Of a stretch of 62,786 nt of DNA, positions 1 to 62,786 are shown one piece after another (within the stretch, counting starts at the first letter, position 1; each line of letters begins with the position of its first letter). The position numbers were made by a program, and so were the translations under genes. A model generated the notes under the pieces. The model was given only the letters and a program-made list of their open reading frames with translations, was not told the DNA's origin and did no database searches. This DNA comes from Candidatus Magasanikiibacteriota bacterium. GTDB taxonomy: Bacteria; Patescibacteriota; Patescibacteriia; Magasanikbacterales; GWA2-37-8. The stretch covers positions 1-62,786 of the forward strand of contig JAHFHZ010000002.1 of assembly GCA_023246715.1 (NCBI GenBank), in the 5' to 3' direction.

Positions 1-183
1 ATGGCCAAGACGTTTTCGTGGGAAATAGTTTCCATACGAATATATAAGTTTACCGATAATAACGCTTACCAACGGCAGTGGTACTACAGGCGCCCGCGTC
101 AAGCGCACTCCCACGTGCCAATTACCGATTAATTAAGTAAACAGGTTGCTACTTTCGACAAAGCACCAAACTGTTAGGCGTAA

Positions 184-972
184 TTAATGATGTTCTTCGT
201 CACCATGTGGCTCACTAGAGGCCACCGTCATATACACCAGCGCCAGAATGGCAAATACACTCGCCTGAATAAGGCCGACTAAAAGCTCAAGGAGCATAAA
301 GGGTGTCGGGACAACCACCGCCACGATACTGGTAATAACCGTTATCAGGACTTCACCTGCAAAAATATTACCGAATAAACGCAGCGACAACGAGAGAACC
401 TTGGAGGCTTCACTAACAATTTCGATGAGGCCTACCGCAAACTCAACCAACCCCCTAAAAATACCGATTGGTCCTTTACGTAAACTTTTTACCAAAGAAC
501 CAAGTTGGATAAACTTGTTAATATGCGTAAAAAAACCGACGGTCAAAAAACCAAAGATGTGCGAGGACACTACCGTTACGAGCGCCATTGCCAACGTCAA
601 ATTTAAGTCAGTGTTTGCCGGGCGAAGTAAAAAAGTATGGCCGACAGTGATACTACCAGTGCCTGGCAGAAGGCCCAGCCAATTGGAAAGCAGGATAAAG
701 AAAAAAACCGAGCCCGCGAGCGGCAAAAAGCGCATTGTTTTGGCTCGATCGCCAGTGACTTGGTCAAAATAGCTAAGCAGTGTGTCCAAAAAATATTCCA
801 TGCCGTTCTGAAAGTTACCCGGGCGGACAGCAAAACGTTTCCGGACAATTAAACCGAAGCCTAAAAAAATAAAAAGCGCGATCCACGCGTTTATAATGGT
901 GTTAGTAATTGGAAACGGCCCAAGATGAAAAAGGATTTCGGGTGCCAGGGACGGTATGTGTGGTTCAACCAT
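184..972 (-). CDS. atpB: F0F1 ATP synthase subunit a
   Basis: 262-aa polytopic ORF with the subunit-a signature LSLRLFGNIFAGEVL near the C-terminus. It follows an AtpZ/AtpI-like gene, as in atp operons. Confidence 0.9.
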   Translation of the reverse strand: MVEPHIPSLAPEILFHLGPFPITNTIINAWIALFIFLGFGLIVRKRFAVRPGNFQNGMEYFLDTLLSYFDQVTGDRAKTMRFLPLAGSVFFFILLSNWLGLLPGTGSITVGHTFLLRPANTDLNLTLAMALVTVVSSHIFGFLTVGFFTHINKFIQLGSLVKSLRKGPIGIFRGLVEFAVGLIEIVSEASKVLSLSLRLFGNIFAGEVLITVITSIVAVVVPTPFMLLELLVGLIQASVFAILALVYMTVASSEPHGDEEHH

Positions 973-982
973 ACATGATAAA

Positions 983-1285
983 TTAAGTGTCTTTCAATTT
1001 TGACTCCGCAGAAGTTCCCGTTCCTTTGCGGCCAAGTTCGTTTATTTTTTCAAACTCTTCACCATACATCTTTGATTTTCGCTTGATAATGATCGTCGTA
1101 AACACCATGGCGACAAATAACCCCCCAAACATAAACCAGGGAACGGTGCCGTATTTTTCATCTACATAGCGCCCTGCCCAGGCCAGGACTACCGCAGGAA
1201 TAGCAATGTTGACGCTAAAATCCCCCACGATTCTCAAAGCGAACAAATAGTACAGGCGATCAGTGGAAGGCTTTTTATCGGTCAT
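983..1285 (-). CDS. AtpZ/AtpI-like small membrane protein
   Basis: 100-aa ORF with two hydrophobic helices, immediately upstream of atpB on the same strand. Position and size fit the AtpZ/AtpI family. Confidence 0.55.
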   Translation of the reverse strand: MTDKKPSTDRLYYLFALRIVGDFSVNIAIPAVVLAWAGRYVDEKYGTVPWFMFGGLFVAMVFTTIIIKRKSKMYGEEFEKINELGRKGTGTSAESKLKDT

Positions 1286-1349
1286 AAAGTGGAATTATTT
1301 TACTTGATAACCGTCAAAACGTCAAGAGATTTTGGGATTTGAGCGAGAG

Positions 1350-4031
1350 TTACCGTTTACTCCCGCGTCTTTGCAGCCTTTTGGCTATTTCCAGCGCAGG
1401 GATTATCAAAAAGGCGCAGGAAATCACAATCAACCAGTCGCCTTTTGTGAGCGAAAAAGTGTTGAAGGTTTTTTGCAGGAATGGGACATAAATTATGAGC
1501 ACAAGCAAGAGGAGCTCCCAGCCAACCGCGCGGTTCAACCATTTATTAGTGAAGAAATCTTTAAAGACTGACTGCTGTTCGGAACGAAAACTATAGGCCT
1601 TGAAAAATTGAATCAAAACCAGTGACACAAAGACCATCGTCATCGCTTCTTGCGCGCTGCGCCCGGAACGATATGCCCAGACAAAAAGCGATAAGTTTAG
1701 CAGTGTTGAGGCAAGCCCGCCGACAGCAATTAGGGTGGTCACTTTTTTGGTGAAGATGCCGGTTTTAGAAGGGCGCGGAGGCTCTTCCATAATACCTTTG
1801 GAAGGCGGATCAACAGCCAGGGCGAGGGCTGGCAGCCCATCGGTCGCCAGGTTTACATACAAAATTTGAACCGCGCTCAGGGGCAAGGGCAGCCCCAACA
1901 GGCTGGAGCCAATCATTAACCCCATTTCTCCAATATTTGAGGAAAGCAGGTACATCAGATATTTTTTTATATTCCCAAAAATTATTCTGCCCTCTTCCAC
2001 TGCCGATACAATTGAAGCGAAATTATCGTTTGTGAGCATCATATCGGAGGCCTCTTTGGTAACGTCGGTACCAGCAATTCCCATTGCAATTCCAATATCA
2101 GCCTTTTTAAGGGCCGGGGCATCGTTAACACCGTCGCCTGTCATGGCCACAATATGGCCATGCTTTTGGAGCATGCTCACGATCCGTAGTTTGTGCGCCG
2201 GCGAGACGCGTGCAAAGACAGAAATACTTTCGATATCCCGCTCCAATTCTTCGTCACTCATTTTTTCGATTTCCGTGCCGATAACGACTTTGCCCCCAGA
2301 TTGGAGCAGCCCTAATTCAAGCGCTATTGCCTGGGCGGTGATGGGGTGATCCCCAGTGATCATGGCCAGTTTTATGCCGGCTTTTTTACAGGTTTCAATA
2401 GCTTGCTTTGCTTCTGGTCGCGGCGGATCGATCATTCCGAATAAACCTAAAAAGGTCAGATTATTTTCGTGAATTTCGATACTGGTAATGTCGGCGGTCG
2501 CCACGGCAATAACCCGAAGCGCCTCGCGCGACATGTCTTCACCAGCTTGCAGAATATTTTTCCGCGTCTCTTCATCAAGCGGAACAGTATTTTTGGCATC
2601 ACGGTAGTCTTTGCAGGCATTCAAAATAACTTCCAGCGCGCCCTTGCTATAAATCCGATTCGTGGCCTCGTACCGATGCAGGGTACTCATCCGCTTTGTT
2701 TCGGAGCTAAAAGGAAGCTCCGCCAGACGGACGAATTTATCGTCTAACACGGCTTTATCCAAACCGGCTTTAGCGGCGGCTACCACTAACGCGCCCTCGG
2801 TCGGGTCCCCGCTTACCTCCCACTGCCCTTCGTGTTTTTTTATATGAGCATCAGAAGCAAGAAGGCCGGCTTCCAGCAAGCCAAGCAGCTGGACGGAGGG
2901 AGCAAATTTTTCGGAACCTACCTTAAAATCTCCAGAAGGCTCATATCCGCTGCCTGATATGTCGATAATTCCGACTCCCGGCAGCAAAATTTTGCGCGTG
3001 GTCATCTCATCTTTGGTGAGCGTGCCTGTTTTGTCCGAACAAATTATCGTAGTGGCGCCAAGGGTTTCAACTGCGGGCAAGCGTCGAACTAAAGCATTGC
3101 GCTTTACCATGCGCTGCACGCCAATAGCAAGCGAAATTGTGACCACAGCGGGTAGGGCTTCGGGAACAACCGCCACCGCCAGAGCGATTCCGAAAATAAA
3201 CAATTCAAGGAATGGCTGGGAGCGCAGCAACCCAAGCGCGATAACCACCACCACCAAACAAAAAGCGATTTTGGCTAAATTTTTACCGATCTTATCTAAA
3301 TTTTTCTGGAGCGGCGTTTCGCTGGCTTCAACCGACTCCAGGAGATGAGCTATTTTACCAAACTCAGTTTGCATGGCTGTCGCTACCACCACGGCCAGCC
3401 CACGCCCATAGGTGGCCGCGGTACCGGCAAAGACCATGTTTTTACGATCCCCAAGTGGGAGGTCTTGCTGGGCTAATCCCTCTGATTTTTTTTCAACCGG
3501 AATAGACTCTCCGGTTAGGGCAGCCTCTTCAATTTTTAAATTAATTGCTTTAATCAGGCGCGCGTCGGCGGGAATTTTATCGCCCGTAGAAATGATTATT
3601 ATATCCCCAGGCACAAGGTTTCTGGCAGCAATTTCTATTTCCTGCCCGTCGCGCATTGCCAAAGCCGTGGGTGCGGCCATTTTTTTCAAAGAATCAATGG
3701 CTTTTTCAGCGCGGTATTCCTGAATAAAGCCAAGCAAGACAGCAAATAAGACGATGACCGCGATAGCCCCGGCTTCCAAACCGTGCCCCAAAAATCCCGA
3801 CAGCACACTCGCGCCTAACAAAATTAAAATTAAAACATTCTTAAACTGTTCTATTAACAAGCTCAAGGCGGAAACTTTTTTACCTCCGGATAATTCATTA
3901 AACCCGTACTTCTCCAGCCGTTCGGCGGCCTGTTTGGAATCAAGCCCTTTTTCCGCAGAGACATTAAACATTTTTAAAATATCTTCCCCAGCGGAAACGT
4001 GCCACAGCTCTATTTTTTTATCTTCTTGCAT
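1350..4031 (-). CDS. Cation-transporting P-type ATPase (type IIA, Ca2+/SERCA-like)
   Basis: Contains the phosphorylation motif CSDKTGTLT, the hinge motif MTGDGVNDAPALKKADIGIAMG, and VPEALPAV in TM4. The ATG at 4031 (MQEDKK...) is chosen over the non-ATG start at 4079. Confidence 0.9.
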   Translation of the reverse strand: MQEDKKIELWHVSAGEDILKMFNVSAEKGLDSKQAAERLEKYGFNELSGGKKVSALSLLIEQFKNVLILILLGASVLSGFLGHGLEAGAIAVIVLFAVLLGFIQEYRAEKAIDSLKKMAAPTALAMRDGQEIEIAARNLVPGDIIIISTGDKIPADARLIKAINLKIEEAALTGESIPVEKKSEGLAQQDLPLGDRKNMVFAGTAATYGRGLAVVVATAMQTEFGKIAHLLESVEASETPLQKNLDKIGKNLAKIAFCLVVVVIALGLLRSQPFLELFIFGIALAVAVVPEALPAVVTISLAIGVQRMVKRNALVRRLPAVETLGATTIICSDKTGTLTKDEMTTRKILLPGVGIIDISGSGYEPSGDFKVGSEKFAPSVQLLGLLEAGLLASDAHIKKHEGQWEVSGDPTEGALVVAAAKAGLDKAVLDDKFVRLAELPFSSETKRMSTLHRYEATNRIYSKGALEVILNACKDYRDAKNTVPLDEETRKNILQAGEDMSREALRVIAVATADITSIEIHENNLTFLGLFGMIDPPRPEAKQAIETCKKAGIKLAMITGDHPITAQAIALELGLLQSGGKVVIGTEIEKMSDEELERDIESISVFARVSPAHKLRIVSMLQKHGHIVAMTGDGVNDAPALKKADIGIAMGIAGTDVTKEASDMMLTNDNFASIVSAVEEGRIIFGNIKKYLMYLLSSNIGEMGLMIGSSLLGLPLPLSAVQILYVNLATDGLPALALAVDPPSKGIMEEPPRPSKTGIFTKKVTTLIAVGGLASTLLNLSLFVWAYRSGRSAQEAMTMVFVSLVLIQFFKAYSFRSEQQSVFKDFFTNKWLNRAVGWELLLLVLIIYVPFLQKTFNTFSLTKGDWLIVISCAFLIIPALEIAKRLQRRGSKR

Positions 4032-4079
4032 AGTAACAATAGAATTTAAGCAATCAGTAACTATAGTTATAATAACCAA

Positions 4080-4937
4080 TTATCCTAACTTTATAAATAG
4101 GGCTCGGGCATTCGCGGTGGTGGCTTCTTGTACTTCAGAGGGTTCGCAGCCCTTGATTTCGGCAATTTTTTTGGCGACTTCTTCAACCATCCACGGTTCG
4201 GCGCGTTTGCCTCGATACGATCCGGGAGCCAGATACGGCGCATCGGTTTCGAGCAACATCCGGTCGAGAGGACACTTTTTAACTACTTCCAGAAGCGCCT
4301 GCTGCGCGCCAGGATCGCTCTTTTTTGGGGGAAAAGTGATAATACCGGTAAAACCAAGGTAGAGTCCCAAATCCAAAAATTGGACGGCGTTTTCCCAGTT
4401 GCTTATAAAACAATGAACAACTCCCCTCACCTGTGATTCGCCACGGACATTAAGCTCGGTTCGGAGTAACTCCAGCATTTCTCCATAAGCGTCACGCACA
4501 TGAATGACGAGCGGCAAATCCATTTCACGCGCGAGCTTAACATGTTGCAAAAAAACTGCTTGTTGCTTGGCCAAAACAATTTCACGTGAAATACCATCAG
4601 GCAGGCGGTATAAATCTAATCCACATTCACCAATACCGATTGTTTTGGGATGAGCGGCTAATTTTTTGTATTGTTCGTAATCAAAATTTTCTTCGCGGGT
4701 TTGAAACGATGATTCTTCCTCATCGAGATGCTGTGAAAATAAATGTACCGGATGCAACCCGACACTGGCAAAAACCCCTGGGTATTTTTCGGCCAGAGCC
4801 AATGCCCCCGCACTGGTACTGGCCTGAGTTCCCACCAGATTCATGAGGACGTCTTTGCCTAACGTGCGTTGTATTACCTCGTCCGCATCGGCTTTAAAGG
4901 CGTTGAAATGCACGTGGCAATGGGTATCGACCAACAT
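4080..4937 (-). CDS. TatD-family metal-dependent hydrolase/DNase
   Basis: The N-terminal MLVDTHCHVHF metal-binding motif and the 285-aa length are typical of TatD/YcfH. Confidence 0.85.
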   Translation of the reverse strand: MLVDTHCHVHFNAFKADADEVIQRTLGKDVLMNLVGTQASTSAGALALAEKYPGVFASVGLHPVHLFSQHLDEEESSFQTREENFDYEQYKKLAAHPKTIGIGECGLDLYRLPDGISREIVLAKQQAVFLQHVKLAREMDLPLVIHVRDAYGEMLELLRTELNVRGESQVRGVVHCFISNWENAVQFLDLGLYLGFTGIITFPPKKSDPGAQQALLEVVKKCPLDRMLLETDAPYLAPGSYRGKRAEPWMVEEVAKKIAEIKGCEPSEVQEATTANARALFIKLG

Positions 4938-4947
4938 ATCAAAATTT

Positions 4948-5553
4948 CTAACGGAATTTTAAAGCAGACGTACTAAAACCTTCAGGAATTTTGAACTCCT
5001 TGGGCAATGCCGGTAATTTTACATTCGGCATGCCTCCGCCGGTAAAACTAGTGACGGCCTGTAAAACATTTTCATCTAGTAGCGGCCACAAGAAAGAGGT
5101 TAACGGGACAATACGTTTGGCCATTTTGGATTTCTCGACAGCCTCCATGAAAGCTGGGCTAGGGGGGAATTTGCTGACAAAAAACAAAGCGATACCGACC
5201 ACAATTACCCCTTCAATGAGGCCAAACCCAGCGCCAAGCAACCGATCGAGGCTGCCCAAAATTGGCAGACGGGCTAAAATCCCGAATAATTTGTTGGCCG
5301 CCCAAAATACAATCCCCACCAGGCGGTTACTAATGACGAACAAAATAATAAAAACAACAATACGGACAAAATTTTCGTTCCAATGGGTAAAATTAATCAA
5401 CCACTTGGCCAGCGGTTCATAATAATGACTGGCCACGTAAATACCCAGAATAGTGCCGACCACCGAGCCCAGCGCCTGAATGAGCCCGGACTTATAACCA
5501 AAATACGCGAAAGCCACGAGGGTTATCGCGATGATAATGTCTACTAGAGACAT
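4948..5553 (-). CDS. cvpA: CvpA-family membrane protein
   Basis: 201-aa ORF with four predicted TM helices. The N-terminus (DIIIAITLVAFAYFGYKSGLI) is typical of colicin V production protein family members. Confidence 0.65.
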   Translation of the reverse strand: MSLVDIIIAITLVAFAYFGYKSGLIQALGSVVGTILGIYVASHYYEPLAKWLINFTHWNENFVRIVVFIILFVISNRLVGIVFWAANKLFGILARLPILGSLDRLLGAGFGLIEGVIVVGIALFFVSKFPPSPAFMEAVEKSKMAKRIVPLTSFLWPLLDENVLQAVTSFTGGGMPNVKLPALPKEFKIPEGFSTSALKFR

Positions 5554-5572
5554 ACGAAGTGTGGGTTAAAAA

Positions 5573-7123
5573 TTAGGAAACAACAACTTTGGGAGCTTGT
5601 AAACGAGGAAACAGCTGGGCGCTGGCGATTGTTTTGTTGCCTACAGTCAGTTCTACCCATTGAGATAATTCTGCTAGGGGTTTGGCGAACTCGATGGCGG
5701 TTTCCAAACCTAGGGCGGTAATTATTTTTTCGGCTGTCTCGGGAAGTACGGGCCAGACCATCGTGGCGATATGGCGAAGCGCTTCGGCGAGGTAATACAA
5801 CAAATCGTCAACTTCGCTGGCGCGGCCATCTTTAATCATCACCCAGGGGCGGCGGTCGGAAATAAGCTGATCACAGTACGCGACGAACTTCCACGCTTCT
5901 TCGAGCGCCTGGTCAAAACGCCAACGGCTCATAGCCGCCTGATACGCTGGCCAAATTTTATGTTTTAACAGATCGGACATTTCGTGGTTTACGTTTTCGA
6001 CTTCGGGAATAACCCCGCCGGTATATTTATCGATCATCGAAAATACCCGGCTGGCCAGATTACCCAATCCGTTGGCCAAATCGCCTTGATAGCGTTCTAA
6101 AAATTTGGCGCGTGAAAAATCGCCGTCGTTATCAAACGGAATTTCACGCATAAAAAAATAACGCAGCGCTTCGAGCGGGTACTCTTCAATCAGGGCCAGC
6201 GGATTGACCACGTTACCGATGGTTTTGCTCATCTTTTGGCCTTCAACGGTAATCCAGCCATGCACGGCAATCTGCCGTGGGGGTTCGAGCCCGGCGGCCA
6301 TGAGCATCGCTGGCCACAAGAGCGAATGAAAACGATTAATTTCTTTGCCGACCATATTAACGCCGGGCCAAAACTTGCGCAGCAGGCTTTCGTCGGCGCT
6401 GCCATAGCCAAGCGCGGTAATATAATTGGTGAGGGCATCAAACCAAACGTACATGACTTGCGCATCGTCGCCCGGCACCGGGACCCCCCAGGGTAATTTT
6501 TCTTTGACCCGTGAAATACTTACGTCTTCGAGGCCGCTTTTGAGCATATTGACCATTTCACGCGAACGGCCTTCGGGGTGGACAAAGTGGGGATTTTTTT
6601 CAAATAAAAACTCCAGCGGTTCCTGATAGCGAGAGAGGCGAAAGAAATAGTTTTCTTCGGTGAGCTGTTCGGGCACTGTTAAATGATCCGAGCATTTACC
6701 ATTAACCAGATCTTTTTCAGTTTTAAAACTTTCACAGCCCACGCAGTATAGCCCCGTATAGGCTTTTTTATAGATATCCCCGCTTTGCTGGACTGATTGC
6801 CAAAATTTTTGAGCGCCCAAGCGATGACGATCTTCGGTGGTGCGGATAAAATCGTTATTGGTGATATTCCATTGATCGGCCATGTTTTGGAATAAAGCGG
6901 ACATTTTTTCGGCGTAGCTGCCCGGGGTCATGCCAAATTCGCGGGCGGTTTTGAGAACTTTTTGGCCATGCTCGTCGGTGCCGGTGAGAAAAAAAACCTC
7001 ATTACCCAGCAAGCGTTGGTAACGGGCCATGGTGTCGGCGTACAAAAATTCCAATAAGTGCCCAATGTGCGGCTCGGCGTTGGCGTAGGGAATGGCGGTG
7101 CTGATGAAAAAATTATCTGGCAT
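5573..7123 (-). CDS. metG: Methionine--tRNA ligase
   Basis: Class I HIGH motif (PHIGHLLE) and KMSKS motif (KMSKTIGN), with MetRS-type CxxC knuckles. The ATG at 7123 is preferred; the TTG at 7138 overlaps the rsmI stop as TTGA. Confidence 0.92.
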   Translation of the reverse strand: MPDNFFISTAIPYANAEPHIGHLLEFLYADTMARYQRLLGNEVFFLTGTDEHGQKVLKTAREFGMTPGSYAEKMSALFQNMADQWNITNNDFIRTTEDRHRLGAQKFWQSVQQSGDIYKKAYTGLYCVGCESFKTEKDLVNGKCSDHLTVPEQLTEENYFFRLSRYQEPLEFLFEKNPHFVHPEGRSREMVNMLKSGLEDVSISRVKEKLPWGVPVPGDDAQVMYVWFDALTNYITALGYGSADESLLRKFWPGVNMVGKEINRFHSLLWPAMLMAAGLEPPRQIAVHGWITVEGQKMSKTIGNVVNPLALIEEYPLEALRYFFMREIPFDNDGDFSRAKFLERYQGDLANGLGNLASRVFSMIDKYTGGVIPEVENVNHEMSDLLKHKIWPAYQAAMSRWRFDQALEEAWKFVAYCDQLISDRRPWVMIKDGRASEVDDLLYYLAEALRHIATMVWPVLPETAEKIITALGLETAIEFAKPLAELSQWVELTVGNKTIASAQLFPRLQAPKVVVS

Positions 7124-7134
7124 ATGGGATACAA

Positions 7135-7821
7135 TCAATTTGCTGAAGGGCTTACCACTACCACGAATTCTCCGCGCTCATCGGGGGCGGCGGCAACCAA
7201 TTGAGCCACCGTGCCTCGATAGATTGTCTCAAATTTTTTGGTTAATTCCCGGCAGACTACGATCTGGCGGTTTGGATGTAACAACGCGGAAAGTTCGGCT
7301 AGGCATCGCGTGATGCGGTGGCCTGATTCATAAAACACTACAGTGTGAGAACTTTGTTCAACTTCTTTAAAAAATTTTTGCCGTTTATTTTTGTGAGGGG
7401 GAAACCCCAAAAACAGAAATTTATCCGTAGGCAGCCCCGAGACAGACAGGGCGGTAATTAGCGCCGAAGGACCGGGAATGGGGATGATTTGGATTTGCGG
7501 ATTACCAATCAAGTGCGCAACCAATACATTCCCCGGATCACTAATACCCGGGGTACCGGCATCGGTTACTAATGCCAAGTTTTTTCCTTCTTCCAGAAGC
7601 GCTTGGATTTCTTTTGTCTTGCGCCGGTCGCTATGTTGGTGATAACTCAAAAGCGAACGCTGTATTTGATAATGTTGTAACAATTTGGCCGTTACACGGG
7701 TATCCTCGCATAAAATAACATCTACCGAGCGTAAAATAGACAGCGCCCGGAGGGTTATGTCGTCTAAATTGCCGATCGGCGTTGCCACTACATATAAAAT
7801 CCCAGTCGGCATAAACACCAT
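7135..7821 (-). CDS. rsmI: 16S rRNA (cytidine1402-2'-O)-methyltransferase
   Basis: The N-terminus GILYVVATPIGNLDDITLRAL and the tetrapyrrole-methylase fold length (228 aa) are diagnostic of RsmI. Confidence 0.9.
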   Translation of the reverse strand: MVFMPTGILYVVATPIGNLDDITLRALSILRSVDVILCEDTRVTAKLLQHYQIQRSLLSYHQHSDRRKTKEIQALLEEGKNLALVTDAGTPGISDPGNVLVAHLIGNPQIQIIPIPGPSALITALSVSGLPTDKFLFLGFPPHKNKRQKFFKEVEQSSHTVVFYESGHRITRCLAELSALLHPNRQIVVCRELTKKFETIYRGTVAQLVAAAPDERGEFVVVVSPSAN

Positions 7822-7912
7822 TATTTTACTATAATTTCGCCTAAAAGTAAAACAAAAATTAAGGGCCAGTCAATAGCTGCCCCCTCTAACCAAACTATTT
7901 AAATATGGCTTG

Positions 7913-9112
7913 CTAACTAGCGGGGTTGGGTTGCAGATGAGCAACAATTCGCTGGAGTTGTTCCAGAGTGTACTGAATATCTTGCTTGCGTGTACCACTG
8001 CCCAAAGAAAAACGAACGGCTGCGCGTGCTTGTTTTTGGGGAATGCCAATAGCAGTAAGAACATGAGAGCTACTAAGTGATTTGTCGGTACAGGCCGAAC
8101 CGGCCGAACAGCTGATGCCAAACTCATCTAAGTATAGGAGTAGCATTTCACTCTCCAATCCAGGAACAGAGATATTTAGATTATTGGGTAGTCGATCTGG
8201 CCCAATCGCCGGGCCATGCAACACGGCGTCGGGGATATTGGCAGAAAGTTCTGTCCAAAAAAAATGAGACAACTCGCGCAAATCATCGCTAACTGTTGGT
8301 TTAGCGCGCTCGCTGATTTCCAGGGCTTTGGCCAGACCAACGATGCCAGGAACATTTTCGGTGCCTGCTCGCAATCGGCGTTCTTGGCCGCCCCCATGCA
8401 TGATCGGCTGCAAGGGAACACCTCGTCGAACATACAATAAGCCGCTCCCCTTGGGTCCATACATTTTGGCCGCGTTTAAAGTAAGTAAATCGACATGCAA
8501 TTTTTCTACATCAAGCGACAAAAATCCGGCGGCTTGGCAGGCATCGGTATGAAAATAGGGCCAAGCGGTTTTATTCTTAGCGCGATATTGCAACAGGGCG
8601 CGACCGATTTCGGCGATTGGCTCAATGGTGCCAATTTCGTTGTTAGCATACATCACGGACATAAGCACCGTATCGCTCCGGATGGCCTTAAGAACTGCAG
8701 CAGGATCAACTAGGCCAGATTTATCAACCGGAATATAGGTAATTTCATACCCCCACTGCTTGAGCGCTTCTAGCGACTCAAGAACTGATTCGTGTTCAAT
8801 GGCGAGGCTGATGATGTGCTGGCCTTTTTTGGCTGACGCCTTGGCTACGCCAAAAATCGCCAGGTTGTTGGCTTCGGTGCCGCCGCTGGTAAAAATAATA
8901 TTTTCAGAGTTCGCACGCAGTATCCGCGCGATCGTCTGTCGACTTGATTCAACTGCTTGACGCGCGGCTTGGGCGTGTTTATAAATCGCCGATGGGTTAC
9001 CAAATTGTTCGGTAAAATACGGCAACATGGCCGAGAGCACCGCCGGAGCAGTCGGGGTAGCGGCAGCATGATCAAGATAGACGTGTTGAATTTTTTTTGG
9101 TTTCGCTAACAT
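7913..9112 (-). CDS. Cysteine desulfurase (NifS/IscS class V aminotransferase)
   Basis: Contains YLDHAAATP at the N-terminus and a SAGSACT active-site Cys loop. The start is set at the internal ATG (MLAKPKK) because the longer ORF overlaps the upstream gene. Confidence 0.88.
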   Translation of the reverse strand: MLAKPKKIQHVYLDHAAATPTAPAVLSAMLPYFTEQFGNPSAIYKHAQAARQAVESSRQTIARILRANSENIIFTSGGTEANNLAIFGVAKASAKKGQHIISLAIEHESVLESLEALKQWGYEITYIPVDKSGLVDPAAVLKAIRSDTVLMSVMYANNEIGTIEPIAEIGRALLQYRAKNKTAWPYFHTDACQAAGFLSLDVEKLHVDLLTLNAAKMYGPKGSGLLYVRRGVPLQPIMHGGGQERRLRAGTENVPGIVGLAKALEISERAKPTVSDDLRELSHFFWTELSANIPDAVLHGPAIGPDRLPNNLNISVPGLESEMLLLYLDEFGISCSAGSACTDKSLSSSHVLTAIGIPQKQARAAVRFSLGSGTRKQDIQYTLEQLQRIVAHLQPNPAS

Positions 9113-9125
9113 GATGCAAATTAGG

Positions 9126-9716
9126 CTAGAACGGCAAAGTGAGATTAATACTTTTTTTGGCCCCAACCACGTTTGCTTTGGGGAACGAACAATCTACCGC
9201 GAACGGCAGCATTTCGCCAGTGAGTGACTTATAGAATAGTTGACCGTTGTCTCTGCCAAATTCATACAATTCTTTGGTAACCCGCACGTCTTGTTCGCAA
9301 TATTTTTTTATTTCATCAATTTTACCTTCTTTCCACCAACGAATCGCCTGTAAACCATCGGCGCTTTTAGTGACATTATCGAGCGTGGCCGCAGCAATGT
9401 CGGCAAGCTTGAGGCGAATCCCTAGGCTTTGTTTGACACATTTCATCAGATCCAGATGGGGGAATGACAAAAGATCCCCAAGATAATAATTATTCAAAAC
9501 TGGTAAATCGAAATGTTCACTGTTAAACCCAATCAAACGATCGGCATGCTCGAATAGTGGCCAAACTTTGCCCAACTCACCTTCCGTATAGCTCTCGTAT
9601 TGGCCAGTTTCATAGCGATACAGTGAAATTACCGAAACGCGCAATTTTTTGAAGTCGTTATCTACGTCGGCGAAGGTATTTTGTGTTTCAATATCAAAAA
9701 CAATCTCATTGGGCAT
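9126..9716 (-). CDS. RNase H-fold 3'-5' exonuclease (PolB-exonuclease-like, DEDD type)
   Basis: ExoI-like FDIETQ, ExoII-like FNSEHFDLPVL and ExoIII-like YCEQDVRVT blocks occur in order in a 196-aa ORF. Confidence 0.65.
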   Translation of the reverse strand: MPNEIVFDIETQNTFADVDNDFKKLRVSVISLYRYETGQYESYTEGELGKVWPLFEHADRLIGFNSEHFDLPVLNNYYLGDLLSFPHLDLMKCVKQSLGIRLKLADIAAATLDNVTKSADGLQAIRWWKEGKIDEIKKYCEQDVRVTKELYEFGRDNGQLFYKSLTGEMLPFAVDCSFPKANVVGAKKSINLTLPF

Positions 9717-9729
9717 AACAAAAGCGCGC

Positions 9730-9963
9730 TTAAATTTTCAAAAGCTGATCAATTTTTGGTTTGTCAAAACCAATGATAATTTCGCCGTCGAAATCGATAA
9801 CCGGCACGCCCATTTGCCCGGATTTATGGATCATTTCTTCGGCTTTGGGCTGATCTTCGGCCACGTTATAATCCGTGAACGGAATATTTTTAGAAGTTAA
9901 ATACTCTTTTGCCTTATGACACCACGGGCAAGAAGGCGTGGAATAGATAAGAACGGTGGCCAT
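9730..9963 (-). CDS. Glutaredoxin-like protein (NrdH/YruB type)
   Basis: 77-aa ORF with a CPWC redox motif at residues about 12-15, consistent with a thioredoxin fold. Confidence 0.75.
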   Translation of the reverse strand: MATVLIYSTPSCPWCHKAKEYLTSKNIPFTDYNVAEDQPKAEEMIHKSGQMGVPVIDFDGEIIIGFDKPKIDQLLKI

Positions 9964-9972
9964 ACAAAAATT

Positions 9973-11100
9973 TTATTTAGTAATAATCGTATGATACGCC
10001 GTGGAGACAGCCTGGTCAACGGATACGTTCAGCCGGGTTTCAAGCGCCTCGACATGGCCAGTTTGGACACTGGTTTTGGGGTGTTTAGCCACGAATAAAC
10101 TACAACAATCTTCGTAGGGGCGCTCAGAAATAGCGAGCGTACCGATCCGTCGCGCCCAATCGGTAATTTCGCGCTTAGTGGTGCCAATAAGCGGCGACAG
10201 GATTAACAGCGCTGTAGCGCTATAAACCGCCGCCAAGTTGGAAAGCGTTTGCGACGCCACCTGCCCCAGGCTATCACCAGTCACCAACGCCTCAGCGCCA
10301 ATCCGCCGGGCAATTTGCGTAGCAATGCGCAGCATTACCCGCCGAGTGATCAACATCCGGTAGGTTGAGGGTATGTGCATAATCACCTGGCGCTGCATAT
10401 CGGCAAAAGGCACAATATAAAGTTCTACCTGTGGTTGGAAACGGGCGAGTGTTTTTGCCAGATCAATAATTTTTTCTGATACCGCGGCGGTAACCTGGGT
10501 TTGATTTTGAAAGTGCACCAGCACCACTTCGGCACCGCGCTTCATCAACGAGTAGCTAGCCACCGGACTATCGATGCCGCCAGAAAGAAGGCTAACGACT
10601 TTACCCGAACTGCCCGTAGGCAGCCCGCCAACACCACTCGTGGCAGCCATCGCGAGGACCGCCTCTTCACGGCCAATAAAAATTTCGATTTCTAATTCAA
10701 AATTTTTTAGATCAACTTTCCAGCCATACTGTTCATTAATAAACGCTCCGAGTTCACGAACGATTTGAAGTGAATTCAGTGCAAAAGATTTGTCGGAGCG
10801 CGAACAGGTCAGGCGGAACGATTGGGTTTTTGCGTTACGCAACAATTCGTTTAATCCATTCTTTATTTTTGCTATATCCGGCTGTACTAAAACAGCCTCA
10901 GCAACTTTGGCCACACCCGGGATAAGAGAGAGTTCACCGAGTGAGTCTGGTGAAATATCTTGCACAAAAAGGCCGCACGAAAGGCGGCGAGCACGACAAC
11001 CCGAAAATAACGCGCGGATATTGCGTAGTAATTGATCGACAAAATCAGACTGATTATTCCCTTTGAGCATCACTTCATCAAGCCGGAGCAGCGCGTTCAT
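9973..11100 (-). CDS. thiI: tRNA 4-thiouridine synthase ThiI (no rhodanese domain)
   Basis: PP-loop motif SGGIDSPVA, an N-terminal THUMP-like region, 375 aa. Confidence 0.85.
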   Translation of the reverse strand: MNALLRLDEVMLKGNNQSDFVDQLLRNIRALFSGCRARRLSCGLFVQDISPDSLGELSLIPGVAKVAEAVLVQPDIAKIKNGLNELLRNAKTQSFRLTCSRSDKSFALNSLQIVRELGAFINEQYGWKVDLKNFELEIEIFIGREEAVLAMAATSGVGGLPTGSSGKVVSLLSGGIDSPVASYSLMKRGAEVVLVHFQNQTQVTAAVSEKIIDLAKTLARFQPQVELYIVPFADMQRQVIMHIPSTYRMLITRRVMLRIATQIARRIGAEALVTGDSLGQVASQTLSNLAAVYSATALLILSPLIGTTKREITDWARRIGTLAISERPYEDCCSLFVAKHPKTSVQTGHVEALETRLNVSVDQAVSTAYHTIITK

Positions 11101-11105
11101 AGGCC

Positions 11106-11927
11106 TTAGATAATAATAACCGGAAAAATATTTTGGTTGATTCTAGCGAGCAGAGCCGCCGGATCAAGCGCGGATTGCAGACCTCTACCGAGCGCTTGGA
11201 TCAGCGCGGCGTCCGGGTTCAGCCCTAACGCCAGATTTTTATACTTCCCCAGATACATGAGCAAATTGGGCCAGAAAAAATGCAGATACCTATCCCCCTC
11301 CTGGCGAGTTGTTTGCAAACTCTGTAATAATTCCGTTTGCATTTCGGGCGCTATCTTGGTTACAGGGTCCACAAGCATTTGCCTGGTAGCGACGAGCTGG
11401 GGAGAAAGCCCTGATTCGTCTTTAGCAAACAGATAGCGGCGTGAAAAAAACTGCGGTGGCTGATTTTTGCTTATTAAAAACAATTGAGCAATAGCGAGTT
11501 GATGCGCGCTTTTCTGAAAGGCTCGCGTTTGTTCGGCTTGGTTCGCGGCGCAGCGCGATTTTAACAAATAATAGTAACCAAACTTAAGGGAATTACGAAA
11601 AATGATTGCTGCATTTAGCGCCGAAACATGACTTTGTCCAGAAACGTCGTGGCCATAGATGTAATACCAGCCGCGTTTAAAAAAACTACGCGGAACAAGC
11701 ATTACACTGATTGGCGCGGCAGGAAAAAGCGCTCGGACAGCAGCAAGTTGCCTCGCGTATTTTTTTCTTTGGAAAAAAGTTACCCACGAACAGAGGACGT
11801 AAAAATCGATATCGCTGTACTGCGTCGCCTCGCCATAGACATAACTCCCGCCCAAAAGGACGGGAGTATGACCGAATATTTTTTGAATTTGTTGATGTAA
11901 TTGAACAACAACCGGCTCGGTAAACAT
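11106..11927 (-). CDS. Pol-beta-superfamily nucleotidyltransferase domain protein
   Basis: N-terminal GGSYVYGEATQYSDIDFYV matches the G[GS]-x(9-13)-DxD NTase motif. The helical C-terminal half is unassigned. Confidence 0.5.
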   Translation of the reverse strand: MFTEPVVVQLHQQIQKIFGHTPVLLGGSYVYGEATQYSDIDFYVLCSWVTFFQRKKYARQLAAVRALFPAAPISVMLVPRSFFKRGWYYIYGHDVSGQSHVSALNAAIIFRNSLKFGYYYLLKSRCAANQAEQTRAFQKSAHQLAIAQLFLISKNQPPQFFSRRYLFAKDESGLSPQLVATRQMLVDPVTKIAPEMQTELLQSLQTTRQEGDRYLHFFWPNLLMYLGKYKNLALGLNPDAALIQALGRGLQSALDPAALLARINQNIFPVIII

Positions 11928-11935
11928 ACAAAAAC

Positions 11936-13186
11936 CTAGCGGCAGCGTTGATCGATTTCGTGGCGCACATTCTGAAGCGGAATCAATTCAGCCTCGCTCG
12001 CGGATCGTTCTTTGAACTCCGCAACGCCTTTTTCCAGGGTTCGCTTGGAAATCACCACGCGCAGCGGAAGCCCAAGCAAATCGGCATCGGCAAATTTTTC
12101 ACCAGCCGAAGCATTAGAACGATCATCATAGAGTACTTCGATTTTGGAACCAAGCAGTTGCTGATAAAGCTGTTCGGCCTCACGGAGCACTGCCTCATCA
12201 CTGCCAACCGCCACCAGGTGCAAGGCATACGGGGCTACGGAACGGGGCCAGATAATTCCTTTATCGTCGTTAAAAATTTCCACGAGCGTTCCCATTAAAC
12301 GTGAAACCCCGATGCCGTAACAACCCATTAAAATCGGCTGGAGAGCGCCGGATTCATCGGCGTATTTGAATTTGAACGCGTCGGTAAAGCGCGTTTTCAG
12401 ATCGAAGATGTTGCCAACCTCGATGGCTTTTACCGGGGTGAGGTTGGGATTTTGGCAGGTGGGGCAGAAATTATGTTCGTCGATAATTTCTTTATTTACG
12501 GCCACGCGGCATTTTGAGCACAAATAAACGGTGTCTTCGCCAATCTCGCAGAGAGCCTGGAATTCGTGAGAGTAACGACTGAACACCCCACCGGAGGCAT
12601 AGGTTAAAACCACCCGGTCACCCAGGCCGAGGCGCTCGTAGACTTTGAAATAGGCCGTTTGGACGGTTTCGTAATATTTTTTAAAATCTGTTTCGGTCGC
12701 ATGAAAGGAATATAAATCCTTCATGTTAAATTCGCGCCCACGGAGTAACCCAGATTTGGCGCGAGGTTCGTTGCGGAATTTGTTTTGAATCTGGTACACC
12801 GCAAGGGGCAAATCACGATACGAAAAAGCGTAAGTCTTTACCAGCGGGGTAATGACGTTTTCATGCGACTGATTAATGACCAATTTACTACCGCCGTGAC
12901 CAGTGAGGTGGAACAAAATATCGATGGCATCCTGGCCCGAGATGGCATAATTTTCTTCCTGAGTAAGGGTGGGCATGAGCACTTCGTTGGCGCCAAGCGC
13001 ATTCATTTCTTCACGGATGATGTTCTGAATTTTGGTCAACACGCGTAAACCGAGCGGCAAATAATTATATACTCCGGCCATTTGCTTGTTGATAAAGCCT
13101 CCTTTGGTAAGGAGTTCGGCGTTTTTGCTGTCGGCGTCGGCGGGAGCAGATTTGGTAGTTTTGGCAAAGATTCGGGAATAACGCAT
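11936..13186 (-). CDS. proS: Proline--tRNA ligase, minimal form lacking the INS editing domain
   Basis: Class II motif 2 (FRNEPRAKSGLLRGREFNMKD) and motif 3 (GCYGIGVSRL), with a bacterial-type N-terminus MRYSRIFAKTTK. The start is taken at the ATG at 13186. Confidence 0.88.
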   Translation of the reverse strand: MRYSRIFAKTTKSAPADADSKNAELLTKGGFINKQMAGVYNYLPLGLRVLTKIQNIIREEMNALGANEVLMPTLTQEENYAISGQDAIDILFHLTGHGGSKLVINQSHENVITPLVKTYAFSYRDLPLAVYQIQNKFRNEPRAKSGLLRGREFNMKDLYSFHATETDFKKYYETVQTAYFKVYERLGLGDRVVLTYASGGVFSRYSHEFQALCEIGEDTVYLCSKCRVAVNKEIIDEHNFCPTCQNPNLTPVKAIEVGNIFDLKTRFTDAFKFKYADESGALQPILMGCYGIGVSRLMGTLVEIFNDDKGIIWPRSVAPYALHLVAVGSDEAVLREAEQLYQQLLGSKIEVLYDDRSNASAGEKFADADLLGLPLRVVISKRTLEKGVAEFKERSASEAELIPLQNVRHEIDQRCR

Positions 13187-13300
13187 AGTATAAAATCTAG
13201 AATAATCTTTAATTCTCATGACGAGGCCGGATCAGTCCAGGGGATTGCCGCGTCGGCTTGCCCCGCCCCGGCGGGATAAACTCGCCTCCTCGCAATGACA

Positions 13301-14302
13301 CTATTTTTTTAGCGTGGTAATCGGCCGGCTCTGGGTTATAAAAAATTGGTTATTGGCAAAAGCCCATTCAATATCGCACGGGAATCCGTAATGCTGTTCA
13401 ATCTGGCAGCACAGTTTAGCCAGCTCTAACACTTGCGGAGCGGATAGTTTTTGCTTGGAGCCTTCGGCTTCGGAAAGCTCGATCCAGTGATTAATTTCCC
13501 CGTCTTTGAGCTGGCCCGCGCCATGCACGAGGTGTTTATTTTGCGTACTGACGTAGACATCCATCAGCTCCATTTTCTTTTTACTCACGATATAGCTATC
13601 GGGCGTAATCTGCCCGCTGACGATTGCTTCACCCAGGCCGAAACCCGCTTCGATGATGAGCTGATCGTAATCTTCGGTGACCGGGTGCACCGTAAAGCAG
13701 ATGCCCGAAATTTCGGACTGCACCATTTGCTGCACCACCACGGCTACCGAGACCTGCGTGTCGATCAGATTTTTTTCGTGGCGGTAAAAAATCGCTCGGG
13801 GAGTGAACAGCGAACTCCAGCATTTTTTAACCATCTCGGCCACGTTTTCGCGAGTGGTATTAAGATACGTTTCCAGCTCTCCCGCCCAGCTAGCGATTTC
13901 GGAATCTTCGGCCGTGGCGCTGGAGCGTACCGCCACGTGCTCGGCGCCCAGCTGGTCGAAGGCAACCAGAATTTCGGCGGTTAAATCCGCAGGCATCGCC
14001 CGGTCGTGAATCACATCGCGCAAAATATTGCTGGCGCGATCAACGGAATTCGTATCGGCCGGGTTAACTTCGGCCAAGCGCGCGGCAATTTCTTCTTTCA
14101 GTTCGGTCTCTTCGATAAAGCGATCAAAGGCACTGGCTAACACAATAAAACCCGGCGGAACACTAATTCCGGCCTGGGTCATTTCGCCAAGTGAAGCGCC
14201 TTTGCCCCCGGCGATAGCGACATCGGTTTTGGAAATATCTTTGAAAAATTTTAAATGAGGCATAACAGGGCTTAGCTTAGCACTGGGGATAAAAAGTTTC
14301 AA
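13301..14302 (-). CDS. Stand-alone PEP/pyruvate-binding (PPDK_N) ATP-grasp module of the PpsA family
   Basis: N-terminal DVAIAGGKGASLGEMTQAGISVPPGFIV and C-terminal FFITQSRPIT are the typical ends of the PpsA/PPDK nucleotide-binding domain. The ORF stops there (333 aa), with no swivel or TIM-barrel domain. Confidence 0.85.
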   Translation of the reverse strand: MKLFIPSAKLSPVMPHLKFFKDISKTDVAIAGGKGASLGEMTQAGISVPPGFIVLASAFDRFIEETELKEEIAARLAEVNPADTNSVDRASNILRDVIHDRAMPADLTAEILVAFDQLGAEHVAVRSSATAEDSEIASWAGELETYLNTTRENVAEMVKKCWSSLFTPRAIFYRHEKNLIDTQVSVAVVVQQMVQSEISGICFTVHPVTEDYDQLIIEAGFGLGEAIVSGQITPDSYIVSKKKMELMDVYVSTQNKHLVHGAGQLKDGEINHWIELSEAEGSKQKLSAPQVLELAKLCCQIEQHYGFPCDIEWAFANNQFFITQSRPITTLKK

Positions 14303-14319
14303 TCCTGGCTATAAAAAAA

Positions 14320-14535
14320 TTAATTTACCACTACGATTCCGTCATCACCATTCAATTCCACCATTTGCCCCTCGCGCACGTGTTCTAAAAAATTTTCCGG
14401 CAACCCGACAACTGCTGGTTTATTATTTTCGCGCGCGGTGATCGCGGCATGACTGGTAACCCCGCCGTGCACGACGATAACACCTTTAACCATTGCGGCT
14501 AAGGCAGCGCTCGGCTTTACCTTGTCCAAAACCAC
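14320..14535 (-). CDS. PEP-utilizer mobile (swivel) domain fragment, C-terminal half only; possible gene remnant
   Basis: 71-aa ORF containing GGVTSHAAITARENNKPAVVG. It lacks the upstream G-x-A-x-G...ILV...T-P half seen in the four full paralogs. Confidence 0.55.
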   Translation of the reverse strand: MVLDKVKPSAALAAMVKGVIVVHGGVTSHAAITARENNKPAVVGLPENFLEHVREGQMVELNGDDGIVVVN

Positions 14536-14540
14536 AAAGT

Positions 14541-14592
14541 GAAAGATGCTCTAGTTATCTTTAGAGTTAAAAAGCGCACTAGAGCATCTTTC
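14541..14592. repeat. Perfect 15-bp inverted repeat with a 22-nt loop
   Basis: gaaagatgctctagt (14541-14555) is the exact reverse complement of actagagcatctttc (14578-14592). It lies between the swivel fragment start and the high-GC cassette. Confidence 0.8.
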
Positions 14593-14655
14593 AACGGCTT
14601 GGTTAGGAAGTAAGGGTTGAATTCCCTTGAGCTGGCTAAGCAGACAGGAGCGTTC

Positions 14656-15270
14656 ATGAAGATCAGGTGGACTGTGATACCCCATGGCCGAAAGAAGGCG
14701 GTGCGGGACCTGGCCCCAGGCACCGACCCGAGCAATCCGCCCCTCACCGATGAGGCGCGGCGTGACGCGGCGACTCTTGCTGAGACGCTCGCCGAGCTGC
14801 ACGGGCGGCCGGACATCATTTTCGTGTCTACTCGCATTCGGGCCCAGCAGACGGCAGAGCGCGCCATCGAGCTCTTTGGCCGGCACGAGCTCGACGGCTG
14901 CCCGGTCGTGGCGATCAACCTGCTCGGACAGCCCGACAGCGGGGACCTCGACCGCAGCCACCCCCAGGCGGATGCCGACGGACTGGTGTGCTACGGGCAG
15001 CGGACGAACGACCCCCAGTGGCTCGATTGGACCCGTCAGGCCCGACGCCTGATGATCGGCATGATCGGGGAAATGTTCGAACCGCCCCGGCCGCTCCAGG
15101 CCTGGGTCTTCGGGCACCGCCCGACCGCTGGCGCCTTCCGCTGGCTCGCCACCAACGGGCCCAACCAGCTCCCGGCCGACGGCGAGCTGAAGGTCCTCGA
15201 CCCCTGTCTGCTGCCGTATCTCTTCTTCGCCGAGAGCGAGGTGGGGGGCCTGCGGCTCATCCCGCGCTAG
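14656..15270 (+). CDS. Histidine phosphatase superfamily protein (SixA/PGM branch) on a high-GC cassette
   Basis: Ordered blocks IRWTVIPHGRK, PLTDEARRDAATLAETL, IFVSTRIRAQQTAERA and VFGHRPT match the branch-1 histidine phosphatase layout. An AGGAG lies 7 nt upstream of the ATG at 14656. It is the only plus-strand gene in a 25-kb minus-strand run. Confidence 0.65.
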   Translation: MKIRWTVIPHGRKKAVRDLAPGTDPSNPPLTDEARRDAATLAETLAELHGRPDIIFVSTRIRAQQTAERAIELFGRHELDGCPVVAINLLGQPDSGDLDRSHPQADADGLVCYGQRTNDPQWLDWTRQARRLMIGMIGEMFEPPRPLQAWVFGHRPTAGAFRWLATNGPNQLPADGELKVLDPCLLPYLFFAESEVGGLRLIPR

Positions 15271-15322
15271 CCAGAGCCTGAAGAACGCCCTTCTCTACCA
15301 CTTCTGACCCTCAACGCGCACT

Positions 15323-15349
15323 GCCCTCCCGGAACTCTACCGGGAGGGC
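15323..15349 (+). terminator. GC-rich hairpin downstream of the phosphatase gene
   Basis: gccctcccgg / ccgggagggc form a 10-bp stem with a 7-nt loop, followed by ttctgcatttt. It also lies 10 nt past the stop of the minus-strand gene 15359-16453. Confidence 0.5.
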
Positions 15350-15358
15350 TTCTGCATT

Positions 15359-16453
15359 TTAAGCGGGAGTTAATTTTCTAATTGTGCCAGTGGCGGCATC
15401 AACTTCAACGAGTTCGCCATCTTTAAAAACATGCGTGGCGTGCTTGGTGCCAATTATGCAAGGCTTCTGCAACTCACGCGCGACAATAGCCGCGTGACAG
15501 AGTAATCCTCCTTCGTTGGTAACAAAAGCGGCCGCCCGCTTCATGATGGGCAAATAGCTGGGATCGGTCATTTGCGAAACAATTATTTCACCATCTTTAA
15601 AATTTTCCATATCCTGGCGGGCGCGGACAACACGCACATACCCCGTGACGAGACCAGGGAAAGCGGTTTGGCCTTTGAGCTCGCTCAGTCCTTCGAGTTC
15701 GTCGCCGGGGCTAGCCAATAGTTTTTGCTCTTCAATGATCCGAAGCGCTTGGTCACCAGCAGCCAACTCCACCTGCCCGATAGCGTACTGCCGTACATAC
15801 AAGGCGCGTTTACGCTCACGCAACATCGCCGGGCTTGGCAACACCGCGCCAGTGGTTATGTAGGCCGCCAGTTCACGCCCCAGCAAATAGCACAATTCCT
15901 CCCCAGTGTAAGCAGGTAATTTATTTTTTGCGAGCCAGGCAGTATAGCGCGGGATGAACTTCATTTCGCCGTCTTTATAAATTACCTCGCCGCGGCGACG
16001 AATTTTGGTAGCCCAGTCAATATATGCTTGCTGTATTTCTTTGGGCAACACGCCCACAAAATCAGCTGAATCCATTCCGGCATACGCAATCGGAAACAAT
16101 TCCTGGTACCAGCGGTAAAAATCCAAAAAAGTGTCTAGGCTAAAATTTGCATCATCCTGGTAAATGACCTCTTCATAGCGCGACACTTCGGCATCAAACC
16201 AATCAAAACTGGTTACCAAATTTACCTGGCCATTTTTTACTTTATTTAAAAACAGCGTGCTCACCCGTTCACGGTCCCCTATTGCCTGAAAATGAAAATA
16301 CACACCTTCTTTCACCACCGAAGGCAGCTCCACGAATGTTCCGCCGTAGGCTTCGTTTAAAATCGCCCCCGTCATCGCTTCAACCACCGAGGTAATACCA
16401 AGAATGGTATACTCCCGGCGATGACGTTCATATTTGATTTTGGACATATGCAA
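15359..16453 (-). CDS. Swivel-domain protein paralog C (unknown N-domain + C-terminal PEP-utilizer mobile domain)
   Basis: The C-terminal ~100 aa read LKGQTAFPGLVTG...IIVSQMTDPSYLPIMKRAAAFVTNEGGLLCHAAIVARELQKPCIIG. The N-terminal ~260 aa are unrecognised. Confidence 0.8.
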   Translation of the reverse strand: MHMSKIKYERHRREYTILGITSVVEAMTGAILNEAYGGTFVELPSVVKEGVYFHFQAIGDRERVSTLFLNKVKNGQVNLVTSFDWFDAEVSRYEEVIYQDDANFSLDTFLDFYRWYQELFPIAYAGMDSADFVGVLPKEIQQAYIDWATKIRRRGEVIYKDGEMKFIPRYTAWLAKNKLPAYTGEELCYLLGRELAAYITTGAVLPSPAMLRERKRALYVRQYAIGQVELAAGDQALRIIEEQKLLASPGDELEGLSELKGQTAFPGLVTGYVRVVRARQDMENFKDGEIIVSQMTDPSYLPIMKRAAAFVTNEGGLLCHAAIVARELQKPCIIGTKHATHVFKDGELVEVDAATGTIRKLTPA

Positions 16454-16457
16454 ATTG

Positions 16458-18002
16458 TTAAGACACTTTTCTAATTAGGCCTTTGGTCGCGTCAACTTCA
16501 ACTTGTTCTCCACTCACAAAAACGGCCATGGCTTTCTTGGCGCCCACAATGCAGGGAATACCCAGTTCGCGCGATACGATGGCGGCGTGACTGGTGACGC
16601 CGCCCTGCTCGGCCACCACGGCGGCCGCCTTTTTCATGAGTGGCACGAAATCCGGGGTGGTTTGATTGGTAATCAAAATCTCTCCGGCCTGAAATTGATG
16701 AAATTGGTCGCTGCCCAAAATAATCCGCGCGGTGCCCGTTACTTTGCCAGGCGAAGCAGTCATGCCTTTGAGTTCCTGCAGGCCGGAGAGATCGGGGAAA
16801 AAATTACTTAAATCAAGGTCTTTTAATTCATCGCGCAGGAAAATGGCATACCCTTGAGAGTCAAAAACAGCCAGGCAGCCGGCGCGGCGCTCGACGGTAA
16901 TATGTTGCCAGCGGGCAGGGTCTTGTAAAAATTCCTCAAGCTCGTTGAACATCACGTACTGAATCAGCTCGGGGTCAAACTGCACCAACTCGGCCAAGCG
17001 GCCCAGATAATTAATATTAAAGTGATTCAAACGAAGCACGGCCTGCTTGCGGCAATCTTGGATAAAAGTACAATCATCGGCGAATTGGACAAAAGATCGC
17101 AGCAGTGGGGTGGCGGATATTTTTTGAAACACATTTTCTTTGGCAATAACCGCCCGATGTAAGCGCTCTTGTTCTTCGGCGTATTTATGTTCAGCATCAC
17201 TCAGATTGTTTATTTCTGCGCGGACCTGTTTGGCTGTTTTGGGAAGGGCTTTGAGATAGTTATTTTCTACCCAATAATACTCCCGGACAATTTGCTCAAT
17301 CCCCGCGGCAATGTCTACCCCCTGATTCTGGCGGCAGCGCTCCGCAAGCAAACGCAACGCGTAGGAATTAACAAAGCTGCGGTGAGTGGGGGCGCGCAAT
17401 ATTTCAACATCATCTGGCGCCAACGCTTGGCCAGCGTATTTATTGACGTGATTTTTAAACCAATCGTCGTCGGAAAAACTTAATAAACAATCTACGGTAT
17501 AGCCCATCCCCTGCTCCCCAGCAGCGTTAATTAACTCGAGGAGATGTTGAACGATTTGCGCCGGAGTAAAATCTTCGAGCCGCAGCTCTTCTTCGGCGCG
17601 GGCGCGCTCATCAAACACCGCAAAACCCTGTTGATACATTTGATACAATTTTTTACCGAACTCAAGATCCTTTTCGAGAGCGGCAAATAGCTGAGCGCGC
17701 GTGGCCTGCATTTCTTTTACCGACCACTGCCAATCAAATTCGCGATCAACAACAAAGTTTTGAAACGACATCCCGTGCGGCATGCTACCAGGAATCTTTT
17801 GAGGCGCTCGAAAAATAGCGAAGTATTCTTGCACAAAAATCGGCATCATGTATGAGCCATAGTGTTTGCTGAAAAAACCCTCGTGAAGGTGTTTTTCCAA
17901 ATACGCGCGCAGACGTGTTCGATCGGCTGGCGTAGACGCGGGGATCATAAGGGGAATTTTTATTCTAAAACTTCGGGAAACAAGGTATTGGCTATGTCCC
18001 AC
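16458..18002 (-). CDS. Swivel-domain protein paralog A (unknown N-domain + C-terminal PEP-utilizer mobile domain)
   Basis: The C-terminus reads LKGMTASPGKVTG...ILITNQTTPDFVPLMKKAAAVVAEQGGVTSHAAIVSRELGIPCIVG. The N-domain carries YYWVENNY. An alternative start is possible at the internal MIPAS. Confidence 0.8.
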   Translation of the reverse strand: MGHSQYLVSRSFRIKIPLMIPASTPADRTRLRAYLEKHLHEGFFSKHYGSYMMPIFVQEYFAIFRAPQKIPGSMPHGMSFQNFVVDREFDWQWSVKEMQATRAQLFAALEKDLEFGKKLYQMYQQGFAVFDERARAEEELRLEDFTPAQIVQHLLELINAAGEQGMGYTVDCLLSFSDDDWFKNHVNKYAGQALAPDDVEILRAPTHRSFVNSYALRLLAERCRQNQGVDIAAGIEQIVREYYWVENNYLKALPKTAKQVRAEINNLSDAEHKYAEEQERLHRAVIAKENVFQKISATPLLRSFVQFADDCTFIQDCRKQAVLRLNHFNINYLGRLAELVQFDPELIQYVMFNELEEFLQDPARWQHITVERRAGCLAVFDSQGYAIFLRDELKDLDLSNFFPDLSGLQELKGMTASPGKVTGTARIILGSDQFHQFQAGEILITNQTTPDFVPLMKKAAAVVAEQGGVTSHAAIVSRELGIPCIVGAKKAMAVFVSGEQVEVDATKGLIRKVS

Positions 18003-18040
18003 AGATACTAAACACTACTTGAGCCAGTCATAATAAATAT

Positions 18041-19477
18041 TTAAAGCACATGTACTCTGCCCGTTTCAGCATCCAAGAGCACCCGGTCGCCGCTTTGCAA
18101 TACTTCGGTGGCAATTTTGGTTCCGATAATACAAGGTTTGCCCATTTCACGGCTAATAATGGCCGCATGGCAGGTCAGGCCGCCCTCGTCGGTAATAAAT
18201 CCGGCGGCGCGCTGCATCGCTGGCAAAAATTCGGGCCTGGTCATGGAGGCGACCAATATTTCACCGTTGGCCACAGTGGCAATATCGCTGACTGTTCGAC
18301 AGACCCGCACGACACCTTCTACCCGCCCCTTACTTGCGATAATACCTTTTAATTCCGACTGCGGAGCAATTACGGGTACTTGCAATGCTTGCACAATTTG
18401 CCAATAGGCGTCGCCCGCGAAAATGGTCGTTTCATTTGGCAGGGCATACCAGGCTGAACCGGCCAAACGCTCCTTGACGGACGCGTGGAAAGATTCGTCC
18501 GCAAGACGTTCTGGGGTCAATTCCTCTGGTAAACAATAGCGCAATTCCGGCAGACTCCACCCGGCTGCTCCAGCCAGGGGTTCGAGAACCGTGTCTAGCA
18601 GGGAAATTACTTGAAAAATATTTTTCTTACGCTCGTCTTGCCAACGGAACGACGTTTCGATAGTTTGAATAATAAAACGTTCTTCAGTGCCCAAGCGTAA
18701 CTTGGCCATCAATAGTTCTTTTACCTCGGGCGCGACCAAGGCATTCACAGGTTCAACCGTAATAGCTTCGGAGCGAGCCAAAATTTCGGCATCAGTAAAA
18801 TTTTTTGCTCCGGTGTAATTATTTTCGATCCAGTAGAATTGTTCTTTGAATTGATCAAGCAAGGATTGTTGTTCGGGACCGCCACTCCTTAAGCGAAAAA
18901 GTAATTGGAGCGCCCGAAAAATAAACGAAGGATAGAGCGGCGAACACAGGATGCTAAAATCCAGTTCATTGTAGACTTTCCGAGCTTGAAGCAATTCGCG
19001 TAAACGAATTTCGCTGACAAACGTAATTCCTTCCAGGGCATGGCCATAATTGGCAGCAAACGGCATAACTGCGGCCACCGCTCGCGCCGAACGCGCAAGG
19101 GAGCTGATTTTATTATCTGAAATAACCCCAAGCAGATCCTGGGCATTTTTAAATTTAGCATCAAACAAAGCCTGTGAGCCTTTTTCAAGCTCGAGCAATT
19201 TTTCAAGGTTATTCACTCTTTCATAATACGATTCGCCAATCTTTTGCCAGTCGGATTGATCGTAATACATTCGCGCATGGCCACCGCTGAACAGATAAAA
19301 AAAGTGCGTGTAATTAGCAAACACAGGCTCGTGCATCCAACCCGATAAACTAGCCGCGGGGTGCAGGTATAAAGGAGTCCCGTTGAACCCTTGGATGTTC
19401 CATTGATGTGATTTAATAATTTGTACTAGTTCTGATTGAGACAGCATACACGAGCAACAGCGTCTGATTGAAGGCAT
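18041..19477 (-). CDS. Swivel-domain protein paralog B (unknown N-domain + C-terminal PEP-utilizer mobile domain)
   Basis: The C-terminus reads LKGIIASKGRVEG...ILVASMTRPEFLPAMQRAAGFITDEGGLTCHAAIISREMGKPCIIG. The N-domain carries FYWIENNY. Confidence 0.8.
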   Translation of the reverse strand: MPSIRRCCSCMLSQSELVQIIKSHQWNIQGFNGTPLYLHPAASLSGWMHEPVFANYTHFFYLFSGGHARMYYDQSDWQKIGESYYERVNNLEKLLELEKGSQALFDAKFKNAQDLLGVISDNKISSLARSARAVAAVMPFAANYGHALEGITFVSEIRLRELLQARKVYNELDFSILCSPLYPSFIFRALQLLFRLRSGGPEQQSLLDQFKEQFYWIENNYTGAKNFTDAEILARSEAITVEPVNALVAPEVKELLMAKLRLGTEERFIIQTIETSFRWQDERKKNIFQVISLLDTVLEPLAGAAGWSLPELRYCLPEELTPERLADESFHASVKERLAGSAWYALPNETTIFAGDAYWQIVQALQVPVIAPQSELKGIIASKGRVEGVVRVCRTVSDIATVANGEILVASMTRPEFLPAMQRAAGFITDEGGLTCHAAIISREMGKPCIIGTKIATEVLQSGDRVLLDAETGRVHVL

Positions 19478-19480
19478 TTT

Positions 19481-21751
19481 TTAGGAGAGCTTTTCAACTG
19501 CTCCCTGAGTGATTACTTTTGGCGGCACGGCGGGGCGAGGAACGGAAGGCGGGGCTGTTGGGGTTGGCGCCAGAGCAGTCGGGACAGGAGCAATTGGTTC
19601 TACGGGCGCGGTGGGCGCGGTTACTAGCTGGGCAGTGAGTTCTGTTTTTGGAAAAATATTTAATGGCGGGGGCTTGGCCAAACCCCCTGAAGCGTTTTCG
19701 GGTCGCGGAGAAGTCGGAGAAATGGTTGGCGCGGTGGATGCTGCTGGCCGGGGGCCACTTGTTTGCGAGCTAACATTTCGATCGGCAACCGGTTTTTGTT
19801 GCTGGCGGGGTGGTTGACTTTGCGAGGAAGAATTTCCGCTACCCGAAGAGCGAGATTGGCCGCCGCGACCGCCGCCCTGGTTGCCACGACCATCACCACG
19901 ATTTGATTTATCCTTCTTTTGGCCAGGATTGTTTCCAATACCCGGATGCCTGGTAGGCTCGTTTTTCGGCAAAATACTAGAGAGTGAGATTCCCTTTTGT
20001 TCGGCATCCACCAATAGTACTTTTTCTCCGCCTGAGGGGGGTAAACCACCTGTCTTTTTGTTACGACGAGAGTCTGATGAGCCTTCGCGGCGAGACGAGC
20101 CTGAACTGGAAAATTGACCGCTGGAACTGCTTTGCGGGCGGGGTGGTTGACTGTTACCGGAACTTGTTTGCGCTTGGCGGGGCGGGGTTAGGCTCACCAA
20201 CCGAGGCGTGGGAGCCTCCACAACAGGGGCAGGGGTCGCCGGAGCGGCTGGGCGGGGCGCCGGGGTGGCAACAACGGACGGGGGGGCAGGCGGCGCGGGA
20301 GTTGTGGCAGATGGTGGCAGTGCACCCTGCGCGGCAGAGGCGGCATCTTCGGCGGCGGCAGTATTAACGACGCCAGACAATTCAGCGGTTTCTTCATCAA
20401 GGGCATCAAGCGCGTCTTCGGCCGAGAGTATCATACCACTCCAACGAGCAATTTTATCTTCGATTTTATCGCGGCTGACCGCGTAGCGCTCGCGCGATAC
20501 TTTAATTACGCGCTCCAAGCTGCCGGTGGCACTGCCGATTGGGGGCATGGTGAGGGCGCTGAACGGGCGCGAGGCCACGCCGTCGATCATTAATTTTAAA
20601 TAGGTATGAAACTTTGGCAGGTTGACCAAATCTTCTTCCACGAACGTGGGCGCAAATTCTTTGGCCAGGATTTCGGCATCGGTGGAACCAACCCGGAACA
20701 CCACCATGGTGCCGACGTTACCGATTACGGCGGCCAGTACTTTTTCGTCGAGCTGTTCCATGTACTGATGGGCCATAATCAAATCCAGGCGATATTTGCG
20801 CGCTTCAGAAAGGATGCCGGCAAAACTTTCGGTGGCAAAGTTCTGGAATTCATCGACATACAGAAAAAAATCATTACGGAGCGGCTCGGGCGTGTCGACG
20901 CGTTCCATTGCCGAGAGCTGAATTTTGGTAATTAACATGCCCCCCAGTAGGCGGGAATTATCTTCACCGATACGGCCTTTTGATAAATTGATAATAAAAA
21001 TTTTCTTGGTGTCCATTATTTCACGAATGTTGATGCGTGATTTTACCTGGGCGACAATGTTACGGATAATTGAAGCCGACAAGAATTGCCCGATTTTATT
21101 TTGGATCGGGGCCACGGCTTCCTGGCGAAACTTGTCGCTATAGCTGGCGAATTCCGTTTGCCAGAAAGCTTTCACTACCGGGTCTTTAAGGTTGGCGACC
21201 ACGCGTTTGCGATACTCAGCGTCGGCTAAAAGACGGTTAATACCAAGCAAAGTGGTACCGGGAAAATCAAGCAAGGCCAGAATGGTGTTGTTGAGAATGT
21301 ATTCCATACGGGCGCTCCAGACATCGGGCCAGATTTTTTTGAACACGCCCATGAGGCCAGAAGCCACCAAATGCCGGTATTCAGGGTTGATGGATTCCAG
21401 GATATTAAACCCGATCGGATAATCAATGTCGCAGGGATTGAAATAAACTACATCGTTGATGCGGTTCGGCGGGATAAAGTCCAGAATTTTTTCGGCAAAG
21501 TCACCGTGCGGATCGACCAAGCCGATACCATGCCCGCCATATACATCGTTAAGCACCATGTTTTCAAGGACGGTGGTTTTACCCATGCCGGTTTTGCCGA
21601 CCACGTACATATGGCGACGGCGGTCATCGAGTTTAATGCCAAAACGCCGGTTATGATTCCGGTAATTGGTGAGCCCGAAAAAGTTGATCGGATTACTGTT
21701 CGGCGCGGGCGTGGGAATGGGTTGTGGGGCACTGGAGAGAGAATCGATCAT
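19481..21751 (-). CDS. TraD/VirD4-like (type IV coupling protein / HerA-FtsK superfamily) P-loop ATPase with a long disordered C-terminal tail
   Basis: Walker A VVGKTGMGKTT and Walker B FFLYVDEFQNF are present, and no N-terminal TM helices are visible. Residues from about 445 to 756 are Pro/Ala/Ser/Gly/Gln-rich with an RGG stretch (GDGRGNQGGGRGGQ). Confidence 0.72.
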   Translation of the reverse strand: MIDSLSSAPQPIPTPAPNSNPINFFGLTNYRNHNRRFGIKLDDRRRHMYVVGKTGMGKTTVLENMVLNDVYGGHGIGLVDPHGDFAEKILDFIPPNRINDVVYFNPCDIDYPIGFNILESINPEYRHLVASGLMGVFKKIWPDVWSARMEYILNNTILALLDFPGTTLLGINRLLADAEYRKRVVANLKDPVVKAFWQTEFASYSDKFRQEAVAPIQNKIGQFLSASIIRNIVAQVKSRINIREIMDTKKIFIINLSKGRIGEDNSRLLGGMLITKIQLSAMERVDTPEPLRNDFFLYVDEFQNFATESFAGILSEARKYRLDLIMAHQYMEQLDEKVLAAVIGNVGTMVVFRVGSTDAEILAKEFAPTFVEEDLVNLPKFHTYLKLMIDGVASRPFSALTMPPIGSATGSLERVIKVSRERYAVSRDKIEDKIARWSGMILSAEDALDALDEETAELSGVVNTAAAEDAASAAQGALPPSATTPAPPAPPSVVATPAPRPAAPATPAPVVEAPTPRLVSLTPPRQAQTSSGNSQPPRPQSSSSGQFSSSGSSRREGSSDSRRNKKTGGLPPSGGEKVLLVDAEQKGISLSSILPKNEPTRHPGIGNNPGQKKDKSNRGDGRGNQGGGRGGQSRSSGSGNSSSQSQPPRQQQKPVADRNVSSQTSGPRPAASTAPTISPTSPRPENASGGLAKPPPLNIFPKTELTAQLVTAPTAPVEPIAPVPTALAPTPTAPPSVPRPAVPPKVITQGAVEKLS

Positions 21752-21786
21752 GACTGTAGTATAGCCTTAAAGCAGCTTTAATTCAA

Positions 21787-22494
21787 TTAGATATTCAGGT
21801 ATTCCTGCCAATACTTAAAGAGCTCCCCCGTGGAGCGCAGATCGCCAACATTGTAGCGCGCTATATCAACGAATTTTTTCTCTTTAAACAAAGCACCAAC
21901 ATCATCGCCGGTGATGCCGCCGGCCTTGGGACTGGTAATGCCAAACGCGCGGCAAGCCAGGTGTAGGCTGGAGCGCTTAAACATGGCCCCGTAAAATGAC
22001 AGCTGATCGCACAGATCAATATGGCGGCAGCCACGTTGTAGCCCGAGGTATCGATTAGAAAGCAAATTTTTGCTGGGCCGGATTTTATGAATAGCCGAAC
22101 GGATCATTAAATACGGCGCGTCAAAGCCGCGGCCATTGAAGGTGACAAAATCATCGTAATTTTTGGCGCCCTGCCAGAACTGTTCAAGCATTTCTTTTTC
22201 CGTGCGCTGTTTAAAAACCATGCCCTCTTCCTCGAAATCTTCGTTTGCCTCACCCGGAGCCTGGTAGTAAATCACTCCTTTATTTTTTTCGGCATCCAGC
22301 ACACCAATTACCACAATTTCTCCAGTGAGCGGCGAAAAACCAAGACCGTTTTTGATGTCATCGAGCGCTGCTTCATATTCACCTTCGGTTTTGGAAGTTT
22401 TTTCGATCCAGCGGGTGAGCATGTGCTGGGTAGTTTCATCAAGCGCGGCATAATCCTCACCGACTGTTTCCAGGTCAAAAATCAAGGTGGACAT
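21787..22494 (-). CDS. RNase H-fold 3'-5' exonuclease (PolB-exonuclease-like), second paralog
   Basis: Contains FDLETVG, FNGRGFDAPYLMIRS and YNVGDLRST blocks. The start is at the internal ATG (MSTLIFDLE) because the longer ORF overlaps the upstream NUDIX gene. Confidence 0.65.
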   Translation of the reverse strand: MSTLIFDLETVGEDYAALDETTQHMLTRWIEKTSKTEGEYEAALDDIKNGLGFSPLTGEIVVIGVLDAEKNKGVIYYQAPGEANEDFEEEGMVFKQRTEKEMLEQFWQGAKNYDDFVTFNGRGFDAPYLMIRSAIHKIRPSKNLLSNRYLGLQRGCRHIDLCDQLSFYGAMFKRSSLHLACRAFGITSPKAGGITGDDVGALFKEKKFVDIARYNVGDLRSTGELFKYWQEYLNI

Positions 22495-22510
22495 AGTACA
22501 AATAAATATG

Positions 22511-23047
22511 TTACTCACTTTTGGCCAAGCGCTCACGCACTAGGGCCCAGGCGGACAGGGTCGTGGCGCTGGTCACTTCGCCATTGATAATCATCCGCGA
22601 AAATTCATCAACCCGGCGATAGAATATCTCCACTTCTTCGGTCTCGTCTAAACGCTGCGAGCCGACGGGTTCAACCCCCTTGGCGATAAAAACATGAATT
22701 ACATTTTTAAAACTTGGCGAATTGAATTGCCCCACTTTAATTATTTCAATGGCGTCACAACCAGTTTCTTCGGCTAATTCGCGTTCAGCGGTTTGCAAAA
22801 TGCTTTCGCCAGGCTGGTTGTGGCCCGCGGGGAATTCGATTTTCCAGGCATCCCAAATGTAGCGGTATTGGCGAATCAGCAATAAGCGGCCATCAGTGAG
22901 AATAGGAACAACGACGGCCACGGCAGGCTTGTTCCCATAATAATGCTCGCCGGTGGTACCGTTGGCCCGTTCGTAGACATCGTGACAATATTCCCACCAC
23001 GGGTTCGTATGAATAACTTCGGAAGAAATTATTTTTACTTGCGGCAT
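22511..23047 (-). CDS. NUDIX hydrolase (ADP-ribose pyrophosphatase-like)
   Basis: Nudix box GHNQPGESILQTAERELAEETG (G-x5-E-x7-REUxEExGU). Confidence 0.85.
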   Translation of the reverse strand: MPQVKIISSEVIHTNPWWEYCHDVYERANGTTGEHYYGNKPAVAVVVPILTDGRLLLIRQYRYIWDAWKIEFPAGHNQPGESILQTAERELAEETGCDAIEIIKVGQFNSPSFKNVIHVFIAKGVEPVGSQRLDETEEVEIFYRRVDEFSRMIINGEVTSATTLSAWALVRERLAKSE

Positions 23048-23053
23048 AGAGAA

Positions 23054-23458
23054 TTATTTTTTAAACAGTTCAGCCAGCTCGGCAACGCTCGCTCCGCCAG
23101 GATTTTTGATAATCGAATGGATCGATCCCCCGCCGTCGCCCTCGTAGCGCGGTAGTATATGCCAATGCACATGGGGAACGGCTTGCCCGGCGACCGGCCC
23201 ATTGTTAACGCAAATATTCATACCATCTGGATTCAGCCGCGCCTGAACGCGTCCGGCGGCACCGCGCAAACCGGCGCTTAAGAGTTGGAAGGACTCAACA
23301 TTCATATCCCACAAATTGGTAAAATGCTGTTTAGGGATCACGACGGTATGCCCCTTGGCGCAGGGGAAAATATCCAAAAAAGCCAGCACAAATTGATCTT
23401 CGTACACGGTGTGATTGGGAATTTGACCAGCAACAATTTTACAAAAAAGACAATCCAT
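23054..23458 (-). CDS. HIT-family (histidine triad) nucleotide hydrolase
   Basis: Histidine triad HVHWHILPR and an N-terminal CLFCKI zinc-binding motif; 134 aa. Confidence 0.9.
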   Translation of the reverse strand: MDCLFCKIVAGQIPNHTVYEDQFVLAFLDIFPCAKGHTVVIPKQHFTNLWDMNVESFQLLSAGLRGAAGRVQARLNPDGMNICVNNGPVAGQAVPHVHWHILPRYEGDGGGSIHSIIKNPGGASVAELAELFKK

Positions 23459-23475
23459 AGATATTTATTTGGAGT

Positions 23476-25305
23476 TTATTTAGTATACTGCCAAACCCCC
23501 ACATCGCCAAACCGAGCGACAAAAAACTTTTTGGTTTTGGCGCTATGGAATGGAGCAACAACATAACACTGTTCAGCGCCAGACAAACTAAGCGCCTCTT
23601 GCCAGGCAGCTTGATTGCCTGGATTACGCACCAAATCAGCGTACAGGCGGGCTTGTTCAGGTTGCGCAAAGTATTGGCTGATCGGCAACCCTCCGCCGAT
23701 AATCTGTCGCGCAGAAGCAGCTTCCAGCGCCAGGAGCGGGTAGGTATCGGCCACCACACACGGCGCGTGGTCCTTTTTTTGAATCAAGCCCCACACATAT
23801 TGGACACCCAAATATTGATCAGCGCTGAGCGTGCCGGTATCGGGGCCGAGCGAATACGAAGCAGCGGTTGCCGCTGAAACGAAGATGGCTGCCGCAATGC
23901 CGCTAACGCGACGCCAACGCGCGATACTCACTGATTCCTGCCAGGCAAAAAAACCGATACTACAAAGCGTAATCCAGAGTAGCGCCAAAACTGGATCAAG
24001 TCGCCGCGTGAGTACCTGTTCACCGATTAGCAGGTAACGACTCAGGCAATAACCAAGACTCACCGCAACTGTACAAGCAGCCAGCCATTGTTGCAAAATG
24101 CTGCGGCTGCGCCACAGTCGGGCCAGGCCAAGCGCTAGGCAGGCAAAAAAAGCCAGCATAAACAAAACTAACCACCAACGAGACCAGGTGAAAGCATTGG
24201 CTACGAAAGCGGACAACGGTGTTTGATTGAAAATAATATTACCCGTAGCAATATCGTGCGCTCGCGGGCCAGCGGCAAGGTACGCGGCAGTCAAGTTGCC
24301 AACGAGCTGTTTGACCTGCCCTAACACATTCACCCCTGGGTTAAACCCGGCAAACCCCGCGACTAGTTCAAGCAGGGGCAGCACCAGAGCCGAACTGAGC
24401 GCCACCGCTGCCAGCGCCAGGTGACGGCTTCGAGCGCGCCAATCGGCCCGGGCTAGAGCGGAAATTAAAAAAAATATCACCAGCTGTAACGCAAACAAAA
24501 CAGCGTAAAGCGTATAGCCGAACAAAATAATAGCCCCCACAACCAATAAAGGAATTAAATTACCACGAGCGCGTTTTTCGGTGTAACGTGCCAAGAGCAC
24601 GGTTCCCCCCAGCCACGGCAAAAAACCAAGCGTGGAGGGCAGGGTCAGGGAACCGCTGGCGGTGAGCGCGAAAGGCAAAAAACTAAACCAAACCACTAGC
24701 AGCGCTTTTTTTGTTTCGAGTCCGAGCGCGCGGGCAAACGAATATAAAAGAAGTGGAAAGCTAACTGACCACAACACTGGTACCAGCCAGATGGTAACCA
24801 CGAGCAAGCTAAAGCCAAAAAATTTGGCAACACCGATGGTCAGCCACCAGAGAGACGCATAACTTAACGCGCCCAGATCAAGCCGTTGAATAAATGACTG
24901 CGTTGCCTGATCGGAAATGACTGCGGGGGCAAGGGGCAGACCGCTCAAAAGCCTTTGTTCACTACCAATATGCCGCCAGCCATCGGCCCCATAAAGCAAG
25001 CTGTGCGAAAGCGGTAAATAGGAATGAAAGACAAGACTATGAAGCACGATTGCCGCTAAGATAAGCCCAGTAGGGGCACGGGAAAAAATAATCCCCGCCA
25101 ATAGCAGCGTATTGAAACAAAAAATATATAGAAAAGGCGCAGGAATTATTTGCCACGGCGTGGTTGCCGAGGAATCACCGCCGTTTACAGCCAAAACACC
25201 CACAGCGATAGCCGAGCCAACTATAAATAGGCCGAAAAGCCCTAATTCTCTTTTGGAAAGACGTATATTCATACAGGTAGGAAAAGTATAACATCGCGCC
25301 GTCAA
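23476..25305 (-). CDS. Large polytopic membrane protein, function unknown (possibly GT-C-like)
   Basis: 609-aa ORF with more than 12 hydrophobic segments and a ~130-aa soluble C-terminal region. No catalytic motif was recognised by eye. Confidence 0.5.
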   Translation of the reverse strand: MTARCYTFPTCMNIRLSKRELGLFGLFIVGSAIAVGVLAVNGGDSSATTPWQIIPAPFLYIFCFNTLLLAGIIFSRAPTGLILAAIVLHSLVFHSYLPLSHSLLYGADGWRHIGSEQRLLSGLPLAPAVISDQATQSFIQRLDLGALSYASLWWLTIGVAKFFGFSLLVVTIWLVPVLWSVSFPLLLYSFARALGLETKKALLVVWFSFLPFALTASGSLTLPSTLGFLPWLGGTVLLARYTEKRARGNLIPLLVVGAIILFGYTLYAVLFALQLVIFFLISALARADWRARSRHLALAAVALSSALVLPLLELVAGFAGFNPGVNVLGQVKQLVGNLTAAYLAAGPRAHDIATGNIIFNQTPLSAFVANAFTWSRWWLVLFMLAFFACLALGLARLWRSRSILQQWLAACTVAVSLGYCLSRYLLIGEQVLTRRLDPVLALLWITLCSIGFFAWQESVSIARWRRVSGIAAAIFVSAATAASYSLGPDTGTLSADQYLGVQYVWGLIQKKDHAPCVVADTYPLLALEAASARQIIGGGLPISQYFAQPEQARLYADLVRNPGNQAAWQEALSLSGAEQCYVVAPFHSAKTKKFFVARFGDVGVWQYTK

Positions 25306-25334
25306 AATTGAAACGCGGAGCCGGTTTTATCCCC

Positions 25335-25363
25335 TTGCTGTCCCCTGCCGCTTTAGGTACTAT
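25335..25363 (+). promoter_or_regulatory. Putative sigma70-type promoter of dnaB
   Basis: TTGCTG (25335-25340), a 17-nt spacer, then TACTAT (25358-25363). This lies just upstream of the GTG at 25366 and the ATG at 25375, implying a very short or absent leader. Confidence 0.3.
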
Positions 25364-25365
25364 AC

Positions 25366-26838
25366 GTGAGCTTTATGACCACGAGCAGTATTGAAAAAAT
25401 CCCCCCTCAGAGCCTGGAAGCAGAAATGTCTTTTTTAGGTTCAGTTTTGATTGATAAAGACGCCATGTTGAAAGTGGCTGATTTGGTGGGGCCAGAGGAT
25501 TTTTATAAAGATAGTCACGGCAAAATTTTTGAAACCATTCTGGAATTATACGGCCGCAATGAACCGGTTGATTTACTCACGCTCAGCAATCGGCTCAACG
25601 AAAAAGGTTGGTTGGAATCCGTCGGCGGGCGCACGTACCTCGCCGGTCTTACCAACACCGTACCAACCGCATCAAACATTGTGCACTACGCCACGATCGT
25701 GCACCGCAAAGCCACCCGGCGGCGATTATTATCGGCTTCGCACGAGATTAGCCGACTATCATACGCCGAAGAGATGGAAGATATCGAAAAACTACTCGAC
25801 GAGGCGCAGCGTAATTTATTTGGCGTCTCGCAAATTTACTTTAAACAGGCTTTCACGCCGATTCACGTGGTTTTGAATGAAGCCTTTGAACGTATCGATG
25901 AATTACACAAAAATCGAGGACAAATGCGAGGGGTGCCCACGGGTTTTAACCAACTGGATAATCTGTTGGCAGGATTACAAAAATCAGACCTGGTTATTAT
26001 CGCGGCCCGGCCGAGCGTGGGCAAGACTTCATTTGTCCTCGATATTATCCGCCACGTTGCCACGCGCCAAAAAGTGCCGGTTGGTATGTTTTCTTTGGAA
26101 ATGAGCAAGGAACAACTGGTCGACCGCATGCTTTGTTCGGAAGCGAATATTGATTTATGGCGAATGCGCACCGGGCGGTTATCGGACCGCCCCGAAGACG
26201 ACGACTTCCCCCGGCTCGGGCACGCGATTGGCGTGCTGTCGGAAGCGCCGATTTTTATCGATGACACGGCCAACGTAAACATTATGCAGATTCGTACTAA
26301 AGCGCGCCGATTGCAGGCTGAGCATGGCCTGGGGCTGATTGTGATTGACTACTTGCAGCTTATGGAATCGCGTGGCACTAGTGAAAACCGGGTTCAAGAA
26401 GTGGCCGAAATTACCCGTGGCTTGAAAAGCATTGCCCGTGAACTGAATATTCCGGTGGTGGCCTTATCGCAGTTGTCGCGCGTGGTGGAACAAAGCAAAC
26501 CGGCTATCCCCAAATTATCTCATCTGCGTGAATCTGGTTCTATCGAACAGGATGCTGATGTGGTGATGTTTATTTACCGCAAAGCAGCCGACCGCAACTA
26601 CCGCATGGAAGATATCCCACCCGATGAACGAAACGTAGCTGAAATCCATATTGCCAAACATAGGAACGGCCCCACCGGGGTGGTGAAAACAGCCTTTGTA
26701 GAAACGATGGCCTCATTTAGAAATCTGGAAACTCACTACCAAGGCGGTAGTAACGCAGCCAGCGCACCGGGCGGAGCGCCAACGCTGAAGCCAAAATCGG
26801 CGTTTGTGAAACAAAATAATAATTCTCCAGAATATTAA
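25366..26838 (+). CDS. dnaB: Replicative DNA helicase DnaB
   Basis: N-terminal PPQSLEAEMSFLGSVLID, Walker A ARPSVGKTSF, Walker B LIVIDYLQL. Canonical length with no intein. The start is the GTG at 25366 or the ATG at 25375. Confidence 0.92.
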   Translation: MSFMTTSSIEKIPPQSLEAEMSFLGSVLIDKDAMLKVADLVGPEDFYKDSHGKIFETILELYGRNEPVDLLTLSNRLNEKGWLESVGGRTYLAGLTNTVPTASNIVHYATIVHRKATRRRLLSASHEISRLSYAEEMEDIEKLLDEAQRNLFGVSQIYFKQAFTPIHVVLNEAFERIDELHKNRGQMRGVPTGFNQLDNLLAGLQKSDLVIIAARPSVGKTSFVLDIIRHVATRQKVPVGMFSLEMSKEQLVDRMLCSEANIDLWRMRTGRLSDRPEDDDFPRLGHAIGVLSEAPIFIDDTANVNIMQIRTKARRLQAEHGLGLIVIDYLQLMESRGTSENRVQEVAEITRGLKSIARELNIPVVALSQLSRVVEQSKPAIPKLSHLRESGSIEQDADVVMFIYRKAADRNYRMEDIPPDERNVAEIHIAKHRNGPTGVVKTAFVETMASFRNLETHYQGGSNAASAPGGAPTLKPKSAFVKQNNNSPEY

Positions 26839-26855
26839 TAAACTCATTGCAAAAT

Positions 26856-26925
26856 TGTCATTCCCGCGAAAGCGGGAATCCAATCGTAGCGTATAGTGTG
26901 TTTTCCCGCTTTCGCGGGAATGACA
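26856..26925. repeat. MITE-like double-hairpin palindromic element, copy 1
   Basis: Left arm tgtcattcccgcgaaagcgggaatc (26856-26880) and inverted right arm ttcccgctttcgcgggaatgaca (26903-26925). Each arm is itself an 8-bp hairpin ATTCCCGC-GAAA-GCGGGAAT. The element starts 18 nt after the dnaB stop. Confidence 0.75.
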
Positions 26926-26972
26926 CGAATTGATTTTGACCTGACCTGAATTTACTTACTTAACTTTTTTAT

Positions 26973-27281
26973 ATGTCAATGATCGGCAAACTCAAGCAAT
27001 TTAAAGATTTGCGCGAACAGGGTAAAAAAATTCAAAACGCTCTCTCGGGCGAAAGTGTTTCAGTGCGGGCGGCTGGTGATAAAATTTTATTAACGATGGA
27101 CGGCAGCCTGGCGTTGACCGGAGTGGCGATTGACGACGAATTATTATCGCCAGACAAAAAAGAAAAGCTGCAAGAAGGCTTAAAAGAGGCCCACAAAGAA
27201 GCGCTTAAAAAAATGCAGCGCATTATGGCAACCAAAATGCAGGAAATGGGTGGGCTGAACTTGCCAGGAATGACTTCTTAA
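26973..27281 (+). CDS. YbaB/EbfC-family nucleoid-associated protein
   Basis: 102-aa ORF directly upstream of recR (the conserved ybaB-recR pair). The N-terminal KLKQFKDLREQGKKIQ coiled region is typical of the family. Confidence 0.78.
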   Translation: MSMIGKLKQFKDLREQGKKIQNALSGESVSVRAAGDKILLTMDGSLALTGVAIDDELLSPDKKEKLQEGLKEAHKEALKKMQRIMATKMQEMGGLNLPGMTS

Positions 27282-27289
27282 AACGAACT

Positions 27290-27907
27290 ATGTACTCCCC
27301 GGCGATAAACAAGCTGATTGAGGAATTACGCCGGTTGCCCACGGTAGGCCAGCATACGGCTGAACGTTTTGTTTTTCATTGGCTTAAATCAGGCAAAAAA
27401 GAAGTGGGCCAGTTGGCGCTGGGACTTAAAAACCTGATGGAAAAAATTAAAAGCTGCGGCCAATGCTGGAATTTTGCCGAAACGAACCCCTGCTTTATTT
27501 GCGCGGAGAAAACCCGTGACCAACGAATGATTTGCGTGGTCGGGAACGTACCAAACTTAGCAGCAATTGAACAAACAAGGCAATTCCGCGGAGTCTACCA
27601 CGTGCTGCGCGGCGTGCTTGACGCCAGCGAACCCGAAAGCCTGCTGGAAACAAAAATCCCCGAATTGCGCGCACGGGTTGAGAAACTGGTAGCAGCCGCC
27701 CCCCAGCAACCATTGGAAATTATCCTGGCCCTAAACCCGGATATGCCGGGCGAAACAACGATGTTGTATTTGGAGCAACAATTAAAGGCCCAATTCCCTG
27801 GGTGTCGAATCACCCGCTTGGCGCGCGGGTTGCCGATGGGCAGCGATATTAGCTATGCCGATGAAATTACCCTTGGCAGCGCGCTGAAAGGCCGGACTGA
27901 ACGATAA
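27290..27907 (+). CDS. recR: Recombination protein RecR
   Basis: HhH motif LRRLPTVGQHTAERFVFH, a C4 zinc finger (CGQC...CFIC), and a Toprim region. Confidence 0.92.
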   Translation: MYSPAINKLIEELRRLPTVGQHTAERFVFHWLKSGKKEVGQLALGLKNLMEKIKSCGQCWNFAETNPCFICAEKTRDQRMICVVGNVPNLAAIEQTRQFRGVYHVLRGVLDASEPESLLETKIPELRARVEKLVAAAPQQPLEIILALNPDMPGETTMLYLEQQLKAQFPGCRITRLARGLPMGSDISYADEITLGSALKGRTER

Positions 27908-27922
27908 AAATGTAACTCAACT

Positions 27923-27953
27923 AAAAACCCGCCTTTTGGCGGGTTTTTTGTTT
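27923..27953. terminator. Bidirectional intrinsic terminator between recR (+) and rplU (-)
   Basis: aaaaacccgcc-tttt-ggcgggtttttt: a GC stem flanked by an A-run and a T-run. Confidence 0.7.
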
Positions 27954-28263
27954 ACATGATTTCTACTTCGGTGTAGCGCTGGCGTTGGCCATGTACTTTG
28001 TGGTAACGGATTTTGCGTTTGAATTTTTCAACGCGGATAGTCCGACCCTTGCCCTGCTTGATGATTTTACCTTTAACAATAATACCTTCAAGATAGGGGG
28101 TGCCGAAGTCTATTTTTTTGCCGTCATCACTGGCGGTAAGAAGGACCTTATCAAAAATAGCGGTTTCACCAACTTCACCTGGTAATTTTTCTACTTTTAA
28201 CTTAGCTCCGGTCTGAACCAGATATTGTTTGCCTCCAGTGGCAATAACTGCACGCATAAACAT
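27952..28263 (-). CDS. rplU: 50S ribosomal protein L21
   Basis: MRAVIATGGKQYLVQTGAKLKVEKL matches the L21 N-terminus. The true start may be the third codon (28257). Confidence 0.9.
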   Translation of the reverse strand: MFMRAVIATGGKQYLVQTGAKLKVEKLPGEVGETAIFDKVLLTASDDGKKIDFGTPYLEGIIVKGKIIKQGKGRTIRVEKFKRKIRYHKVHGQRQRYTEVEIM

Positions 28264-28325
28264 AGATAAAACAAGAATGAAACCATTCTACAGAACCCGA
28301 ACGATTTTGTCAACGACCCGGGGTG

Positions 28326-28817
28326 TTAATACCCAGCAAGGTCTAGGGAATCCCCTATTTTTAAGCCGTATTTTTGAGCGCTCCCGGAGCGAAGCTCAAG
28401 GATCAGATTGGCTGGTGAGCGCGGCTGATAGAGCCGTAGTTGCTCCTCGGGAACCCCGGTCTCGACGCCGGTATTATGTGCAATATCAACGATTTTTCCT
28501 TCGTAAATCCACACCATATCTAATGCGAACTCCATATCACGCATTACTAGGGGGTACTGCCCGGGCCTTGGAAAAACGAATAACATTCCGGCATACGGAT
28601 CTAGGCTCGCGCGGCCGCTCAAACCTTTAAAATGTTCTGCCTGAGTACGGGCTACCAAGAGCGGCAGCGACTGGCCGCTCATAATTAAGCGCGCTTCGGA
28701 GCGGTTGGCAAAACTGGCGTACGCACAGAGCGCCCCCGAAACAAGTCCCAACACGCTTGCCAAGGCGAGGAGCGCGCATACCGGCATCGGCAGTTTCCAC
28801 TTAGCAAGGTTTTTCAT
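28326..28817 (-). CDS. DUF192-domain protein with N-terminal signal/anchor
   Basis: The core GLSGRASLDPYAGMLFVFP...PLVMRDMEFALDMVWI resembles the DUF192 (COG1430) family. Confidence 0.65.
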   Translation of the reverse strand: MKNLAKWKLPMPVCALLALASVLGLVSGALCAYASFANRSEARLIMSGQSLPLLVARTQAEHFKGLSGRASLDPYAGMLFVFPRPGQYPLVMRDMEFALDMVWIYEGKIVDIAHNTGVETGVPEEQLRLYQPRSPANLILELRSGSAQKYGLKIGDSLDLAGY

Positions 28818-28821
28818 AACA

Positions 28822-29880
28822 CTATCGCCTGGTCGGTCGCCGAGCCAACCAGAAACCCACCAACAACATCAGCACCGCCAAAAAGCCCAGGGTAAGAAGT
28901 TTAAACGCGCTCTGCAAAAAAAGAGTAGTGATACCGAATAAAAATGCTAACGCGTATAATAATAGCACGGTGGAACGTTCGCTAAAACCAGCATCAAGCA
29001 AACGAAAGTGCAGGTGCTCGCGATCGCCCTGGAACACCGACCGGCCTAGCCAGGCCCGCCGCACAATGACGCGCAAAAAATCCAAAATGGGCACCGCCAT
29101 TACCAGTAAGGTGGTGGCAATTTTACCACCCGAAATCACAGCCAACAAACCAAGCAAAAAACCGACTAATAAACTACCCGCTTCGCCCAAAAAAATACGG
29201 GCGGGGTGGAAATTGAAAAGTAAAAATCCTGCCAAGACGCCAGCCAACGCGAGCGCCAATAATCCAACTTCGGGCTGGTGAAATTTTTTGGTCATGGTGA
29301 GAAAAAAAATCATCAGCGTACCAACCAGCGCAATGCCAGTCGCCAGGCCATCCAAACCATCGAGCACTTTGGTGGTATACATCATGCCCATTAACCACAT
29401 AAATACTAACCCGTCGCCAAGCAACGCGATGGTGCCCAACGGTCCCAGAGACAACTTCCAGCCGCCGAGGTTAATCACTCCCCCAAAGGGGTTGGTAATT
29501 TTATCGAGCCCGACACCAGCGGCGAGGGTGATAAGCACGGCCAACGCCCCGGCAGCCAGCCGAATCCAAGGCGACAACGAGCGCCAATCATCAATGATGC
29601 CAACTACCAACAGGGCAATGCTCCCCATAAAAGCGCCAAGCAGACTATGGCGCAACAGCGGACTCGGCAAACTGCCGGTTTGGGCCAGTATCAAAACAAT
29701 TAACCAAAAAGCGCCAAAAATGGCCACGCCACCAAGCAGCGGTCGACCATTGGTGTGTAGCTTACGTTGTCCATCGGGCCAATCCACGACCTCGAGCCGC
29801 AAAGCGATGCGCCGCACAACAAGCGTGAAGATAATAGACGCGGCCAGCGCTGAAAAAAAAATAATTGACCAATGATTCAT
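28822..29880 (-). CDS. MraY/WecA-superfamily polyprenyl-phosphate N-acetylhexosamine-1-phosphate transferase (WecA/TagO-like)
   Basis: Contains IIDDWRSL, LDGLDGLATG, IFLGEAGSLLVG and a WecA-type DREHLHFRLL loop. The start is set at the ATG at 29880, clear of the upstream stop at 29894-29896. Confidence 0.78.
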   Translation of the reverse strand: MNHWSIIFFSALAASIIFTLVVRRIALRLEVVDWPDGQRKLHTNGRPLLGGVAIFGAFWLIVLILAQTGSLPSPLLRHSLLGAFMGSIALLVVGIIDDWRSLSPWIRLAAGALAVLITLAAGVGLDKITNPFGGVINLGGWKLSLGPLGTIALLGDGLVFMWLMGMMYTTKVLDGLDGLATGIALVGTLMIFFLTMTKKFHQPEVGLLALALAGVLAGFLLFNFHPARIFLGEAGSLLVGFLLGLLAVISGGKIATTLLVMAVPILDFLRVIVRRAWLGRSVFQGDREHLHFRLLDAGFSERSTVLLLYALAFLFGITTLFLQSAFKLLTLGFLAVLMLLVGFWLARRPTRR

Positions 29881-29893
29881 AGCATTTATGAAA

Positions 29894-32659
29894 CTACTCG
29901 ACAGTAATTTTACCTTCATCTCCAATCACCACCGTATCACGCCGCTTTAATTTTTGCGCTAAAAGCAGATCGGCTAATTTGTTCTCTACTGTTTCTTGTA
30001 CCGCTCGGCGCAGCGGGCGAGCTCCGAATTCAGGATCAAAACCAATCCGCGCTAAAAAGTCGAGAGCGGCTTCTTCAACCCGTAACTCAATACCTTTGGG
30101 GGCCAGTTCTTTGCCAACACCTTTAAGTAATAGACCGGCGATTTTTTTGATATCCTCCAGTTTCAACGGCCTGAATAAAATTACCGCATCAAAACGGTTA
30201 ATAAACTCTGGGCGGAAATATTGCTTTAATTCTTCGTGTAATAAATGTTCTTTAATTACCGCTTCAGACACCCCTTGCTTGAGTTGTTCGCTCACATAAC
30301 CAGTACCAGCATTGCTGGTGGCAACAAGCATAATATTGGTGCAATCAACCGTACGCCCGGTGCTATCGGTGAGGCGACCATCGTCCATAACCTGCAAAAA
30401 GAGGTTAAGGACGTCTTTATCGGATTTTTCTAATTCATCGAGGAGTACTAAGGCGAAGGGATGCGCCCGGAGAGCTTCGGTGAGCGCGCCGCTACCGCTT
30501 TGCCCTGGCACGCCGATTAGCCGATGGATAGCCGAGGTGTCCTGGTATTCGCTCATGTCCAGGCGAATCATTTGGCGCTCTCCGCCAAAATACACTTCGG
30601 CGATAGTTTTGACGAGCTCGGTTTTACCCACGCCCGTTGGCCCCAAAAACAGCAAGCTTGCCACGGGCCGGGAGCCCGAGCGCAACTCGGCCCGCGCGCG
30701 ACGCAGAGCGCTGGCTACGGCCGAAACGGCTTCTTCTTGGCCAATGACCCGGGTATGCAAAGCTTCTTCCAGGCGCAATAATTTGCCGGATTCATCGGTG
30801 GACACGGCGGTGAGCGGAATTTTGGTTTTACCGGCTACCACGGCGGAAACCTCGTCGGCGGTAACCAATGAATTCTTGCCGCTCCTCTGCCGAGCAACTA
30901 GGGCTGCTTCACTCATTATTTCTAACCCACTGCCTGGCAAACAAGCTTCCTGAATAAACCGACCAGCCAATCGGACAATTTGCTCCAGCGCGTCGTACGA
31001 AAAAAATACCTGATGACGATATTCAATTTCGGGCACGCGGGATTCCAACACCTGCAGGGCCTGATCAGGCGTCATTTGAGCAATTTCGATTTTAGTAAAA
31101 TGCGTGCCGAGCGCGGAACGCGAAATTGAACGCGAATACTCTTCGGGAGTGGTGGTGGCCAGCGCCACTACCCCCGCGCTACCAAGATATTCAGCCAGGC
31201 TGCCAGCAACATCTAAACTACTACCCGATCCGCCAGCTGATACGCCGATTAATTCATGCAGCTCGGGAATAAACAACACAATATTTCCCGCGCGCGAGGC
31301 CTCGGCCATGAGCGCGCTTAATCGCTCCACCGCCCCGCTGGCATCTGTCCCCGCCAGGAGCGCGGGTATGCTGATTTCTACGAGCCGCTTATCGCTCAAC
31401 CGCTCCGGAACATCGCCCGCGATCATGCGCTCAACAAGCCCATAGACAATACTCTTACGCCCGCTCCCTCGCTCGCCCACTAATAACAGATTTTTTTCCT
31501 GCCCCTGCGCAATCCGAAATACCTCTGATAGTTCGTTATCGCGAGCTAAACACAAGGGTAGGCGGCCCTGACCGGATTGCCGTGTTAAATCGGTACTAAA
31601 ATGGTCCAACAGTGGTGTGGCCACGGCCGTAAGCGCCCGATCAAGCCCGCTCTTCGGGCGCAGATGCAAGCCTGAACGGAAATGTTGGGCGTTTTCGGAT
31701 AAGCGTTCCTGAACACGCCCCCATTCTAATACATTTTGCAGCTTATGTTGATCAATCGCGGCATCGGCCAAAATTTCCTGTACCACGGGCGAACGGCCAG
31801 CGGCTTCGACGATTAAATCAATAGCGCTCACGCTGCTTTCGCGACCCGCGAATGAGCTTTCATACGCGGCAAACAATGTTTCATATAATTCCAACGCCAA
31901 CCCGGGCGGCGTGGCCGACGAGCCAGGGTTTTGATTAAAAACTTCCTGGAGATTTTTTTGGATATCCTTGGGCAGTACTGCCAAACGAATAAAGACGCTT
32001 TTTACCCGCGGAACATTCAACAGAGCATGGAATAATTCAGCCGGGGTAAAAGCGCTTTTTTTCTGATGCTGGGCCAAGCTGTAGCCTTCTTCAATCGCCC
32101 GAAGCGCTTCGGACGAAAACGCCGCGGCAATATTACGGCGTTTTTTGGGTGCATAGTTTTTGAGCAACGCCTCCCACGCAGGCGCGGCGAGCGCGGGCAA
32201 CTCCGCAACAGCTATCACGCCATCAAAATTATGCATTTCGGGAATAGCGGGTTGGCGGCGATTTTTGATTAAAATATACCAAGCGAAGCAGAACGCGGCG
32301 ATAGCTAACCAAAAAAAGAACCGGGCTTTGGGCAAAAGCAACGGCGAAAGCACCAGTTTATCTAGTTGCACATGCTGAGCCGCGCTTTGATCAAGCGCAG
32401 CGCTGCTGGCAGCCAGGAGCAAGGCCACGCCAAGTAGCATAGCGGATACCGCCGCCACCCGATAAAAAATTGCCCGGGCACGACGCAATAAAATCTCACC
32501 GCCGTACAAGGGATACGACCAGAATAAAAGCTGGCCCCGTTTTTCTAAACCAACACCATGACCAGCGCAGGCGCGGCACCGGCGGCCGTTTACTTGCCCA
32601 AAGGTGGCGCAATCGGCGCAGGGAGCAAGCGGCAACAGGCCTTTTTCTGGTGGGAGCAT
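29894..32659 (-). CDS. Membrane-anchored ClpB/ClpC-like double-AAA+ ATPase with N-terminal Cys4 zinc ribbon
   Basis: N-terminal CADC...CRAC, then hydrophobic helices, then a Clp_N-like repeat. D1 reads LLLVGERGSGRKS / VLFIPELH, and D2 has canonical FLGPTGVGKTE / LVLLDELEKS. Confidence 0.8.
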   Translation of the reverse strand: MLPPEKGLLPLAPCADCATFGQVNGRRCRACAGHGVGLEKRGQLLFWSYPLYGGEILLRRARAIFYRVAAVSAMLLGVALLLAASSAALDQSAAQHVQLDKLVLSPLLLPKARFFFWLAIAAFCFAWYILIKNRRQPAIPEMHNFDGVIAVAELPALAAPAWEALLKNYAPKKRRNIAAAFSSEALRAIEEGYSLAQHQKKSAFTPAELFHALLNVPRVKSVFIRLAVLPKDIQKNLQEVFNQNPGSSATPPGLALELYETLFAAYESSFAGRESSVSAIDLIVEAAGRSPVVQEILADAAIDQHKLQNVLEWGRVQERLSENAQHFRSGLHLRPKSGLDRALTAVATPLLDHFSTDLTRQSGQGRLPLCLARDNELSEVFRIAQGQEKNLLLVGERGSGRKSIVYGLVERMIAGDVPERLSDKRLVEISIPALLAGTDASGAVERLSALMAEASRAGNIVLFIPELHELIGVSAGGSGSSLDVAGSLAEYLGSAGVVALATTTPEEYSRSISRSALGTHFTKIEIAQMTPDQALQVLESRVPEIEYRHQVFFSYDALEQIVRLAGRFIQEACLPGSGLEIMSEAALVARQRSGKNSLVTADEVSAVVAGKTKIPLTAVSTDESGKLLRLEEALHTRVIGQEEAVSAVASALRRARAELRSGSRPVASLLFLGPTGVGKTELVKTIAEVYFGGERQMIRLDMSEYQDTSAIHRLIGVPGQSGSGALTEALRAHPFALVLLDELEKSDKDVLNLFLQVMDDGRLTDSTGRTVDCTNIMLVATSNAGTGYVSEQLKQGVSEAVIKEHLLHEELKQYFRPEFINRFDAVILFRPLKLEDIKKIAGLLLKGVGKELAPKGIELRVEEAALDFLARIGFDPEFGARPLRRAVQETVENKLADLLLAQKLKRRDTVVIGDEGKITVE

Positions 32660-32678
32660 ACACTTCGGTAATAACAGT

Positions 32679-33086
32679 TTACTTCAAACTAAATAGAGGG
32701 CTCGAGGCTGCTTGATAAATTCCGAGAAGGCAAATAATGGGCAACGCGAGCCAGACCAAAAAAATACCCATGCAAAGCGCCGCCCAGATAGCCAATACGA
32801 TCCCGCGTACCACCCCCTGCACCAGGCGCATACCAAAACTAATCAAACGGCCTTGCCAGTCACGCTGGCCGTACATGGGCACGAATAGATTCTTAAACCA
32901 TAAGCCGGGCGATAGAGCTTGATTACCAAGCGTTAAAAGCCCTAGGCATTTTTTACCCCAATACAAAATTCCCCCGCTATACCACCATAGCGGGAAATAA
33001 AATAAATCGACTATACCTTGGCTGGCTAAGCGACCGATGAGGGCCCAAACCATACTCATTTTGACTCTACTAAAAACCGCCGACAA
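32679..33086 (-). CDS. Hypothetical small membrane protein
   Basis: 135-aa ORF with about four hydrophobic segments, co-directional with the dcw-like genes. No motif recognised. Confidence 0.4.
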   Translation of the reverse strand: MSAVFSRVKMSMVWALIGRLASQGIVDLFYFPLWWYSGGILYWGKKCLGLLTLGNQALSPGLWFKNLFVPMYGQRDWQGRLISFGMRLVQGVVRGIVLAIWAALCMGIFLVWLALPIICLLGIYQAASSPLFSLK

Positions 33087-33128
33087 GCGACGGTATTAGT
33101 ATAACATATTTTAGGTCAGCCAAAAATG

Positions 33129-33491
33129 TTATTTTTTGGCCACGGTTTTGGGCACGGCGACCAGCTGGTATTTAATGTCCGAAGCTGGCACCATCCGCAT
33201 TCCGGCCAGACGCTGCTGAATACTCGATAGCGACCGTTGTTCGATAACGGCAATTTCTAATTTTTGATTTTCGGCAATCAAATTGGCGGTGGTTTTTTCT
33301 AGCTCCTGAATTTGGTAACCGGTGGCCGAGGCTTGGCTCAAACTACCAATATACAAAACACTGATGAGCACCACCACTACCGACAGCGTCACGCGCAAAC
33401 GCACGCTTTCCAACCAGGCAGGAAATTTAAGCAGATAAAAAAACTGCGCCAGGTTTCGGAATTGAGCATTAAAGCGACGTTGCAGCGACAT
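33129..33491 (-). CDS. FtsL-like cell-division membrane protein
   Basis: 120-aa ORF with a single TM followed by a coiled-coil (ELEKTTANLIAENQKLEIAV), immediately downstream of rsmH as in mraZ-rsmH-ftsL operons. Confidence 0.5.
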   Translation of the reverse strand: MSLQRRFNAQFRNLAQFFYLLKFPAWLESVRLRVTLSVVVVLISVLYIGSLSQASATGYQIQELEKTTANLIAENQKLEIAVIEQRSLSSIQQRLAGMRMVPASDIKYQLVAVPKTVAKK

Positions 33492-33525
33492 ACCGATTAA
33501 AAGCGAGATTGGATGAATTAAATAT

Positions 33526-34428
33526 TTATTTTATTTTTTCAGCGACCCGGAGCTTGGCGCTGCGCGCGCGGGGATTTTTAGCTAATTCTTGGGCGGTAGC
33601 CATAACAGGGCGCGGGGTAACTTCTTTTAATGATTGTTCTAGTTTGAAAAACTGTTTGACGATGCGATCTTCCAGAGAATGAAAGCTGATCACCGCCAGC
33701 CGCCCACCGGGCTTGAGCGCGGCAACGGCCTGGGGCAAGGCTGCTTTTAAGACCCCCAACTCGTCGTTCACGACGATCCGCAAGGCCTGAAAGGTGCGCG
33801 TTGCTGGGTGAATTCCCCCGATCCACGGTACTTCTTTGGCGCTGCGTAATTTTTCTCGGTAAACCTGCAAAATTATTTCGACTAATTCACTCGTTTTTTC
33901 AAATGGTTTTTGTTTGCGGGCAGCAATAATACCCGCCACAATCTGCTCGCCGAGCGGATCTTCGCCGTAGCGGCGCAATATACTGGCTAACTCCGCGGGG
34001 CTGGAATCGTTTAAAAGTTCAGCTGCGGTGTGCTTAGCGCTCGGGCCGTAGCGCATATCCAGTGGTTCATTGGATTCAAAGCTGAATCCTCTGCCTCGAT
34101 CCTGGAATTGTGGACTGGACCAACCCAGATCAAACAAAATGGCGTTCGCTGAGGGGAACCGCGCTTCGGCAATAGCGTGCGCTAGTTCAGAAAAATTACT
34201 GTGGGCAAATGATACCCGGCCTTCGAATCGATATAAAAAGCGTTTGGCACGCAAAATGGCTTCGATGTCGGCATCGATACCCAACAATTGACCGTTGGGT
34301 GAATTGGCTTCGAGGAGGGCTTCGCTATGCCCGGCATCGCCGAGCGTGGCATCTATAACAGCATCCCCCGGACCAATGACGAGGAGACGTACTGTTTCCT
34401 CTATAAGTACGGGCAGATGACGATCCAT
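33526..34428 (-). CDS. rsmH: 16S rRNA (cytosine1402-N4)-methyltransferase
   Basis: HLPVLIEETV, DATLGDAGHS and ISFHSLEDRIVKQ motifs. The start is taken at the internal ATG (MDRHLPV), downstream of the mraZ stop. Confidence 0.9.
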   Translation of the reverse strand: MDRHLPVLIEETVRLLVIGPGDAVIDATLGDAGHSEALLEANSPNGQLLGIDADIEAILRAKRFLYRFEGRVSFAHSNFSELAHAIAEARFPSANAILFDLGWSSPQFQDRGRGFSFESNEPLDMRYGPSAKHTAAELLNDSSPAELASILRRYGEDPLGEQIVAGIIAARKQKPFEKTSELVEIILQVYREKLRSAKEVPWIGGIHPATRTFQALRIVVNDELGVLKAALPQAVAALKPGGRLAVISFHSLEDRIVKQFFKLEQSLKEVTPRPVMATAQELAKNPRARSAKLRVAEKIK

Positions 34429-34442
34429 AGAAACCAGCTTTA

Positions 34443-34874
34443 TCAGACGCCGAGTTCGGCCATGCGTTCGGCGATCGCCGAACTTTCTGCTTCGGTAGCA
34501 CTTTTGTAGCGCGCCCATTCAACAGCGTCCCACATTTCGAGCCGGTTATAGAGACCGGCCACCACGACATTTTTCCCGAGCTTAGCAAAGCTACGCAAAT
34601 ACTCCGGAATCACCGCGCGTCCCTGAGCATCGATATCGAGTTCCATGGCTCCAGCCAGCATCAGGCGAGCAAACGCCCGGCTGTTGGCCTGTGCCAGTGG
34701 CAAGGCGGCCAATTTCTCGGCGAGCTTTTCCCACTCGGCCTTGGTGTAGAGAAACAGGCAGTTATCGATACCGCGAGTGACCACCGCGCCTTTTTTGAGC
34801 GCGGCGCGAAATTTAACCGGGATTGCTACCCGGCCTTTGTCGTCGAGATTGTGGTTGTATTCACCGATGAACAT
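34443..34874 (-). CDS. mraZ: Transcriptional regulator MraZ
   Basis: MFIGEYNHNLDDKGRVAIPVKFR plus a second DxxGR repeat (DAQGRAVIP); 143 aa. Confidence 0.92.
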   Translation of the reverse strand: MFIGEYNHNLDDKGRVAIPVKFRAALKKGAVVTRGIDNCLFLYTKAEWEKLAEKLAALPLAQANSRAFARLMLAGAMELDIDAQGRAVIPEYLRSFAKLGKNVVVAGLYNRLEMWDAVEWARYKSATEAESSAIAERMAELGV

Positions 34875-34938
34875 AGTGGCGGTTGGTGGAGACAGGTTTT
34901 ATAGAAAGACAAGCATTGCTTCTATAATTATTTAATTC

Positions 34939-35000
34939 ACCACTCTTCACCACTAGACCCCATTCTATACCACTTAGAAACACCCGTCAACACTTACCAC
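34939..35000 (-). promoter_or_regulatory. Putative MraZ operator: four GTGGT boxes
   Basis: The minus strand reads AGTGGTGAAGAGTGGTGAA, a perfect 9-mer direct repeat at 10-bp spacing (34939-34953). Further GTGGT boxes lie at 34969-34973 and 34996-35000, bracketing the -10 and -35 elements. Confidence 0.4.
34962..34990 (-). promoter_or_regulatory. Putative sigma70-type promoter of the mraZ operon
   Basis: On the minus strand: TTGACG (34990-34985), a 17-nt spacer, TAGAAT (34967-34962), embedded in TGGTATAGAAT. It lies ~90 nt upstream of the mraZ ATG. Confidence 0.4.
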
Positions 35001-35035
35001 CTTTTACAACGATCCCCTTATTTTGGCTTAAATAA

Positions 35036-35060
35036 AATAAAAAAATCGCCGGTTGGCGAT
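35036..35060 (-). terminator. Intrinsic terminator of the beta-CASP gene
   Basis: The minus strand reads atcgcc-aacc-ggcgat followed by TTTTTTT (plus-strand A-run 35039-45). Confidence 0.6.
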
Positions 35061-35117
35061 GTTGTTTAGTTATGCACAGGCGCCTATTTACACATACCCC
35101 TTAACGGCATACTCATA

Positions 35118-35205
35118 ATTTGTCATTCCCGCGAAAGCGGGAATCTAATCATGGTAAGCCAAAAACGTGAGTGTCTGGATTCCCGCTTTCGCGGGAATGA
35201 CAAAT
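35118..35205. repeat. MITE-like double-hairpin palindromic element, copy 2
   Basis: Perfect 28-bp terminal inverted repeats atttgtcattcccgcgaaagcgggaatc (35118-35145 and 35178-35205) around a 32-nt spacer. The left arm is identical to copy 1. Confidence 0.8.
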
Positions 35206-35224
35206 GTGAAAACCCTAAATAAGT

Positions 35225-36592
35225 TCACTCAAATAAACAAGTCTTTCCAAACACCGCTGCTTCAGCCGCAACACCGTTGGCGCCAAGCCGTTTAATCAGC
35301 GCCGCGCAAGCAGCCGGATCGCCATGATTAAGGATCACCTGGCGCGGAGCCGTTTTGCCCCCCGTAATCCAGTTGGCGAGCTTATCCTGATCGCCATGAG
35401 CCGAAAGCGCGCCGATCATTTTCACCTGACAGCGCACTTTTACTCGCTCGCCCATTATCTCTACAGGTGATTCACCTTCAAGCAGTCGTCGGCCGAGCGT
35501 GCCGACCGATTGGTAGCCGGTTAACAGAAGCGTGCTTTGTTCGTCGGACAAATAGCGCAGCGCGTGATGCAAAATACGCCCACCGGTGAGCATGCCCGCG
35601 CCAGCAATAATGATTTTTTGCCCGCGCACTTGGTTGATCCGTTTGGATTCTTCGCGGGTGTAGGTAAGATTTAAACTTGGAAATTTAAAAATATCATCTC
35701 CAGCCATAACACATTCCTTCGCGGCAGCGTCGTAGTAGCGCGGGTAATTCCGGTAGACCCGCAGCGCATCAATCGCCAGCGGACTATCCACAAAAATCGG
35801 TACGTGCGGAAAATCCCGGCTATGTTCAATCATTTCATTGAGCTCGTAGAGCAGCTCCTGGGCACGTTCAAGCGAAAACGAAGCGACCAAAATGCTGCCT
35901 CCCCGCTGGAGGCCGGCTGTTATGGCTTCACGCAAAATGCGCAAACGTTCGCTTGACGGTTCATGTTTACGATCACCGTAGGTTGATTCACAAACCAACA
36001 CATCTAACCCAGCGGGGAGCGGCTCGGTATCACGCAAAATGGGCACATCTTCGTTGCCAACATCACCCGAAAATACCAAGTGCTTACCCCCCGCTTTGAT
36101 TTCCACAAACGCGGAACCAAAAATATGTCCTTCATCATACAGGCAGGCGCTGAAATCCGCCGCGGGAATACCGGGAATTATTATATTCTCGTGATACTCC
36201 ACTCGCTTAAAAAGTTCGGCGGCTTGGTCAACATCGCTTTGTTTGTAGGTAATCGGGCGGCCAAATTTTTGGTGATCGTAGTGCATGATTCCGGCGGCGT
36301 CGGCCATGATGAGGGCAGCCAAATCTGCGGTGGGGGCGGTAGCGTAAATTGGGCCGGTAAAACCGCTTTTTACTAATAAAGGCAGGCGCCCCACATGATC
36401 AAGATGGGCGTGGGTAACAAAAACAGCCGTTAATTCAGCGGGATCAAAGCCGAGTGGCTGTTCGTTTTTTTGTTCGTGTTCATGGCCACCCTGGAACATG
36501 CCACAATCTACCAAAAATTTTTTGCCCTGGCTTTCAAGCAGGCTACACGAGCCGGTAACTTCACCGGCAGCTCCCCAAAAAGTGAGTTTCAT
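35225..36592 (-). CDS. Metallo-beta-lactamase fold, beta-CASP family RNA-processing nuclease (CPSF/RNase J-like)
   Basis: MKLTFWGAAGEVTGSC, THAHLDHVGRLP (HxHxDH), a C-terminal SAHGD motif; 455 aa. Confidence 0.8.
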   Translation of the reverse strand: MKLTFWGAAGEVTGSCSLLESQGKKFLVDCGMFQGGHEHEQKNEQPLGFDPAELTAVFVTHAHLDHVGRLPLLVKSGFTGPIYATAPTADLAALIMADAAGIMHYDHQKFGRPITYKQSDVDQAAELFKRVEYHENIIIPGIPAADFSACLYDEGHIFGSAFVEIKAGGKHLVFSGDVGNEDVPILRDTEPLPAGLDVLVCESTYGDRKHEPSSERLRILREAITAGLQRGGSILVASFSLERAQELLYELNEMIEHSRDFPHVPIFVDSPLAIDALRVYRNYPRYYDAAAKECVMAGDDIFKFPSLNLTYTREESKRINQVRGQKIIIAGAGMLTGGRILHHALRYLSDEQSTLLLTGYQSVGTLGRRLLEGESPVEIMGERVKVRCQVKMIGALSAHGDQDKLANWITGGKTAPRQVILNHGDPAACAALIKRLGANGVAAEAAVFGKTCLFE

Positions 36593-36696
36593 ATAACAAT
36601 CATTAAATCATACTTTTCTCCCGCCAGCAATTATAGCGGCTGTTCAAAAGGAACTAAAATTGATATACTGAGCTTGTTTTTAGCTTCATTTTTGTT

Positions 36697-37380
36697 ATGC
36701 GCACCAGGCCTAATCCGATTGATCGGATAGAAATTATTGAGCCGCCGTTGGAAGAACTCACCAAGCGCCGATCTAGCTTTTGGGCCACCTGCCTCGCCGG
36801 GGCTGGTTGTTTGGGTTTACTGATCGTTCTTGGCTTTGTCGGGGTGCGTTTTTTGGTTGGCCCGGGACCAAGCGTGATTAAAGTGCTCCCAGAATCATTC
36901 CCCAAGACAATTCCGATTTACGACAAAGAAAATATTGAACGCATTACTCTTATTCCTAGCCGCTATAAAAATCGTGGACTGCGCATTGCGGGGGTAATTC
37001 CCAAAATCATTCTTTCTCCCCTCTTACCCAAAGAAACGAACGAAGGCGGCGTCAAACAAACATCCGGGCCGTTCTCCGCGATAGGCAGCTGGCTGGGCCA
37101 GGCAGCCAAAGATGCAGAAAATCAACACGATACATTGCAAATAGAATGGACGGCGCTGACTGCTGACCCCGGATTTGTTATTTCGTATTATAAAAATGAG
37201 CTCCGCAAGCAATCGTTCCGCATTACCGAGGAAACCACCGGCGATGAACTGCACCAGTTTTCATTTACCGGCGCAGGAGATATCAGCGGCTCACTCTATG
37301 TACAAATCACCAAAGGGAAAAGCAGCGGGACAGATTACATGACGCTCACCGTCAATGTTCCCGCACAAAAAACAAAATGA
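36697..37380 (+). CDS. Hypothetical membrane-anchored protein
   Basis: 227-aa ORF with one TM (ATCLAGAGCLGLLIVLGFVGV) and an extracytoplasmic domain. No motif recognised. Confidence 0.4.
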   Translation: MRTRPNPIDRIEIIEPPLEELTKRRSSFWATCLAGAGCLGLLIVLGFVGVRFLVGPGPSVIKVLPESFPKTIPIYDKENIERITLIPSRYKNRGLRIAGVIPKIILSPLLPKETNEGGVKQTSGPFSAIGSWLGQAAKDAENQHDTLQIEWTALTADPGFVISYYKNELRKQSFRITEETTGDELHQFSFTGAGDISGSLYVQITKGKSSGTDYMTLTVNVPAQKTK

Positions 37381-37413
37381 TTATTTTGTATAGTTTAAGA
37401 CAAAACTTCTTTT

Positions 37414-39030
37414 GTGTTTCGTTTCTTGAATAGCACAACTTCTTCGGTAACGACTTCGGCCGTGATAATTTCGGTGGCGACGCTGGCCAGCCGGGCCGTA
37501 GGCATTGCCCGGGACCGGATTCTAGCCCACGCGTTTGGCGCCGGGCCTGTTTTGGACGCCTATTATGCCGCGTTTAAAATTCCCGATCTGATTTATAACT
37601 TACTCATCGTCGGGGCACTCACGGCGGGATTTATTCCGGTTTTTACTAAGCTACTTACGGAACGAGACGACCGTAAACGAGCTTTTGGCCTGGCAAATAA
37701 TTTCATCACGATTATCGGGGTATCCTTGGCGGTAATTGGCGCGCTGGGGGCGCTAAGCGCACCATTGCTCAGCCGGCTGATAGCGCCGGGCTTCGCCGGC
37801 GAGCGCTTTACCTGGCTTGTTTCGTTCATGCGAGTGATGTTCTTATCCCCCTTCTTACTGGGCATATCCATGGTGCTCGGCGGTATTTTACAATCACTCC
37901 GGCAATTTGTGTTGTATTCAATCGCGCCGGTTTTTTACAATGTCGGGATTATTATCGGAGCGCTTTTTTTAACGCCCCGTCTAGGCGCGATCGGCCTGGC
38001 TTGGGGCGTAGTGCTGGGCGCTTTTCTGCACCTGCTGGTACAAATGCTTGGCGCATACCAAAATGAATACCACTGGCGCTGGCGATTTGACACCGCCGAC
38101 AGCAATACAAGACGGGTGGCAAAATTAATGGCTCCACGCACAATTGGTTTGGCGGTAAGCCAATTGAACCTGGTGATTTTGACTATACTGGCCTCATTTT
38201 TGCCATCTGGCAGCGTGGCGGTCTATAACTTTGCCTCCAATTTACAGGCCGTGCCGATAGGGCTGATCGGTATCCCCTTCGCTTTGGCAGTCTTTCCCCT
38301 GCTTTCTGAAGCAGCAGGCCGGAGTGATACTAAAGAATTTGTTACCCAAGCTAGCGCGGCACTCCGACAAATTTTGTTTTTAATTTTGCCGGCAACGGTC
38401 CTTTTGCTCTTGCTCAGAGCGCAAGTTATTCGAGTCGTGCTTGGTAGCGGCGCGTTTGATTGGGCCGCCACTATCGCGACTGCCGACGCTTTAGCCTTAT
38501 TTACGCTTAGTTTGTTTGCTCAAGCCACGATCCCCTTGCTGGCGCGCGGGTTTTACGCGCTCAACAACACCTCGACGCCGTTGGTCATCGGGGTATTGAG
38601 CGAATTGGTAACAATTATTTCTGCTTTATCTTTAATGAAATATTTAGGCGTCGCGGGCTTGGCTTTGGCCAGCTCGGTAGGGGCGGTTTTGAACGCGGTC
38701 TTATTATTTATTTTTTTGCGCCAAAAATTAGGCGGCTTTGAGGATGAAGCGGTTTTTCGCCTGGCCGCCAAGGCATTCTTTGCGGCGCTCTTAATGGCCT
38801 GCGCGATACAGCTGACTAAATACCCAGCCGCGGCCGTGGTCGACCAACAACGCTTTTGGGGTATCTTGCTGCACGGGGCGATTTCTGGTACGGTAGGCAT
38901 CCTAGTCTACGGGGCTGCCTGCTATGTTTTACGGGTTCAAGAAATGATGCAGTTCAGCCAGGCGGTGAAAAAACACTGGTTTCGGCTCTGGCGAATGCCT
39001 ATCGGGATTGATGAAGCAAAAAAATTATAA
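37414..39030 (+). CDS. murJ: Lipid II flippase MurJ (MviN)
   Basis: 538-aa ORF with 14-TM MOP-superfamily topology. The N-terminal block SRAVGIARDRILAHAFGAGPVLDAYYAAFKIPD is typical of MurJ. GTG start. Confidence 0.88.
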   Translation: MFRFLNSTTSSVTTSAVIISVATLASRAVGIARDRILAHAFGAGPVLDAYYAAFKIPDLIYNLLIVGALTAGFIPVFTKLLTERDDRKRAFGLANNFITIIGVSLAVIGALGALSAPLLSRLIAPGFAGERFTWLVSFMRVMFLSPFLLGISMVLGGILQSLRQFVLYSIAPVFYNVGIIIGALFLTPRLGAIGLAWGVVLGAFLHLLVQMLGAYQNEYHWRWRFDTADSNTRRVAKLMAPRTIGLAVSQLNLVILTILASFLPSGSVAVYNFASNLQAVPIGLIGIPFALAVFPLLSEAAGRSDTKEFVTQASAALRQILFLILPATVLLLLLRAQVIRVVLGSGAFDWAATIATADALALFTLSLFAQATIPLLARGFYALNNTSTPLVIGVLSELVTIISALSLMKYLGVAGLALASSVGAVLNAVLLFIFLRQKLGGFEDEAVFRLAAKAFFAALLMACAIQLTKYPAAAVVDQQRFWGILLHGAISGTVGILVYGAACYVLRVQEMMQFSQAVKKHWFRLWRMPIGIDEAKKL

Positions 39031-39039
39031 CGTACCCCC

Positions 39040-40857
39040 ATGCCAAGTACCGAACATATCAGAAATTTTTGTATTATCGCCCACATCGATCACGGCAAAT
39101 CCACGCTGGCTGATCGTTTTTTAGAATTGACCCACACTGTTTCGGAACGCGAAATGAAAAGCCAACTGCTGGATTCCATGGATCTGGAACGGGAACGCGG
39201 CATTACCATTAAACTAACGCCGGTGCGCATGCGCTACACGCACAACGGCCAGGAATTTGAAATGAACTTGATTGATACTCCTGGTCACGTGGATTTTAAC
39301 TACGAGGTGTCGCGCTCGCTCGCGGCCGTGGAAGGCGCAATTTTGTTGGTTGACGCGACCCAGGGAGTACAGGCCCAGACAATCGGGAATCTGTATCTGG
39401 CGTTAGAACAAAACCTGAAAATTATTCCGGTGATCAATAAGATTGATCTGCCGATTGCGGACGTTCCGAAAACCACCGCTGAAATTATTCATTTACTTGG
39501 TTGTGAACCGGAAGAAATCCTTTTGGCCTCTGGCAAAAGCGGGCAGGGCGTGCGCGAAATCCTCGACACAGTCATTGAACGCATCTCCCCGCCCCGTGAC
39601 CATTCGGACCGACCGGCTCGGGCGTTGATTTTTGACTCTTCTTTTAACGAATACAAGGGGGTAGTAGCTTCGGTACGCATGGTAGACGGCCAGATGAAAA
39701 AGGGCAATAAAATTTTTTTGATGAGCACGCAAACCCCAGCCGAAGCATTGGAGGTGGGATTTTACGTGCCGAAATTTAAAACGGCTGAAACGCTTTTAAA
39801 TGGCGAGATTGGTTATGTCGTCACCGGCTTGAAAGAAGTTCGGGATTGCCGCGTGGGCGACACCATTACGCTGCTCGGGGCGGATAAGCAATCTGGCCTC
39901 GCCGCCGAACCGCTGCCAGGTTATAAAGAAGTTAAACCGATGGTCTACGCGGGTATTTTTCCTAAAGAAGGCGATGCCTACGAAGAATTACGCGACGCAA
40001 TCGACAAATTAAAATTGAGCGATTCGGCATTGGTATACGAAGCCGAACATTCCCAGGCGCTGGGATTTGGTTTTCGCTGTGGTTTTTTGGGGATGTTGCA
40101 CCTGGATATTTTCCAGGAACGCCTCAAGCGCGAACACGCGCTGGAAGTGGTGATTACGGTGCCAAGCGTGGCCTATCGGATCACCACTACCAGCGGTGAA
40201 ACTACTTTTATAAAAAGCCCTCAGGAAATGCCGGAAATGGGCAAAATTGCCGACGTGCAGGAACCGATCATGAAGGTGGATATTATTACCCCCAAAGATT
40301 ACGTGGGCGGGGTAATGGCCCTAGTATCGGAACGCCGCGGCCGTTACCTGACGACTGAGTATTTAAGCAGCGGAGTTGACCAACGGGCGCTGCTGCACTA
40401 CGAGCTGCCGCTCGCCTCGCTGATCACGGATTTTTATGATAAACTGAAAACAGCCACCTCGGGATATGCTTCGCTGAATTACGAAATTAAAAACTACGAA
40501 GCAACTAAAATAGTTAAATTGGATATTTTGGTAGCCGAAGAGCCAGTAGAAGCGCTGTCCACCCTAGTTTGGAGCGAGGAGGCTTTTAAAATCGGCAAAA
40601 AAATCGTCGAATCACTCAAGGAATCTCTCCCCCGCCAACAATTTGAGCTTAAAATACAGGCGGCGGTAGGCGGCAAAGTGATAGCGGCCGAGCGGTTGAG
40701 CGCCTTGCGCAAGGATGTATTGGCGAAAATGAGCGGCGGCGACTATACCCGCAAAATGAAGCTGCTGCAGAAACAAAAAAAAGGCAAGCAGCGGATGAAA
40801 AGCCACGGCAAGGTGGACATTCCAAGCGAAACCTATCTGGCCGTGTTGAAGCGATAG
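39040..40857 (+). CDS. lepA: Elongation factor 4
   Basis: IRNFCIIAHIDHGKSTLADR, DTPGHVDF and NKID GTPase motifs, plus a LepA-specific C-terminal domain; 605 aa. Confidence 0.95.
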   Translation: MPSTEHIRNFCIIAHIDHGKSTLADRFLELTHTVSEREMKSQLLDSMDLERERGITIKLTPVRMRYTHNGQEFEMNLIDTPGHVDFNYEVSRSLAAVEGAILLVDATQGVQAQTIGNLYLALEQNLKIIPVINKIDLPIADVPKTTAEIIHLLGCEPEEILLASGKSGQGVREILDTVIERISPPRDHSDRPARALIFDSSFNEYKGVVASVRMVDGQMKKGNKIFLMSTQTPAEALEVGFYVPKFKTAETLLNGEIGYVVTGLKEVRDCRVGDTITLLGADKQSGLAAEPLPGYKEVKPMVYAGIFPKEGDAYEELRDAIDKLKLSDSALVYEAEHSQALGFGFRCGFLGMLHLDIFQERLKREHALEVVITVPSVAYRITTTSGETTFIKSPQEMPEMGKIADVQEPIMKVDIITPKDYVGGVMALVSERRGRYLTTEYLSSGVDQRALLHYELPLASLITDFYDKLKTATSGYASLNYEIKNYEATKIVKLDILVAEEPVEALSTLVWSEEAFKIGKKIVESLKESLPRQQFELKIQAAVGGKVIAAERLSALRKDVLAKMSGGDYTRKMKLLQKQKKGKQRMKSHGKVDIPSETYLAVLKR

Positions 40858-40860
40858 CCT

Positions 40861-40956
40861 ATGAAACATAAAACCATCAAACAGCTCTGGGTATTTTTTT
40901 CGATCATCATGATTTTGGCGATGATTGGTTTTACGGTTTTGCCGGCGTTTCAATAA
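40861..40956 (+). CDS. Possible 31-aa hydrophobic micropeptide
   Basis: ATG at 40861, 4 nt after the lepA stop. Translation is MKHKTIKQLWVFFSIIMILAMIGFTVLPAFQ, a single TM-like helix. It is below the ORF-track size cutoff and has no homology evidence. Confidence 0.25.
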   Translation: MKHKTIKQLWVFFSIIMILAMIGFTVLPAFQ

Positions 40957-40969
40957 ACCACGTTTTACA

Positions 40970-41383
40970 ATGAAAATTCTTCGCCGCTACCAACTGGATA
41001 TTATTTTTTTGTTCTTCGCGTTTGGGGTTATTTTGCGCGTTGCTCTTTTAACATTACAGGGGCTTGGAATTGACCCTCATCGGGTAGAATGGTATGTAGC
41101 CGCGCCGCTTATTGCTTTATACGGCGCGTACTTGTGGGAGATTCGTAACCGTATTAGTATCTCCGACCGACGGCAACTAACCGGCAAAAGCCTGATTTAC
41201 TGGATAACTCTCGGTATTATCGTGAGCGTGAATTACGCTGAACCTTTGGCCGTTAACGAGTACTGGTCAATGGATTTATTGCTGCTCTTGTTTACCTTAT
41301 TCTTAGCCGATTCGTACTGGGATTTTAAAAAATTGCGTTTGCGGAATTTGTTTAAGAGCGAATTGCGTACTACTGAATTATGA
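40970..41383 (+). CDS. Hypothetical membrane protein
   Basis: 137-aa ORF from the ATG at 40970 (MKILRRYQL) with four hydrophobic segments. Its stop overlaps the recJ start (ATGA). Confidence 0.45.
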   Translation: MKILRRYQLDIIFLFFAFGVILRVALLTLQGLGIDPHRVEWYVAAPLIALYGAYLWEIRNRISISDRRQLTGKSLIYWITLGIIVSVNYAEPLAVNEYWSMDLLLLLFTLFLADSYWDFKKLRLRNLFKSELRTTEL

Positions 41384-43176
41384 AAAAATGGAATATCTCC
41401 CCTCCCCCGCCGGATTCCTTTTTAAGCGATCATCCTGAATTACCCCCGATTGTAGCCCGGCTGCTGTGGAATCGTAAATTAGACACGCAAGAAAAAATTG
41501 ATGAATTTTTAAACCCGGATTACTCGCAGGATCTGCACGATCCTTTTTTATTCCAAGACATGGTTAAGGCGGTTGAGCTGATTACGAACACCATTGCCGC
41601 TGGTGAAAAAATTACGGTTCATGGCGATTATGATGCCGACGGTGTCTGCGCGGCCGTGGTTTTGATCACCACACTTAAAAAAATAGGCGCTCCGGAGGTG
41701 GGCGTTTTCTTGCCACATCGCGAAACGGATGGGTACGGATTGAACCTGAACACGGTACGATTATTAAAAGAAAATGGCACATCGTTAATCATTACTTGTG
41801 ATTGCGGCATCAGCAACACGGCTGAGGTGGCCCTGGCCAAAGAGCTGGGACTGAGGGTGATTATTACCGATCATCACGCTATGCCGGCACAATTCCCCCC
41901 GGCCGACGCGATCATTCATCCGCTCGTGCCAGGTGAAACATACCCCGACAAAGGCCTAGCCGGCGGTGGGGTAGCTTTTAAACTGGCCCAAGCGCTTTTA
42001 CAGACTCATCACAAAACAAACTCCGTTTTACCAGACGGACAGACCCACGAAGGGTTTGAAAAATGGCTACTCGATCTGGTGGCAATTTCTACTGTGGGCG
42101 ATATGGTGCCACTGATTGGTGAATCACGCACGCTGGTTCGCTACGGATTGACGGTGCTGAATAAAACCAAAAATTTGGGACTGCGCAAGCTGCTTTCGGG
42201 CGCGGGCATTGCCGACGAGCAAGGCCGCGCCAAAAAAAGCGCTTTTGACGCGCGGACAATTGGTTTTCAGATCGCGCCCCGGATTAACGCGGCCGGGCGC
42301 ATGGATCACGCCAACGTGGCCCTCGCTCTGCTGACCGCGGCCACCGAGCAAGAAGCCGAGGATTTAGCCGCTCAGTTGCAGCAAAACAATACCGACCGGC
42401 AAAAATTAACCGAACAATTGGTGAAGCAGGCACGGGCACAAATAAAAGGAACCGAACAAGAAAAAAACCCTATTTTATTCGTGCTGGGCGAAGGTTGGAG
42501 CACCGGCATACTCGGGTTGATCGCCAGCCGACTGAAAGATGAATTTTATAAACCGATTTTGGCGATGGGTTTGAATAAAGGGGTCATCACGGGCTCGGGG
42601 CGCAGTATTAAAGAATTTAATCTTATCAAGGCACTACAAAGCATGCCGGAATTTTTCTTAAAATTCGGTGGGCACCCACAAGCTTGCGGATTTTCTCTCA
42701 GAAGTCCGGAGCTGCTTGAAGATTTTAAAGCCGCGCTGACGCAAAAAACGGCCGAGGGTGTGGTGGATGTTGATTTGACCCCCCAAATAAACGTGGATGC
42801 CGAAGTAACCCTGGAAGAAATTAACTGGAAATTATTTGATTTGCTCCAAAAATTTGAGCCATTTGGACAAGCCAACGAAGAACCTTGCTACGCGGCCTAT
42901 GGATTAACAGTGGTCGCAATTGAGCCGGTAGGCCAAGATGGCAAACATTTGCGCTTATTACTTAAACACAATTCCCACACCGTGCGTAAAACTATTGGAT
43001 TTGGCCTGGGAGACGTGAATCGCCACCCTGAAAATTGGCGAGAGATGCTTAAGCCGGGAGATAAGATAGACTTAGTGTTTACGGTCGGGGTAAACGAATG
43101 GAACGGGAACCGGGAATTACAACTGACCGTAGAAGATTTGCGGTCTGCCGTTGAAACCGCAACGCCAAGCATTTGA
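41380..43176 (+). CDS. recJ: Single-stranded-DNA-specific exonuclease RecJ
   Basis: DHH-family motifs HGDYDADGVCA, DCG, ITDHH and GGHPQACG (DHHA1); 598 aa. Confidence 0.9.
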   Translation: MKKWNISPPPPDSFLSDHPELPPIVARLLWNRKLDTQEKIDEFLNPDYSQDLHDPFLFQDMVKAVELITNTIAAGEKITVHGDYDADGVCAAVVLITTLKKIGAPEVGVFLPHRETDGYGLNLNTVRLLKENGTSLIITCDCGISNTAEVALAKELGLRVIITDHHAMPAQFPPADAIIHPLVPGETYPDKGLAGGGVAFKLAQALLQTHHKTNSVLPDGQTHEGFEKWLLDLVAISTVGDMVPLIGESRTLVRYGLTVLNKTKNLGLRKLLSGAGIADEQGRAKKSAFDARTIGFQIAPRINAAGRMDHANVALALLTAATEQEAEDLAAQLQQNNTDRQKLTEQLVKQARAQIKGTEQEKNPILFVLGEGWSTGILGLIASRLKDEFYKPILAMGLNKGVITGSGRSIKEFNLIKALQSMPEFFLKFGGHPQACGFSLRSPELLEDFKAALTQKTAEGVVDVDLTPQINVDAEVTLEEINWKLFDLLQKFEPFGQANEEPCYAAYGLTVVAIEPVGQDGKHLRLLLKHNSHTVRKTIGFGLGDVNRHPENWREMLKPGDKIDLVFTVGVNEWNGNRELQLTVEDLRSAVETATPSI

Positions 43177-43195
43177 AAGCTCAACGCGTGATAGA

Positions 43196-43232
43196 TTAAA
43201 AAATAATCCCTTTTGTCGGGATTATTTTTTAT
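43196..43232. terminator. Bidirectional intrinsic terminator between recJ (+) and the YtxH-like gene (-)
   Basis: aataatccc-ttttgtc-gggattatt, flanked by an A-run and a T-run. Confidence 0.65.
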
Positions 43233-43236
43233 TGAG

Positions 43237-43554
43237 CTATTCCGCTTCTGATTGCAATTCTTTTTCCAATTTATGCCAACGCTTTTTGAGTTCTTTGACG
43301 AGCATGGCTTTCATATCCATGGCCAGTTCTTTTTTACGGCCGTACTCTTCCACAGCCCGTTCTACCAAAGCGTCATACATTTCTTCGGTCGGGCCTTCTA
43401 GTTGTTTCAGGCTAGCTTTAATTTCGCTGTAGAGCGGTTCTAAATGAGCCATCAGTTTGACCCGCAATTCCTTACCTTTGGGGGTAAGATTGAGCCATAC
43501 AAGGCCGGCTCCCACCAGGCCTCCGAGTAATAATCCTTTATTAAAACGTCCCAT
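43237..43554 (-). CDS. YtxH-like small membrane-anchored protein
   Basis: The N-terminal Gly-rich helix KGLLLGGLVGAGLVW followed by amphipathic helices resembles the YtxH family; 105 aa. Confidence 0.5.
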   Translation of the reverse strand: MGRFNKGLLLGGLVGAGLVWLNLTPKGKELRVKLMAHLEPLYSEIKASLKQLEGPTEEMYDALVERAVEEYGRKKELAMDMKAMLVKELKKRWHKLEKELQSEAE

Positions 43555-43564
43555 AGCTAATAAA

Positions 43565-44134
43565 TTATACGCGTGAATAAGCCTGAATCGTTGCGGTATA
43601 AAGCAATTTTTTAAGAGATTCTGTATTTGTTTCGACTCTTAGTAGTTTACTTTTTTCCTTAAAATAATTCAAGGGCTGGCCAGGATCGCCACAGGCAATA
43701 ACATACCGCGCCACCTCCGCCAGGCGCGGCAGATAATACGCGTTATACAAACGCAGGCCAAGGCTGAATACATCACGAATGAATAGGGGCCGATACCACG
43801 TAATAATCACGGGTTTTGCGGGGTTTAATCGCGCCAAACGAAGCAGATCCCCGGCTCCGCCAAATAATGGGCAGTGCAGATGAACTAGATCGAAATGAGT
43901 AAACAATTTTTTCATTTCCGAGGCATGGCTGGCTCCTTGAAATTGCCGACCCGGTGAAATTTCGGCCAACCGAGCGCGGCGAGCGCGGGTTGGCATTTCA
44001 TAATCAATCGTGAACGGTTCGGCCGGGATGCCGGCATAATTCAAAGCGTCCACCAAACCGAAAGCGGCTTCTTGAATATCGTCAAAATAATCAAAGGCAG
44101 CCGGAATTAAATGCACAGTTCGTAAATCGCGCAT
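43565..44134 (-). CDS. Half-size GT4-type glycosyltransferase, N-terminal Rossmann domain only
   Basis: 189-aa ORF. FDLVHLHCPLFGG...PVIITWYRP parallels FDLVHLHYPWYGA...YVVTYHMD in the neighbouring full-length GT4. No donor-binding C-domain follows. Confidence 0.5.
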   Translation of the reverse strand: MRDLRTVHLIPAAFDYFDDIQEAAFGLVDALNYAGIPAEPFTIDYEMPTRARRARLAEISPGRQFQGASHASEMKKLFTHFDLVHLHCPLFGGAGDLLRLARLNPAKPVIITWYRPLFIRDVFSLGLRLYNAYYLPRLAEVARYVIACGDPGQPLNYFKEKSKLLRVETNTESLKKLLYTATIQAYSRV

Positions 44135-44146
44135 ACAGACAGCAGC

Positions 44147-44965
44147 TTAGGTTTTTTTCACCACTATATGCAGGTTGGGCGATGGTACGCGGCAAAGCAA
44201 GAATGATTCTAAAGACACCAAAGCGTTGACCATGCGGCGGCCCAACAGCCCGATACCCCCCGGACCGACGGGCAATTGTTGAAAAAATTCTTCGTTATTG
44301 AGCTGAGTTTGATTCAGCGCGCGGGCGGAGCGGGCCATGAGCATAAACACGGCAATGCCGAGCAATTGACCCAGTACATGTTCACTATAACGCCGACTCA
44401 TAACGGCATACCCCGCTTCGCTACATAAATTATTCACCGCGGCACGTGAAAAATATTGAATATGACCGGCAAAGCGGCGGGTAAGATTTTTTTTCAAACC
44501 CACCATATCTAACCAATGCCAAAACGACAGGGAATCCCCCTCGCAGGGAACGAAACAATATAAAATCCCGCCGGGCTTAAGGACGCGCCGAATTTCGGCC
44601 AAGAACGCGGCCGGATTATCGACGTGCTCTAAGACATCAAACACTACCACCGCGTCAAAAAATTCAGAATTATAGGGCAGCTTTTCGTCGTTGGCCAATT
44701 GGTAGCTGACCCCGTCATTATACCAGCGGGCGGCGGTTAACGCCGGAGCGCTAATATCGCACCCGTGGCATTGCCAACCGGGGCGTAATTGCTGTAGGGC
44801 GCGAATAAACTGGCCGGCACCACAACCGACTTCCAGCACACTGGCATTGTCGGGCAAACCTCGCAGCGCCCGCAGGCACTCGCGCAGCCGAATGCTGGTG
44901 GGGCTCCCCATCGACAGCGAAGCAGTGCCACGCCCCCAGAGTGTTTTGGAATAATCAAAATCCAT
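44147..44965 (-). CDS. Class I SAM-dependent methyltransferase
   Basis: Motif I VLEVGCGAGQF and post-I/II blocks (AVVVFDVLEHV, LKPGGILY). Confidence 0.8.
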   Translation of the reverse strand: MDFDYSKTLWGRGTASLSMGSPTSIRLRECLRALRGLPDNASVLEVGCGAGQFIRALQQLRPGWQCHGCDISAPALTAARWYNDGVSYQLANDEKLPYNSEFFDAVVVFDVLEHVDNPAAFLAEIRRVLKPGGILYCFVPCEGDSLSFWHWLDMVGLKKNLTRRFAGHIQYFSRAAVNNLCSEAGYAVMSRRYSEHVLGQLLGIAVFMLMARSARALNQTQLNNEEFFQQLPVGPGGIGLLGRRMVNALVSLESFLLCRVPSPNLHIVVKKT

Positions 44966-44967
44966 AG

Positions 44968-46089
44968 CTAAAACGTTTTATATGTTTGTTCTAAGACCTC
45001 CAAATGTCTTTCCCAACTAAAATTACGGATTTTTTCTTGCGCGCGAGTGGCGTACTGTTGCCGCTCCGGCAGGCTTAACATTAAAGCATCTTCGAGCGCT
45101 GCGGCAAACTGGGTGGCCGAAGCGCTTGGCTCAACCAACCAACCAGTAACGCCCTGCTCCACTCGGCCATGGTAGACCGGCAAATCCATGGCTACCACCG
45201 GGCAGCCGGTGCTCAACGCTTCACTCACCACCAACGAGAATGATTCAGTAAGCGAGGGAACAGCTACGCAGGTAGCCAAACGATACAGTTGAGCGAGGCG
45301 GCCCGGATCGGTGACGGCACCCACGAATTTAACCCGCCCGGCAATACCGAGTTGGATGGCTAATTTTTGATATTGAGATAGCTGGTATCCCCCGCCGACG
45401 ATTACCAATACAGTCTGAGTATTTTCTAACAGCGCGAAAGCGTGAAGCAAAAAATCTAACCGTTTTAACGGGATAGGGTTACCAACAAAAAGTATTACTG
45501 GCTGGTCGATAGGCGCAATACCGGCAACGGCCCAATTCACACTACCGGGTTTGAATAGTTCATTATTTACCCCGGGAGGTAGAGTGACAATACGTTCCGG
45601 GGCAATTAGGGGCCTAAAACGGCTGCCTGCAAAATGTTCTTGGCTAACCGTGAACACAGCTTTGGCACGCGTTAAGAGCAATCGCGCCCACAGGGTATCG
45701 GAAATCACTTGCACGGCCCGTTTGAACAACCCAATCGGAGCGGCATCCATGTGGTACGTAACAACGTATTTTATTTTAAAAATCAAAGCGGCGCTCCAAA
45801 ACGGTTTTTCGGCCCCATACCAGGGATAGTGCAAATGAACAAGATCAAACGAGCGTAGCAACCAGAATAATTGCGGTACCAGGCCGGCATCTCCCCACCG
45901 GGGCAGACCACGCAACCGCCGAATGGTTACGCCAGCAACAATTTCTTGCGCCGCTTGGCCATGGTAGCGCAAGGTAAAAATAGTTACGTCATGGCCATTC
46001 TTGACCAGGCCCATCGCTTCGTGCCAGGCAACCATGCCCATTCCGCCGGGGCGAGGCGGCAAAGTGGCGACAACATGCGCAATCTTCAT
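44968..46089 (-). CDS. Glycosyltransferase family 4 (GT-B, group 1)
   Basis: 373-aa ORF with an N-terminal GT4 domain and a C-terminal E-x7-E-like region (PSLTESFSLVVSEALSTGCPVV). Confidence 0.85.
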   Translation of the reverse strand: MKIAHVVATLPPRPGGMGMVAWHEAMGLVKNGHDVTIFTLRYHGQAAQEIVAGVTIRRLRGLPRWGDAGLVPQLFWLLRSFDLVHLHYPWYGAEKPFWSAALIFKIKYVVTYHMDAAPIGLFKRAVQVISDTLWARLLLTRAKAVFTVSQEHFAGSRFRPLIAPERIVTLPPGVNNELFKPGSVNWAVAGIAPIDQPVILFVGNPIPLKRLDFLLHAFALLENTQTVLVIVGGGYQLSQYQKLAIQLGIAGRVKFVGAVTDPGRLAQLYRLATCVAVPSLTESFSLVVSEALSTGCPVVAMDLPVYHGRVEQGVTGWLVEPSASATQFAAALEDALMLSLPERQQYATRAQEKIRNFSWERHLEVLEQTYKTF

Positions 46090-46433
46090 ACCTGCTTAAT
46101 TGTTTTGGTTTCTTTTTCTAAAAGCGCTAATTTGCGAACCACTTTGGTGAGATCGCGATTGAGCCGTTCAATTTTAACCAACAATAAAAAAAGCACGAAA
46201 AAAGCCAGGGCTAGGGCGCTATACACCACCAAATCTGCTCCCCGGCCAATGCCGACACGCTCAGCCAGCCGAGCGGTGAGGTTGGGGTTGAGGACAACTA
46301 TGGCGGCTATCACCCAGAAGCCAACCCAGGCCAGAGCGGGGGGAAAACTAAGTTCTGCCTTTTTCCAGCGGCCAATGACTTTCAGGGCAGCCAAAAAGAA
46401 AAAACCAGTTAATACCACTTGAATAATAAGCAT
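46086..46433 (-). CDS. DUF2304-family small membrane protein
   Basis: 115-aa ORF with three TM helices and a C-terminal amphipathic helix (IERLNRDLTKVVRKLALLE), resembling the DUF2304 family. Its stop overlaps the GT4 start as ATGA. Confidence 0.6.
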   Translation of the reverse strand: MLIIQVVLTGFFFLAALKVIGRWKKAELSFPPALAWVGFWVIAAIVVLNPNLTARLAERVGIGRGADLVVYSALALAFFVLFLLLVKIERLNRDLTKVVRKLALLEKETKTIKQV

Positions 46434-46459
46434 ACGATTATTTTAACTACTGATGCTGA

Positions 46460-47932
46460 TTAACTAAGCTTCCTGACAATGCCTTGCTCAGCGTCGACTT
46501 CAATACTATCTCCATCTTTTAAAACCTGGGTGGCAATTTTAGTGCCAATAATGCAGGGCTTTTGCAACTCCCGAGAAACTAAAGCCGCGTGGCTGAGCAA
46601 TCCGCCAATATCGGTTACAATCGCCGCCGCCTTTTTCATTAGGGGGATAAAATCAGGACTGGTCATCGGGGTAACAAGTATATCGCCTTCATTCATTTTA
46701 TCCAAATTTTCTGGAACAATAAAAATTTTTGCCTTACCTCTCGCCTTGCCCGGGGCAGCCACGGTACCGCGAAACTCTCGCACCGCCGCCGTACTTTTGG
46801 CAGGGATAAAGGTATTGATTAATTCCTGAACTTCAAGCGGATTGTCGATAATATTTTCTTCACCGGCACTCATTAGCACGCAATAATTTTTATTACGATA
46901 AGCGACTGATTCTCGGGACAGAACGGTTTTGTTATCGAGAGCAGCGCAAATTTCGGTAGGGGTGAAATAAAGTAACTCTCTATAGGATAAACCGAAGCGG
47001 CTGGCAATGGCGGCCAACAATGGACGCGCTTGAAACGCCAAAATATCAAACATCTCGGGGGTATATTGTCTTAACCAGGCTATTTCAGCGCTCTGTTTAA
47101 TGACAAAATCCAGCTCTTTGGGGAGGTGGTCGGGATACTCACGAGGAGTTTTTTGTTCAAGGAAGGGCAGTTCTGACAAGAATTTTTCTATTGAGAGCGG
47201 TTCGCCCCAGAAATGATGCGTGCCTATCCATTGATATTTTTCGACATGGCGTTGAACGGCGGCAAACAAGTCTGGATCGGCCTTTATTCTCGTTAATCCG
47301 ATGGAAGTCGAATTGTTAAGCTCTGGTAACAAATTTTTTTCTTCCAGTTGCCGTTTTATACTTAACGCTTCAGCATGCTCTTGAATCATGATGGTCGTTT
47401 GCTTTGGAATGGAGGCAGCAACATCGGTGGCCGAGCAGCCTAATTCGCGGGCTTTAACCAAAATTATTTCTCCCAGATGGTCTGATAAAATCAGTCCGGA
47501 ATACCAAGGAACCATCAGGCGTGTTAGCGCGGCGATACAAGCTTTGAATAACGGCAAATCAATCGCGGCGCATTTTTGCAGTTGCCTGATCAATTTTTGA
47601 TTTTCAGCAAAAATCTGCTTGGCTGAAACGGTTAAATTAGTAAAAAAATCCTCATCTTTGGCCTGGCAAGCACGCTCTAATTCTGCTTGTAATAGTTCTA
47701 AATCGCCTCGGTGCACTAAATGATGCCCGTTAATTAAAAAAATCCGCCCGTCTAACTTGGGAAGCCCAAGTTGTAAAGCGGTTTTTTCTTCGTACCACCG
47801 CGCCCAAAACCAAGCGGAAAAAGGAGGCTGTTCCCATTGACCGTAATAAAACCAATCTTCAGGCCGAAGGTTGAGTTTGTACAGGATTCGAACTCTGGGA
47901 GAATAGTCATTTTGAATTGCGTTAATGCTCAT
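46460..47932 (-). CDS. Swivel-domain protein paralog D (unknown N-domain + C-terminal PEP-utilizer mobile domain)
   Basis: The C-terminus reads FRGTVAAPGKARG...ILVTPMTSPDFIPLMKKAAAIVTDIGGLLSHAALVSRELQKPCIIG. The N-domain block KYQWIGTHHFWGEP aligns by eye with YWVENNY in paralogs A and B. Confidence 0.8.
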   Translation of the reverse strand: MSINAIQNDYSPRVRILYKLNLRPEDWFYYGQWEQPPFSAWFWARWYEEKTALQLGLPKLDGRIFLINGHHLVHRGDLELLQAELERACQAKDEDFFTNLTVSAKQIFAENQKLIRQLQKCAAIDLPLFKACIAALTRLMVPWYSGLILSDHLGEIILVKARELGCSATDVAASIPKQTTIMIQEHAEALSIKRQLEEKNLLPELNNSTSIGLTRIKADPDLFAAVQRHVEKYQWIGTHHFWGEPLSIEKFLSELPFLEQKTPREYPDHLPKELDFVIKQSAEIAWLRQYTPEMFDILAFQARPLLAAIASRFGLSYRELLYFTPTEICAALDNKTVLSRESVAYRNKNYCVLMSAGEENIIDNPLEVQELINTFIPAKSTAAVREFRGTVAAPGKARGKAKIFIVPENLDKMNEGDILVTPMTSPDFIPLMKKAAAIVTDIGGLLSHAALVSRELQKPCIIGTKIATQVLKDGDSIEVDAEQGIVRKLS

Positions 47933-47940
47933 ACAGTGTC

Positions 47941-48609
47941 TTATTTTTCGCGCAAAAAAATACCCAGGAATAAATCACGAATGATTTTTAAACCACCCGT
48001 AAGCCCTTGGCCGTATTCATGATACACTACTTTCACTGGAACTTCCGCAAAACGCAGCTGTTGGCGTTTTAGTTGGGTGGTAATTTCGGAGTTGTGGGCC
48101 ATACCATCCTGAGTAATCATAATTGCCATGACGGCTCGCCGATTTAAGACACGAAAACCATTATGCACGTCGGTTAAGGCCGTGCCGGTGAGGCACCGGT
48201 TAAGCACCCGAGCACATGGAAAAAAAACTCTTCGTTTGAGCCAAGGAATTTGAGAACGCTGATCCAAAAAACGCGAACCAATGACAGCGTCCAGGTTTTG
48301 TTGTTTTAATTTTTCGATTGCTGGGGCAATATCAGCGGCATCAAATTGGTCATCTGCATCGAAATGCACGATTAATTCGGCGCCATTCCCAAGCGCGAAC
48401 TCGTTGCCCGTTTGCAACGCCGCGCCCTGGCCACGATTGCATTCATGCACTATCACATCGGCTCCGGCAGCCCGAGCAACCTCGGCAGTAGCATCGGTTG
48501 ATCCATCGTCAACTACCACAATTCTGGCAAAACCCCCTGCCCGCAAGGCTTCAATTACCTGGCCAACTCGCCTTGCCTCGTTATAAGCCGGTAATACCAC
48601 CCAAATCAT
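47941..48609 (-). CDS. Glycosyltransferase family 2 (polyprenyl-phosphate sugar synthase-like)
   Basis: VVLPAYNEA, VVVDDGSTD and DADDQ (DxD) motifs. The start is at the internal ATG (MIWVVLPAYNE) because the longer ORF overlaps the upstream gene. Confidence 0.85.
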   Translation of the reverse strand: MIWVVLPAYNEARRVGQVIEALRAGGFARIVVVDDGSTDATAEVARAAGADVIVHECNRGQGAALQTGNEFALGNGAELIVHFDADDQFDAADIAPAIEKLKQQNLDAVIGSRFLDQRSQIPWLKRRVFFPCARVLNRCLTGTALTDVHNGFRVLNRRAVMAIMITQDGMAHNSEITTQLKRQQLRFAEVPVKVVYHEYGQGLTGGLKIIRDLFLGIFLREK

Positions 48610-48622
48610 ATGTTGGTGGACG

Positions 48623-49672
48623 TTATTTTTGGCTAGTGTTTGCACTATTAAAAAGAAGCGCTTCTTTGTTAGCAATAGCGTAGTCGATAGTATGCTGCAG
48701 ACCTTCGGAAAGGCGCACCAACGGGAACCAGCCGAGGGCATCTTTGGCTTTATGCAAATCCGGCATACCCTTACGCGACAAGAATACTAGCGGGTCGGCG
48801 AACACCAGTTTAGAGGAAGACCCTGTCATTTGAATAACCATGTTGGCGATCGACTCAAGGTTAAGGATTTCGTCGCCGCCCAGGTTGATATTTTTTATTT
48901 CCGGATCGGCGTTCATCAGTCGGACCAAACCATCAACCATATCGGAAACATAACACAACGAAGTGGTAAGCTCATTGCCGGTGCCATAGAGCACGATATC
49001 TTTGTTATCCAACGCGCTCATGATGAAATCAATCACTGGTTGGCCCTCGAACAACCGCATATGCGGGCCATAGGTGGTGAATACGCGCGCAATTTTACCA
49101 TCGAGCCCATACACCTGACGGTACGTTTCAACGCAGGTTTCGGCAAACCGCTTCCCTTCGTCGTAGCAAGCGCGCGGCGACAAATGATTCACAATCCCCT
49201 GGTCTGACTCATTGAAGACTACTTTGGTATCACTGGCTTCACCATAGACCACCGAACTGGAAGTGAACACATATTTAGCGCGATACTTTACCGCCAAATC
49301 CAATGTGTTGATCATGGCCGAAGAATTGGCCCAGAGCGATTTGAGTTTTAATTTTTCAAAGTCCTTGGGGCTGGTAGGGCAAGCCAAATGGTAAATTTCC
49401 TGGACACCCTGAAATTTGAGTTTAAATTTATCCAGTTCATCGAATGATTCCAGGTCAATGGGCTTATTAACATCGTAATTGATAAATTCAAAATCTGGAT
49501 ACTGCAACAGGTGGTTGATATTTTGGGAGTGAGAATTTGAAAAATCGTCCAAGCAGATTACCTTGGCCTCGCGCAGCAGGCGTTCGCAGAGATGCGAACC
49601 GATAAATCCTGCACCACCCGTAACCAACACGTTCTTTTTTTCAAAAATAGGAGCGTCCATAATAAGTACCAT
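48623..49672 (-). CDS. NAD-dependent sugar-nucleotide decarboxylase/epimerase, UDP-glucuronate decarboxylase (UXS)-like
   Basis: VLVTGGAGFIGSHL Rossmann motif and the catalytic YDEGKRFAE block typical of UDP-xylose synthases. An alternative ATG lies at 49660. Confidence 0.75.
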   Translation of the reverse strand: MVLIMDAPIFEKKNVLVTGGAGFIGSHLCERLLREAKVICLDDFSNSHSQNINHLLQYPDFEFINYDVNKPIDLESFDELDKFKLKFQGVQEIYHLACPTSPKDFEKLKLKSLWANSSAMINTLDLAVKYRAKYVFTSSSVVYGEASDTKVVFNESDQGIVNHLSPRACYDEGKRFAETCVETYRQVYGLDGKIARVFTTYGPHMRLFEGQPVIDFIMSALDNKDIVLYGTGNELTTSLCYVSDMVDGLVRLMNADPEIKNINLGGDEILNLESIANMVIQMTGSSSKLVFADPLVFLSRKGMPDLHKAKDALGWFPLVRLSEGLQHTIDYAIANKEALLFNSANTSQK

Positions 49673-49743
49673 ATTAAGCCTAAAATTGACTTAAGTATAG
49701 CAATTCCGGCAGTAAAAGGCAACTACATAATGAAGGGGGTTGG

Positions 49744-51735
49744 CTATTCTGTCGGCCCCACAAAACTCGGTACAGAGAGGTTTTTTTGCATCCGGCCGCG
49801 CGCATCTGTAACCGGTCGGAGGCCCCCGGTCGCCGGGAAAGCCAGCACTTCGAGCACACCGTCGCTTGTTAGATCGCCCAGACGCAGCTTCCAGGGTGCG
49901 GTGCTTGACGGAGCGATATTTTTGACCAGCACGCTTTCGGTGGGCATATCGGCTACAGCTAACTTGATTTGTTTGTTTTGTCTAAACAACACGGCCGCCT
50001 GCGTACCGCTCGCTTCAAACAACCCACCAACACGCAGGTCGTCTACAGCGCTGACTCCACGAGCCAAGGCCAACGAACGCAGCATGTTGCCTTTAACAGA
50101 CCACTCGCTGAGCGTTACCACGCCTTTGGCCAGCTCAGCCGTTATAAATTTACTGTTCGGGAGCGTGTCCCAAGCTTGGACCCCGGTAATGGCGCTGGAC
50201 GTGCCCGCGGTTATCCCGGCCAATGAAAAAACGTTAAAGACGCTCGTGTTAGTGGCGCTTTTTTTCTGTTCAACTATCACCTGCGGTTCTTCGCCTGGGG
50301 CAGCGGCAAGAAATCGCACTTTAATAAAAGCGTTACTTTGTTTACCAGTTTTTATTTCTTCACCTACAAAAAATTCCTGGCGCAGCGCTCCATCACTACC
50401 AACGAGTCGAACATAACTTTTACTGCCTCGTTTAAACAAGAGCGCTACCAGTTCTTGCCCATTCGCAGCGAGGCCAGCTGCTAGGCCGGTAATATTCGCC
50501 CCATTGATTCGCGAGATAAATTTAGTAGCGCCATCCGAAAGCGCTAACTGCCAGAGGGCATTGCCCTGGGTATAATACATGGTCGATAAACCACCACGGG
50601 CTGGCTTACTGGACAGGGCCCGGGAAACGGCAGCGCTAATATTTAGACGCCCGGCTCCTAGCTGAGCAACCAGACCGGGGTTGCGCTCGGCAACAGAATC
50701 AGCAGTGGCGAGCAAGTTAGCAATTATTTCGGGCGCTTTCCAATCAGGACGAACCCCCTTGATTAACGCCGCCGCTCCAGCCACGATCGGCGCGGCAAAA
50801 GATGTTCCGTTCCACGGCCCGCCAAATTCAATCGCGTAGCCAAACTGCGGCGCGTAGCGCTCGGTGCTATATAAACTTTGCCCCGGGGCGACCAGATCAA
50901 TACACCGGCCATAATTGGCAAAGCTGCTGAGGCGATCCGCACTATCCACCGAGGTCACCGTAATGATCCAGTTGGCGCTTTCGCCCAAATCCGAACAGGC
51001 GGGATACTGGGGGAAATCAGCTAAATCACCCTTGCCGATAGCGCGATTGTTGCCAGCAGCCGCCACAATGACCAATCCACGCTCGTAAGCGCGCCGGAGT
51101 GCAGCCTTTAACCGTGGCGCGGGAGTGTCGCCCACAAAACTCATCGTGATGATATCAGCACCATTATTGGTGGCATAATCCACTGCCCGCGCAATATCAA
51201 GTTCAGATCCGTCACCCACATTATCAATGCCTCGCAAGGCCATCAGACGTACTTGCCAATTAACGCCCACGCCGCTTTGCCCATTATCGCCCACCGCGCC
51301 AACAAGCCCGGCGATGACCGTGCCATGCCGTACAGCGTCGGCGTTACTGGTCGCCGTCTCAAAGACCGAGGTTCGGACGTCGTTATTGTTTTCTACAAAG
51401 TTCCAGCCATCATAATCATCAATAAAACCATTCCCGTCATCATCAACCCCATTGCCGGGAATTTCTTTCAAATTATGCCAAATGTTAGCGCTTAAATCCT
51501 GGTGCCAGGTATCGATGCCTGAATCAATTACCGCCACCACTACTTGGTTCGAACCAGTAGTTTTGTCCCAGGCGGCAGGCAGACTTATCTGCTCCCAGGC
51601 GATTTGCTGGTTAGAAAAAGAAGGGTCGTTGGGTACTTTGGCCAGCACCGGAACACCACTCATAGCCAAAACAGGCCCAATTAAAAAGGCGGAAATAATT
51701 GCTTTTTTGTCGATACTATTATAAAATCGAGCCAT
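49744..51735 (-). CDS. Secreted subtilisin-family (S8) serine protease with a ~300-aa C-terminal extension
   Basis: N-terminal signal-like segment and the catalytic triad blocks VAVIDSGID, HGTVIAG and GTSFAAPIVAG. Confidence 0.88.
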   Translation of the reverse strand: MARFYNSIDKKAIISAFLIGPVLAMSGVPVLAKVPNDPSFSNQQIAWEQISLPAAWDKTTGSNQVVVAVIDSGIDTWHQDLSANIWHNLKEIPGNGVDDDGNGFIDDYDGWNFVENNNDVRTSVFETATSNADAVRHGTVIAGLVGAVGDNGQSGVGVNWQVRLMALRGIDNVGDGSELDIARAVDYATNNGADIITMSFVGDTPAPRLKAALRRAYERGLVIVAAAGNNRAIGKGDLADFPQYPACSDLGESANWIITVTSVDSADRLSSFANYGRCIDLVAPGQSLYSTERYAPQFGYAIEFGGPWNGTSFAAPIVAGAAALIKGVRPDWKAPEIIANLLATADSVAERNPGLVAQLGAGRLNISAAVSRALSSKPARGGLSTMYYTQGNALWQLALSDGATKFISRINGANITGLAAGLAANGQELVALLFKRGSKSYVRLVGSDGALRQEFFVGEEIKTGKQSNAFIKVRFLAAAPGEEPQVIVEQKKSATNTSVFNVFSLAGITAGTSSAITGVQAWDTLPNSKFITAELAKGVVTLSEWSVKGNMLRSLALARGVSAVDDLRVGGLFEASGTQAAVLFRQNKQIKLAVADMPTESVLVKNIAPSSTAPWKLRLGDLTSDGVLEVLAFPATGGLRPVTDARGRMQKNLSVPSFVGPTE

Positions 51736-51820
51736 AGTATTGCCTGACTGCCAAGTCTAGGCAGTATACTCTGGAGCGGTTGAAAAACCAAGCAAGTAAC
51801 AATTAATTAAGACATAAAAA

Positions 51821-53194
51821 ATGTACCGAATCAAACAGCTTATTTTGGCGATTGGAGACCTAATAACGCTCTACCTGGGCTTGGTGGTAGCGGTGGTTTT
51901 GCGCTCGGCAACTTTCCGCAACAACGAACTCAACACCCTGGTACCGCCCATGACTCTGTTATTTTTTTGGGCGATTGCCCTGCTCTTTATTATTGGCCTG
52001 TACGACCTAGCTCAAACTAAAAATACCTGGCGGTTTTACAAAAAAATTATCATTACCAGCTTGCTGTGGCTGTTATCGGGGATTATTTATTTTTACTTAG
52101 ACATCCGACTGCGCGTGGCGCCGAAAACCATCCTGTTATTAACCGCTTTAGCGGGTTTTGGGCTTATCGCGGCCTGGCGCAGCCTGCATAACACTTTTTT
52201 GTCTACGGTTATTTGGAAAACGCGCTTAATTTTTGCCGGGCTAAGCTCCGAAGCGTTGGAATTGATTACGTTAATTAAAAATGAGCCACAGCGAGGATTT
52301 GAGGTCGCGGGAATAATCAGAGCTGGCGGGAATGGCGTGGCCACCACTACCGACCTCCCACTCATCAGCACCGAGAGCCTGGCCAGCACGATGAAACGAG
52401 AGGGCGTGCGAGGAATTGTGGTGGCGCCGGAATTGGCCGCGTACCAACCCTTCCTTACCGCCGTTTATAAAAATATTGCCGAGCAACCGGACATTATTCC
52501 GTTAGCCCAGCTGTACGAAGAATTAACTGGCCGCATTCCCCCATTCACTTTTTCGGAATCGTGGTTTTTACTTAACCTGCACGAGCAACAGAAAAAAATC
52601 TACGACCGCTTGCGAATTCTGATTGACTATTTAATCGCGCTTGTAATGGGCCTCTTTTTTATCATAACCTTCCCGTTGGTAGCGTTGACAATCCGCCTGA
52701 ATTCGCCTGGGCCAGTTTTCTTTCATCAGCCACGGATTGGGCGCCGTGGCAAAACTTTCACAATCCATAAATACCGGAGCATGAAGGCCCTTGGGCAAGA
52801 CGGCAGCGCCGAATTAGAAGGCCCGAAATATGCCCAAGCTGGCGACCCGCGCGTTACCATAATCGGTCGCGCGCTGCGCCGCGCGCGCTTGGATGAGCTG
52901 CCACAATTTTGGAATATTTTGCGCGGTGAAATGGCGTTTGTTGGCCCACGACCGGAACGGCCGGAGTTTGTGGCAAAATTGGCCGAGGTAATGCCCTTTT
53001 ACAATTTGCGCCATTTGGTAAAACCCGGAATTACGGGTTGGGCGCAATTACACGAAAGCTATTATGGCACCATTGAAGAAAATTTGCGTAAACTGCAATA
53101 TGATTTGTTCTATATCAAAAATCGGGGTTTATTGCTTGATTTTAATATTTTACTCAAAACGATCCCGATTATTACCCGGCTGATGGGACGATAA
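51821..53194 (+). CDS. Polyprenyl-phosphate glycosyl-1-phosphate transferase (WbaP/EpsB-type sugar transferase)
   Basis: N-terminal TM bundle and a C-terminal bacterial sugar transferase domain (PGPVFFHQPRIGRRGKTFTIHKYRSM, DELPQFWNILRGEMAFVGPRP). Confidence 0.88.
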   Translation: MYRIKQLILAIGDLITLYLGLVVAVVLRSATFRNNELNTLVPPMTLLFFWAIALLFIIGLYDLAQTKNTWRFYKKIIITSLLWLLSGIIYFYLDIRLRVAPKTILLLTALAGFGLIAAWRSLHNTFLSTVIWKTRLIFAGLSSEALELITLIKNEPQRGFEVAGIIRAGGNGVATTTDLPLISTESLASTMKREGVRGIVVAPELAAYQPFLTAVYKNIAEQPDIIPLAQLYEELTGRIPPFTFSESWFLLNLHEQQKKIYDRLRILIDYLIALVMGLFFIITFPLVALTIRLNSPGPVFFHQPRIGRRGKTFTIHKYRSMKALGQDGSAELEGPKYAQAGDPRVTIIGRALRRARLDELPQFWNILRGEMAFVGPRPERPEFVAKLAEVMPFYNLRHLVKPGITGWAQLHESYYGTIEENLRKLQYDLFYIKNRGLLLDFNILLKTIPIITRLMGR

Positions 53195-53200
53195 AAAATA

Positions 53201-53229
53201 AAAGAAAGCCCGATTAACGGGCTTTCTTT
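53201..53229. terminator. Bidirectional intrinsic terminator between the sugar transferase (+) and pyrG (-)
   Basis: aaagaaagcccg-attaa-cgggctttcttt: a 12-bp stem flanked by A- and T-runs. Confidence 0.7.
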
Positions 53230-54854
53230 TATTTTAAGGCGGCTTTTATCAACCCCACAAATAATGGATGCGGGCGCAAAGGCCGAGATTGGAATTCCGG
53301 ATGGAATTGTGAAGCGACAAAATAGGGATGATTTTTTAGCTCAATAATTTCAACCAGATTTGATTCTGGGTTGATGCCCGAAAATAAGATTCCCGCTTGT
53401 TCCATTTCGAGTAAATATTCATTATTGAACTCATAACGATGCCGGTGCCGCTCGGTAATTTCCGCGGCCCCATACAGGCGGCGGGCATGACTTTCTTTTT
53501 TGAGGGCGCAACGGTAACTGCCTAAGCGCATCGTTCCGCCATACCGATTCTCTTTCACATTTTTGGCCTGCGTGGGATTGATATGTATGATTGGGTCTGG
53601 GGTGTTTTTGTCGATTTCCACAGTATGCGCTGATTTTTTGCCGAGCACGTGGCGGGCAAATTCAACGCAAGCCAGCTGCATACCATAACATAGTCCGAGG
53701 TAAGGTACCTGATTGACGCGAGCGAACTCGATGGCGCGCATAATCCCTTCAACACCACGCACGCCAAACCCGCCCGGTACCAAAATTGCATCAAATCCAC
53801 CCAGCTCTTTTACCTTGCCCGGATCAGCTTCATACGCTTCGGCATCAATCCAGGTGAGCTCTGGTTTTGCCCCGACGCTCCAGGCGGCATGCTTGATGGC
53901 TTCGATAACCGAAATATACGAGTCGGCCAAGGTAAACGTGCCCGTGGAAAAATATTTTCCGACCAGAGCAATTTTTACCGGCTGGCGTGCTTTTTTTACT
54001 TTACCGATAAACCGGTCCCAGGCGGCAGCTTTGGATTGTTTAAATTTGAGATTTAATTTTGCCGCCAACCGTTCAGCCACGTGCTGGCGCTCAAATACAT
54101 TTGGCACTTCGTAAATATTTTCCACATCGGGAGCCGCGATGACATCGGCTTGTTCGCGTAAACCACAAAGCACCGCCAGTTTTTCGCGCCGCGGCTTGTC
54201 GAGTTCGGTTTTACCGCGAGCGATAATCATGTCGGGCTGGATGCCGCTGCTGTTGAGGGCACGGGCGGCGTGCTGCGTGGGCTTAGTTTTCATTTCACCC
54301 AAATTTCCCGGAATCGGCAGATAGCTTACCAAAACAAACGCCACATCGTTAGAAGTTTCCAACTTCATCATCCGGGCGGCTTCGAGGAAGAGAATATTCT
54401 CATACTCCCCCACTGTCCCGCCAATTTCAATGACCATCACGTCGACACGACTGGCACGAGCCGCTTTTTTAATCCGCTCAATTACTTCGAGCGGGATATG
54501 CGGCACTACCTGCACGCAGCGCCCCTTATAGTACATTGAACGCTCCTTTTCAATCACGCTTTGGTAGACCCGCCCCGTGGTCATGTAATTGATCGAGGTA
54601 ATATCAGTGTCTAAAAAACGTTCGTAGTTACCGATATCCTGATCGGTTTCGTCAGCGTCAGCCGTCACAAACACTTCGCCATGCTCAACCGGATTCATTG
54701 TACCGGCATCAATATTCACGTACGGGTCTATCTTCATCGCCGAAACGTGCAACCCGCGATTTTTTAAAATTCGCCCGATACTGGCGACGGCAACGCCTTT
54801 GCCCACCCCGCTCAACACCCCACCAACCACAAAGACGTACTTGGTTTTTGCCAT
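53229..54854 (-). CDS. pyrG: CTP synthase
   Basis: KYVFVVGGVLSGVGKG at the N-terminus and the glutamine amidotransferase block GLCYGMQL; 541 aa. Confidence 0.95.
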   Translation of the reverse strand: MAKTKYVFVVGGVLSGVGKGVAVASIGRILKNRGLHVSAMKIDPYVNIDAGTMNPVEHGEVFVTADADETDQDIGNYERFLDTDITSINYMTTGRVYQSVIEKERSMYYKGRCVQVVPHIPLEVIERIKKAARASRVDVMVIEIGGTVGEYENILFLEAARMMKLETSNDVAFVLVSYLPIPGNLGEMKTKPTQHAARALNSSGIQPDMIIARGKTELDKPRREKLAVLCGLREQADVIAAPDVENIYEVPNVFERQHVAERLAAKLNLKFKQSKAAAWDRFIGKVKKARQPVKIALVGKYFSTGTFTLADSYISVIEAIKHAAWSVGAKPELTWIDAEAYEADPGKVKELGGFDAILVPGGFGVRGVEGIMRAIEFARVNQVPYLGLCYGMQLACVEFARHVLGKKSAHTVEIDKNTPDPIIHINPTQAKNVKENRYGGTMRLGSYRCALKKESHARRLYGAAEITERHRHRYEFNNEYLLEMEQAGILFSGINPESNLVEIIELKNHPYFVASQFHPEFQSRPLRPHPLFVGLIKAALK

Positions 54855-54898
54855 AGGGCCAAGTTAAAAAAGAAATTTTTCTAAAAAATTTGAATGGG

Positions 54899-55348
54899 CT
54901 ATCTTTTGGCGATGGCCACCACGAGCACCCGGCAATCGGCTTCCAGACCATGCGGGAGCTTCACTCGTATATTGTACTGGCCGGCATTTTTGATTGGCGG
55001 CACAACCAATTGACTCTTTTTTACGGCGTAACCCAACTCCTGGAGTCGACCCGCAATTTTTTGACTATTCAAAGCGGCGTAAAGTACCCCCACCTCATTA
55101 GCCTTTTCATTAAATTCTACCTCAAGTCCGTCTATATTTTCGGCCAACTGTTCGGCTTCTTTTAGCTCGCGCGCTGAAGCGGTGGCCTCTTGTTTTTGAC
55201 GCGTACCCACGTTTTTAAGGCTTTGAGTTGAAGCGGCAACAGCCAAATGCCGGGGAAATAAAAAATTCCGGGCATGGCCTTCGGAAACTTCTTTGACATC
55301 GTCGGGCCCCCCTAGTCCCGGGACATTTTCGAGCAGAATGACTTTCAT
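54899..55348 (-). CDS. rplI: 50S ribosomal protein L9
   Basis: MKVILLENVPGLGGPDDVKEVSEGHARNFLFP matches the L9 N-domain; 149 aa. Confidence 0.9.
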   Translation of the reverse strand: MKVILLENVPGLGGPDDVKEVSEGHARNFLFPRHLAVAASTQSLKNVGTRQKQEATASARELKEAEQLAENIDGLEVEFNEKANEVGVLYAALNSQKIAGRLQELGYAVKKSQLVVPPIKNAGQYNIRVKLPHGLEADCRVLVVAIAKR

Positions 55349-55436
55349 AGGAGCCTACCCCTTGATTTATTCACCTTAAAATTATACTATAGCGGCGCTG
55401 AAAAGGCAACCAATTTTGCAAGACTATTTATTATAT

Positions 55437-56309
55437 ATGGAAACTTCGCCCACCTCTCTGCTCAAATCCGGCCTGGTTACCCTGGTTGGCCGTTCTAACG
55501 TGGGAAAATCCACGCTACTTAACACCCTGATCGGCACTAAGCTGGCCGCCGTTACCCACAAGCCCCAAACCACCCGCCAGATTATACACGGCGTTTTGAA
55601 CACTCCGGAAGGGCAGGCGGTGTTCGTGGATACCCCGGGTGTTTTTAAAGAACGGCGCGACGCTTTGTCGGGCACCCTGACCCGCCGCGTACACGAGGCT
55701 TTGCGTGATATCAATATCGTGGTGTATGTTGTTGACCCGGTGAAAGCCATCGGCGCGGAAGAACGGTCAATTTTAGCGATGCTCCGGCCGCTCACTATTC
55801 CTAAAATTTTGGTCATCAATAAATCAGATTTACCAGCCAAAGAAAAATTATACCTGGCCGATTACATTGATTTGGCAGCGGATTTTACGGCGGTCTTTGA
55901 ACTCTCGGCTTTAGAAAAACGACATATTCAACCCCTGGTGGCAAAAATATTCGAACTACTGCCGCTGGGCGAAGCGTTTTACCCACTCGATCAGCTTACC
56001 AATATCGACAAATACTATTGGGTAGCCGAGGTGGTGCGCGAAAAAATATTTTTGGCGCTGCGCGAAGAAGTCCCCTACACCACGCACGTGGAAATCACCG
56101 ATATTGAAGATAAGCCCGACGTATTTGTGATCAAGGGAACCGTGTATACTTCGGATAGCCGCTACAAAAAAATGATTATCGGCACGGGTGGCCGGGCGCT
56201 CAAAGAAATTGGCATCGCGGCGCGCAAAGAACTGGCCACGGCTTTGAACCGCAAAGTGTTTCTGGAATTGGAAGTGGAAACGGATAAACATTGGATTGAA
56301 CGGGTCTAA
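55437..56309 (+). CDS. era: GTPase Era
   Basis: G1 GRSNVGKSTLLN, G3 DTPG, G4 NKSD and a C-terminal KH domain. The ATG at 55437 is preferred over the TTG at 55416. Confidence 0.92.
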   Translation: METSPTSLLKSGLVTLVGRSNVGKSTLLNTLIGTKLAAVTHKPQTTRQIIHGVLNTPEGQAVFVDTPGVFKERRDALSGTLTRRVHEALRDINIVVYVVDPVKAIGAEERSILAMLRPLTIPKILVINKSDLPAKEKLYLADYIDLAADFTAVFELSALEKRHIQPLVAKIFELLPLGEAFYPLDQLTNIDKYYWVAEVVREKIFLALREEVPYTTHVEITDIEDKPDVFVIKGTVYTSDSRYKKMIIGTGGRALKEIGIAARKELATALNRKVFLELEVETDKHWIERV

Positions 56310-56318
56310 CATATTATT

Positions 56319-56346
56319 AAAACCGACCCATTCACTGGTCGGTTTT
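56319..56346. terminator. Bidirectional intrinsic terminator between era (+) and the S41 peptidase (-)
   Basis: aaaaccgacc-cattcact-ggtcggtttt followed by a T-run. Confidence 0.7.
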
Positions 56347-56370
56347 TTTATTGCTTATTTTTTGATTATC

Positions 56371-57624
56371 CTATTTCTTTTTCATCAGTTCCAGCGCCTT
56401 ATTCAGCACCGTATCCACGCCAGGTTTTTCCTTTTCGGGATCAAGCTTGATTACCACGTTCGGAACAACGCCTTCTTTGTTAATATTTTTGCCGTGCGGC
56501 GTGTACCATTCGGCCACTGTAATCTTCAGCGCCGAACCGTCGGAAAAATTTTCTAATCCTTGAACCGATCCTTTACCAAAGGTGGTTTCACCGACAATTT
56601 GCGCGGCGCCATAATCTTGCAAGGCGCCCGCCACGATTTCGGAGGCCGAGGCGGACCCACGATTTACCAGAACAATTGTTTTGATTCCTTTTAGGCGGTG
56701 CGCCCCGGTGGTTGGGTGATTTTGCGAAAGACCGTTCAAGCCGCGCTCGCTGACGATCGCGCCGTCGGCAATCCACTCGCTGGCCACGTCTACCGCGGCC
56801 TCTAAATATCCACCCGGGTTATTGCGTAAATCCAGAATAATACCTTTGGCCTTTTGTTTTTTTATTTCATTAATGGTGGAATCTAACTTCAAGAGCAGCT
56901 GGTCGTTAAACTGGGAAATTTGCAAATAAGCAATGCCGCCGGGCTTCCAGGTAAGCTTTATCGAGGGGATATTAATTTTCGCGCGAACAATTTTAAATTC
57001 TTGCGGCTTGGTGAATCCGGTACGGTTCACGGTTAATACCACCGTGGTGCCACCCGGGCCCCGGATTTTGCTGACGGCGGTTTCTAAATCCATGCCCAGT
57101 GTTGATTCTTTATCGATCAACAAAATTTTGTCTTGCGGTTTGAGCCCGATTTTTTCGGCTGGCGCGCCTGACAGCGGCGAGATAACAATTAGTTGGGAAT
57201 TTTTATCTAAACCAACTTCGGCGCCGATGCCCTCGAGCTCGCCCGAGAGGCCTTGAGAAAATTCAGTAGCTTCTTTCGGCGGCAGATAGGTGGTGTACGG
57301 ATCGCCCACGGCCGCGACCATCCCCTGGATCGCGCCATAAAATAAATCACTGTCTTTAACGGGCTGATGAACGTATTTTTGTTTGACTTCATCCCACACT
57401 TTCCAGAACTGATTAAAGTCAACGGTACTCACCGGCTGCACGGCGCGGTTAATATTCACCGCCACCGAACCGCCCGTACTTTGAGCTTTGGTAACGTTTT
57501 CGCTGTTCTGCCCCCGGCCGATAATTACGCCGCCGGTAAAAGCGGCGATCACCACGATAGTGGCCACATACGAGCTGACATAGCGCAGAGCTCTATTTTT
57601 AATCGGAGAAGAGTTACTGTCCAT
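56371..57624 (-). CDS. S41-family C-terminal processing (tail-specific) peptidase
   Basis: N-terminal anchor, a PDZ region, and catalytic blocks NRGSASASEI and ETTFGKGSVQ. Confidence 0.88.
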   Translation of the reverse strand: MDSNSSPIKNRALRYVSSYVATIVVIAAFTGGVIIGRGQNSENVTKAQSTGGSVAVNINRAVQPVSTVDFNQFWKVWDEVKQKYVHQPVKDSDLFYGAIQGMVAAVGDPYTTYLPPKEATEFSQGLSGELEGIGAEVGLDKNSQLIVISPLSGAPAEKIGLKPQDKILLIDKESTLGMDLETAVSKIRGPGGTTVVLTVNRTGFTKPQEFKIVRAKINIPSIKLTWKPGGIAYLQISQFNDQLLLKLDSTINEIKKQKAKGIILDLRNNPGGYLEAAVDVASEWIADGAIVSERGLNGLSQNHPTTGAHRLKGIKTIVLVNRGSASASEIVAGALQDYGAAQIVGETTFGKGSVQGLENFSDGSALKITVAEWYTPHGKNINKEGVVPNVVIKLDPEKEKPGVDTVLNKALELMKKK

Positions 57625-57672
57625 AGGATATATTTATTACAGAATAGACTTAGGCGACTAGCAACGGCGAGT

Positions 57673-58977
57673 TTATTTACATACTTCAATTTTGGCGCCC
57701 ACGCTATTGAGCGTTTGATATAAATCTTCGTAGCCACGATCAATCATATAGGTATCGTTGAGCCGGGAGTGCCCTTTAGCGGCCAGCATACAAATAAGCA
57801 CGTTCACTGCCGGGCGCAGCGCGGGGGGGCATTTCAGTTCGGCACCGCGCAACTTCACCGGGCCTTCGACCCACAAACGATGCGGATCAAGCAGCGTAAT
57901 CTTGGCGCCTAATTTTTGCAGATCAAGCGCGTAGACCGCCCGGTTTTCATAGGCCCAATCATGTACCAAGGTGCGGCCCTTGGCCTGGGTGAGCATGGGA
58001 ATAAACAACGGCAGATTATCGATGTTTAAACCCGGGAACGGACGGCCATAAATTTTATCTGGCAGCGCGACTAGGCGACTAGGAAAAACAGTTATGTCCG
58101 CAATGGTGAATTTTTTATTTTTGGAAACCCGCTTGTTCTTGATCACATACTTAAGGCCCATCACTTCGAGTTTGCAGAGTTCTAATTCCAAAAATTCCAG
58201 CGGGCAGTTAGTAACGCTGAGCTCGGAACGGGTGGTGATCGCCGCAGATAAATACGTCAGAGCCGCGATTGGGTCGGGCATGATCGGATACGCCGATACT
58301 TCACGCAGTTGCTTAACGCCGGTGATAGTAAGCGTGGTAGTACCGATGCCTTTAATTTTGGCGCCCGCGCTGTTTAAAAAATAGCACAAATCCTGCACCA
58401 TGTAATTGGCCGACGCCATTTTAATGATAGAGACACCTTTGGCAAGCACAGCCGCCAGAATGGCGTTTTCGGTAGCAGCGTCACCCGACTCGTACATCAC
58501 TATGTCGGCGGCCGTGAGTTCGGCCGCGCTTTTGACTTCGTAATATTCGGGGCGCGAAACAACTTCGACGCCGAACTTGCGCAACGCGTACCAATGGGGG
58601 CGCACGGTGCGCTTGCCCAGATGGCAACCGCCTGATTTGTACAGTTTAAAATGACGCACGCGGGCGGCAAGCGATCCGGCAAACAAGAGCGAGGCGCGCA
58701 CGCTACGGCAGGCAGCCCGATCAATAGATTCCAAACGTAGCGGCCCACTGGCATCTACCCGCACCTGATGGTCGCGGGGGCGCGTAATTTTCACGCCGAT
58801 ACTCTGCAGCAATTCCAGCAAACGGTCGACTTCTTCGATCTGGGGAACGTCGGTAAGGGTGGTAGTACCTTTAATTAATAGCGTCGCTGAAAGAATAGAA
58901 ACAGCCGAATTTTTATTCGACTGATTGACAATAGTTCCATGTAATTTTCGGCCGCCCTGGATCAATAAATGCGACAT
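57673..58977 (-). CDS. murA: UDP-N-acetylglucosamine 1-carboxyvinyltransferase
   Basis: The N-terminal LIQGGRKLHGTIVNQSNKNSAVSILSATLL and the catalytic-loop Cys in KSGGCHLGKRTVRPH fit the EPSP/MurA fold; 434 aa. Confidence 0.88.
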   Translation of the reverse strand: MSHLLIQGGRKLHGTIVNQSNKNSAVSILSATLLIKGTTTLTDVPQIEEVDRLLELLQSIGVKITRPRDHQVRVDASGPLRLESIDRAACRSVRASLLFAGSLAARVRHFKLYKSGGCHLGKRTVRPHWYALRKFGVEVVSRPEYYEVKSAAELTAADIVMYESGDAATENAILAAVLAKGVSIIKMASANYMVQDLCYFLNSAGAKIKGIGTTTLTITGVKQLREVSAYPIMPDPIAALTYLSAAITTRSELSVTNCPLEFLELELCKLEVMGLKYVIKNKRVSKNKKFTIADITVFPSRLVALPDKIYGRPFPGLNIDNLPLFIPMLTQAKGRTLVHDWAYENRAVYALDLQKLGAKITLLDPHRLWVEGPVKLRGAELKCPPALRPAVNVLICMLAAKGHSRLNDTYMIDRGYEDLYQTLNSVGAKIEVCK

Positions 58978-59068
58978 ACAAAGGTAAAAACTGATTATTT
59001 TGACGCTGGAGCCATTTATACAGTACTATTAACTATACTGAAATTAACTGTTAAAGTCAAAAGTCGCT

Positions 59069-60427
59069 ATGGAATATCCTGGCAGCGTTTTAACCCGCAA
59101 ATGGCGCCGTGGGCTGCTCTGTTTTTTTATTGCCACGTTCCTGATAACTACCCCGATTATTGTCCTGTACACCTCGGGCTACCGCTATGATTGGCATAAC
59201 GGACTTTTGAAACAAACCGGCGCTCTGAGCCTGGACATGCAACCTCGTGACGCTGAATTATATATTAATAACGAACGGATTATCGGCCTGGCACCATTTC
59301 GGTTTAAAAATATTGCTCCCGGCCACTACCACGTGCGCCTAACGGCAACGGGTTACTACTCCTGGGAAAAAGAAATTGACATCCGGGAAAAACAAACGAC
59401 CTATTTGAAGGATATTGAACTGATTGCCAAGAGTAGAGCGGAATTGATCGCCGAGGGCCCCATCACCCAACTTTTTTTATCACCCGACGAACGCACTCTT
59501 TTATACGCGCTACCGAGCGCTACCAGCACCGCCTGGCATTTGCTGGATACTCCGAGTCAGCAAAGTAGAGTAATTTTTCGTGGCCCCTCCACCCAAAACG
59601 CTCAAACAGCGTGGGCAAAGAAACAAAGTTTCGCGGCCTGGAGCATGCCAGGCACCACAACAGCCAAGTTGGCGATAGCCAACACGAACGAAGGTTCGGC
59701 CGCAGTGGTCGCGGAGATCGAAAATGGTTCGGGTTTTTATTGGCAAGAAAATGGAGCGGTTCCGCTCTTATATTACCGTTTTGAGAATCAACTTATTACG
59801 TACAACCCCCTGACCGGCCAACATACCCAGGCAGGTGAACTGGCGGCGCTGGACTGGAGCGTGTATCGTGACCAGATCTGGACATTGACCCAGACCTCGT
59901 CTACCGCTCCACTTATTATTACCAAAGATGCTTTGGGTTTTAGCACCGTTTTTGGGCAATTAACAAATGACGCGTTGAGAGAACGAGCGTCCGAGCTTGA
60001 GCAGTGGCGCCTGGAACTAGTGTACGAGGGCGGCGTACTTTTAAAAAATAATGCAACAAACCAACTTTATATTCTCAGCGAGGCGGGCGGGCGGTTGTTG
60101 CCGGGCAGCGGCACCACCTTGCTTTCACCATTTGGCAATTGGCTCTTGTGGTGGAATGATTCAGAGCTCTGGAGTTACTTGCCCAGCGAAGAACCACAAT
60201 TATTAAAACGTTCAGGCGAACGACTGCAGGCGATTACGCCGCTGGACACCTTTAACACGCTGGCTCTGGCCACAGCTCAGGGAGTAAAGGCCTTGTTCCC
60301 CTACTATTTGGTTGAAACTGAACTGCCCATTAGCGCCACCAATCTGGTGGCAGCCGTGGAACAACGCTGGCTGTACGTAGTCGGCAGCGCGCAGAATAAA
60401 ATGGGGCTGTGGAAACTGGCTTATTAA
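59069..60427 (+). CDS. PEGA-domain membrane-anchored protein
   Basis: N-terminal TM, then a PEGA-like beta module (AELYINNERIIGLAPFRFKNIAPGHYHVRLTATGYYSWEKEIDI). The rest is unassigned. Confidence 0.6.
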   Translation: MEYPGSVLTRKWRRGLLCFFIATFLITTPIIVLYTSGYRYDWHNGLLKQTGALSLDMQPRDAELYINNERIIGLAPFRFKNIAPGHYHVRLTATGYYSWEKEIDIREKQTTYLKDIELIAKSRAELIAEGPITQLFLSPDERTLLYALPSATSTAWHLLDTPSQQSRVIFRGPSTQNAQTAWAKKQSFAAWSMPGTTTAKLAIANTNEGSAAVVAEIENGSGFYWQENGAVPLLYYRFENQLITYNPLTGQHTQAGELAALDWSVYRDQIWTLTQTSSTAPLIITKDALGFSTVFGQLTNDALRERASELEQWRLELVYEGGVLLKNNATNQLYILSEAGGRLLPGSGTTLLSPFGNWLLWWNDSELWSYLPSEEPQLLKRSGERLQAITPLDTFNTLALATAQGVKALFPYYLVETELPISATNLVAAVEQRWLYVVGSAQNKMGLWKLAY

Positions 60428-60439
60428 AATACAAAACGT

Positions 60440-60856
60440 ATGAAACTAACAACCTTCACCGATGGCGGCGCGCGCGGTAATCCGGGGCCAGCAGCGGCCG
60501 GCGTGGTAGTAAAAGATTCCACGGGTAAAATTTTGGCAGCGTATGGGGAATACCTCGGTTTACAGACCAATAATTACGCCGAGTACAAGGCGCTGATTTC
60601 GGCGCTGCAGAAAGCCCACGAATTAGGAGCGGTCGAGGTAGACTGCATACTCGATAGCGAGCTGGTCGTGAAGCAAATGCGACGGGAATACCGGGTAAAG
60701 GAACCAGGTTTACAAAAATTGTTTATTGAAGCTTTTAACGCCAGCCAGGCATTCAAACACGTCTCGTTCCGTCACGTCCTGCGCGCCAACAACAAAGAAG
60801 CCGACGCGCAGGTAAATAAAATTCTGGATTTCGAAACTGGAATGAGTAAACGTTGA
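60440..60856 (+). CDS. rnhA: Ribonuclease HI
   Basis: FTDGGARGNPGPAAAG, NNYAEYKALI, DSELVVKQM and NKEADA carry the DEDD catalytic residues in order; 138 aa. Confidence 0.85.
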   Translation: MKLTTFTDGGARGNPGPAAAGVVVKDSTGKILAAYGEYLGLQTNNYAEYKALISALQKAHELGAVEVDCILDSELVVKQMRREYRVKEPGLQKLFIEAFNASQAFKHVSFRHVLRANNKEADAQVNKILDFETGMSKR

Positions 60857-60871
60857 ATTATTACCACCACC

Positions 60872-61687
60872 TTACCGATCTTGGTTAGAGCGAATGAGCC
60901 GTTTAATGATTCGCGGCAAACGACGCCCAGGCTTAATCGGCGCGGTAGAAGTACTCGAAGAGCTGGTTTGATAACTTGTAGTTACTTCTTTTTCTCTCTG
61001 CTCTATCGGATTATTGTTGTTTTTATCATTCTTTTGGCGCTCGCGCGGCGTTACCGGGCTAACGCCTGGTTGAGGAAGGAAGCGCCCGGTTGGAACGCGA
61101 ACTTTTTCGAGTATCTTTTTGCGGGCGGCTTCTTTTTTCTCTAAACGTTCCACGCGCAATTCCAGGCGCTGTTTTATTTTTTGCTGTAATTTTTCGTCTG
61201 TAATAGCGGCGGACTGACCAAGCTTTATCGCGCGTTCGTTGACGCGCTCTAGATCGGCCAGATGTTTTTCGATTTTATTAATTTCTCTTTCAACAGCCAC
61301 GGTTTGTTTCTGGCGGCGTTCCAGCACGGTAACTTCTTCTTCACGCCGAGCAATCTTTTTTAAATCAAACTCGGCTTTTTTGGTCGGAGTCGTTTGTAAT
61401 TTTTCTTCTACTTTTTCTAAGACTTTCTTTACTGGATAGAGCGGGGTTCCCACAGTGACCTCGGGACTTTGGTAGGCATAGGCGCCCGTACCGGTGCAGA
61501 CGGCCAAAACCAGCGCCAAAGCGCCGGCCATAACAAAACGAAAATGGCGACGTGGCGGTCGGGCAGACTGGCTAAACTGAGCGGCCGAAACAGCCGTCAG
61601 GCGATTTTTGAGCGCCTGGCGAAACTGTGGCCGAGCGCAGAGCGTTCGACGCAAACGATATAACTTGTAACGGGTTACTACATTCAT
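60872..61687 (-). CDS. Putative anti-sigma / DUF5667-like membrane protein
   Basis: 271-aa ORF whose start overlaps the sigma-factor stop by 4 nt. It has a single TM (FVMAGALALVLAVCTG), a coiled-coil ectodomain and a basic Ser-rich tail. Confidence 0.5.
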   Translation of the reverse strand: MNVVTRYKLYRLRRTLCARPQFRQALKNRLTAVSAAQFSQSARPPRRHFRFVMAGALALVLAVCTGTGAYAYQSPEVTVGTPLYPVKKVLEKVEEKLQTTPTKKAEFDLKKIARREEEVTVLERRQKQTVAVEREINKIEKHLADLERVNERAIKLGQSAAITDEKLQQKIKQRLELRVERLEKKEAARKKILEKVRVPTGRFLPQPGVSPVTPRERQKNDKNNNNPIEQREKEVTTSYQTSSSSTSTAPIKPGRRLPRIIKRLIRSNQDR

Positions 61688-62193
61688 AGATGTTCTCGTA
61701 ATTTTTTGAGGGCGCGGTGGGCAGCCACTTTAACGGCTCCCACACTTTGGCCCAGTTCATCGGCGATTTCCTGATAACTATACCCGATTAGGTAGTGTAA
61801 AGTTACAATTTTTTGTTCGGTTTCGTTCAGTTTTAGCAGCAGCTCGGCAATTTCGCGGCGAGCGGCATCTTTTTGGCATATTTCCAGGGCTTTTTTCAGC
61901 CAAATGGCGTCGGAGGGGCCGGTTTCATCTTCGGTTTCATCTTCCCCGGGGAGCGGCTGGGTGGGGCGCCGATCACGAAAATGGTTGGCCAAGTGATTGC
62001 GGGCAATCGTCATGATCCAGGCGCTGGTACTTTGCGCGCTGTCGTAATCGGCAAAATGTTGCAGCGCCTTGATAAAAACCTCGGAAACCAAATCTTCGGC
62101 CAGCTCCCGATCGGTGCCTACGCGAAAAAAAACAAAGCGATAGACTTTGTCGAAATGACGATCGTAAAAAGCGTTGAATTCTGCTTGAGACAT
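61684..62193 (-). CDS. ECF-type RNA polymerase sigma-70 family factor
   Basis: Region 2 (FDKVYRFVFFRVGTDRELAEDLVSEVFIKAL...AWIMTIARN) and region 4 HTH (YSYQEIADELGQSVGAVKVAAHRALKKL). The start is at the ATG at 62193; the longer ORF extension runs into unrelated high-GC DNA. Confidence 0.85.
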   Translation of the reverse strand: MSQAEFNAFYDRHFDKVYRFVFFRVGTDRELAEDLVSEVFIKALQHFADYDSAQSTSAWIMTIARNHLANHFRDRRPTQPLPGEDETEDETGPSDAIWLKKALEICQKDAARREIAELLLKLNETEQKIVTLHYLIGYSYQEIADELGQSVGAVKVAAHRALKKLREHL

Positions 62194-62200
62194 AAAAAAA

Positions 62201-62220
62201 GTATACCACTGGTGGTATAC
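62201..62220. promoter_or_regulatory. 20-bp palindrome immediately upstream of the ECF sigma start codon
   Basis: GTATACCAC-TG-GTGGTATAC has perfect 9-bp arms. It is separated from the ATG at 62193 only by an A7 run. Confidence 0.35.
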
Positions 62221-62293
62221 GCACGGCAACGGTTGTTTGGGAAACCGCTTATTTTTGGCACAAGCAACTTGCGAACAAAACAAGGGGCGCGGG

Positions 62294-62316
62294 CAGCTGG
62301 CAACGGGTGCCAGCTG
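62294..62316 (-). terminator. Hairpin downstream of the high-GC edge ORF
   Basis: cagctggca-acggg-tgccagctg: a 9-bp stem ~25 nt past the stop at 62342-62344. The downstream minus-strand sequence is only weakly T-rich. Confidence 0.4.
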
Positions 62317-62341
62317 GCCGCAGGGGGGGGTGGGTGACAGG

Positions 62342-62785
62342 TTACTCGTTTGGCTGGGCGGGCGGCAGGGGCAGGCTCTGCACCTGGGCGCGGCAGAACG
62401 CGGCACCGTCAGTGCCGCCCATCGCCACGCCTACCGCCTGCTCGCGGGTGTGATCCCGGCCGTCGGCGACGGGCTCCGGGGGCAGCTGCGGCAGCGTCCA
62501 GTGATCCTGGCTCGAGCCGATGCCCTTGATGTACAGCTCTGTCCGACAGCCACCACCCCAGAAAATGGCGTAGGCGTATATCGCCCATGGGCCCGCCTGC
62601 TGGACCTCCTTGGGGATCACCAGGACGTGGCGGGGGCGGGCGGTGGCCGTGGCGGCCAGCGCCCGCAGGCACTGGTTGCGCTTCGGCCCCTTCTTTTTGG
62701 GACACTTCTGGGGCGGGGGCGGCAGGGCGGCGAGCTCGTCGGCAGGAGCGCTCGGGGCGCTGAGAGCGCTGATAGCAAGGACCAA
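62342..62785 (-). CDS. Partial ORF of unknown function in about 70% GC DNA (5' end off-window)
   Basis: Open frame to the window edge; the M in the track is a TTG artefact. Pro/Ala-rich, with no recognisable motif. Overlapping alternative frames are also open, as expected in high-GC DNA. Confidence 0.35.
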   Translation of the reverse strand: MVLAISALSAPSAPADELAALPPPPQKCPKKKGPKRNQCLRALAATATARPRHVLVIPKEVQQAGPWAIYAYAIFWGGGCRTELYIKGIGSSQDHWTLPQLPPEPVADGRDHTREQAVGVAMGGTDGAAFCRAQVQSLPLPPAQPNE

Positions 62786-62786
62786 C

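Follow-up and report, generated by a model that had tools for sequence, protein, structure and literature searches.

A candidate multi-carrier dikinase locus

The 62,786-nucleotide stretch of DNA analysed here (the window), from a Candidatus Magasanikiibacteriota bacterium, is likely to encode a small-molecule dikinase system of the rifampin phosphotransferase (RPH) type, with two components in a one-to-many ratio. Judged from sequence, a single free-standing ATP-binding protein seems to act for several adjacent proteins that combine a substrate-binding domain with a phosphohistidine carrier domain. The initial annotation had suggested that a single ATP-grasp protein charges several carriers, each bearing a substrate-binding N-domain of its own, and this suggestion gains support from the homology of the carrier N-domains to RPH, from same-strand co-occurrence across genomes and from natural gene fusions.

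Three co-directional carrier genes on the minus strand encode 478, 514 and 364 aa; after them come a swivel fragment of 71 aa and a protein of 333 aa. Pfam searches bore out that each carrier ends in a swivel domain (PF00391), and the phospho-accepting His is kept in all carriers of the array and in the 71-aa ORF. Carrier paralog 1 (18041-19477) consists of an RPH-like substrate-binding domain (approximately aa 1-370), which matches the N-domain profile, and a swivel domain (aa 374-477; PF00391 at residues 404-473, E 2e-26), with His437 (codon 18167-18169) as the phospho-accepting residue and the motifs YWIENNY (18815-18835) and WQDERK (18626-18643). Paralog 2 (16458-18002) has the same two domains, with PF00391 at residues 437-508 of the 514-aa ORF (E 2e-26), His472 (codon 16587-16589), YWVENNY (17256-17276) and IQDCRK (17046-17063); the gene call places its probable start at M19 (17948), giving the 496-aa protein P0001. 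Paralog 3 (15359-16453; 364-aa ORF, 362 aa as P0165) is a short form in which a reduced RPH-like domain that lacks the YYWxENNY block precedes the swivel (PF00391 at residues 285-356, E 4e-26; His320, codon 15494-15496). The shared motifs reported initially, FYWIENNY/YYWVENNY, a basic block and an EL.Y...EL block, are real. Motif comparison did not find the QDxRK block in the 364-aa short form or in the 490-aa paralog described below.

The three N-domains had also been described as mutually related. For paralogs 1 and 2 this is evident by BLASTP (E 2e-5 for the N-domains alone, 1.7e-32 for the full-length proteins), but the N-domain of the 364-aa protein has no BLASTP-detectable similarity to either. 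Its relationship emerged from Foldseek and from hhalign, which aligned residues 163-360, including approximately 95 residues upstream of the swivel, to the paralog 2 family. Paralog 3 thus carries a shortened form of the N-domain of paralogs 1 and 2.

The 333-aa protein W333 (13301-14302, minus strand) consists of one complete ATP-grasp (PPDK_N) module alone, as had been proposed: it covers positions 3-313 of the 328 in PF01326 (E 1e-93), and no other Pfam domain was found in it. Homologs begin at about M14 (coordinate 14263). Matches in the PDB include PEP synthase, RPH's ATP-grasp domain and HpeI (9GOJ, E 7.5e-52), and a syntenic stand-alone ATP-grasp gene in locus L015 encodes a protein 70% identical to W333. 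We propose that W333 may be the ATP-dependent charger of the swivel histidines. In agreement with the initial annotation, a scan of 43 window ORFs, among them all non-overlapped ones of at least 250 aa, detected no PF02896 TIM barrel.

The 71-aa ORF (14320-14535, minus strand) matches PF00391 partially (profile positions 19-72, E 3e-14). It retains the His (codon 14449-14451), and an in-frame stop lies directly upstream of it. All 71 residues align, at 55% identity, with a complete 110-aa stand-alone swivel ORF (locus L024, 1610-1942) that precedes an ATP-grasp gene by 122 nt, and relative to which the window copy is missing approximately 34 N-terminal residues. This alignment identifies the ORF as a stand-alone swivel mini-protein that has lost part of its N-terminal region; the window copy is probably non-functional. 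What had been described as a swivel fragment is therefore not simply a carrier remnant.

A small histidine-phosphatase-superfamily gene lies on the plus strand inside the array (14617-15270) and had been missed in the initial annotation. Its 217-aa ORF, which probably starts at M14 (14656), exceeds the gathering score of PF00300 (E 1.8e-6). The gene is located in a GC-rich island (14536-15358, GC 0.64) and has a GC3 of 0.84. The catalytic His, second Arg and second His are kept and the Arg of the RHG motif is replaced by Pro; when aligned with nine positional counterparts from other loci, the H, R and H are invariant. Such genes recur in carrier arrays, mostly on the opposite strand and strikingly GC3-rich, as do HAD hydrolase genes.

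A fourth full-length carrier paralog of 490 aa, also previously overlooked, is encoded 27 kb from the array (46460-47932, minus strand; PF00391, E 3e-25; His448, codon 46589-46591). Its N-domain matches the broad family HMM and is divergent, with WLRQYTPE where the family has wQDxRK; the protein shares 24% identity over 381 aa with an array member from locus L001. Its neighbours are genes for GT2, GT4, Epimerase, Methyltransf and Bac_transf proteins. This context, the sole pointer to glycans in the system, suggests that the acceptor of the fourth paralog may be an intermediate of sugar or glycan metabolism.

The carrier N-domains resemble the substrate-binding domain of RPH

Predicted structures and profile alignment both indicate that the carrier N-domains, which were initially thought to match nothing recognisable, are homologous to the substrate-binding domain of RPH. 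The structure predictions and Foldseek comparison with RPH that had been recommended gave RPH-Lm as the top six PDB matches for both paralogs modelled. For paralog 2 (AF2 pLDDT 91, pTM 0.88), the whole model was aligned with a best E value of 4e-15, at a TM score of 0.50 for the best four RPH-Lm entries and 0.34-0.36 for two entries of the G527Y mutant. The paralog 3 model (pLDDT 89.5) aligned over approximately 280 columns (E 3e-12). Beyond the swivel, neither model matched any PDB structure other than RPH-Lm.

Consistent with this, a family profile built from 102 sequences aligned to RPH-Lm residues 458-866, placing the family motif wQDeRK column-for-column on Y665-R666-E667-Y-P-K670 of RPH. 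Conservation within the N-domain peaks at this block, the counterpart of the RPH phosphotransfer residues: across the 102 aligned sequences, K301 and the catalytic His never vary, and D298 and R300 are kept in 90% or more. In RPH, the substitutions R666A and E667A each abolish the second half-reaction (PMC4844700). The position of R666 is occupied by Gln in the main carrier family, with a conserved Arg three residues later, so the catalytic geometry of the carriers is putative.

Gene neighbourhoods and fusions

Arrays of 1-8 carriers and stand-alone ATP-grasp genes are co-directional neighbours in many CPR and DPANN genomes, and the carrier N-domain family comprises 1,734 clusters at 50% identity. 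We sampled 79 metagenomic loci anchored on the ATP-grasp ortholog alone. The grasp gene stands alone in 74 of the 79; at least one carrier is present in 46, directly adjoining the grasp gene in 31, and all 106 carriers in these 46 loci are on the grasp-gene strand, with a maximum of six per locus. Among anchored loci of at least 15 kb, 23 of 28 have carriers and five have none nearby. Where flanking DNA suffices, most loci thus show the ATP-grasp gene together with same-strand carrier arrays. Carrier arrays with no ATP-grasp gene within 10 kb are found on the P0005 and P0007 contigs and in loci L004-L006, L008-L010 and L012. A syntenic Magasanikbacteria locus has eight carriers: in L015/L016, a T4CP-like gene is followed by these eight, then by opposite-strand His_Phos genes and the ATP-grasp gene. 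Carrier paralogs have 1:1 orthologs across genomes at 43-58% identity.

In natural fusions, a single grasp domain precedes one N-domain-swivel unit (P0043, P0091 and P0104), two (P0018) or three (P0044, encoded in L013 by an ORF without interruption). Of six fused grasp domains compared with W333, those of P0043 and P0091 share 38-44% identity with it and the other four 53-58%.

Comparison with known systems

Two-component RPH-like dikinases have precedents in PpsAB, CreHI and HpeHI. Phenylphosphate synthase, the split precedent cited initially, is an established example, but the precedent is wider than that enzyme. HpeHI has been shown biochemically to work as a split ATP-grasp and carrier system (PMC12167813). 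The HpeHI type shares with the window neighbouring genes, a separate ATP-grasp subunit, a second subunit with an RPH-like substrate-binding domain and a C-terminal swivel His domain, and a presumed chemistry in which ATP and an acceptor yield AMP, Pi and the phospho-acceptor via His~P. HpeHI-type systems have a 1:1 gene ratio and occur in degraders of aromatic compounds, whereas the window family, found in CPR bacteria and DPANN archaea, has 3-8 carrier genes per ATP-grasp gene, recurrent phosphatase gene partners and no PpsC-like third subunit. The window carriers are also approximately 100 aa shorter (about 480 compared to 600 aa). NCBIfam PRK08296 models describe proteins of about 600 aa with a C-terminal swivel, which we take to be the PpsA-alpha/HpeH-type group. 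At the sequence level the window carriers match these models in the swivel only, placing them outside the PRK08296 clade.

Among solved structures, RPH-Lm alone (PDB 5FBS, 5FBT, 5FBU and 5HV1) matches the carriers over their whole length; it belongs to the "PEP synthase-like" superfamily PRK06241 (Stogios et al. 2016, PMC4844700). Fused relatives of the window family arrange grasp, N-domain and swivel in the same complete order as RPH, whereas the window system distributes them over separate polypeptides. The carriers share approximately 14-22% sequence identity with RPH, and the rifampin-binding motifs are not recognisable in the window carriers. PpsA and PPDK have ATP-grasp and swivel domains closely similar to those of the window (8A8E, E 1e-68 and 9e-26, respectively), and paralogs 1 and 2 have the PpsA/PPDK-like Thr two residues before the His. 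However, PpsA and PPDK carry a PEP/pyruvate TIM barrel where the window array has an RPH-like third domain, and the public label "phosphoenolpyruvate synthase" on orthologs is therefore wrong. Plant glucan, water dikinase relies on a PPDK_N-type nucleotide-binding domain and phosphorylates a glycan hydroxyl by way of a His intermediate. A single polypeptide ordered CBM, His domain and ATP domain, it has no RPH-like domain. It offers a conceptual parallel for the 490-aa paralog in the glycosyltransferase cluster.

Alternative interpretations

The same architecture could instead serve to inactivate antibiotics or toxins, as an expanded RPH-like "resistome" shielding episymbiotic cells from host or community metabolites. 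RPH is the sole solved homolog of the whole carrier, its superfamily consists of small-molecule dikinases of which some act on antibiotics (Stogios et al., PMC4844700), CPR resistome surveys have counted rph-like matches (PMC8651080), and a copy number varying from 3 to 8 would fit a detoxification repertoire. We nevertheless regard this role as unlikely: the rifampin-contacting motifs are not conserved and the sequence-level alignment covers only the C-terminal part of the domain, the 1:1 orthology indicates ancient paralogs rather than rapid diversification, one paralog lies within a glycan-biosynthesis operon, and co-encoded phosphatases would undo an inactivating phosphorylation. The idea that the genes are functionless, decayed fragments of ppsA or ppdK draws on the public annotation of ortholog P0166 as "phosphoenolpyruvate synthase" and on the truncated 71-aa ORF, but is contradicted by intact full-length ORFs with orthologs in many genomes, by conservation of the catalytic His and further motifs, and by confident AF2 models whose Foldseek matches reveal the RPH fold. 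Decayed ATP-grasp or TIM-barrel halves, raised initially as a possible identity of the N-domains, are rejected on the same structural grounds, and we give pseudogenisation hardly any credence.

Two further readings are each quite improbable. The carriers may be ligand sensors or phosphorelay parts in which swivel His~P is the signal and the histidine-phosphatase-like protein the reset, comparable to SixA for HPt/NPr. Signalling would be consistent with family members fused to a receiver domain of the response-regulator type (P0036) or to an HTH_3 domain for DNA binding (P0042), and with the recurrence of the phosphatase genes, of which three of ten match the SixA model weakly. These fusions are rare among the 1,734 clusters, however, the phosphatase profile matches PhoE and PGAM structures and TIGAR as well as SixA, and the strongest conservation, at the phosphotransfer block, suggests that the carriers catalyse transfer to a bound acceptor. 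The carriers may also act independently of the adjoining ATP-grasp protein, as transphosphorylases between phospho-metabolites or with another donor, their adjacency being only historical. HpeH without its partner catalyses phosphate exchange between substrates (PMC12167813), so carriers need not always use an ATP-grasp partner, and several arrays have no such gene nearby. Strict co-orientation and frequent direct adjacency speak against independence, as does the way grasp domains have become fused, independently and more than once, to single, double or triple carrier units.

Proposed mechanism and implications

By analogy with RPH and HpeHI, the dikinase system that we favor would operate as follows. 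W333 would bind ATP and phosphorylate any docked carrier at its swivel His with the beta-phosphoryl group, releasing AMP and Pi. The charged swivel domain would then swing back to its own carrier's N-domain, where the conserved wQDxRK block may position His~P for transfer to the hydroxyl of the bound acceptor. The recurrent histidine-phosphatase-superfamily and HAD proteins could reset His~P or dephosphorylate the products. Each of the anciently diverged carrier paralogs would have its own acceptor. The one-to-many ratio of grasp to carrier genes looks new, and the layout of one charger with many carriers, though widespread in ultra-small bacteria and archaea, seems not to have been described before.

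Results

The array lies on the minus strand and is framed, in order of transcription, by a TrwB/TraG-like ATPase gene (19481-21751, -) and a gene for a bacterial-type prolyl-tRNA synthetase (ProRS; 11936-13219, -). Between them are three genes for carriers, proteins that join a substrate-binding N-domain to a C-terminal phosphohistidine swivel (478 aa, 18041-19477, -; 514 aa, 16458-18002, -; 364 aa, 15359-16453, -), each ending in a complete PF00391 domain (E about 1e-26). They are followed by a 71-aa ORF (14320-14535, -) with a partial swivel covering PF00391 profile positions 19-72, and by W333, a 333-aa protein (13301-14302, -) that contains the PPDK_N ATP-grasp domain alone (PF01326, E 1e-93). 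Pfam thus reproduces the order proposed in the initial annotation, namely three genes ending in a swivel and then a swivel fragment and a PPDK_N-only protein. The motifs quoted there are all present in the array proteins, and the phospho-accepting histidine, described as retained, occurs in every swivel copy of the array. The reported lack of a PEP/pyruvate-binding TIM barrel also holds, with PF02896 found in none of the 43 window ORFs scanned, including the six under study.

The surrounding genes in the window are housekeeping genes of a small genome (ProRS, ThiI, MetRS, DnaB, ClpB, MurJ, and LepA), and the nearest homologs carry the name Candidatus Magasanikbacteria, a CPR/Patescibacteria lineage. 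The TrwB/TraG-like ATPase, of the type IV coupling protein or HerA-FtsK type, lies directly upstream of the array with a gap of 3 nt; it has a Pro/Ser/Gly-rich C-terminal tail of ~350 aa and is syntenic in a related Magasanikbacteria genome (L015/L016:1-765). ProRS also follows the array in L013 (15388-16842), a low-GC and probably archaeal locus in which the enzyme is of archaeal type with ProRS-C_1, and in no other locus; its position in these two loci is possibly a coincidence. PADLOC returned no defence-system match for any kinase component.

The N-domains of the carriers had been described as matching nothing recognized, a view that structure prediction overturned. Searches of the PDB by sequence, with a single N-domain sequence or a 10-sequence profile, gave only noise, and homology to rifampin phosphotransferase (RPH) emerged only through AlphaFold2 combined with Foldseek and through a 102-sequence profile. 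The AlphaFold2 model of the 496-aa product of the 514-aa ORF, built from 16 orthologs and paralogs, had a pLDDT of 91 and a pTM of 0.88. Its six best Foldseek matches in the PDB were all to RPH-Lm, the RPH of solved structure, with the whole model aligned (E 4e-15 to 8e-13). Four of these entries had query-normalized TM scores of about 0.50, and the two for the G527Y mutant scored 0.34-0.36; the remaining matches covered only the swivel, with TM scores of at most 0.20.

The claim that the N-domains are related to one another stood in part: those of the 478-aa and 514-aa proteins are homologous, whereas BLASTP detected no similarity between the N-domain of the 364-aa protein and those of the other paralogs. 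For this third protein, the AlphaFold2 model (pLDDT 89.5) gave RPH as its top six Foldseek matches over about 280 of 362 residues, and by hhalign its homology to the long form reaches about 95 residues upstream of the swivel. The order of secondary-structure elements is identical in the two forms, with about 130 residues fewer in the 364-aa protein, whose N-domain is a short form of the domain in the long carriers.

A word-indexed homolog search had recovered just 11-15 orthologs, among which the paralog in the window was absent, so exhaustive HMMER was required. With the N-domain profile, this search returned 1,734 clusters at 50% identity, 605 of them at E ≤1e-10. The paralogs are old; the 514-aa protein is 43-58% identical to its orthologs in other genomes and about 25-30% identical to its neighbors in the array.

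Across 102 aligned representatives, K301 and the catalytic His do not vary, and D298, R300, W226, Y231, E336, and R354 are each conserved in at least 90%. The broad profile (A5) aligns by HMMER to RPH-Lm residues 458-866, placing the family block w-Q-D-x-R-K column for column on RPH Y665-R666-E667-Y-P-K670; an acidic residue and a Lys are therefore conserved. Relative to R666-E667...K670 in this sequence alignment, the Lys is invariant, Asp replaces Glu (at least 90%), and the Arg sits three positions later. In RPH, the R666A and E667A substitutions abolished rifampin phosphorylation and left the half-reaction with ATP intact; R666 and E667 share a hydrogen-bond network with K670 (PMC4844700). 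The aligned acidic residue and Lys support, without proving, a conserved phosphotransfer site in the carriers. In the 364-aa short form, the QDxRK region could not be aligned.

A fourth full-length carrier paralog (490 aa; 46460-47932, -) lies 27 kb from the array and also ends in a swivel (PF00391 E about 1e-26). It sits in an operon-like cluster with genes for GT2, NAD-epimerase, GT4, methyltransferase, and priming sugar transferase proteins (44147-46089 and 47941-53194), a context that suggests a sugar or glycan acceptor. At the QDxRK site it has the block R-Q-Y-T-P-E, which differs from the family and is closer to RPH. The metagenome scan found no close relatives of this paralog.

The linkage of the ATP-grasp gene to carriers was assessed in a metagenome scan anchored on ATP-grasp orthologs alone, from which the best 80 loci of 509 relatives were annotated with purpose-built HMMs (median locus length, 10.8 kb). 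Among the 79 of these best 80 loci that contained a full-size grasp gene, this gene was stand-alone in 74 and fused in 5; at least one full-size carrier was present within the recovered DNA of 46 loci, and a carrier lay ≤150 nt from the grasp gene in 31. Every carrier in this set (106 of 106) was on the strand of the grasp gene, and carriers, up to six per locus, were found in 23 of the 28 loci of at least 15 kb. The occurrence of charger and carriers together in relatives, on which the initial annotation had staked its proposal, is thus seen at these loci, and the objection that the two do not co-occur therefore fails.

Related genomes also contain larger arrays. The frame seen in the window recurs in the Magasanikbacteria genome GCA_001004885.1 (L015/L016), where a TrwB-like gene is followed by eight carriers and a HAD hydrolase, then by His_Phos_1 genes on the opposite strand, and finally by a stand-alone ATP-grasp gene whose product shares 70% identity with W333. 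Other relatives have seven, four, or three carriers in a row, and the number per grasp gene is three in the window (plus the distant one), eight in L015, and up to six in metagenomic loci. Arrays also occur in Komeilibacteria, Saccharibacteria, other Patescibacteria, and one Woesearchaeota archaeon. A three-carrier array orthologous to those of Magasanikbacteria is found on a contig labeled “uncultured Gammaproteobacteria bacterium” (L006, CAYJXK010000001.1), which is probably a mis-binned or mislabeled MAG. In L001 (15957-18869), two NAPRTase-like paralogs and a methyltransferase lie between the carrier array and the ATP-grasp gene, an arrangement that may point to a salvage-type substrate.

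The grasp and carrier modules are also found fused. P0043, P0091, and P0104 have the grasp-N-swivel architecture of RPH, P0018 (1,297 aa) is a grasp-(N-swivel)x2 protein, and P0044 (1,836 aa) is a grasp-(N-swivel)x3 protein encoded by an uninterrupted ORF in L013, where the genes after it encode an N-swivel carrier of 450 aa and a protein of 817 aa that has two swivels. Proteins of the (N-swivel)x2 type are likewise among the family representatives. W333 is 53-58% identical to the fused grasp domains of P0104, P0018, P0044, and P0024 and 38-44% identical to those of P0043 and P0091. The motifs GGKGxxL and VRSSAxxED do not vary among five stand-alone ATP-grasp orthologs.

The 364-aa gene and the 71-aa ORF are separated by a GC-rich island (14536-15358), whose GC fraction of 0.64 compares with 0.50 for the window. 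It contains a gene for a 217-aa histidine-phosphatase-superfamily protein (14617-15270, +; PF00300 E 1.8e-6, above the gathering score). In L016, L055, L063 (two copies), L095, L039, L080, L028, L064, and L023, small proteins (170-240 aa) with an RHG...R...H core are encoded between carriers and ATP-grasp, usually on the opposite strand. In an alignment of the window protein with nine positional counterparts, the His, the second Arg, and the second His are invariant, and in the window protein Pro replaces the first Arg of the RHG core. BLASTP across groups of these small proteins detected no similarity, as they are too divergent; their profile matches PhoE, TIGAR, SixA, and PGAM structures. 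Longer His_Phos_1-like genes (about 300 aa) occur in L087, L064, and L095, and HAD hydrolases of about 200 aa recur in L015, L020, L021, L025, and L064.

The GC3 of the window phosphatase gene is 0.84, compared to 0.51-0.58 for its neighbors. Corresponding values are 0.95 versus 0.67 (L016:16428-17093), 0.72 versus 0.20 (L055:8991-9704), 0.86 versus 0.61 (L095:16467-17087), and 0.74 versus 0.49 (L080:9285-9842), and the gene at L039:9033-9695 is also GC3-rich. Thus, in at least six independent loci, small phosphatase-like genes of very divergent sequence exceed their flanking genes by 20-50 points. Repeated horizontal acquisition, a mobile cassette, and compositional constraint are candidate explanations. 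We rejected the idea that the GC-rich patch reflects a chance insertion of foreign DNA or a chimeric assembly, because a gene of this kind recurs at the equivalent position in many loci.

Along its entire length, the 71-aa ORF shows 55% identity to L024:1610-1942, a stand-alone swivel ORF that is complete at 110 aa and lies 122 nt upstream of a grasp gene, and both ORFs contain the motif ARENNKPAVVGLPE. The 71-aa ORF is probably truncated, because it lacks the first ~34 residues of this homolog and adjoins the GC-rich island. That it is a remnant of a fourth N-swivel carrier was rejected, its closest relative being a stand-alone swivel ORF. With a second complete swivel-only ORF that has ARENNKPAVVGLPE (L024:790-1086, 98 aa), this homolog lies directly upstream of the ATP-grasp gene in L024, and L045 and L091 also have swivel-only ORFs, of 111-112 aa. 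Stand-alone swivel ORFs may be free phosphocarrier proteins.

Discussion

By fold and profile, the window system belongs to the wider RPH superfamily, with the exact R-E...K block retained only in part. It has the PPDK_N ATP-grasp module, here on a separate polypeptide, the C-terminal swivel with its His in four window proteins, and, in the carriers, a helical domain that the model and profile indicate is homologous to the rifampin-binding domain. RPH holds its three domains in one polypeptide, whereas the window encodes them in separate ORFs and fused relatives exist elsewhere. PEP synthase and PPDK have a C-terminal TIM barrel, in contrast to the scanned window ORFs, and the window system is not a PEP synthase. 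Even so, the short-form ortholog of the 15359-16453 product, P0166 (359 aa), is publicly annotated as “Phosphoenolpyruvate synthase”, a name that is misleading because the protein has neither an ATP-grasp domain nor a TIM barrel. Metabolic reconstructions of CPR/DPANN organisms may consequently credit them with a gluconeogenic step that they do not possess.

The initial annotation was not aware of any description of such an arrangement. Split two-component dikinases are already established: in HpeHI, HpeI is an ATP-grasp protein and HpeH combines an RPH-like substrate-binding domain with a swivel (PMC12167813). The structure of HpeI (PDB 9GOJ) matches W333 at E 7.5e-52. As in the window, PpsAB, CreHI, and HpeHI are encoded by separate neighboring grasp and substrate-binding-plus-swivel genes; however, those systems have one carrier gene per grasp gene, compared to three to eight here. 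The HpeH/CreH/PpsA clade has about 45% pairwise identity and a length of about 600 aa. NCBIfam PRK08296 models, of ~600-aa proteins with a C-terminal swivel, presumably represent this clade, and they match just the last ~105 residues of our carriers, the swivel. The N-domain profile revealed no PDB or sequence relation to the clade, and the carriers fall outside it in sequence, as judged via the PRK08296 models. In the literature searched on CPR/Patescibacteria and swivel, RPH, or PPDK_N proteins we found no description of one-to-many arrays, which is not proof that none exists; a match on swivel/ATP-grasp proteins in NAD-ADPr systems was irrelevant to them. Novelty lies in the one-to-many array, the CPR/DPANN clade, the fusions of several units, and the phosphatase partner that recurs.

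Comparative genomics and structure prediction lend support to the interpretation first offered for this locus, and by analogy an RPH/HpeHI-type mechanism is most likely. As in RPH and HpeHI, a carrier docked on the ATP-grasp protein would receive from that protein the beta-phosphoryl group of ATP on its swivel His, and the swivel would then hand the phosphate on to an acceptor bound by the N-domain of the same carrier. Beyond the domain identities, fold homology, conserved residues, gene linkage, and fusions documented above, we infer that phosphotransfer takes place, that one charger is shared among the carriers, and that each paralog has a distinct acceptor. Candidate roles of the phosphatases are to reset His~P or to act on reaction products.

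Other readings have to be weighed against this mechanism. That the genes are decayed ppsA, with N-domains left over from its halves, was a possibility raised in the initial annotation, and the structural results contradict it. The carriers might function independently of the grasp protein; the loci in which they adjoin its gene, the shared strand, and the natural fusions speak against this reading. A pure resistance role and a signaling role are further rivals. Two family members have regulatory domains: in P0036 (1103 aa), two N-swivel units flank a response-regulator receiver domain, and P0042 (589 aa) has an HTH_3 DNA-binding domain at its N terminus. These fusions hint at a regulatory role for some members.

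A broader proposal, which we consider unlikely, is that the arrays form a lineage-wide, three-part CPR/DPANN hub in which one charger serves up to eight exchangeable RPH-like carriers, and a compositionally foreign (GC3-rich) histidine-phosphatase-superfamily protein acts directly on the His~P of the carriers, to trap or activate metabolites and sugars scavenged from the host. If this were true, trapping or activation would be irreversible, and the hub would take the place of the PTS and of numerous conventional kinases missing from these reduced genomes. The substrate-specific carrier cassette would be its variable part, sometimes fused as grasp-(carrier)x3, and the phosphatase would be a dedicated partner.

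The family is large and uncharacterized, with about 1,700 clusters at 50% identity. Its motif set, W..NY plus QDxRK, is clear and conserved and could be used for substrate discovery, and fusions found in nature, grasp-(carrier)x2 and x3, are ready-made constructs for testing the shared-charger design. A shared charger with interchangeable carriers would, if confirmed, be a modular design that has not been described for swivel-domain dikinases. The presence of up to eight or nine family genes in genomes of about 1 Mb implies that they make up an important phosphorylation set in these ultra-small symbionts.

Follow-up and report, generated by a model that had tools for sequence, protein, structure and literature searches.

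A GC-rich antisense gene for a divergent histidine phosphatase, probably an accessory of a split swivel array in Candidatus Magasanikiibacteriota

The window analysed here, a stretch of 62,786 nucleotides from a Candidatus Magasanikiibacteriota contig, carries a GC-rich one-gene unit that is genuine, self-contained and foreign-looking in composition. Judged from sequence profiles and a predicted fold, its 204-residue product, HP204, is a divergent branch-1 histidine phosphatase. By its position the gene is linked to a split array of phosphohistidine swivel genes, of which it is rather probably an accessory that would remove the phosphoryl group put on by the array. The features of the unit and of the surrounding array are collected in Table 1.

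Table 1. Features of the phosphatase unit and of the swivel array around it
Feature	Position	Strand	Remarks
Stand-alone ATP-grasp (PPDK_N), partner of swivel proteins	13301..14263	-	Pfam PPDK_N E 1.3e-93; NCBIfam
Swivel remnant (PEP-utilizers mobile domain)	14320..14535	-	71 codons; GGVTSH phosphohistidine motif kept
Leader hairpin 1 of phosphatase unit	14540..14593	+	16-bp outer stem, apical mini-stem, host-like GC
Leader hairpin 2	14597..14641	+	Ends just 5' of Shine-Dalgarno; in MFE and centroid structure of 14536-14658
Shine-Dalgarno AGGAG	14646..14650	+	5 nt ahead of ATG (14656)
Divergent branch-1 histidine phosphatase, HP204 family	14656..15270	+	204 codons; motif PHGRKK, R62, H154
GC-rich 3' hairpin, probable terminator	15323..15349	+	10-nt arms, 7-nt loop; I17
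X-swivel gene 1	15359..16453	-	364 aa; unknown N-terminal domain and C-terminal swivel His domain (PF00391, 285-356)
X-swivel gene 2	16458..18002	-	514 aa; Pfam; PDB matches PEP synthase, RPH residues 761-864
X-swivel gene 3	18041..19477	-	478 aa; Pfam, NCBIfam

The phosphatase coding sequence has a GC content of 68.9% (about 69%), the window as a whole 49.7% (about 50%). By codon position the values are 0.71/0.48/0.85 for GC1/GC2/GC3 (GC3 elsewhere given as 0.86), and among the 59 ORFs of the window (GC3 median 0.52, sd 0.075) the only GC3 outliers were this gene and a partial ORF at 62342-62785. A sliding-window profile showed a sharp GC-rich block, with 0.65-0.75 GC in 100-nt windows from about 14650 to 15350 and 0.43-0.54 on either flank. 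The hand counts of the initial annotation, 45/60 G+C for 14701-14760 and 28/60 for 14341-14400, proved exact. The GC-rich block that it had placed at 14536-15358 was also found, but it starts only at about 14600-14650; the stretch 14536-14593 has host-like GC and yet belongs to the phosphatase unit as a leader hairpin. From 184 to 25305 the phosphatase gene is the sole plus-strand gene, as had been claimed, all other long ORFs being on the minus strand.

The gene forms an expression unit of its own, made up of two leader hairpins, a Shine-Dalgarno sequence, the 204-codon ORF and a probable hairpin terminator. Leader hairpin 1 corresponds to inverted repeat I1; read on the minus strand, it leads into a T-rich run (CTTTGTGGTTTT). 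Folding gave z = -5.7 for the whole leader on the plus strand and z = -7.1 for hairpin 1 alone on the minus strand. Homologues of hairpin 1 were found at a similar distance to the start in L030 (protein P0002) and L044 (P0006); both retain the loop, GTTATCT..AGCGCACTA, and the stems are wholly different but their pairing is kept. A small hairpin immediately 5' of AGGAG is also present in L030, L044 and L042. No gathering-score match to Rfam was obtained for the leader hairpins of the window and seven related loci, the matches at E <= 1 being of chance level. The leader hairpins may regulate the phosphatase unit.

The AGGAG motif ahead of the start codon was confirmed, although the gap is 5 nt and not the 7 nt given previously, because the motif ends at 14650 and the ATG begins at 14656. 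A strong Shine-Dalgarno (AGGAG, GGAGG or GAGGT at -17 to -5 of any candidate start in the first 50 codons) was found for two of the 59 ORFs in the window, the phosphatase gene being one of them, in agreement with the earlier statement that six plus-strand host genes show no such motif. An automatic 2x2 test of GC3 against Shine-Dalgarno over all loci was noisy because longest-ORF calling picks wrong frames within GC-rich islands, and inspected cases were relied on instead. Sequestration of the Shine-Dalgarno by pairing with the 3' UTR, an idea prompted by L034 and by 9/10 matching positions in the window, was dropped as inconsistent over 11 members (z from -2.4 to +1.5).

At the other end, the hairpin described as the gene's own GC-rich terminator has 100% complementary arms (10 bp, perfect) followed by TTCTGCATTTT, and the 3' UTR folds with z = -4.3. 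It is a probable terminator, with a T tract that is weak, and a strict terminator scan did not call it. Where members of the family are convergent with a swivel gene the spacer measures 67-104 nt, and it contains a hairpin in L034, L036 and L040. A sigma-70-like promoter scan of 14200-15600 on each strand found no promoter-like site, so that here the phosphatase gene may be in decay or only poorly expressed; relatives have promoters of the TTGACA-N17-TATAAT type 70-260 nt 5' of the start. The sequence TTGTCC-N17-GATGCT at 14522 was rejected as a conserved promoter, being too weak (7/12 consensus positions, scan threshold 9). It falls in sequence that appears to be swivel-coding by homology to L003, and is treated as a chance or cryptic site.

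HP204 was matched by Pfam His_Phos_1 (PF00300) with 28.3 bits, against a cut-off of 21.7, over residues 25-75 only. Its AlphaFold model (pLDDT 96.3, pTM 0.92) has a PGAM-like alpha/beta fold, for which Foldseek returned 272 PDB matches at E <= 1e-3. The best 50 of these were all of the histidine-phosphatase fold, and the probability was 1.00 to RosC, PGAM, PGAM5, Sts-1/2 and PhoE (TM 0.55-0.66, 10-19% identity). A profile of the family also matched superfamily members in the PDB, down to E 5e-6. The initial annotation had named the product a SixA/PGM-branch histidine phosphatase. Pfam and the fold bear out the branch-1 part, but not a specific SixA identity, given the lack of a model match, the PHG motif and the superfamily-wide fold matches. 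No SixA model of NCBIfam matched HP204, and only an acid-phosphatase model appeared, below threshold (20.6 bits against 226). SixA-like chains were absent among the top Foldseek matches, and one was matched by the family profile at E 1.5e-4, ranked behind Shb17, Sts-2 and PGAM.

The 11 closest members show no variation at H10, K13, R62, Q65 and T66, and hardly any at H154 and R155. R62, Q65 and T66, in the motif S-x-x-x-R-A-x-Q-T, and the second His align with the corresponding motifs of Shb17. The His of the RHG motif is present as His10, and nearly all members have Pro9 in place of the Arg (PH[GL]KK), so that catalysis may be altered. His10 would be the nucleophile, and the phosphate pocket would be built from Arg62, His154 and the invariant Lys13, the last of which might stand in for the missing Arg. 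A conserved insertion of about 30 residues at about residues 90-118 (QPDSGD..P.AD..G.V.YG) could be a substrate cap. The protein encoded here is full length and keeps all motifs conserved in the family except D27, which is N.

The wider neighbours of the gene are ProRS, ThiI, a cysteine desulfurase-like gene, PPDK_N, the swivel genes and a conserved T4CP-like gene. For the PPDK_N protein, alignments were obtained to residues 3-316 of rifampin phosphotransferase 5FBS (E 3e-58) and to PEP synthase. The NCBIfam matches of X-swivel gene 1, which converges on the phosphatase gene with the two stop codons 88 nt apart, are the C-termini of PEP synthase, RPH, PigC and RedH; X-swivel gene 2 matches NCBIfam RIF_Ptrans_rph at positions 696-861. 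The swivel remnant on the other side is without about 35 N-terminal residues and covers positions 19-72 only of the PF00391 profile. Its frame is closed by a stop at 14551-14553, and residues 36-103 of the 106-aa L003 orthologue match it with 56% identity. The locus is a split form of an enzyme of the PEP-synthase or rifampin-phosphotransferase type. Its stand-alone ATP-grasp PPDK_N would charge the His in a number of 'X + swivel' proteins, which would in turn hand the phosphoryl group on. It resembles RPH, PEP synthase, PigC and RedH in that its PPDK_N aligns with RPH and the C-termini of its X-swivel proteins with the His domain, and the order of transfer, from ATP to His to acceptor, is presumably that of RPH and PEP synthase. 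Unlike RPH, the array has a separate ATP-grasp that is common to 3-5 paralogous X-swivel proteins with mostly unrecognisable X domains. PADLOC defence models gave no match for the phosphatase, PPDK_N or the swivel proteins, and in the literature searched no description was found of a split array with an attached phosphatase.

The link between phosphatase and array was assessed from the genomic contexts of the family. Eight contexts were informative, and four further ones were too short and were left out. A PF00391 swivel gene is the immediate neighbour in seven of the eight, usually on the opposite strand, and the phosphatase and the swivel carriers therefore probably work together. Such a neighbour adjoins the gene in the window, P0009 (L034/35), P0016 (L037-39), P0037 (L042) and P0006 (L044), whereas P0007 (L036) is flanked by two swivel genes and P0013 (L040) lies between swivel genes and also adjoins PPDK_N. 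On the 4.9 kb around P0028, the most distant member, there is no swivel neighbour. Since the X domains beside HP204 genes are non-orthologous, the common denominator is the swivel domain, and the regular carriage of the gene beside swivel genes argues for a locus accessory and against an accidental insertion.

The same site was also compared in relatives. Related Magasanikbacteria have other GC-rich antisense histidine-phosphatase genes there, and in L001, L003, L008, L012, L014 and L025 the interval from the last X-swivel gene to PPDK_N is occupied by GC-rich antisense genes. His_Phos_1 was above the Pfam cut-off for the L001, L014 and L025 cassette 1 genes and below it for the antisense gene of L003, a partial ORF at a contig end (18.4 bits against 21.7). 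In L012 a gene of host GC on the operon strand is also called His_Phos_1. In L001, too, the orthologue of X-swivel gene 1 (52% identity) faces a GC-rich histidine-phosphatase gene in convergent orientation. The site is shared by several histidine-phosphatase subfamilies that are mutually unrecognisable, and together with the adjacency in seven of eight contexts the other histidine phosphatases of the relatives lend comparative support to the functional link with the swivel genes that had been suggested at the outset.

The HP204 family itself is small. An exhaustive HMMER search found 34 proteins including the query (33 others) among 1.84 billion representatives, and word-indexed protein searches with the single protein or the family alignment gave essentially the query alone. 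The sources looked up were all metagenomes, and the only named entries, hypothetical proteins of Candidatus Uhrbacteria, come from Candidate Phyla Radiation (CPR) bacteria. Each of the 12 members read lies in low-GC flanks and exceeds its host in GC, the margin over each host examined being 4-24 points, and nearly all 12 have a Shine-Dalgarno. Both the GC excess and the Shine-Dalgarno characterise the family throughout, in low-GC hosts that make no use of the motif. According to the initial annotation a close relative at host-like GC would speak against its cassette; this was found in part, in the distant relative P0009 (34-38% identity), which has host-like GC and adjoins a swivel gene.

The initial annotation had explained the unit either as a horizontally acquired single-gene cassette or as an assembly chimera. 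That an assembler joined a high-GC fragment into a low-GC contig has a negligible probability, the sharp GC change at each end being the sole point in favour. The 204-aa protein recurs unchanged between its two neighbours in assemblies from ENA (19.4 kb) and Logan (5 kb), at identical spacings of 120 nt and 88 nt, so that with the window's own contig three assemblies agree to the base; the chimera was rejected for this reason. Against it stand also the tail after the 3' hairpin, which reaches into the stop codon of the swivel gene converging on the unit, the recurrence in other lineages of the convergent layout with a 67-104-nt spacer, and the homology of the host-like-GC leader to the leaders of relatives. 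A recent transfer from an unrelated high-GC bacterium, landing by chance as a passenger without a tie to the swivel genes, is highly improbable. It would account for a GC of 0.69 with GC1/2/3 values near those that the codon-position GC relations (Muto and Osawa) predict for a genome of about 69% GC, for a Shine-Dalgarno inside a host not using it, for the opposite strand and for the other phosphatase types that the organism's nearest relatives have at the site. However, the family has just 34 representatives in 1.84 billion, of which those with a source looked up are all from metagenomes and the 12 read all lie in low-GC flanks, seven of eight informative contexts adjoin swivel genes, and the leader hairpin is common to relatives in low-GC flanks. 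No HP204 relative was found in the phage and plasmid collections searched, and single-protein scans gave none in viral contigs and one distant match in metagenome contigs. What survives of the cassette claim is a self-contained, foreign-looking unit; a one-off acquisition from an outside high-GC donor is not borne out, there being only 33 other representatives, all from metagenomes where the source was looked up, and low-GC flanks around all 12 members read. A transposon, MITE or integron cassette was rejected, as terminal inverted repeats, an attC-like site and a recombinase are all missing; the sole end-associated repeat of the block is the 7-nt direct repeat GCGCACT, and no gene called on the 19.4-kb ENA contig (about 6 kb on one side and 10 kb on the other) belongs to an integrase or transposase family. 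Like a phage moron, the unit is a single gene with its own signals and terminator and odd composition, inserted in a co-oriented block, but it is chromosomal and its swivel-adjacent position is conserved across lineages. A moron was rejected on the housekeeping and array neighbours, the lack of a promoter here and the lack of viral relatives.

Decay at this locus would concern the window alone, and does not conflict with the main reading of the family at large. Here the unit would have lost the promoter-proximal part of its leader and would now directly join a stand-alone swivel gene whose 5' end is missing, the simplest cause being a deletion of about 240 bp at about 14536-14553. That the unit is for this reason a decaying remnant, the deletion having taken the promoter and the swivel 5' end and both genes becoming pseudogenes, is decidedly unlikely. 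The empty promoter scan set beside the promoters of relatives, and a swivel ORF without Pfam positions 1-18 and about 35 residues shorter than that of L003, agree with decay. The phosphatase ORF, on the other hand, is full length with every family motif kept except D27, the weak site at 14522 is left, and read-through or an unrecognised promoter type is possible. With regard to function, HP204 would strip a phosphoryl group that the array had added, and the most likely target, tentatively, is the phosphohistidine of the swivel carriers, the enzyme acting as a brake or reset. The array's phosphorylated end product ranks second, as a possible but rather doubtful target. Several unrelated phosphatase subfamilies occur at the site, so that product phosphatases fit it as well as a carrier phosphatase does, and the majority of branch-1 enzymes act on small phosphoesters. 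An array-linked enzyme acting on the phosphorylated small-molecule product of an X-swivel enzyme, and not on the carrier His, would make a kinase/phosphatase pair on a metabolite or antibiotic-like compound; on balance we consider this unlikely. It would agree with the solved relatives, mostly small-molecule phosphatases and mutases (RosC, PhoE, PGAM, Shb17), with an insertion between strands that could cap the active site, with phosphatase subfamilies as diverse as the X domains, and with the resemblance of the array to enzymes that phosphorylate small molecules (rifampin phosphotransferase, PigC, RedH). But one phosphatase family adjoins non-orthologous X domains, which is unexpected if specificity tracks the X domain.

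For the swivel carriers as target the nearest precedent is SixA, whose substrates are the phosphohistidine carriers ArcB HPt, NPr and Ndk (PMC6282199, PMC7948535, PMC12934123). NPr is charged, in a PTS, by an enzyme I with a swivel domain of the same kind as here (PMC6282199, PMC7948535), and the phosphohistidine of Ndk is a further SixA target (PMC12934123). HP204 resembles SixA in the superfamily fold, in a putative nucleophilic His near the N-terminus and, by analogy, in its proposed role of removing a phosphoryl group from a His carrier. It differs in having no specific sequence relationship, in its motif (PHG(K/R)K, RHG in SixA) and in its length of 204 aa with a family-specific insertion, SixA having about 160 aa and no cap. 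RosC, PhoE, PGAM and Shb17 (YKR043C) are the best fold and profile matches and share with HP204 the Arg of S-x-x-x-R-A-x-Q-T and the second His; HP204 is without their first phosphate-pocket Arg, and its genomic context differs.

A more far-reaching proposal, which we regard as speculative and unlikely to hold in all its parts, is that HP204 is an unrecognised class of phosphohistidine phosphatase dedicated to swivel carriers in CPR split arrays, carried as a unit of distinct composition (GC-rich, headed by a Shine-Dalgarno, hairpin-bracketed and usually antisense) that is gated separately from the array. Gating could be by antisense interference or by translation signals that a host without Shine-Dalgarno use normally ignores. 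If this is true, the GC excess would be selected or mechanistically maintained and not a relic of transfer. The combination of GC excess and Shine-Dalgarno in a host poor in that motif, in this window at least, is an odd compositional phenomenon. GC alone as a sign of horizontal transfer would have misled for HP204, and GC-rich genes of this kind bear on why MAG assemblies fragment there. Phosphohistidine phosphatases are few in number and poorly understood, and HP204, with its CPR-type contexts only and its positional tie to phosphohistidine carriers, would be a testable new example. Arrays of 'X + swivel' genes occur in many CPR genomes, where they are annotated as PEP synthase or rifampin phosphotransferase, and HP204 may provide the first handle on the function of these multi-paralogue arrays.

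The GC-rich block around HP204, the gene and family of a divergent branch-1 histidine phosphatase of 204 aa, is a real feature and was soundly observed. The HP204 ORF (14656-15270, 204 codons) has 68.9% GC, with 0.71, 0.48 and 0.85 at the three codon positions, and is an outlier against the median GC3 of 0.52 (sd 0.075, n = 59 ORFs) in the window. Per 100-nt window, GC was 0.65-0.75 over approximately 14650-15350 versus 0.43-0.54 on both flanks, and the hand counts of G+C in the initial annotation (45/60 for 14701-14760, 28/60 for 14341-14400) were exact. The gene is, as claimed, the sole plus-strand ORF between 184 and 25305. Its Shine-Dalgarno (SD) sequence AGGAG is present at 14646-14650, but the spacing to the ATG is 5 nt, not 7. 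The rarity of this signal, earlier judged from six host genes, held for 59 ORFs: in a liberal test, counting a strong SD upstream of any candidate start within the first 50 codons, 2 of the 59 were positive, HP204 included, and SD use by the host is essentially absent from these ORFs. Nearly all GC-rich cassette genes inspected in the window and related loci have a strong SD. The 3' hairpin (15323-15349) is a perfect 10-bp stem (3' UTR z = -4.3). The proposed extent, 14536-15358, includes a stretch (14536-14593) that is not GC-rich but forms a hairpin belonging to the HP204 leader. Apart from these two corrections, everything described was present in the sequence.

An assembly chimera, the alternative raised at first, was rejected. 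Two further contigs, one of 19.4 kb from ENA and one of 5 kb from Logan, carry the identical protein between the same neighbours, spaced by 120 nt and 88 nt as in the window. The T-rich tail 3' of the 15323-15349 hairpin overlaps the stop codon of the swivel gene (PEP-utilizers mobile, PF00391, phosphohistidine domain) that converges on HP204, and the convergent layout was found again in other lineages.

Only one other GC3 outlier was found among the 59 ORFs, a partial ORF (62345-62785, minus strand, GC3 0.86) in a second GC-rich island at the window end (62201-62786, 68% GC). Neither of its long frames matched Pfam, and an ECF-type sigma factor gene follows immediately downstream on that strand. 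The island, cut by the window end, may be another unit of the HP204 kind.

The HP204 protein matched Pfam His_Phos_1 barely over threshold, no NCBIfam model was found for the family, and only 33 relatives (24-49% identity) turned up when 1.84 billion representatives were searched exhaustively with HMMER. An AlphaFold model from the relatives' alignment (pLDDT 96.3, pTM 0.92) had Foldseek matches spanning the superfamily, to RosC, PGAM, PGAM5, Sts-1/2, PhoE and a SixA-like Nostoc protein (TM 0.55-0.66, 10-19% identity), and the family profile matched Shb17, Sts-2, PGAM and a SixA-like chain (E 5e-6 to 1.5e-4). Since these matches are superfamily-wide, there is no specific affinity for SixA. Conserved in the family are the nucleophilic His10, Arg62 (in S-x-x-x-R-A-x-Q-T), His154 and a family-specific insertion, QPDSGD.DP..P.AD..G.V.YG. 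In almost all members Pro replaces the Arg of the RHG motif, giving [IV]PH[GL]KK; among the 11 closest, Lys13 does not vary. The window's protein is full length and keeps all conserved motifs except D27, which is N. In the predicted structure the branch-1 phosphatase fold is complete, and the nucleophile is present together with two of the canonical three pocket residues.

The genomic contexts of 12 family members, window included, were read. A swivel gene was the immediate neighbour in seven, with the phosphatase on the opposite strand in five and on the same strand in two. Four members lie on contigs of 1.6 kb or less, too short to inform on neighbours, and the most distant member, P0028, had no swivel neighbour on 4.9 kb. 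Among the proteins in the 90% cluster of one member, P0007, are hypothetical ones from four accessions of Candidatus Uhrbacteria; phage, plasmid and viral collections held no family member. The adjacent X domains, N-terminal to the swivel in X-swivel proteins, are not orthologous between contexts, and thus it is the swivel domain itself that the family tracks. The functional link between swivel and phosphatase, speculative in the initial annotation, is supported by this comparison, the decisive one in the analysis.

Features of the HP204 locus, of family members and of related loci
Feature	Locus	Position	Strand	Remarks
Leader hairpin 1	window	within 14536-14593		16-bp stem, z = -5.7 to -7.1; HP204 leader
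Leader hairpin 2	window	14597-14641		3' of hairpin 1; HP204 leader
HP204	window		+	swivel gene adjoining
PPDK_N	window	13301-14263	-	stand-alone ATP-grasp protein; around HP204 block
Swivel fragment	window		-	71 aa; around HP204 block
Three X-swivel proteins	window		-	478, 514, 364 aa; each with C-terminal PEP-utilizers mobile domain
T4CP-like ATPase	window	19481-21751	-	adjoins array
P0009	L034/L035			swivel gene adjoining, convergent
P0007	L036			swivel genes on both sides
P0016	L037-L039			swivel gene adjoining
P0013	L040			flanked by swivel genes, adjoins PPDK_N
P0037	L042			swivel gene adjoining
P0006	L044			swivel gene adjoining
GC-rich cassette	L001	9098-9944	antisense
GC-rich cassettes	L012	6768-7706, 8816-9966	antisense
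GC-rich cassette	L014	9054-9940	antisense
GC-rich cassettes	L025	1653-2538, 2698-3389	antisense
GC-rich cassette	L003	1-458	antisense

PPDK_N can be aligned to rifampin phosphotransferase (residues 3-316) and to PEP synthase, and the swivel C-termini to the His domains of rifampin phosphotransferase, PEP synthase and PigC/RedH. By these alignments the array is a split form of the PEP synthase/rifampin phosphotransferase type of enzyme, in which one ATP-grasp partner would serve several carriers. The array locus matched no known defence system. A fifth X-swivel gene (490 aa, 46460-47932, minus strand) lies far from the array, and no phosphatase gene was noticed next to it. The ATPase part of the T4CP/VirD4-like protein is 68-84% identical across related loci, exceeding PPDK_N conservation; the protein's Pro-, Ala-, Ser- and Gly-rich C-terminal tail (about 330 residues) explains a local GC rise to 0.57-0.61, especially at 19500-20500.

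With PPDK_N as query, 27 loci were found, mostly from Candidatus Magasanikbacteria (CPR), at 55-74% identity. Several TPA_asm MAGs (among L001-L003, L013, L014, L019, L023 and L027) are titled 'uncultured Gammaproteobacteria' and one 'Methanosarcinales archaeon'; their loci are clearly Magasanikbacteria-like, and the taxonomy of these public records is probably mislabelled. In many relatives (e.g. L002, L004, L009, L011, L015, L016) the last X-swivel gene abuts PPDK_N directly, and in L001, L003, L008, L012, L014 and L025 the two are separated by one to three GC-rich genes, antisense in most cases, whose GC3 is 0.65-0.91 at a host GC of 40-52%. His_Phos_1 exceeded the Pfam cut-off in L001, L014 and cassette 1 of L025, the intervening gene of L003 is a partial ORF scoring below it, and of the three genes in L012 one, on the operon strand and with host-like GC, is also a His_Phos_1 gene. 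The relatives' phosphatases have canonical RHG/RHE motifs and no detectable similarity to HP204, so different histidine-phosphatase subfamilies have occupied the site repeatedly. Because the window's type is unlike that of its nearest relatives, the comparison favours replacement or exchange there over simple descent.

The relatives' cassettes share a promoter (TTGACAAAA-N17-TATACT) and a leader stem, GTTATGG/CCATAAC, of 9 pairs with compensatory changes in 4. A box just 3' of the stem has its complement in the 3' UTR, a few bases past the stop codon; in four cassettes with different boxes, each matches only its own 3' UTR over 8-11 nt (shuffles, 0-11 in 2000). This looks like a 5'-3' closing helix enclosing the entire coding region. 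Rfam had no match for these leader and closing-helix elements, and the window's HP204 unit has no such helix. Two cassettes stand in tandem in L025 (1560-3440), between the last swivel gene and PPDK_N and separated by a repeated promoter/terminator module; the three-gene region of L012 is 6600-9990. Right after PPDK_N in L019, a complete 1.23-Mb chromosome, is a GC-rich adenine/xanthine phosphoribosyltransferase-like gene (11005-11628, minus strand), and L007 has a single GC-rich gene for a small unknown protein (16441-17000), both with their own promoter and SD; such one-gene islands can therefore carry cargo other than phosphatases.

In relatives, a sigma-70-type promoter (TTGACA-N17-TATAAT-like) lies 70-260 nt before the start. 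Homologues of the window's leader hairpin occur in L030 (carrying P0002) and L044: the loop GTTATCT..AGCGCACTA is conserved and the stems are entirely different, yet paired, which is strong compensatory change. In both of these relatives the homologous hairpin comes after a promoter and a small 5' hairpin; at that place the window has swivel-coding sequence, and no promoter-like site was found upstream of its HP204. A stop at 14551-14553 closes the adjacent swivel ORF, which spans no more than Pfam positions 19-72 and aligns, at 56% identity, with residues 36-103 of the stand-alone swivel protein (106 aa) encoded in L003. On the simplest reading, a deletion of about 240 bp would have removed the HP204 promoter and the swivel 5' end, fusing both at about 14536-14553. 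The 3' UTRs of these two closest relatives (L030 1188-1230; L044 2420-2465) share the motif AAGGAAAGG(A/T)GGTGAT, which in L030 reads as a perfect extended SD (AAGGAGGTGATC) with no obvious ORF behind it.

All 12 HP204 members read exceed their surroundings in GC, by +0.04 to +0.24, the smallest excesses being those of P0009 and P0028, which are effectively host-like, and nearly all have an SD; the compositional anomaly is a family trait. By the Muto-Osawa codon-position relations, GC1, GC2 and GC3 of the window's gene equal the expectation for a genome of about 69% GC, so that GC alone would suggest a fresh import. The proposal of a horizontally acquired cassette is only partly right: the composition is foreign-looking, but a single import from outside is argued against by the exclusively low-GC CPR-type contexts, the constant swivel association and the shared leader elements of host-like GC. 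Two alternatives may account for the excess. CPR lineages may continually exchange cassettes that come from an unseen pool of high GC; no high-GC 'home' of the family was seen among the 12 members. Alternatively, the bias may be maintained, either by local mutation or because selection acts on the mRNA or on its antisense.

As to function, HP204 would remove a phosphoryl group generated by the array. The most likely target, put forward tentatively, is the swivel phosphohistidine, ranked first because one phosphatase family accompanies non-orthologous X domains and because the superfamily has repeatedly produced phosphohistidine-protein phosphatases. SixA, of the same superfamily, is one that acts on NPr and Ndk (PMC6282199, PMC7948535, PMC12934123). 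Action on the product is nearly as plausible as action on the carrier, although in itself a rather unlikely reading. HP204 and the array may also interfere mutually in transcription, as the antisense orientation of HP204, its flanking hairpins and the minus-strand T-rich tail after the leader hairpin suggest. Nothing relevant to this partnership was found in the literature. The HP204 protein is a variant inside a known superfamily, in an undescribed genomic partnership, and the linkage of its family to phosphohistidine carrier genes is tight and lineage-spanning.
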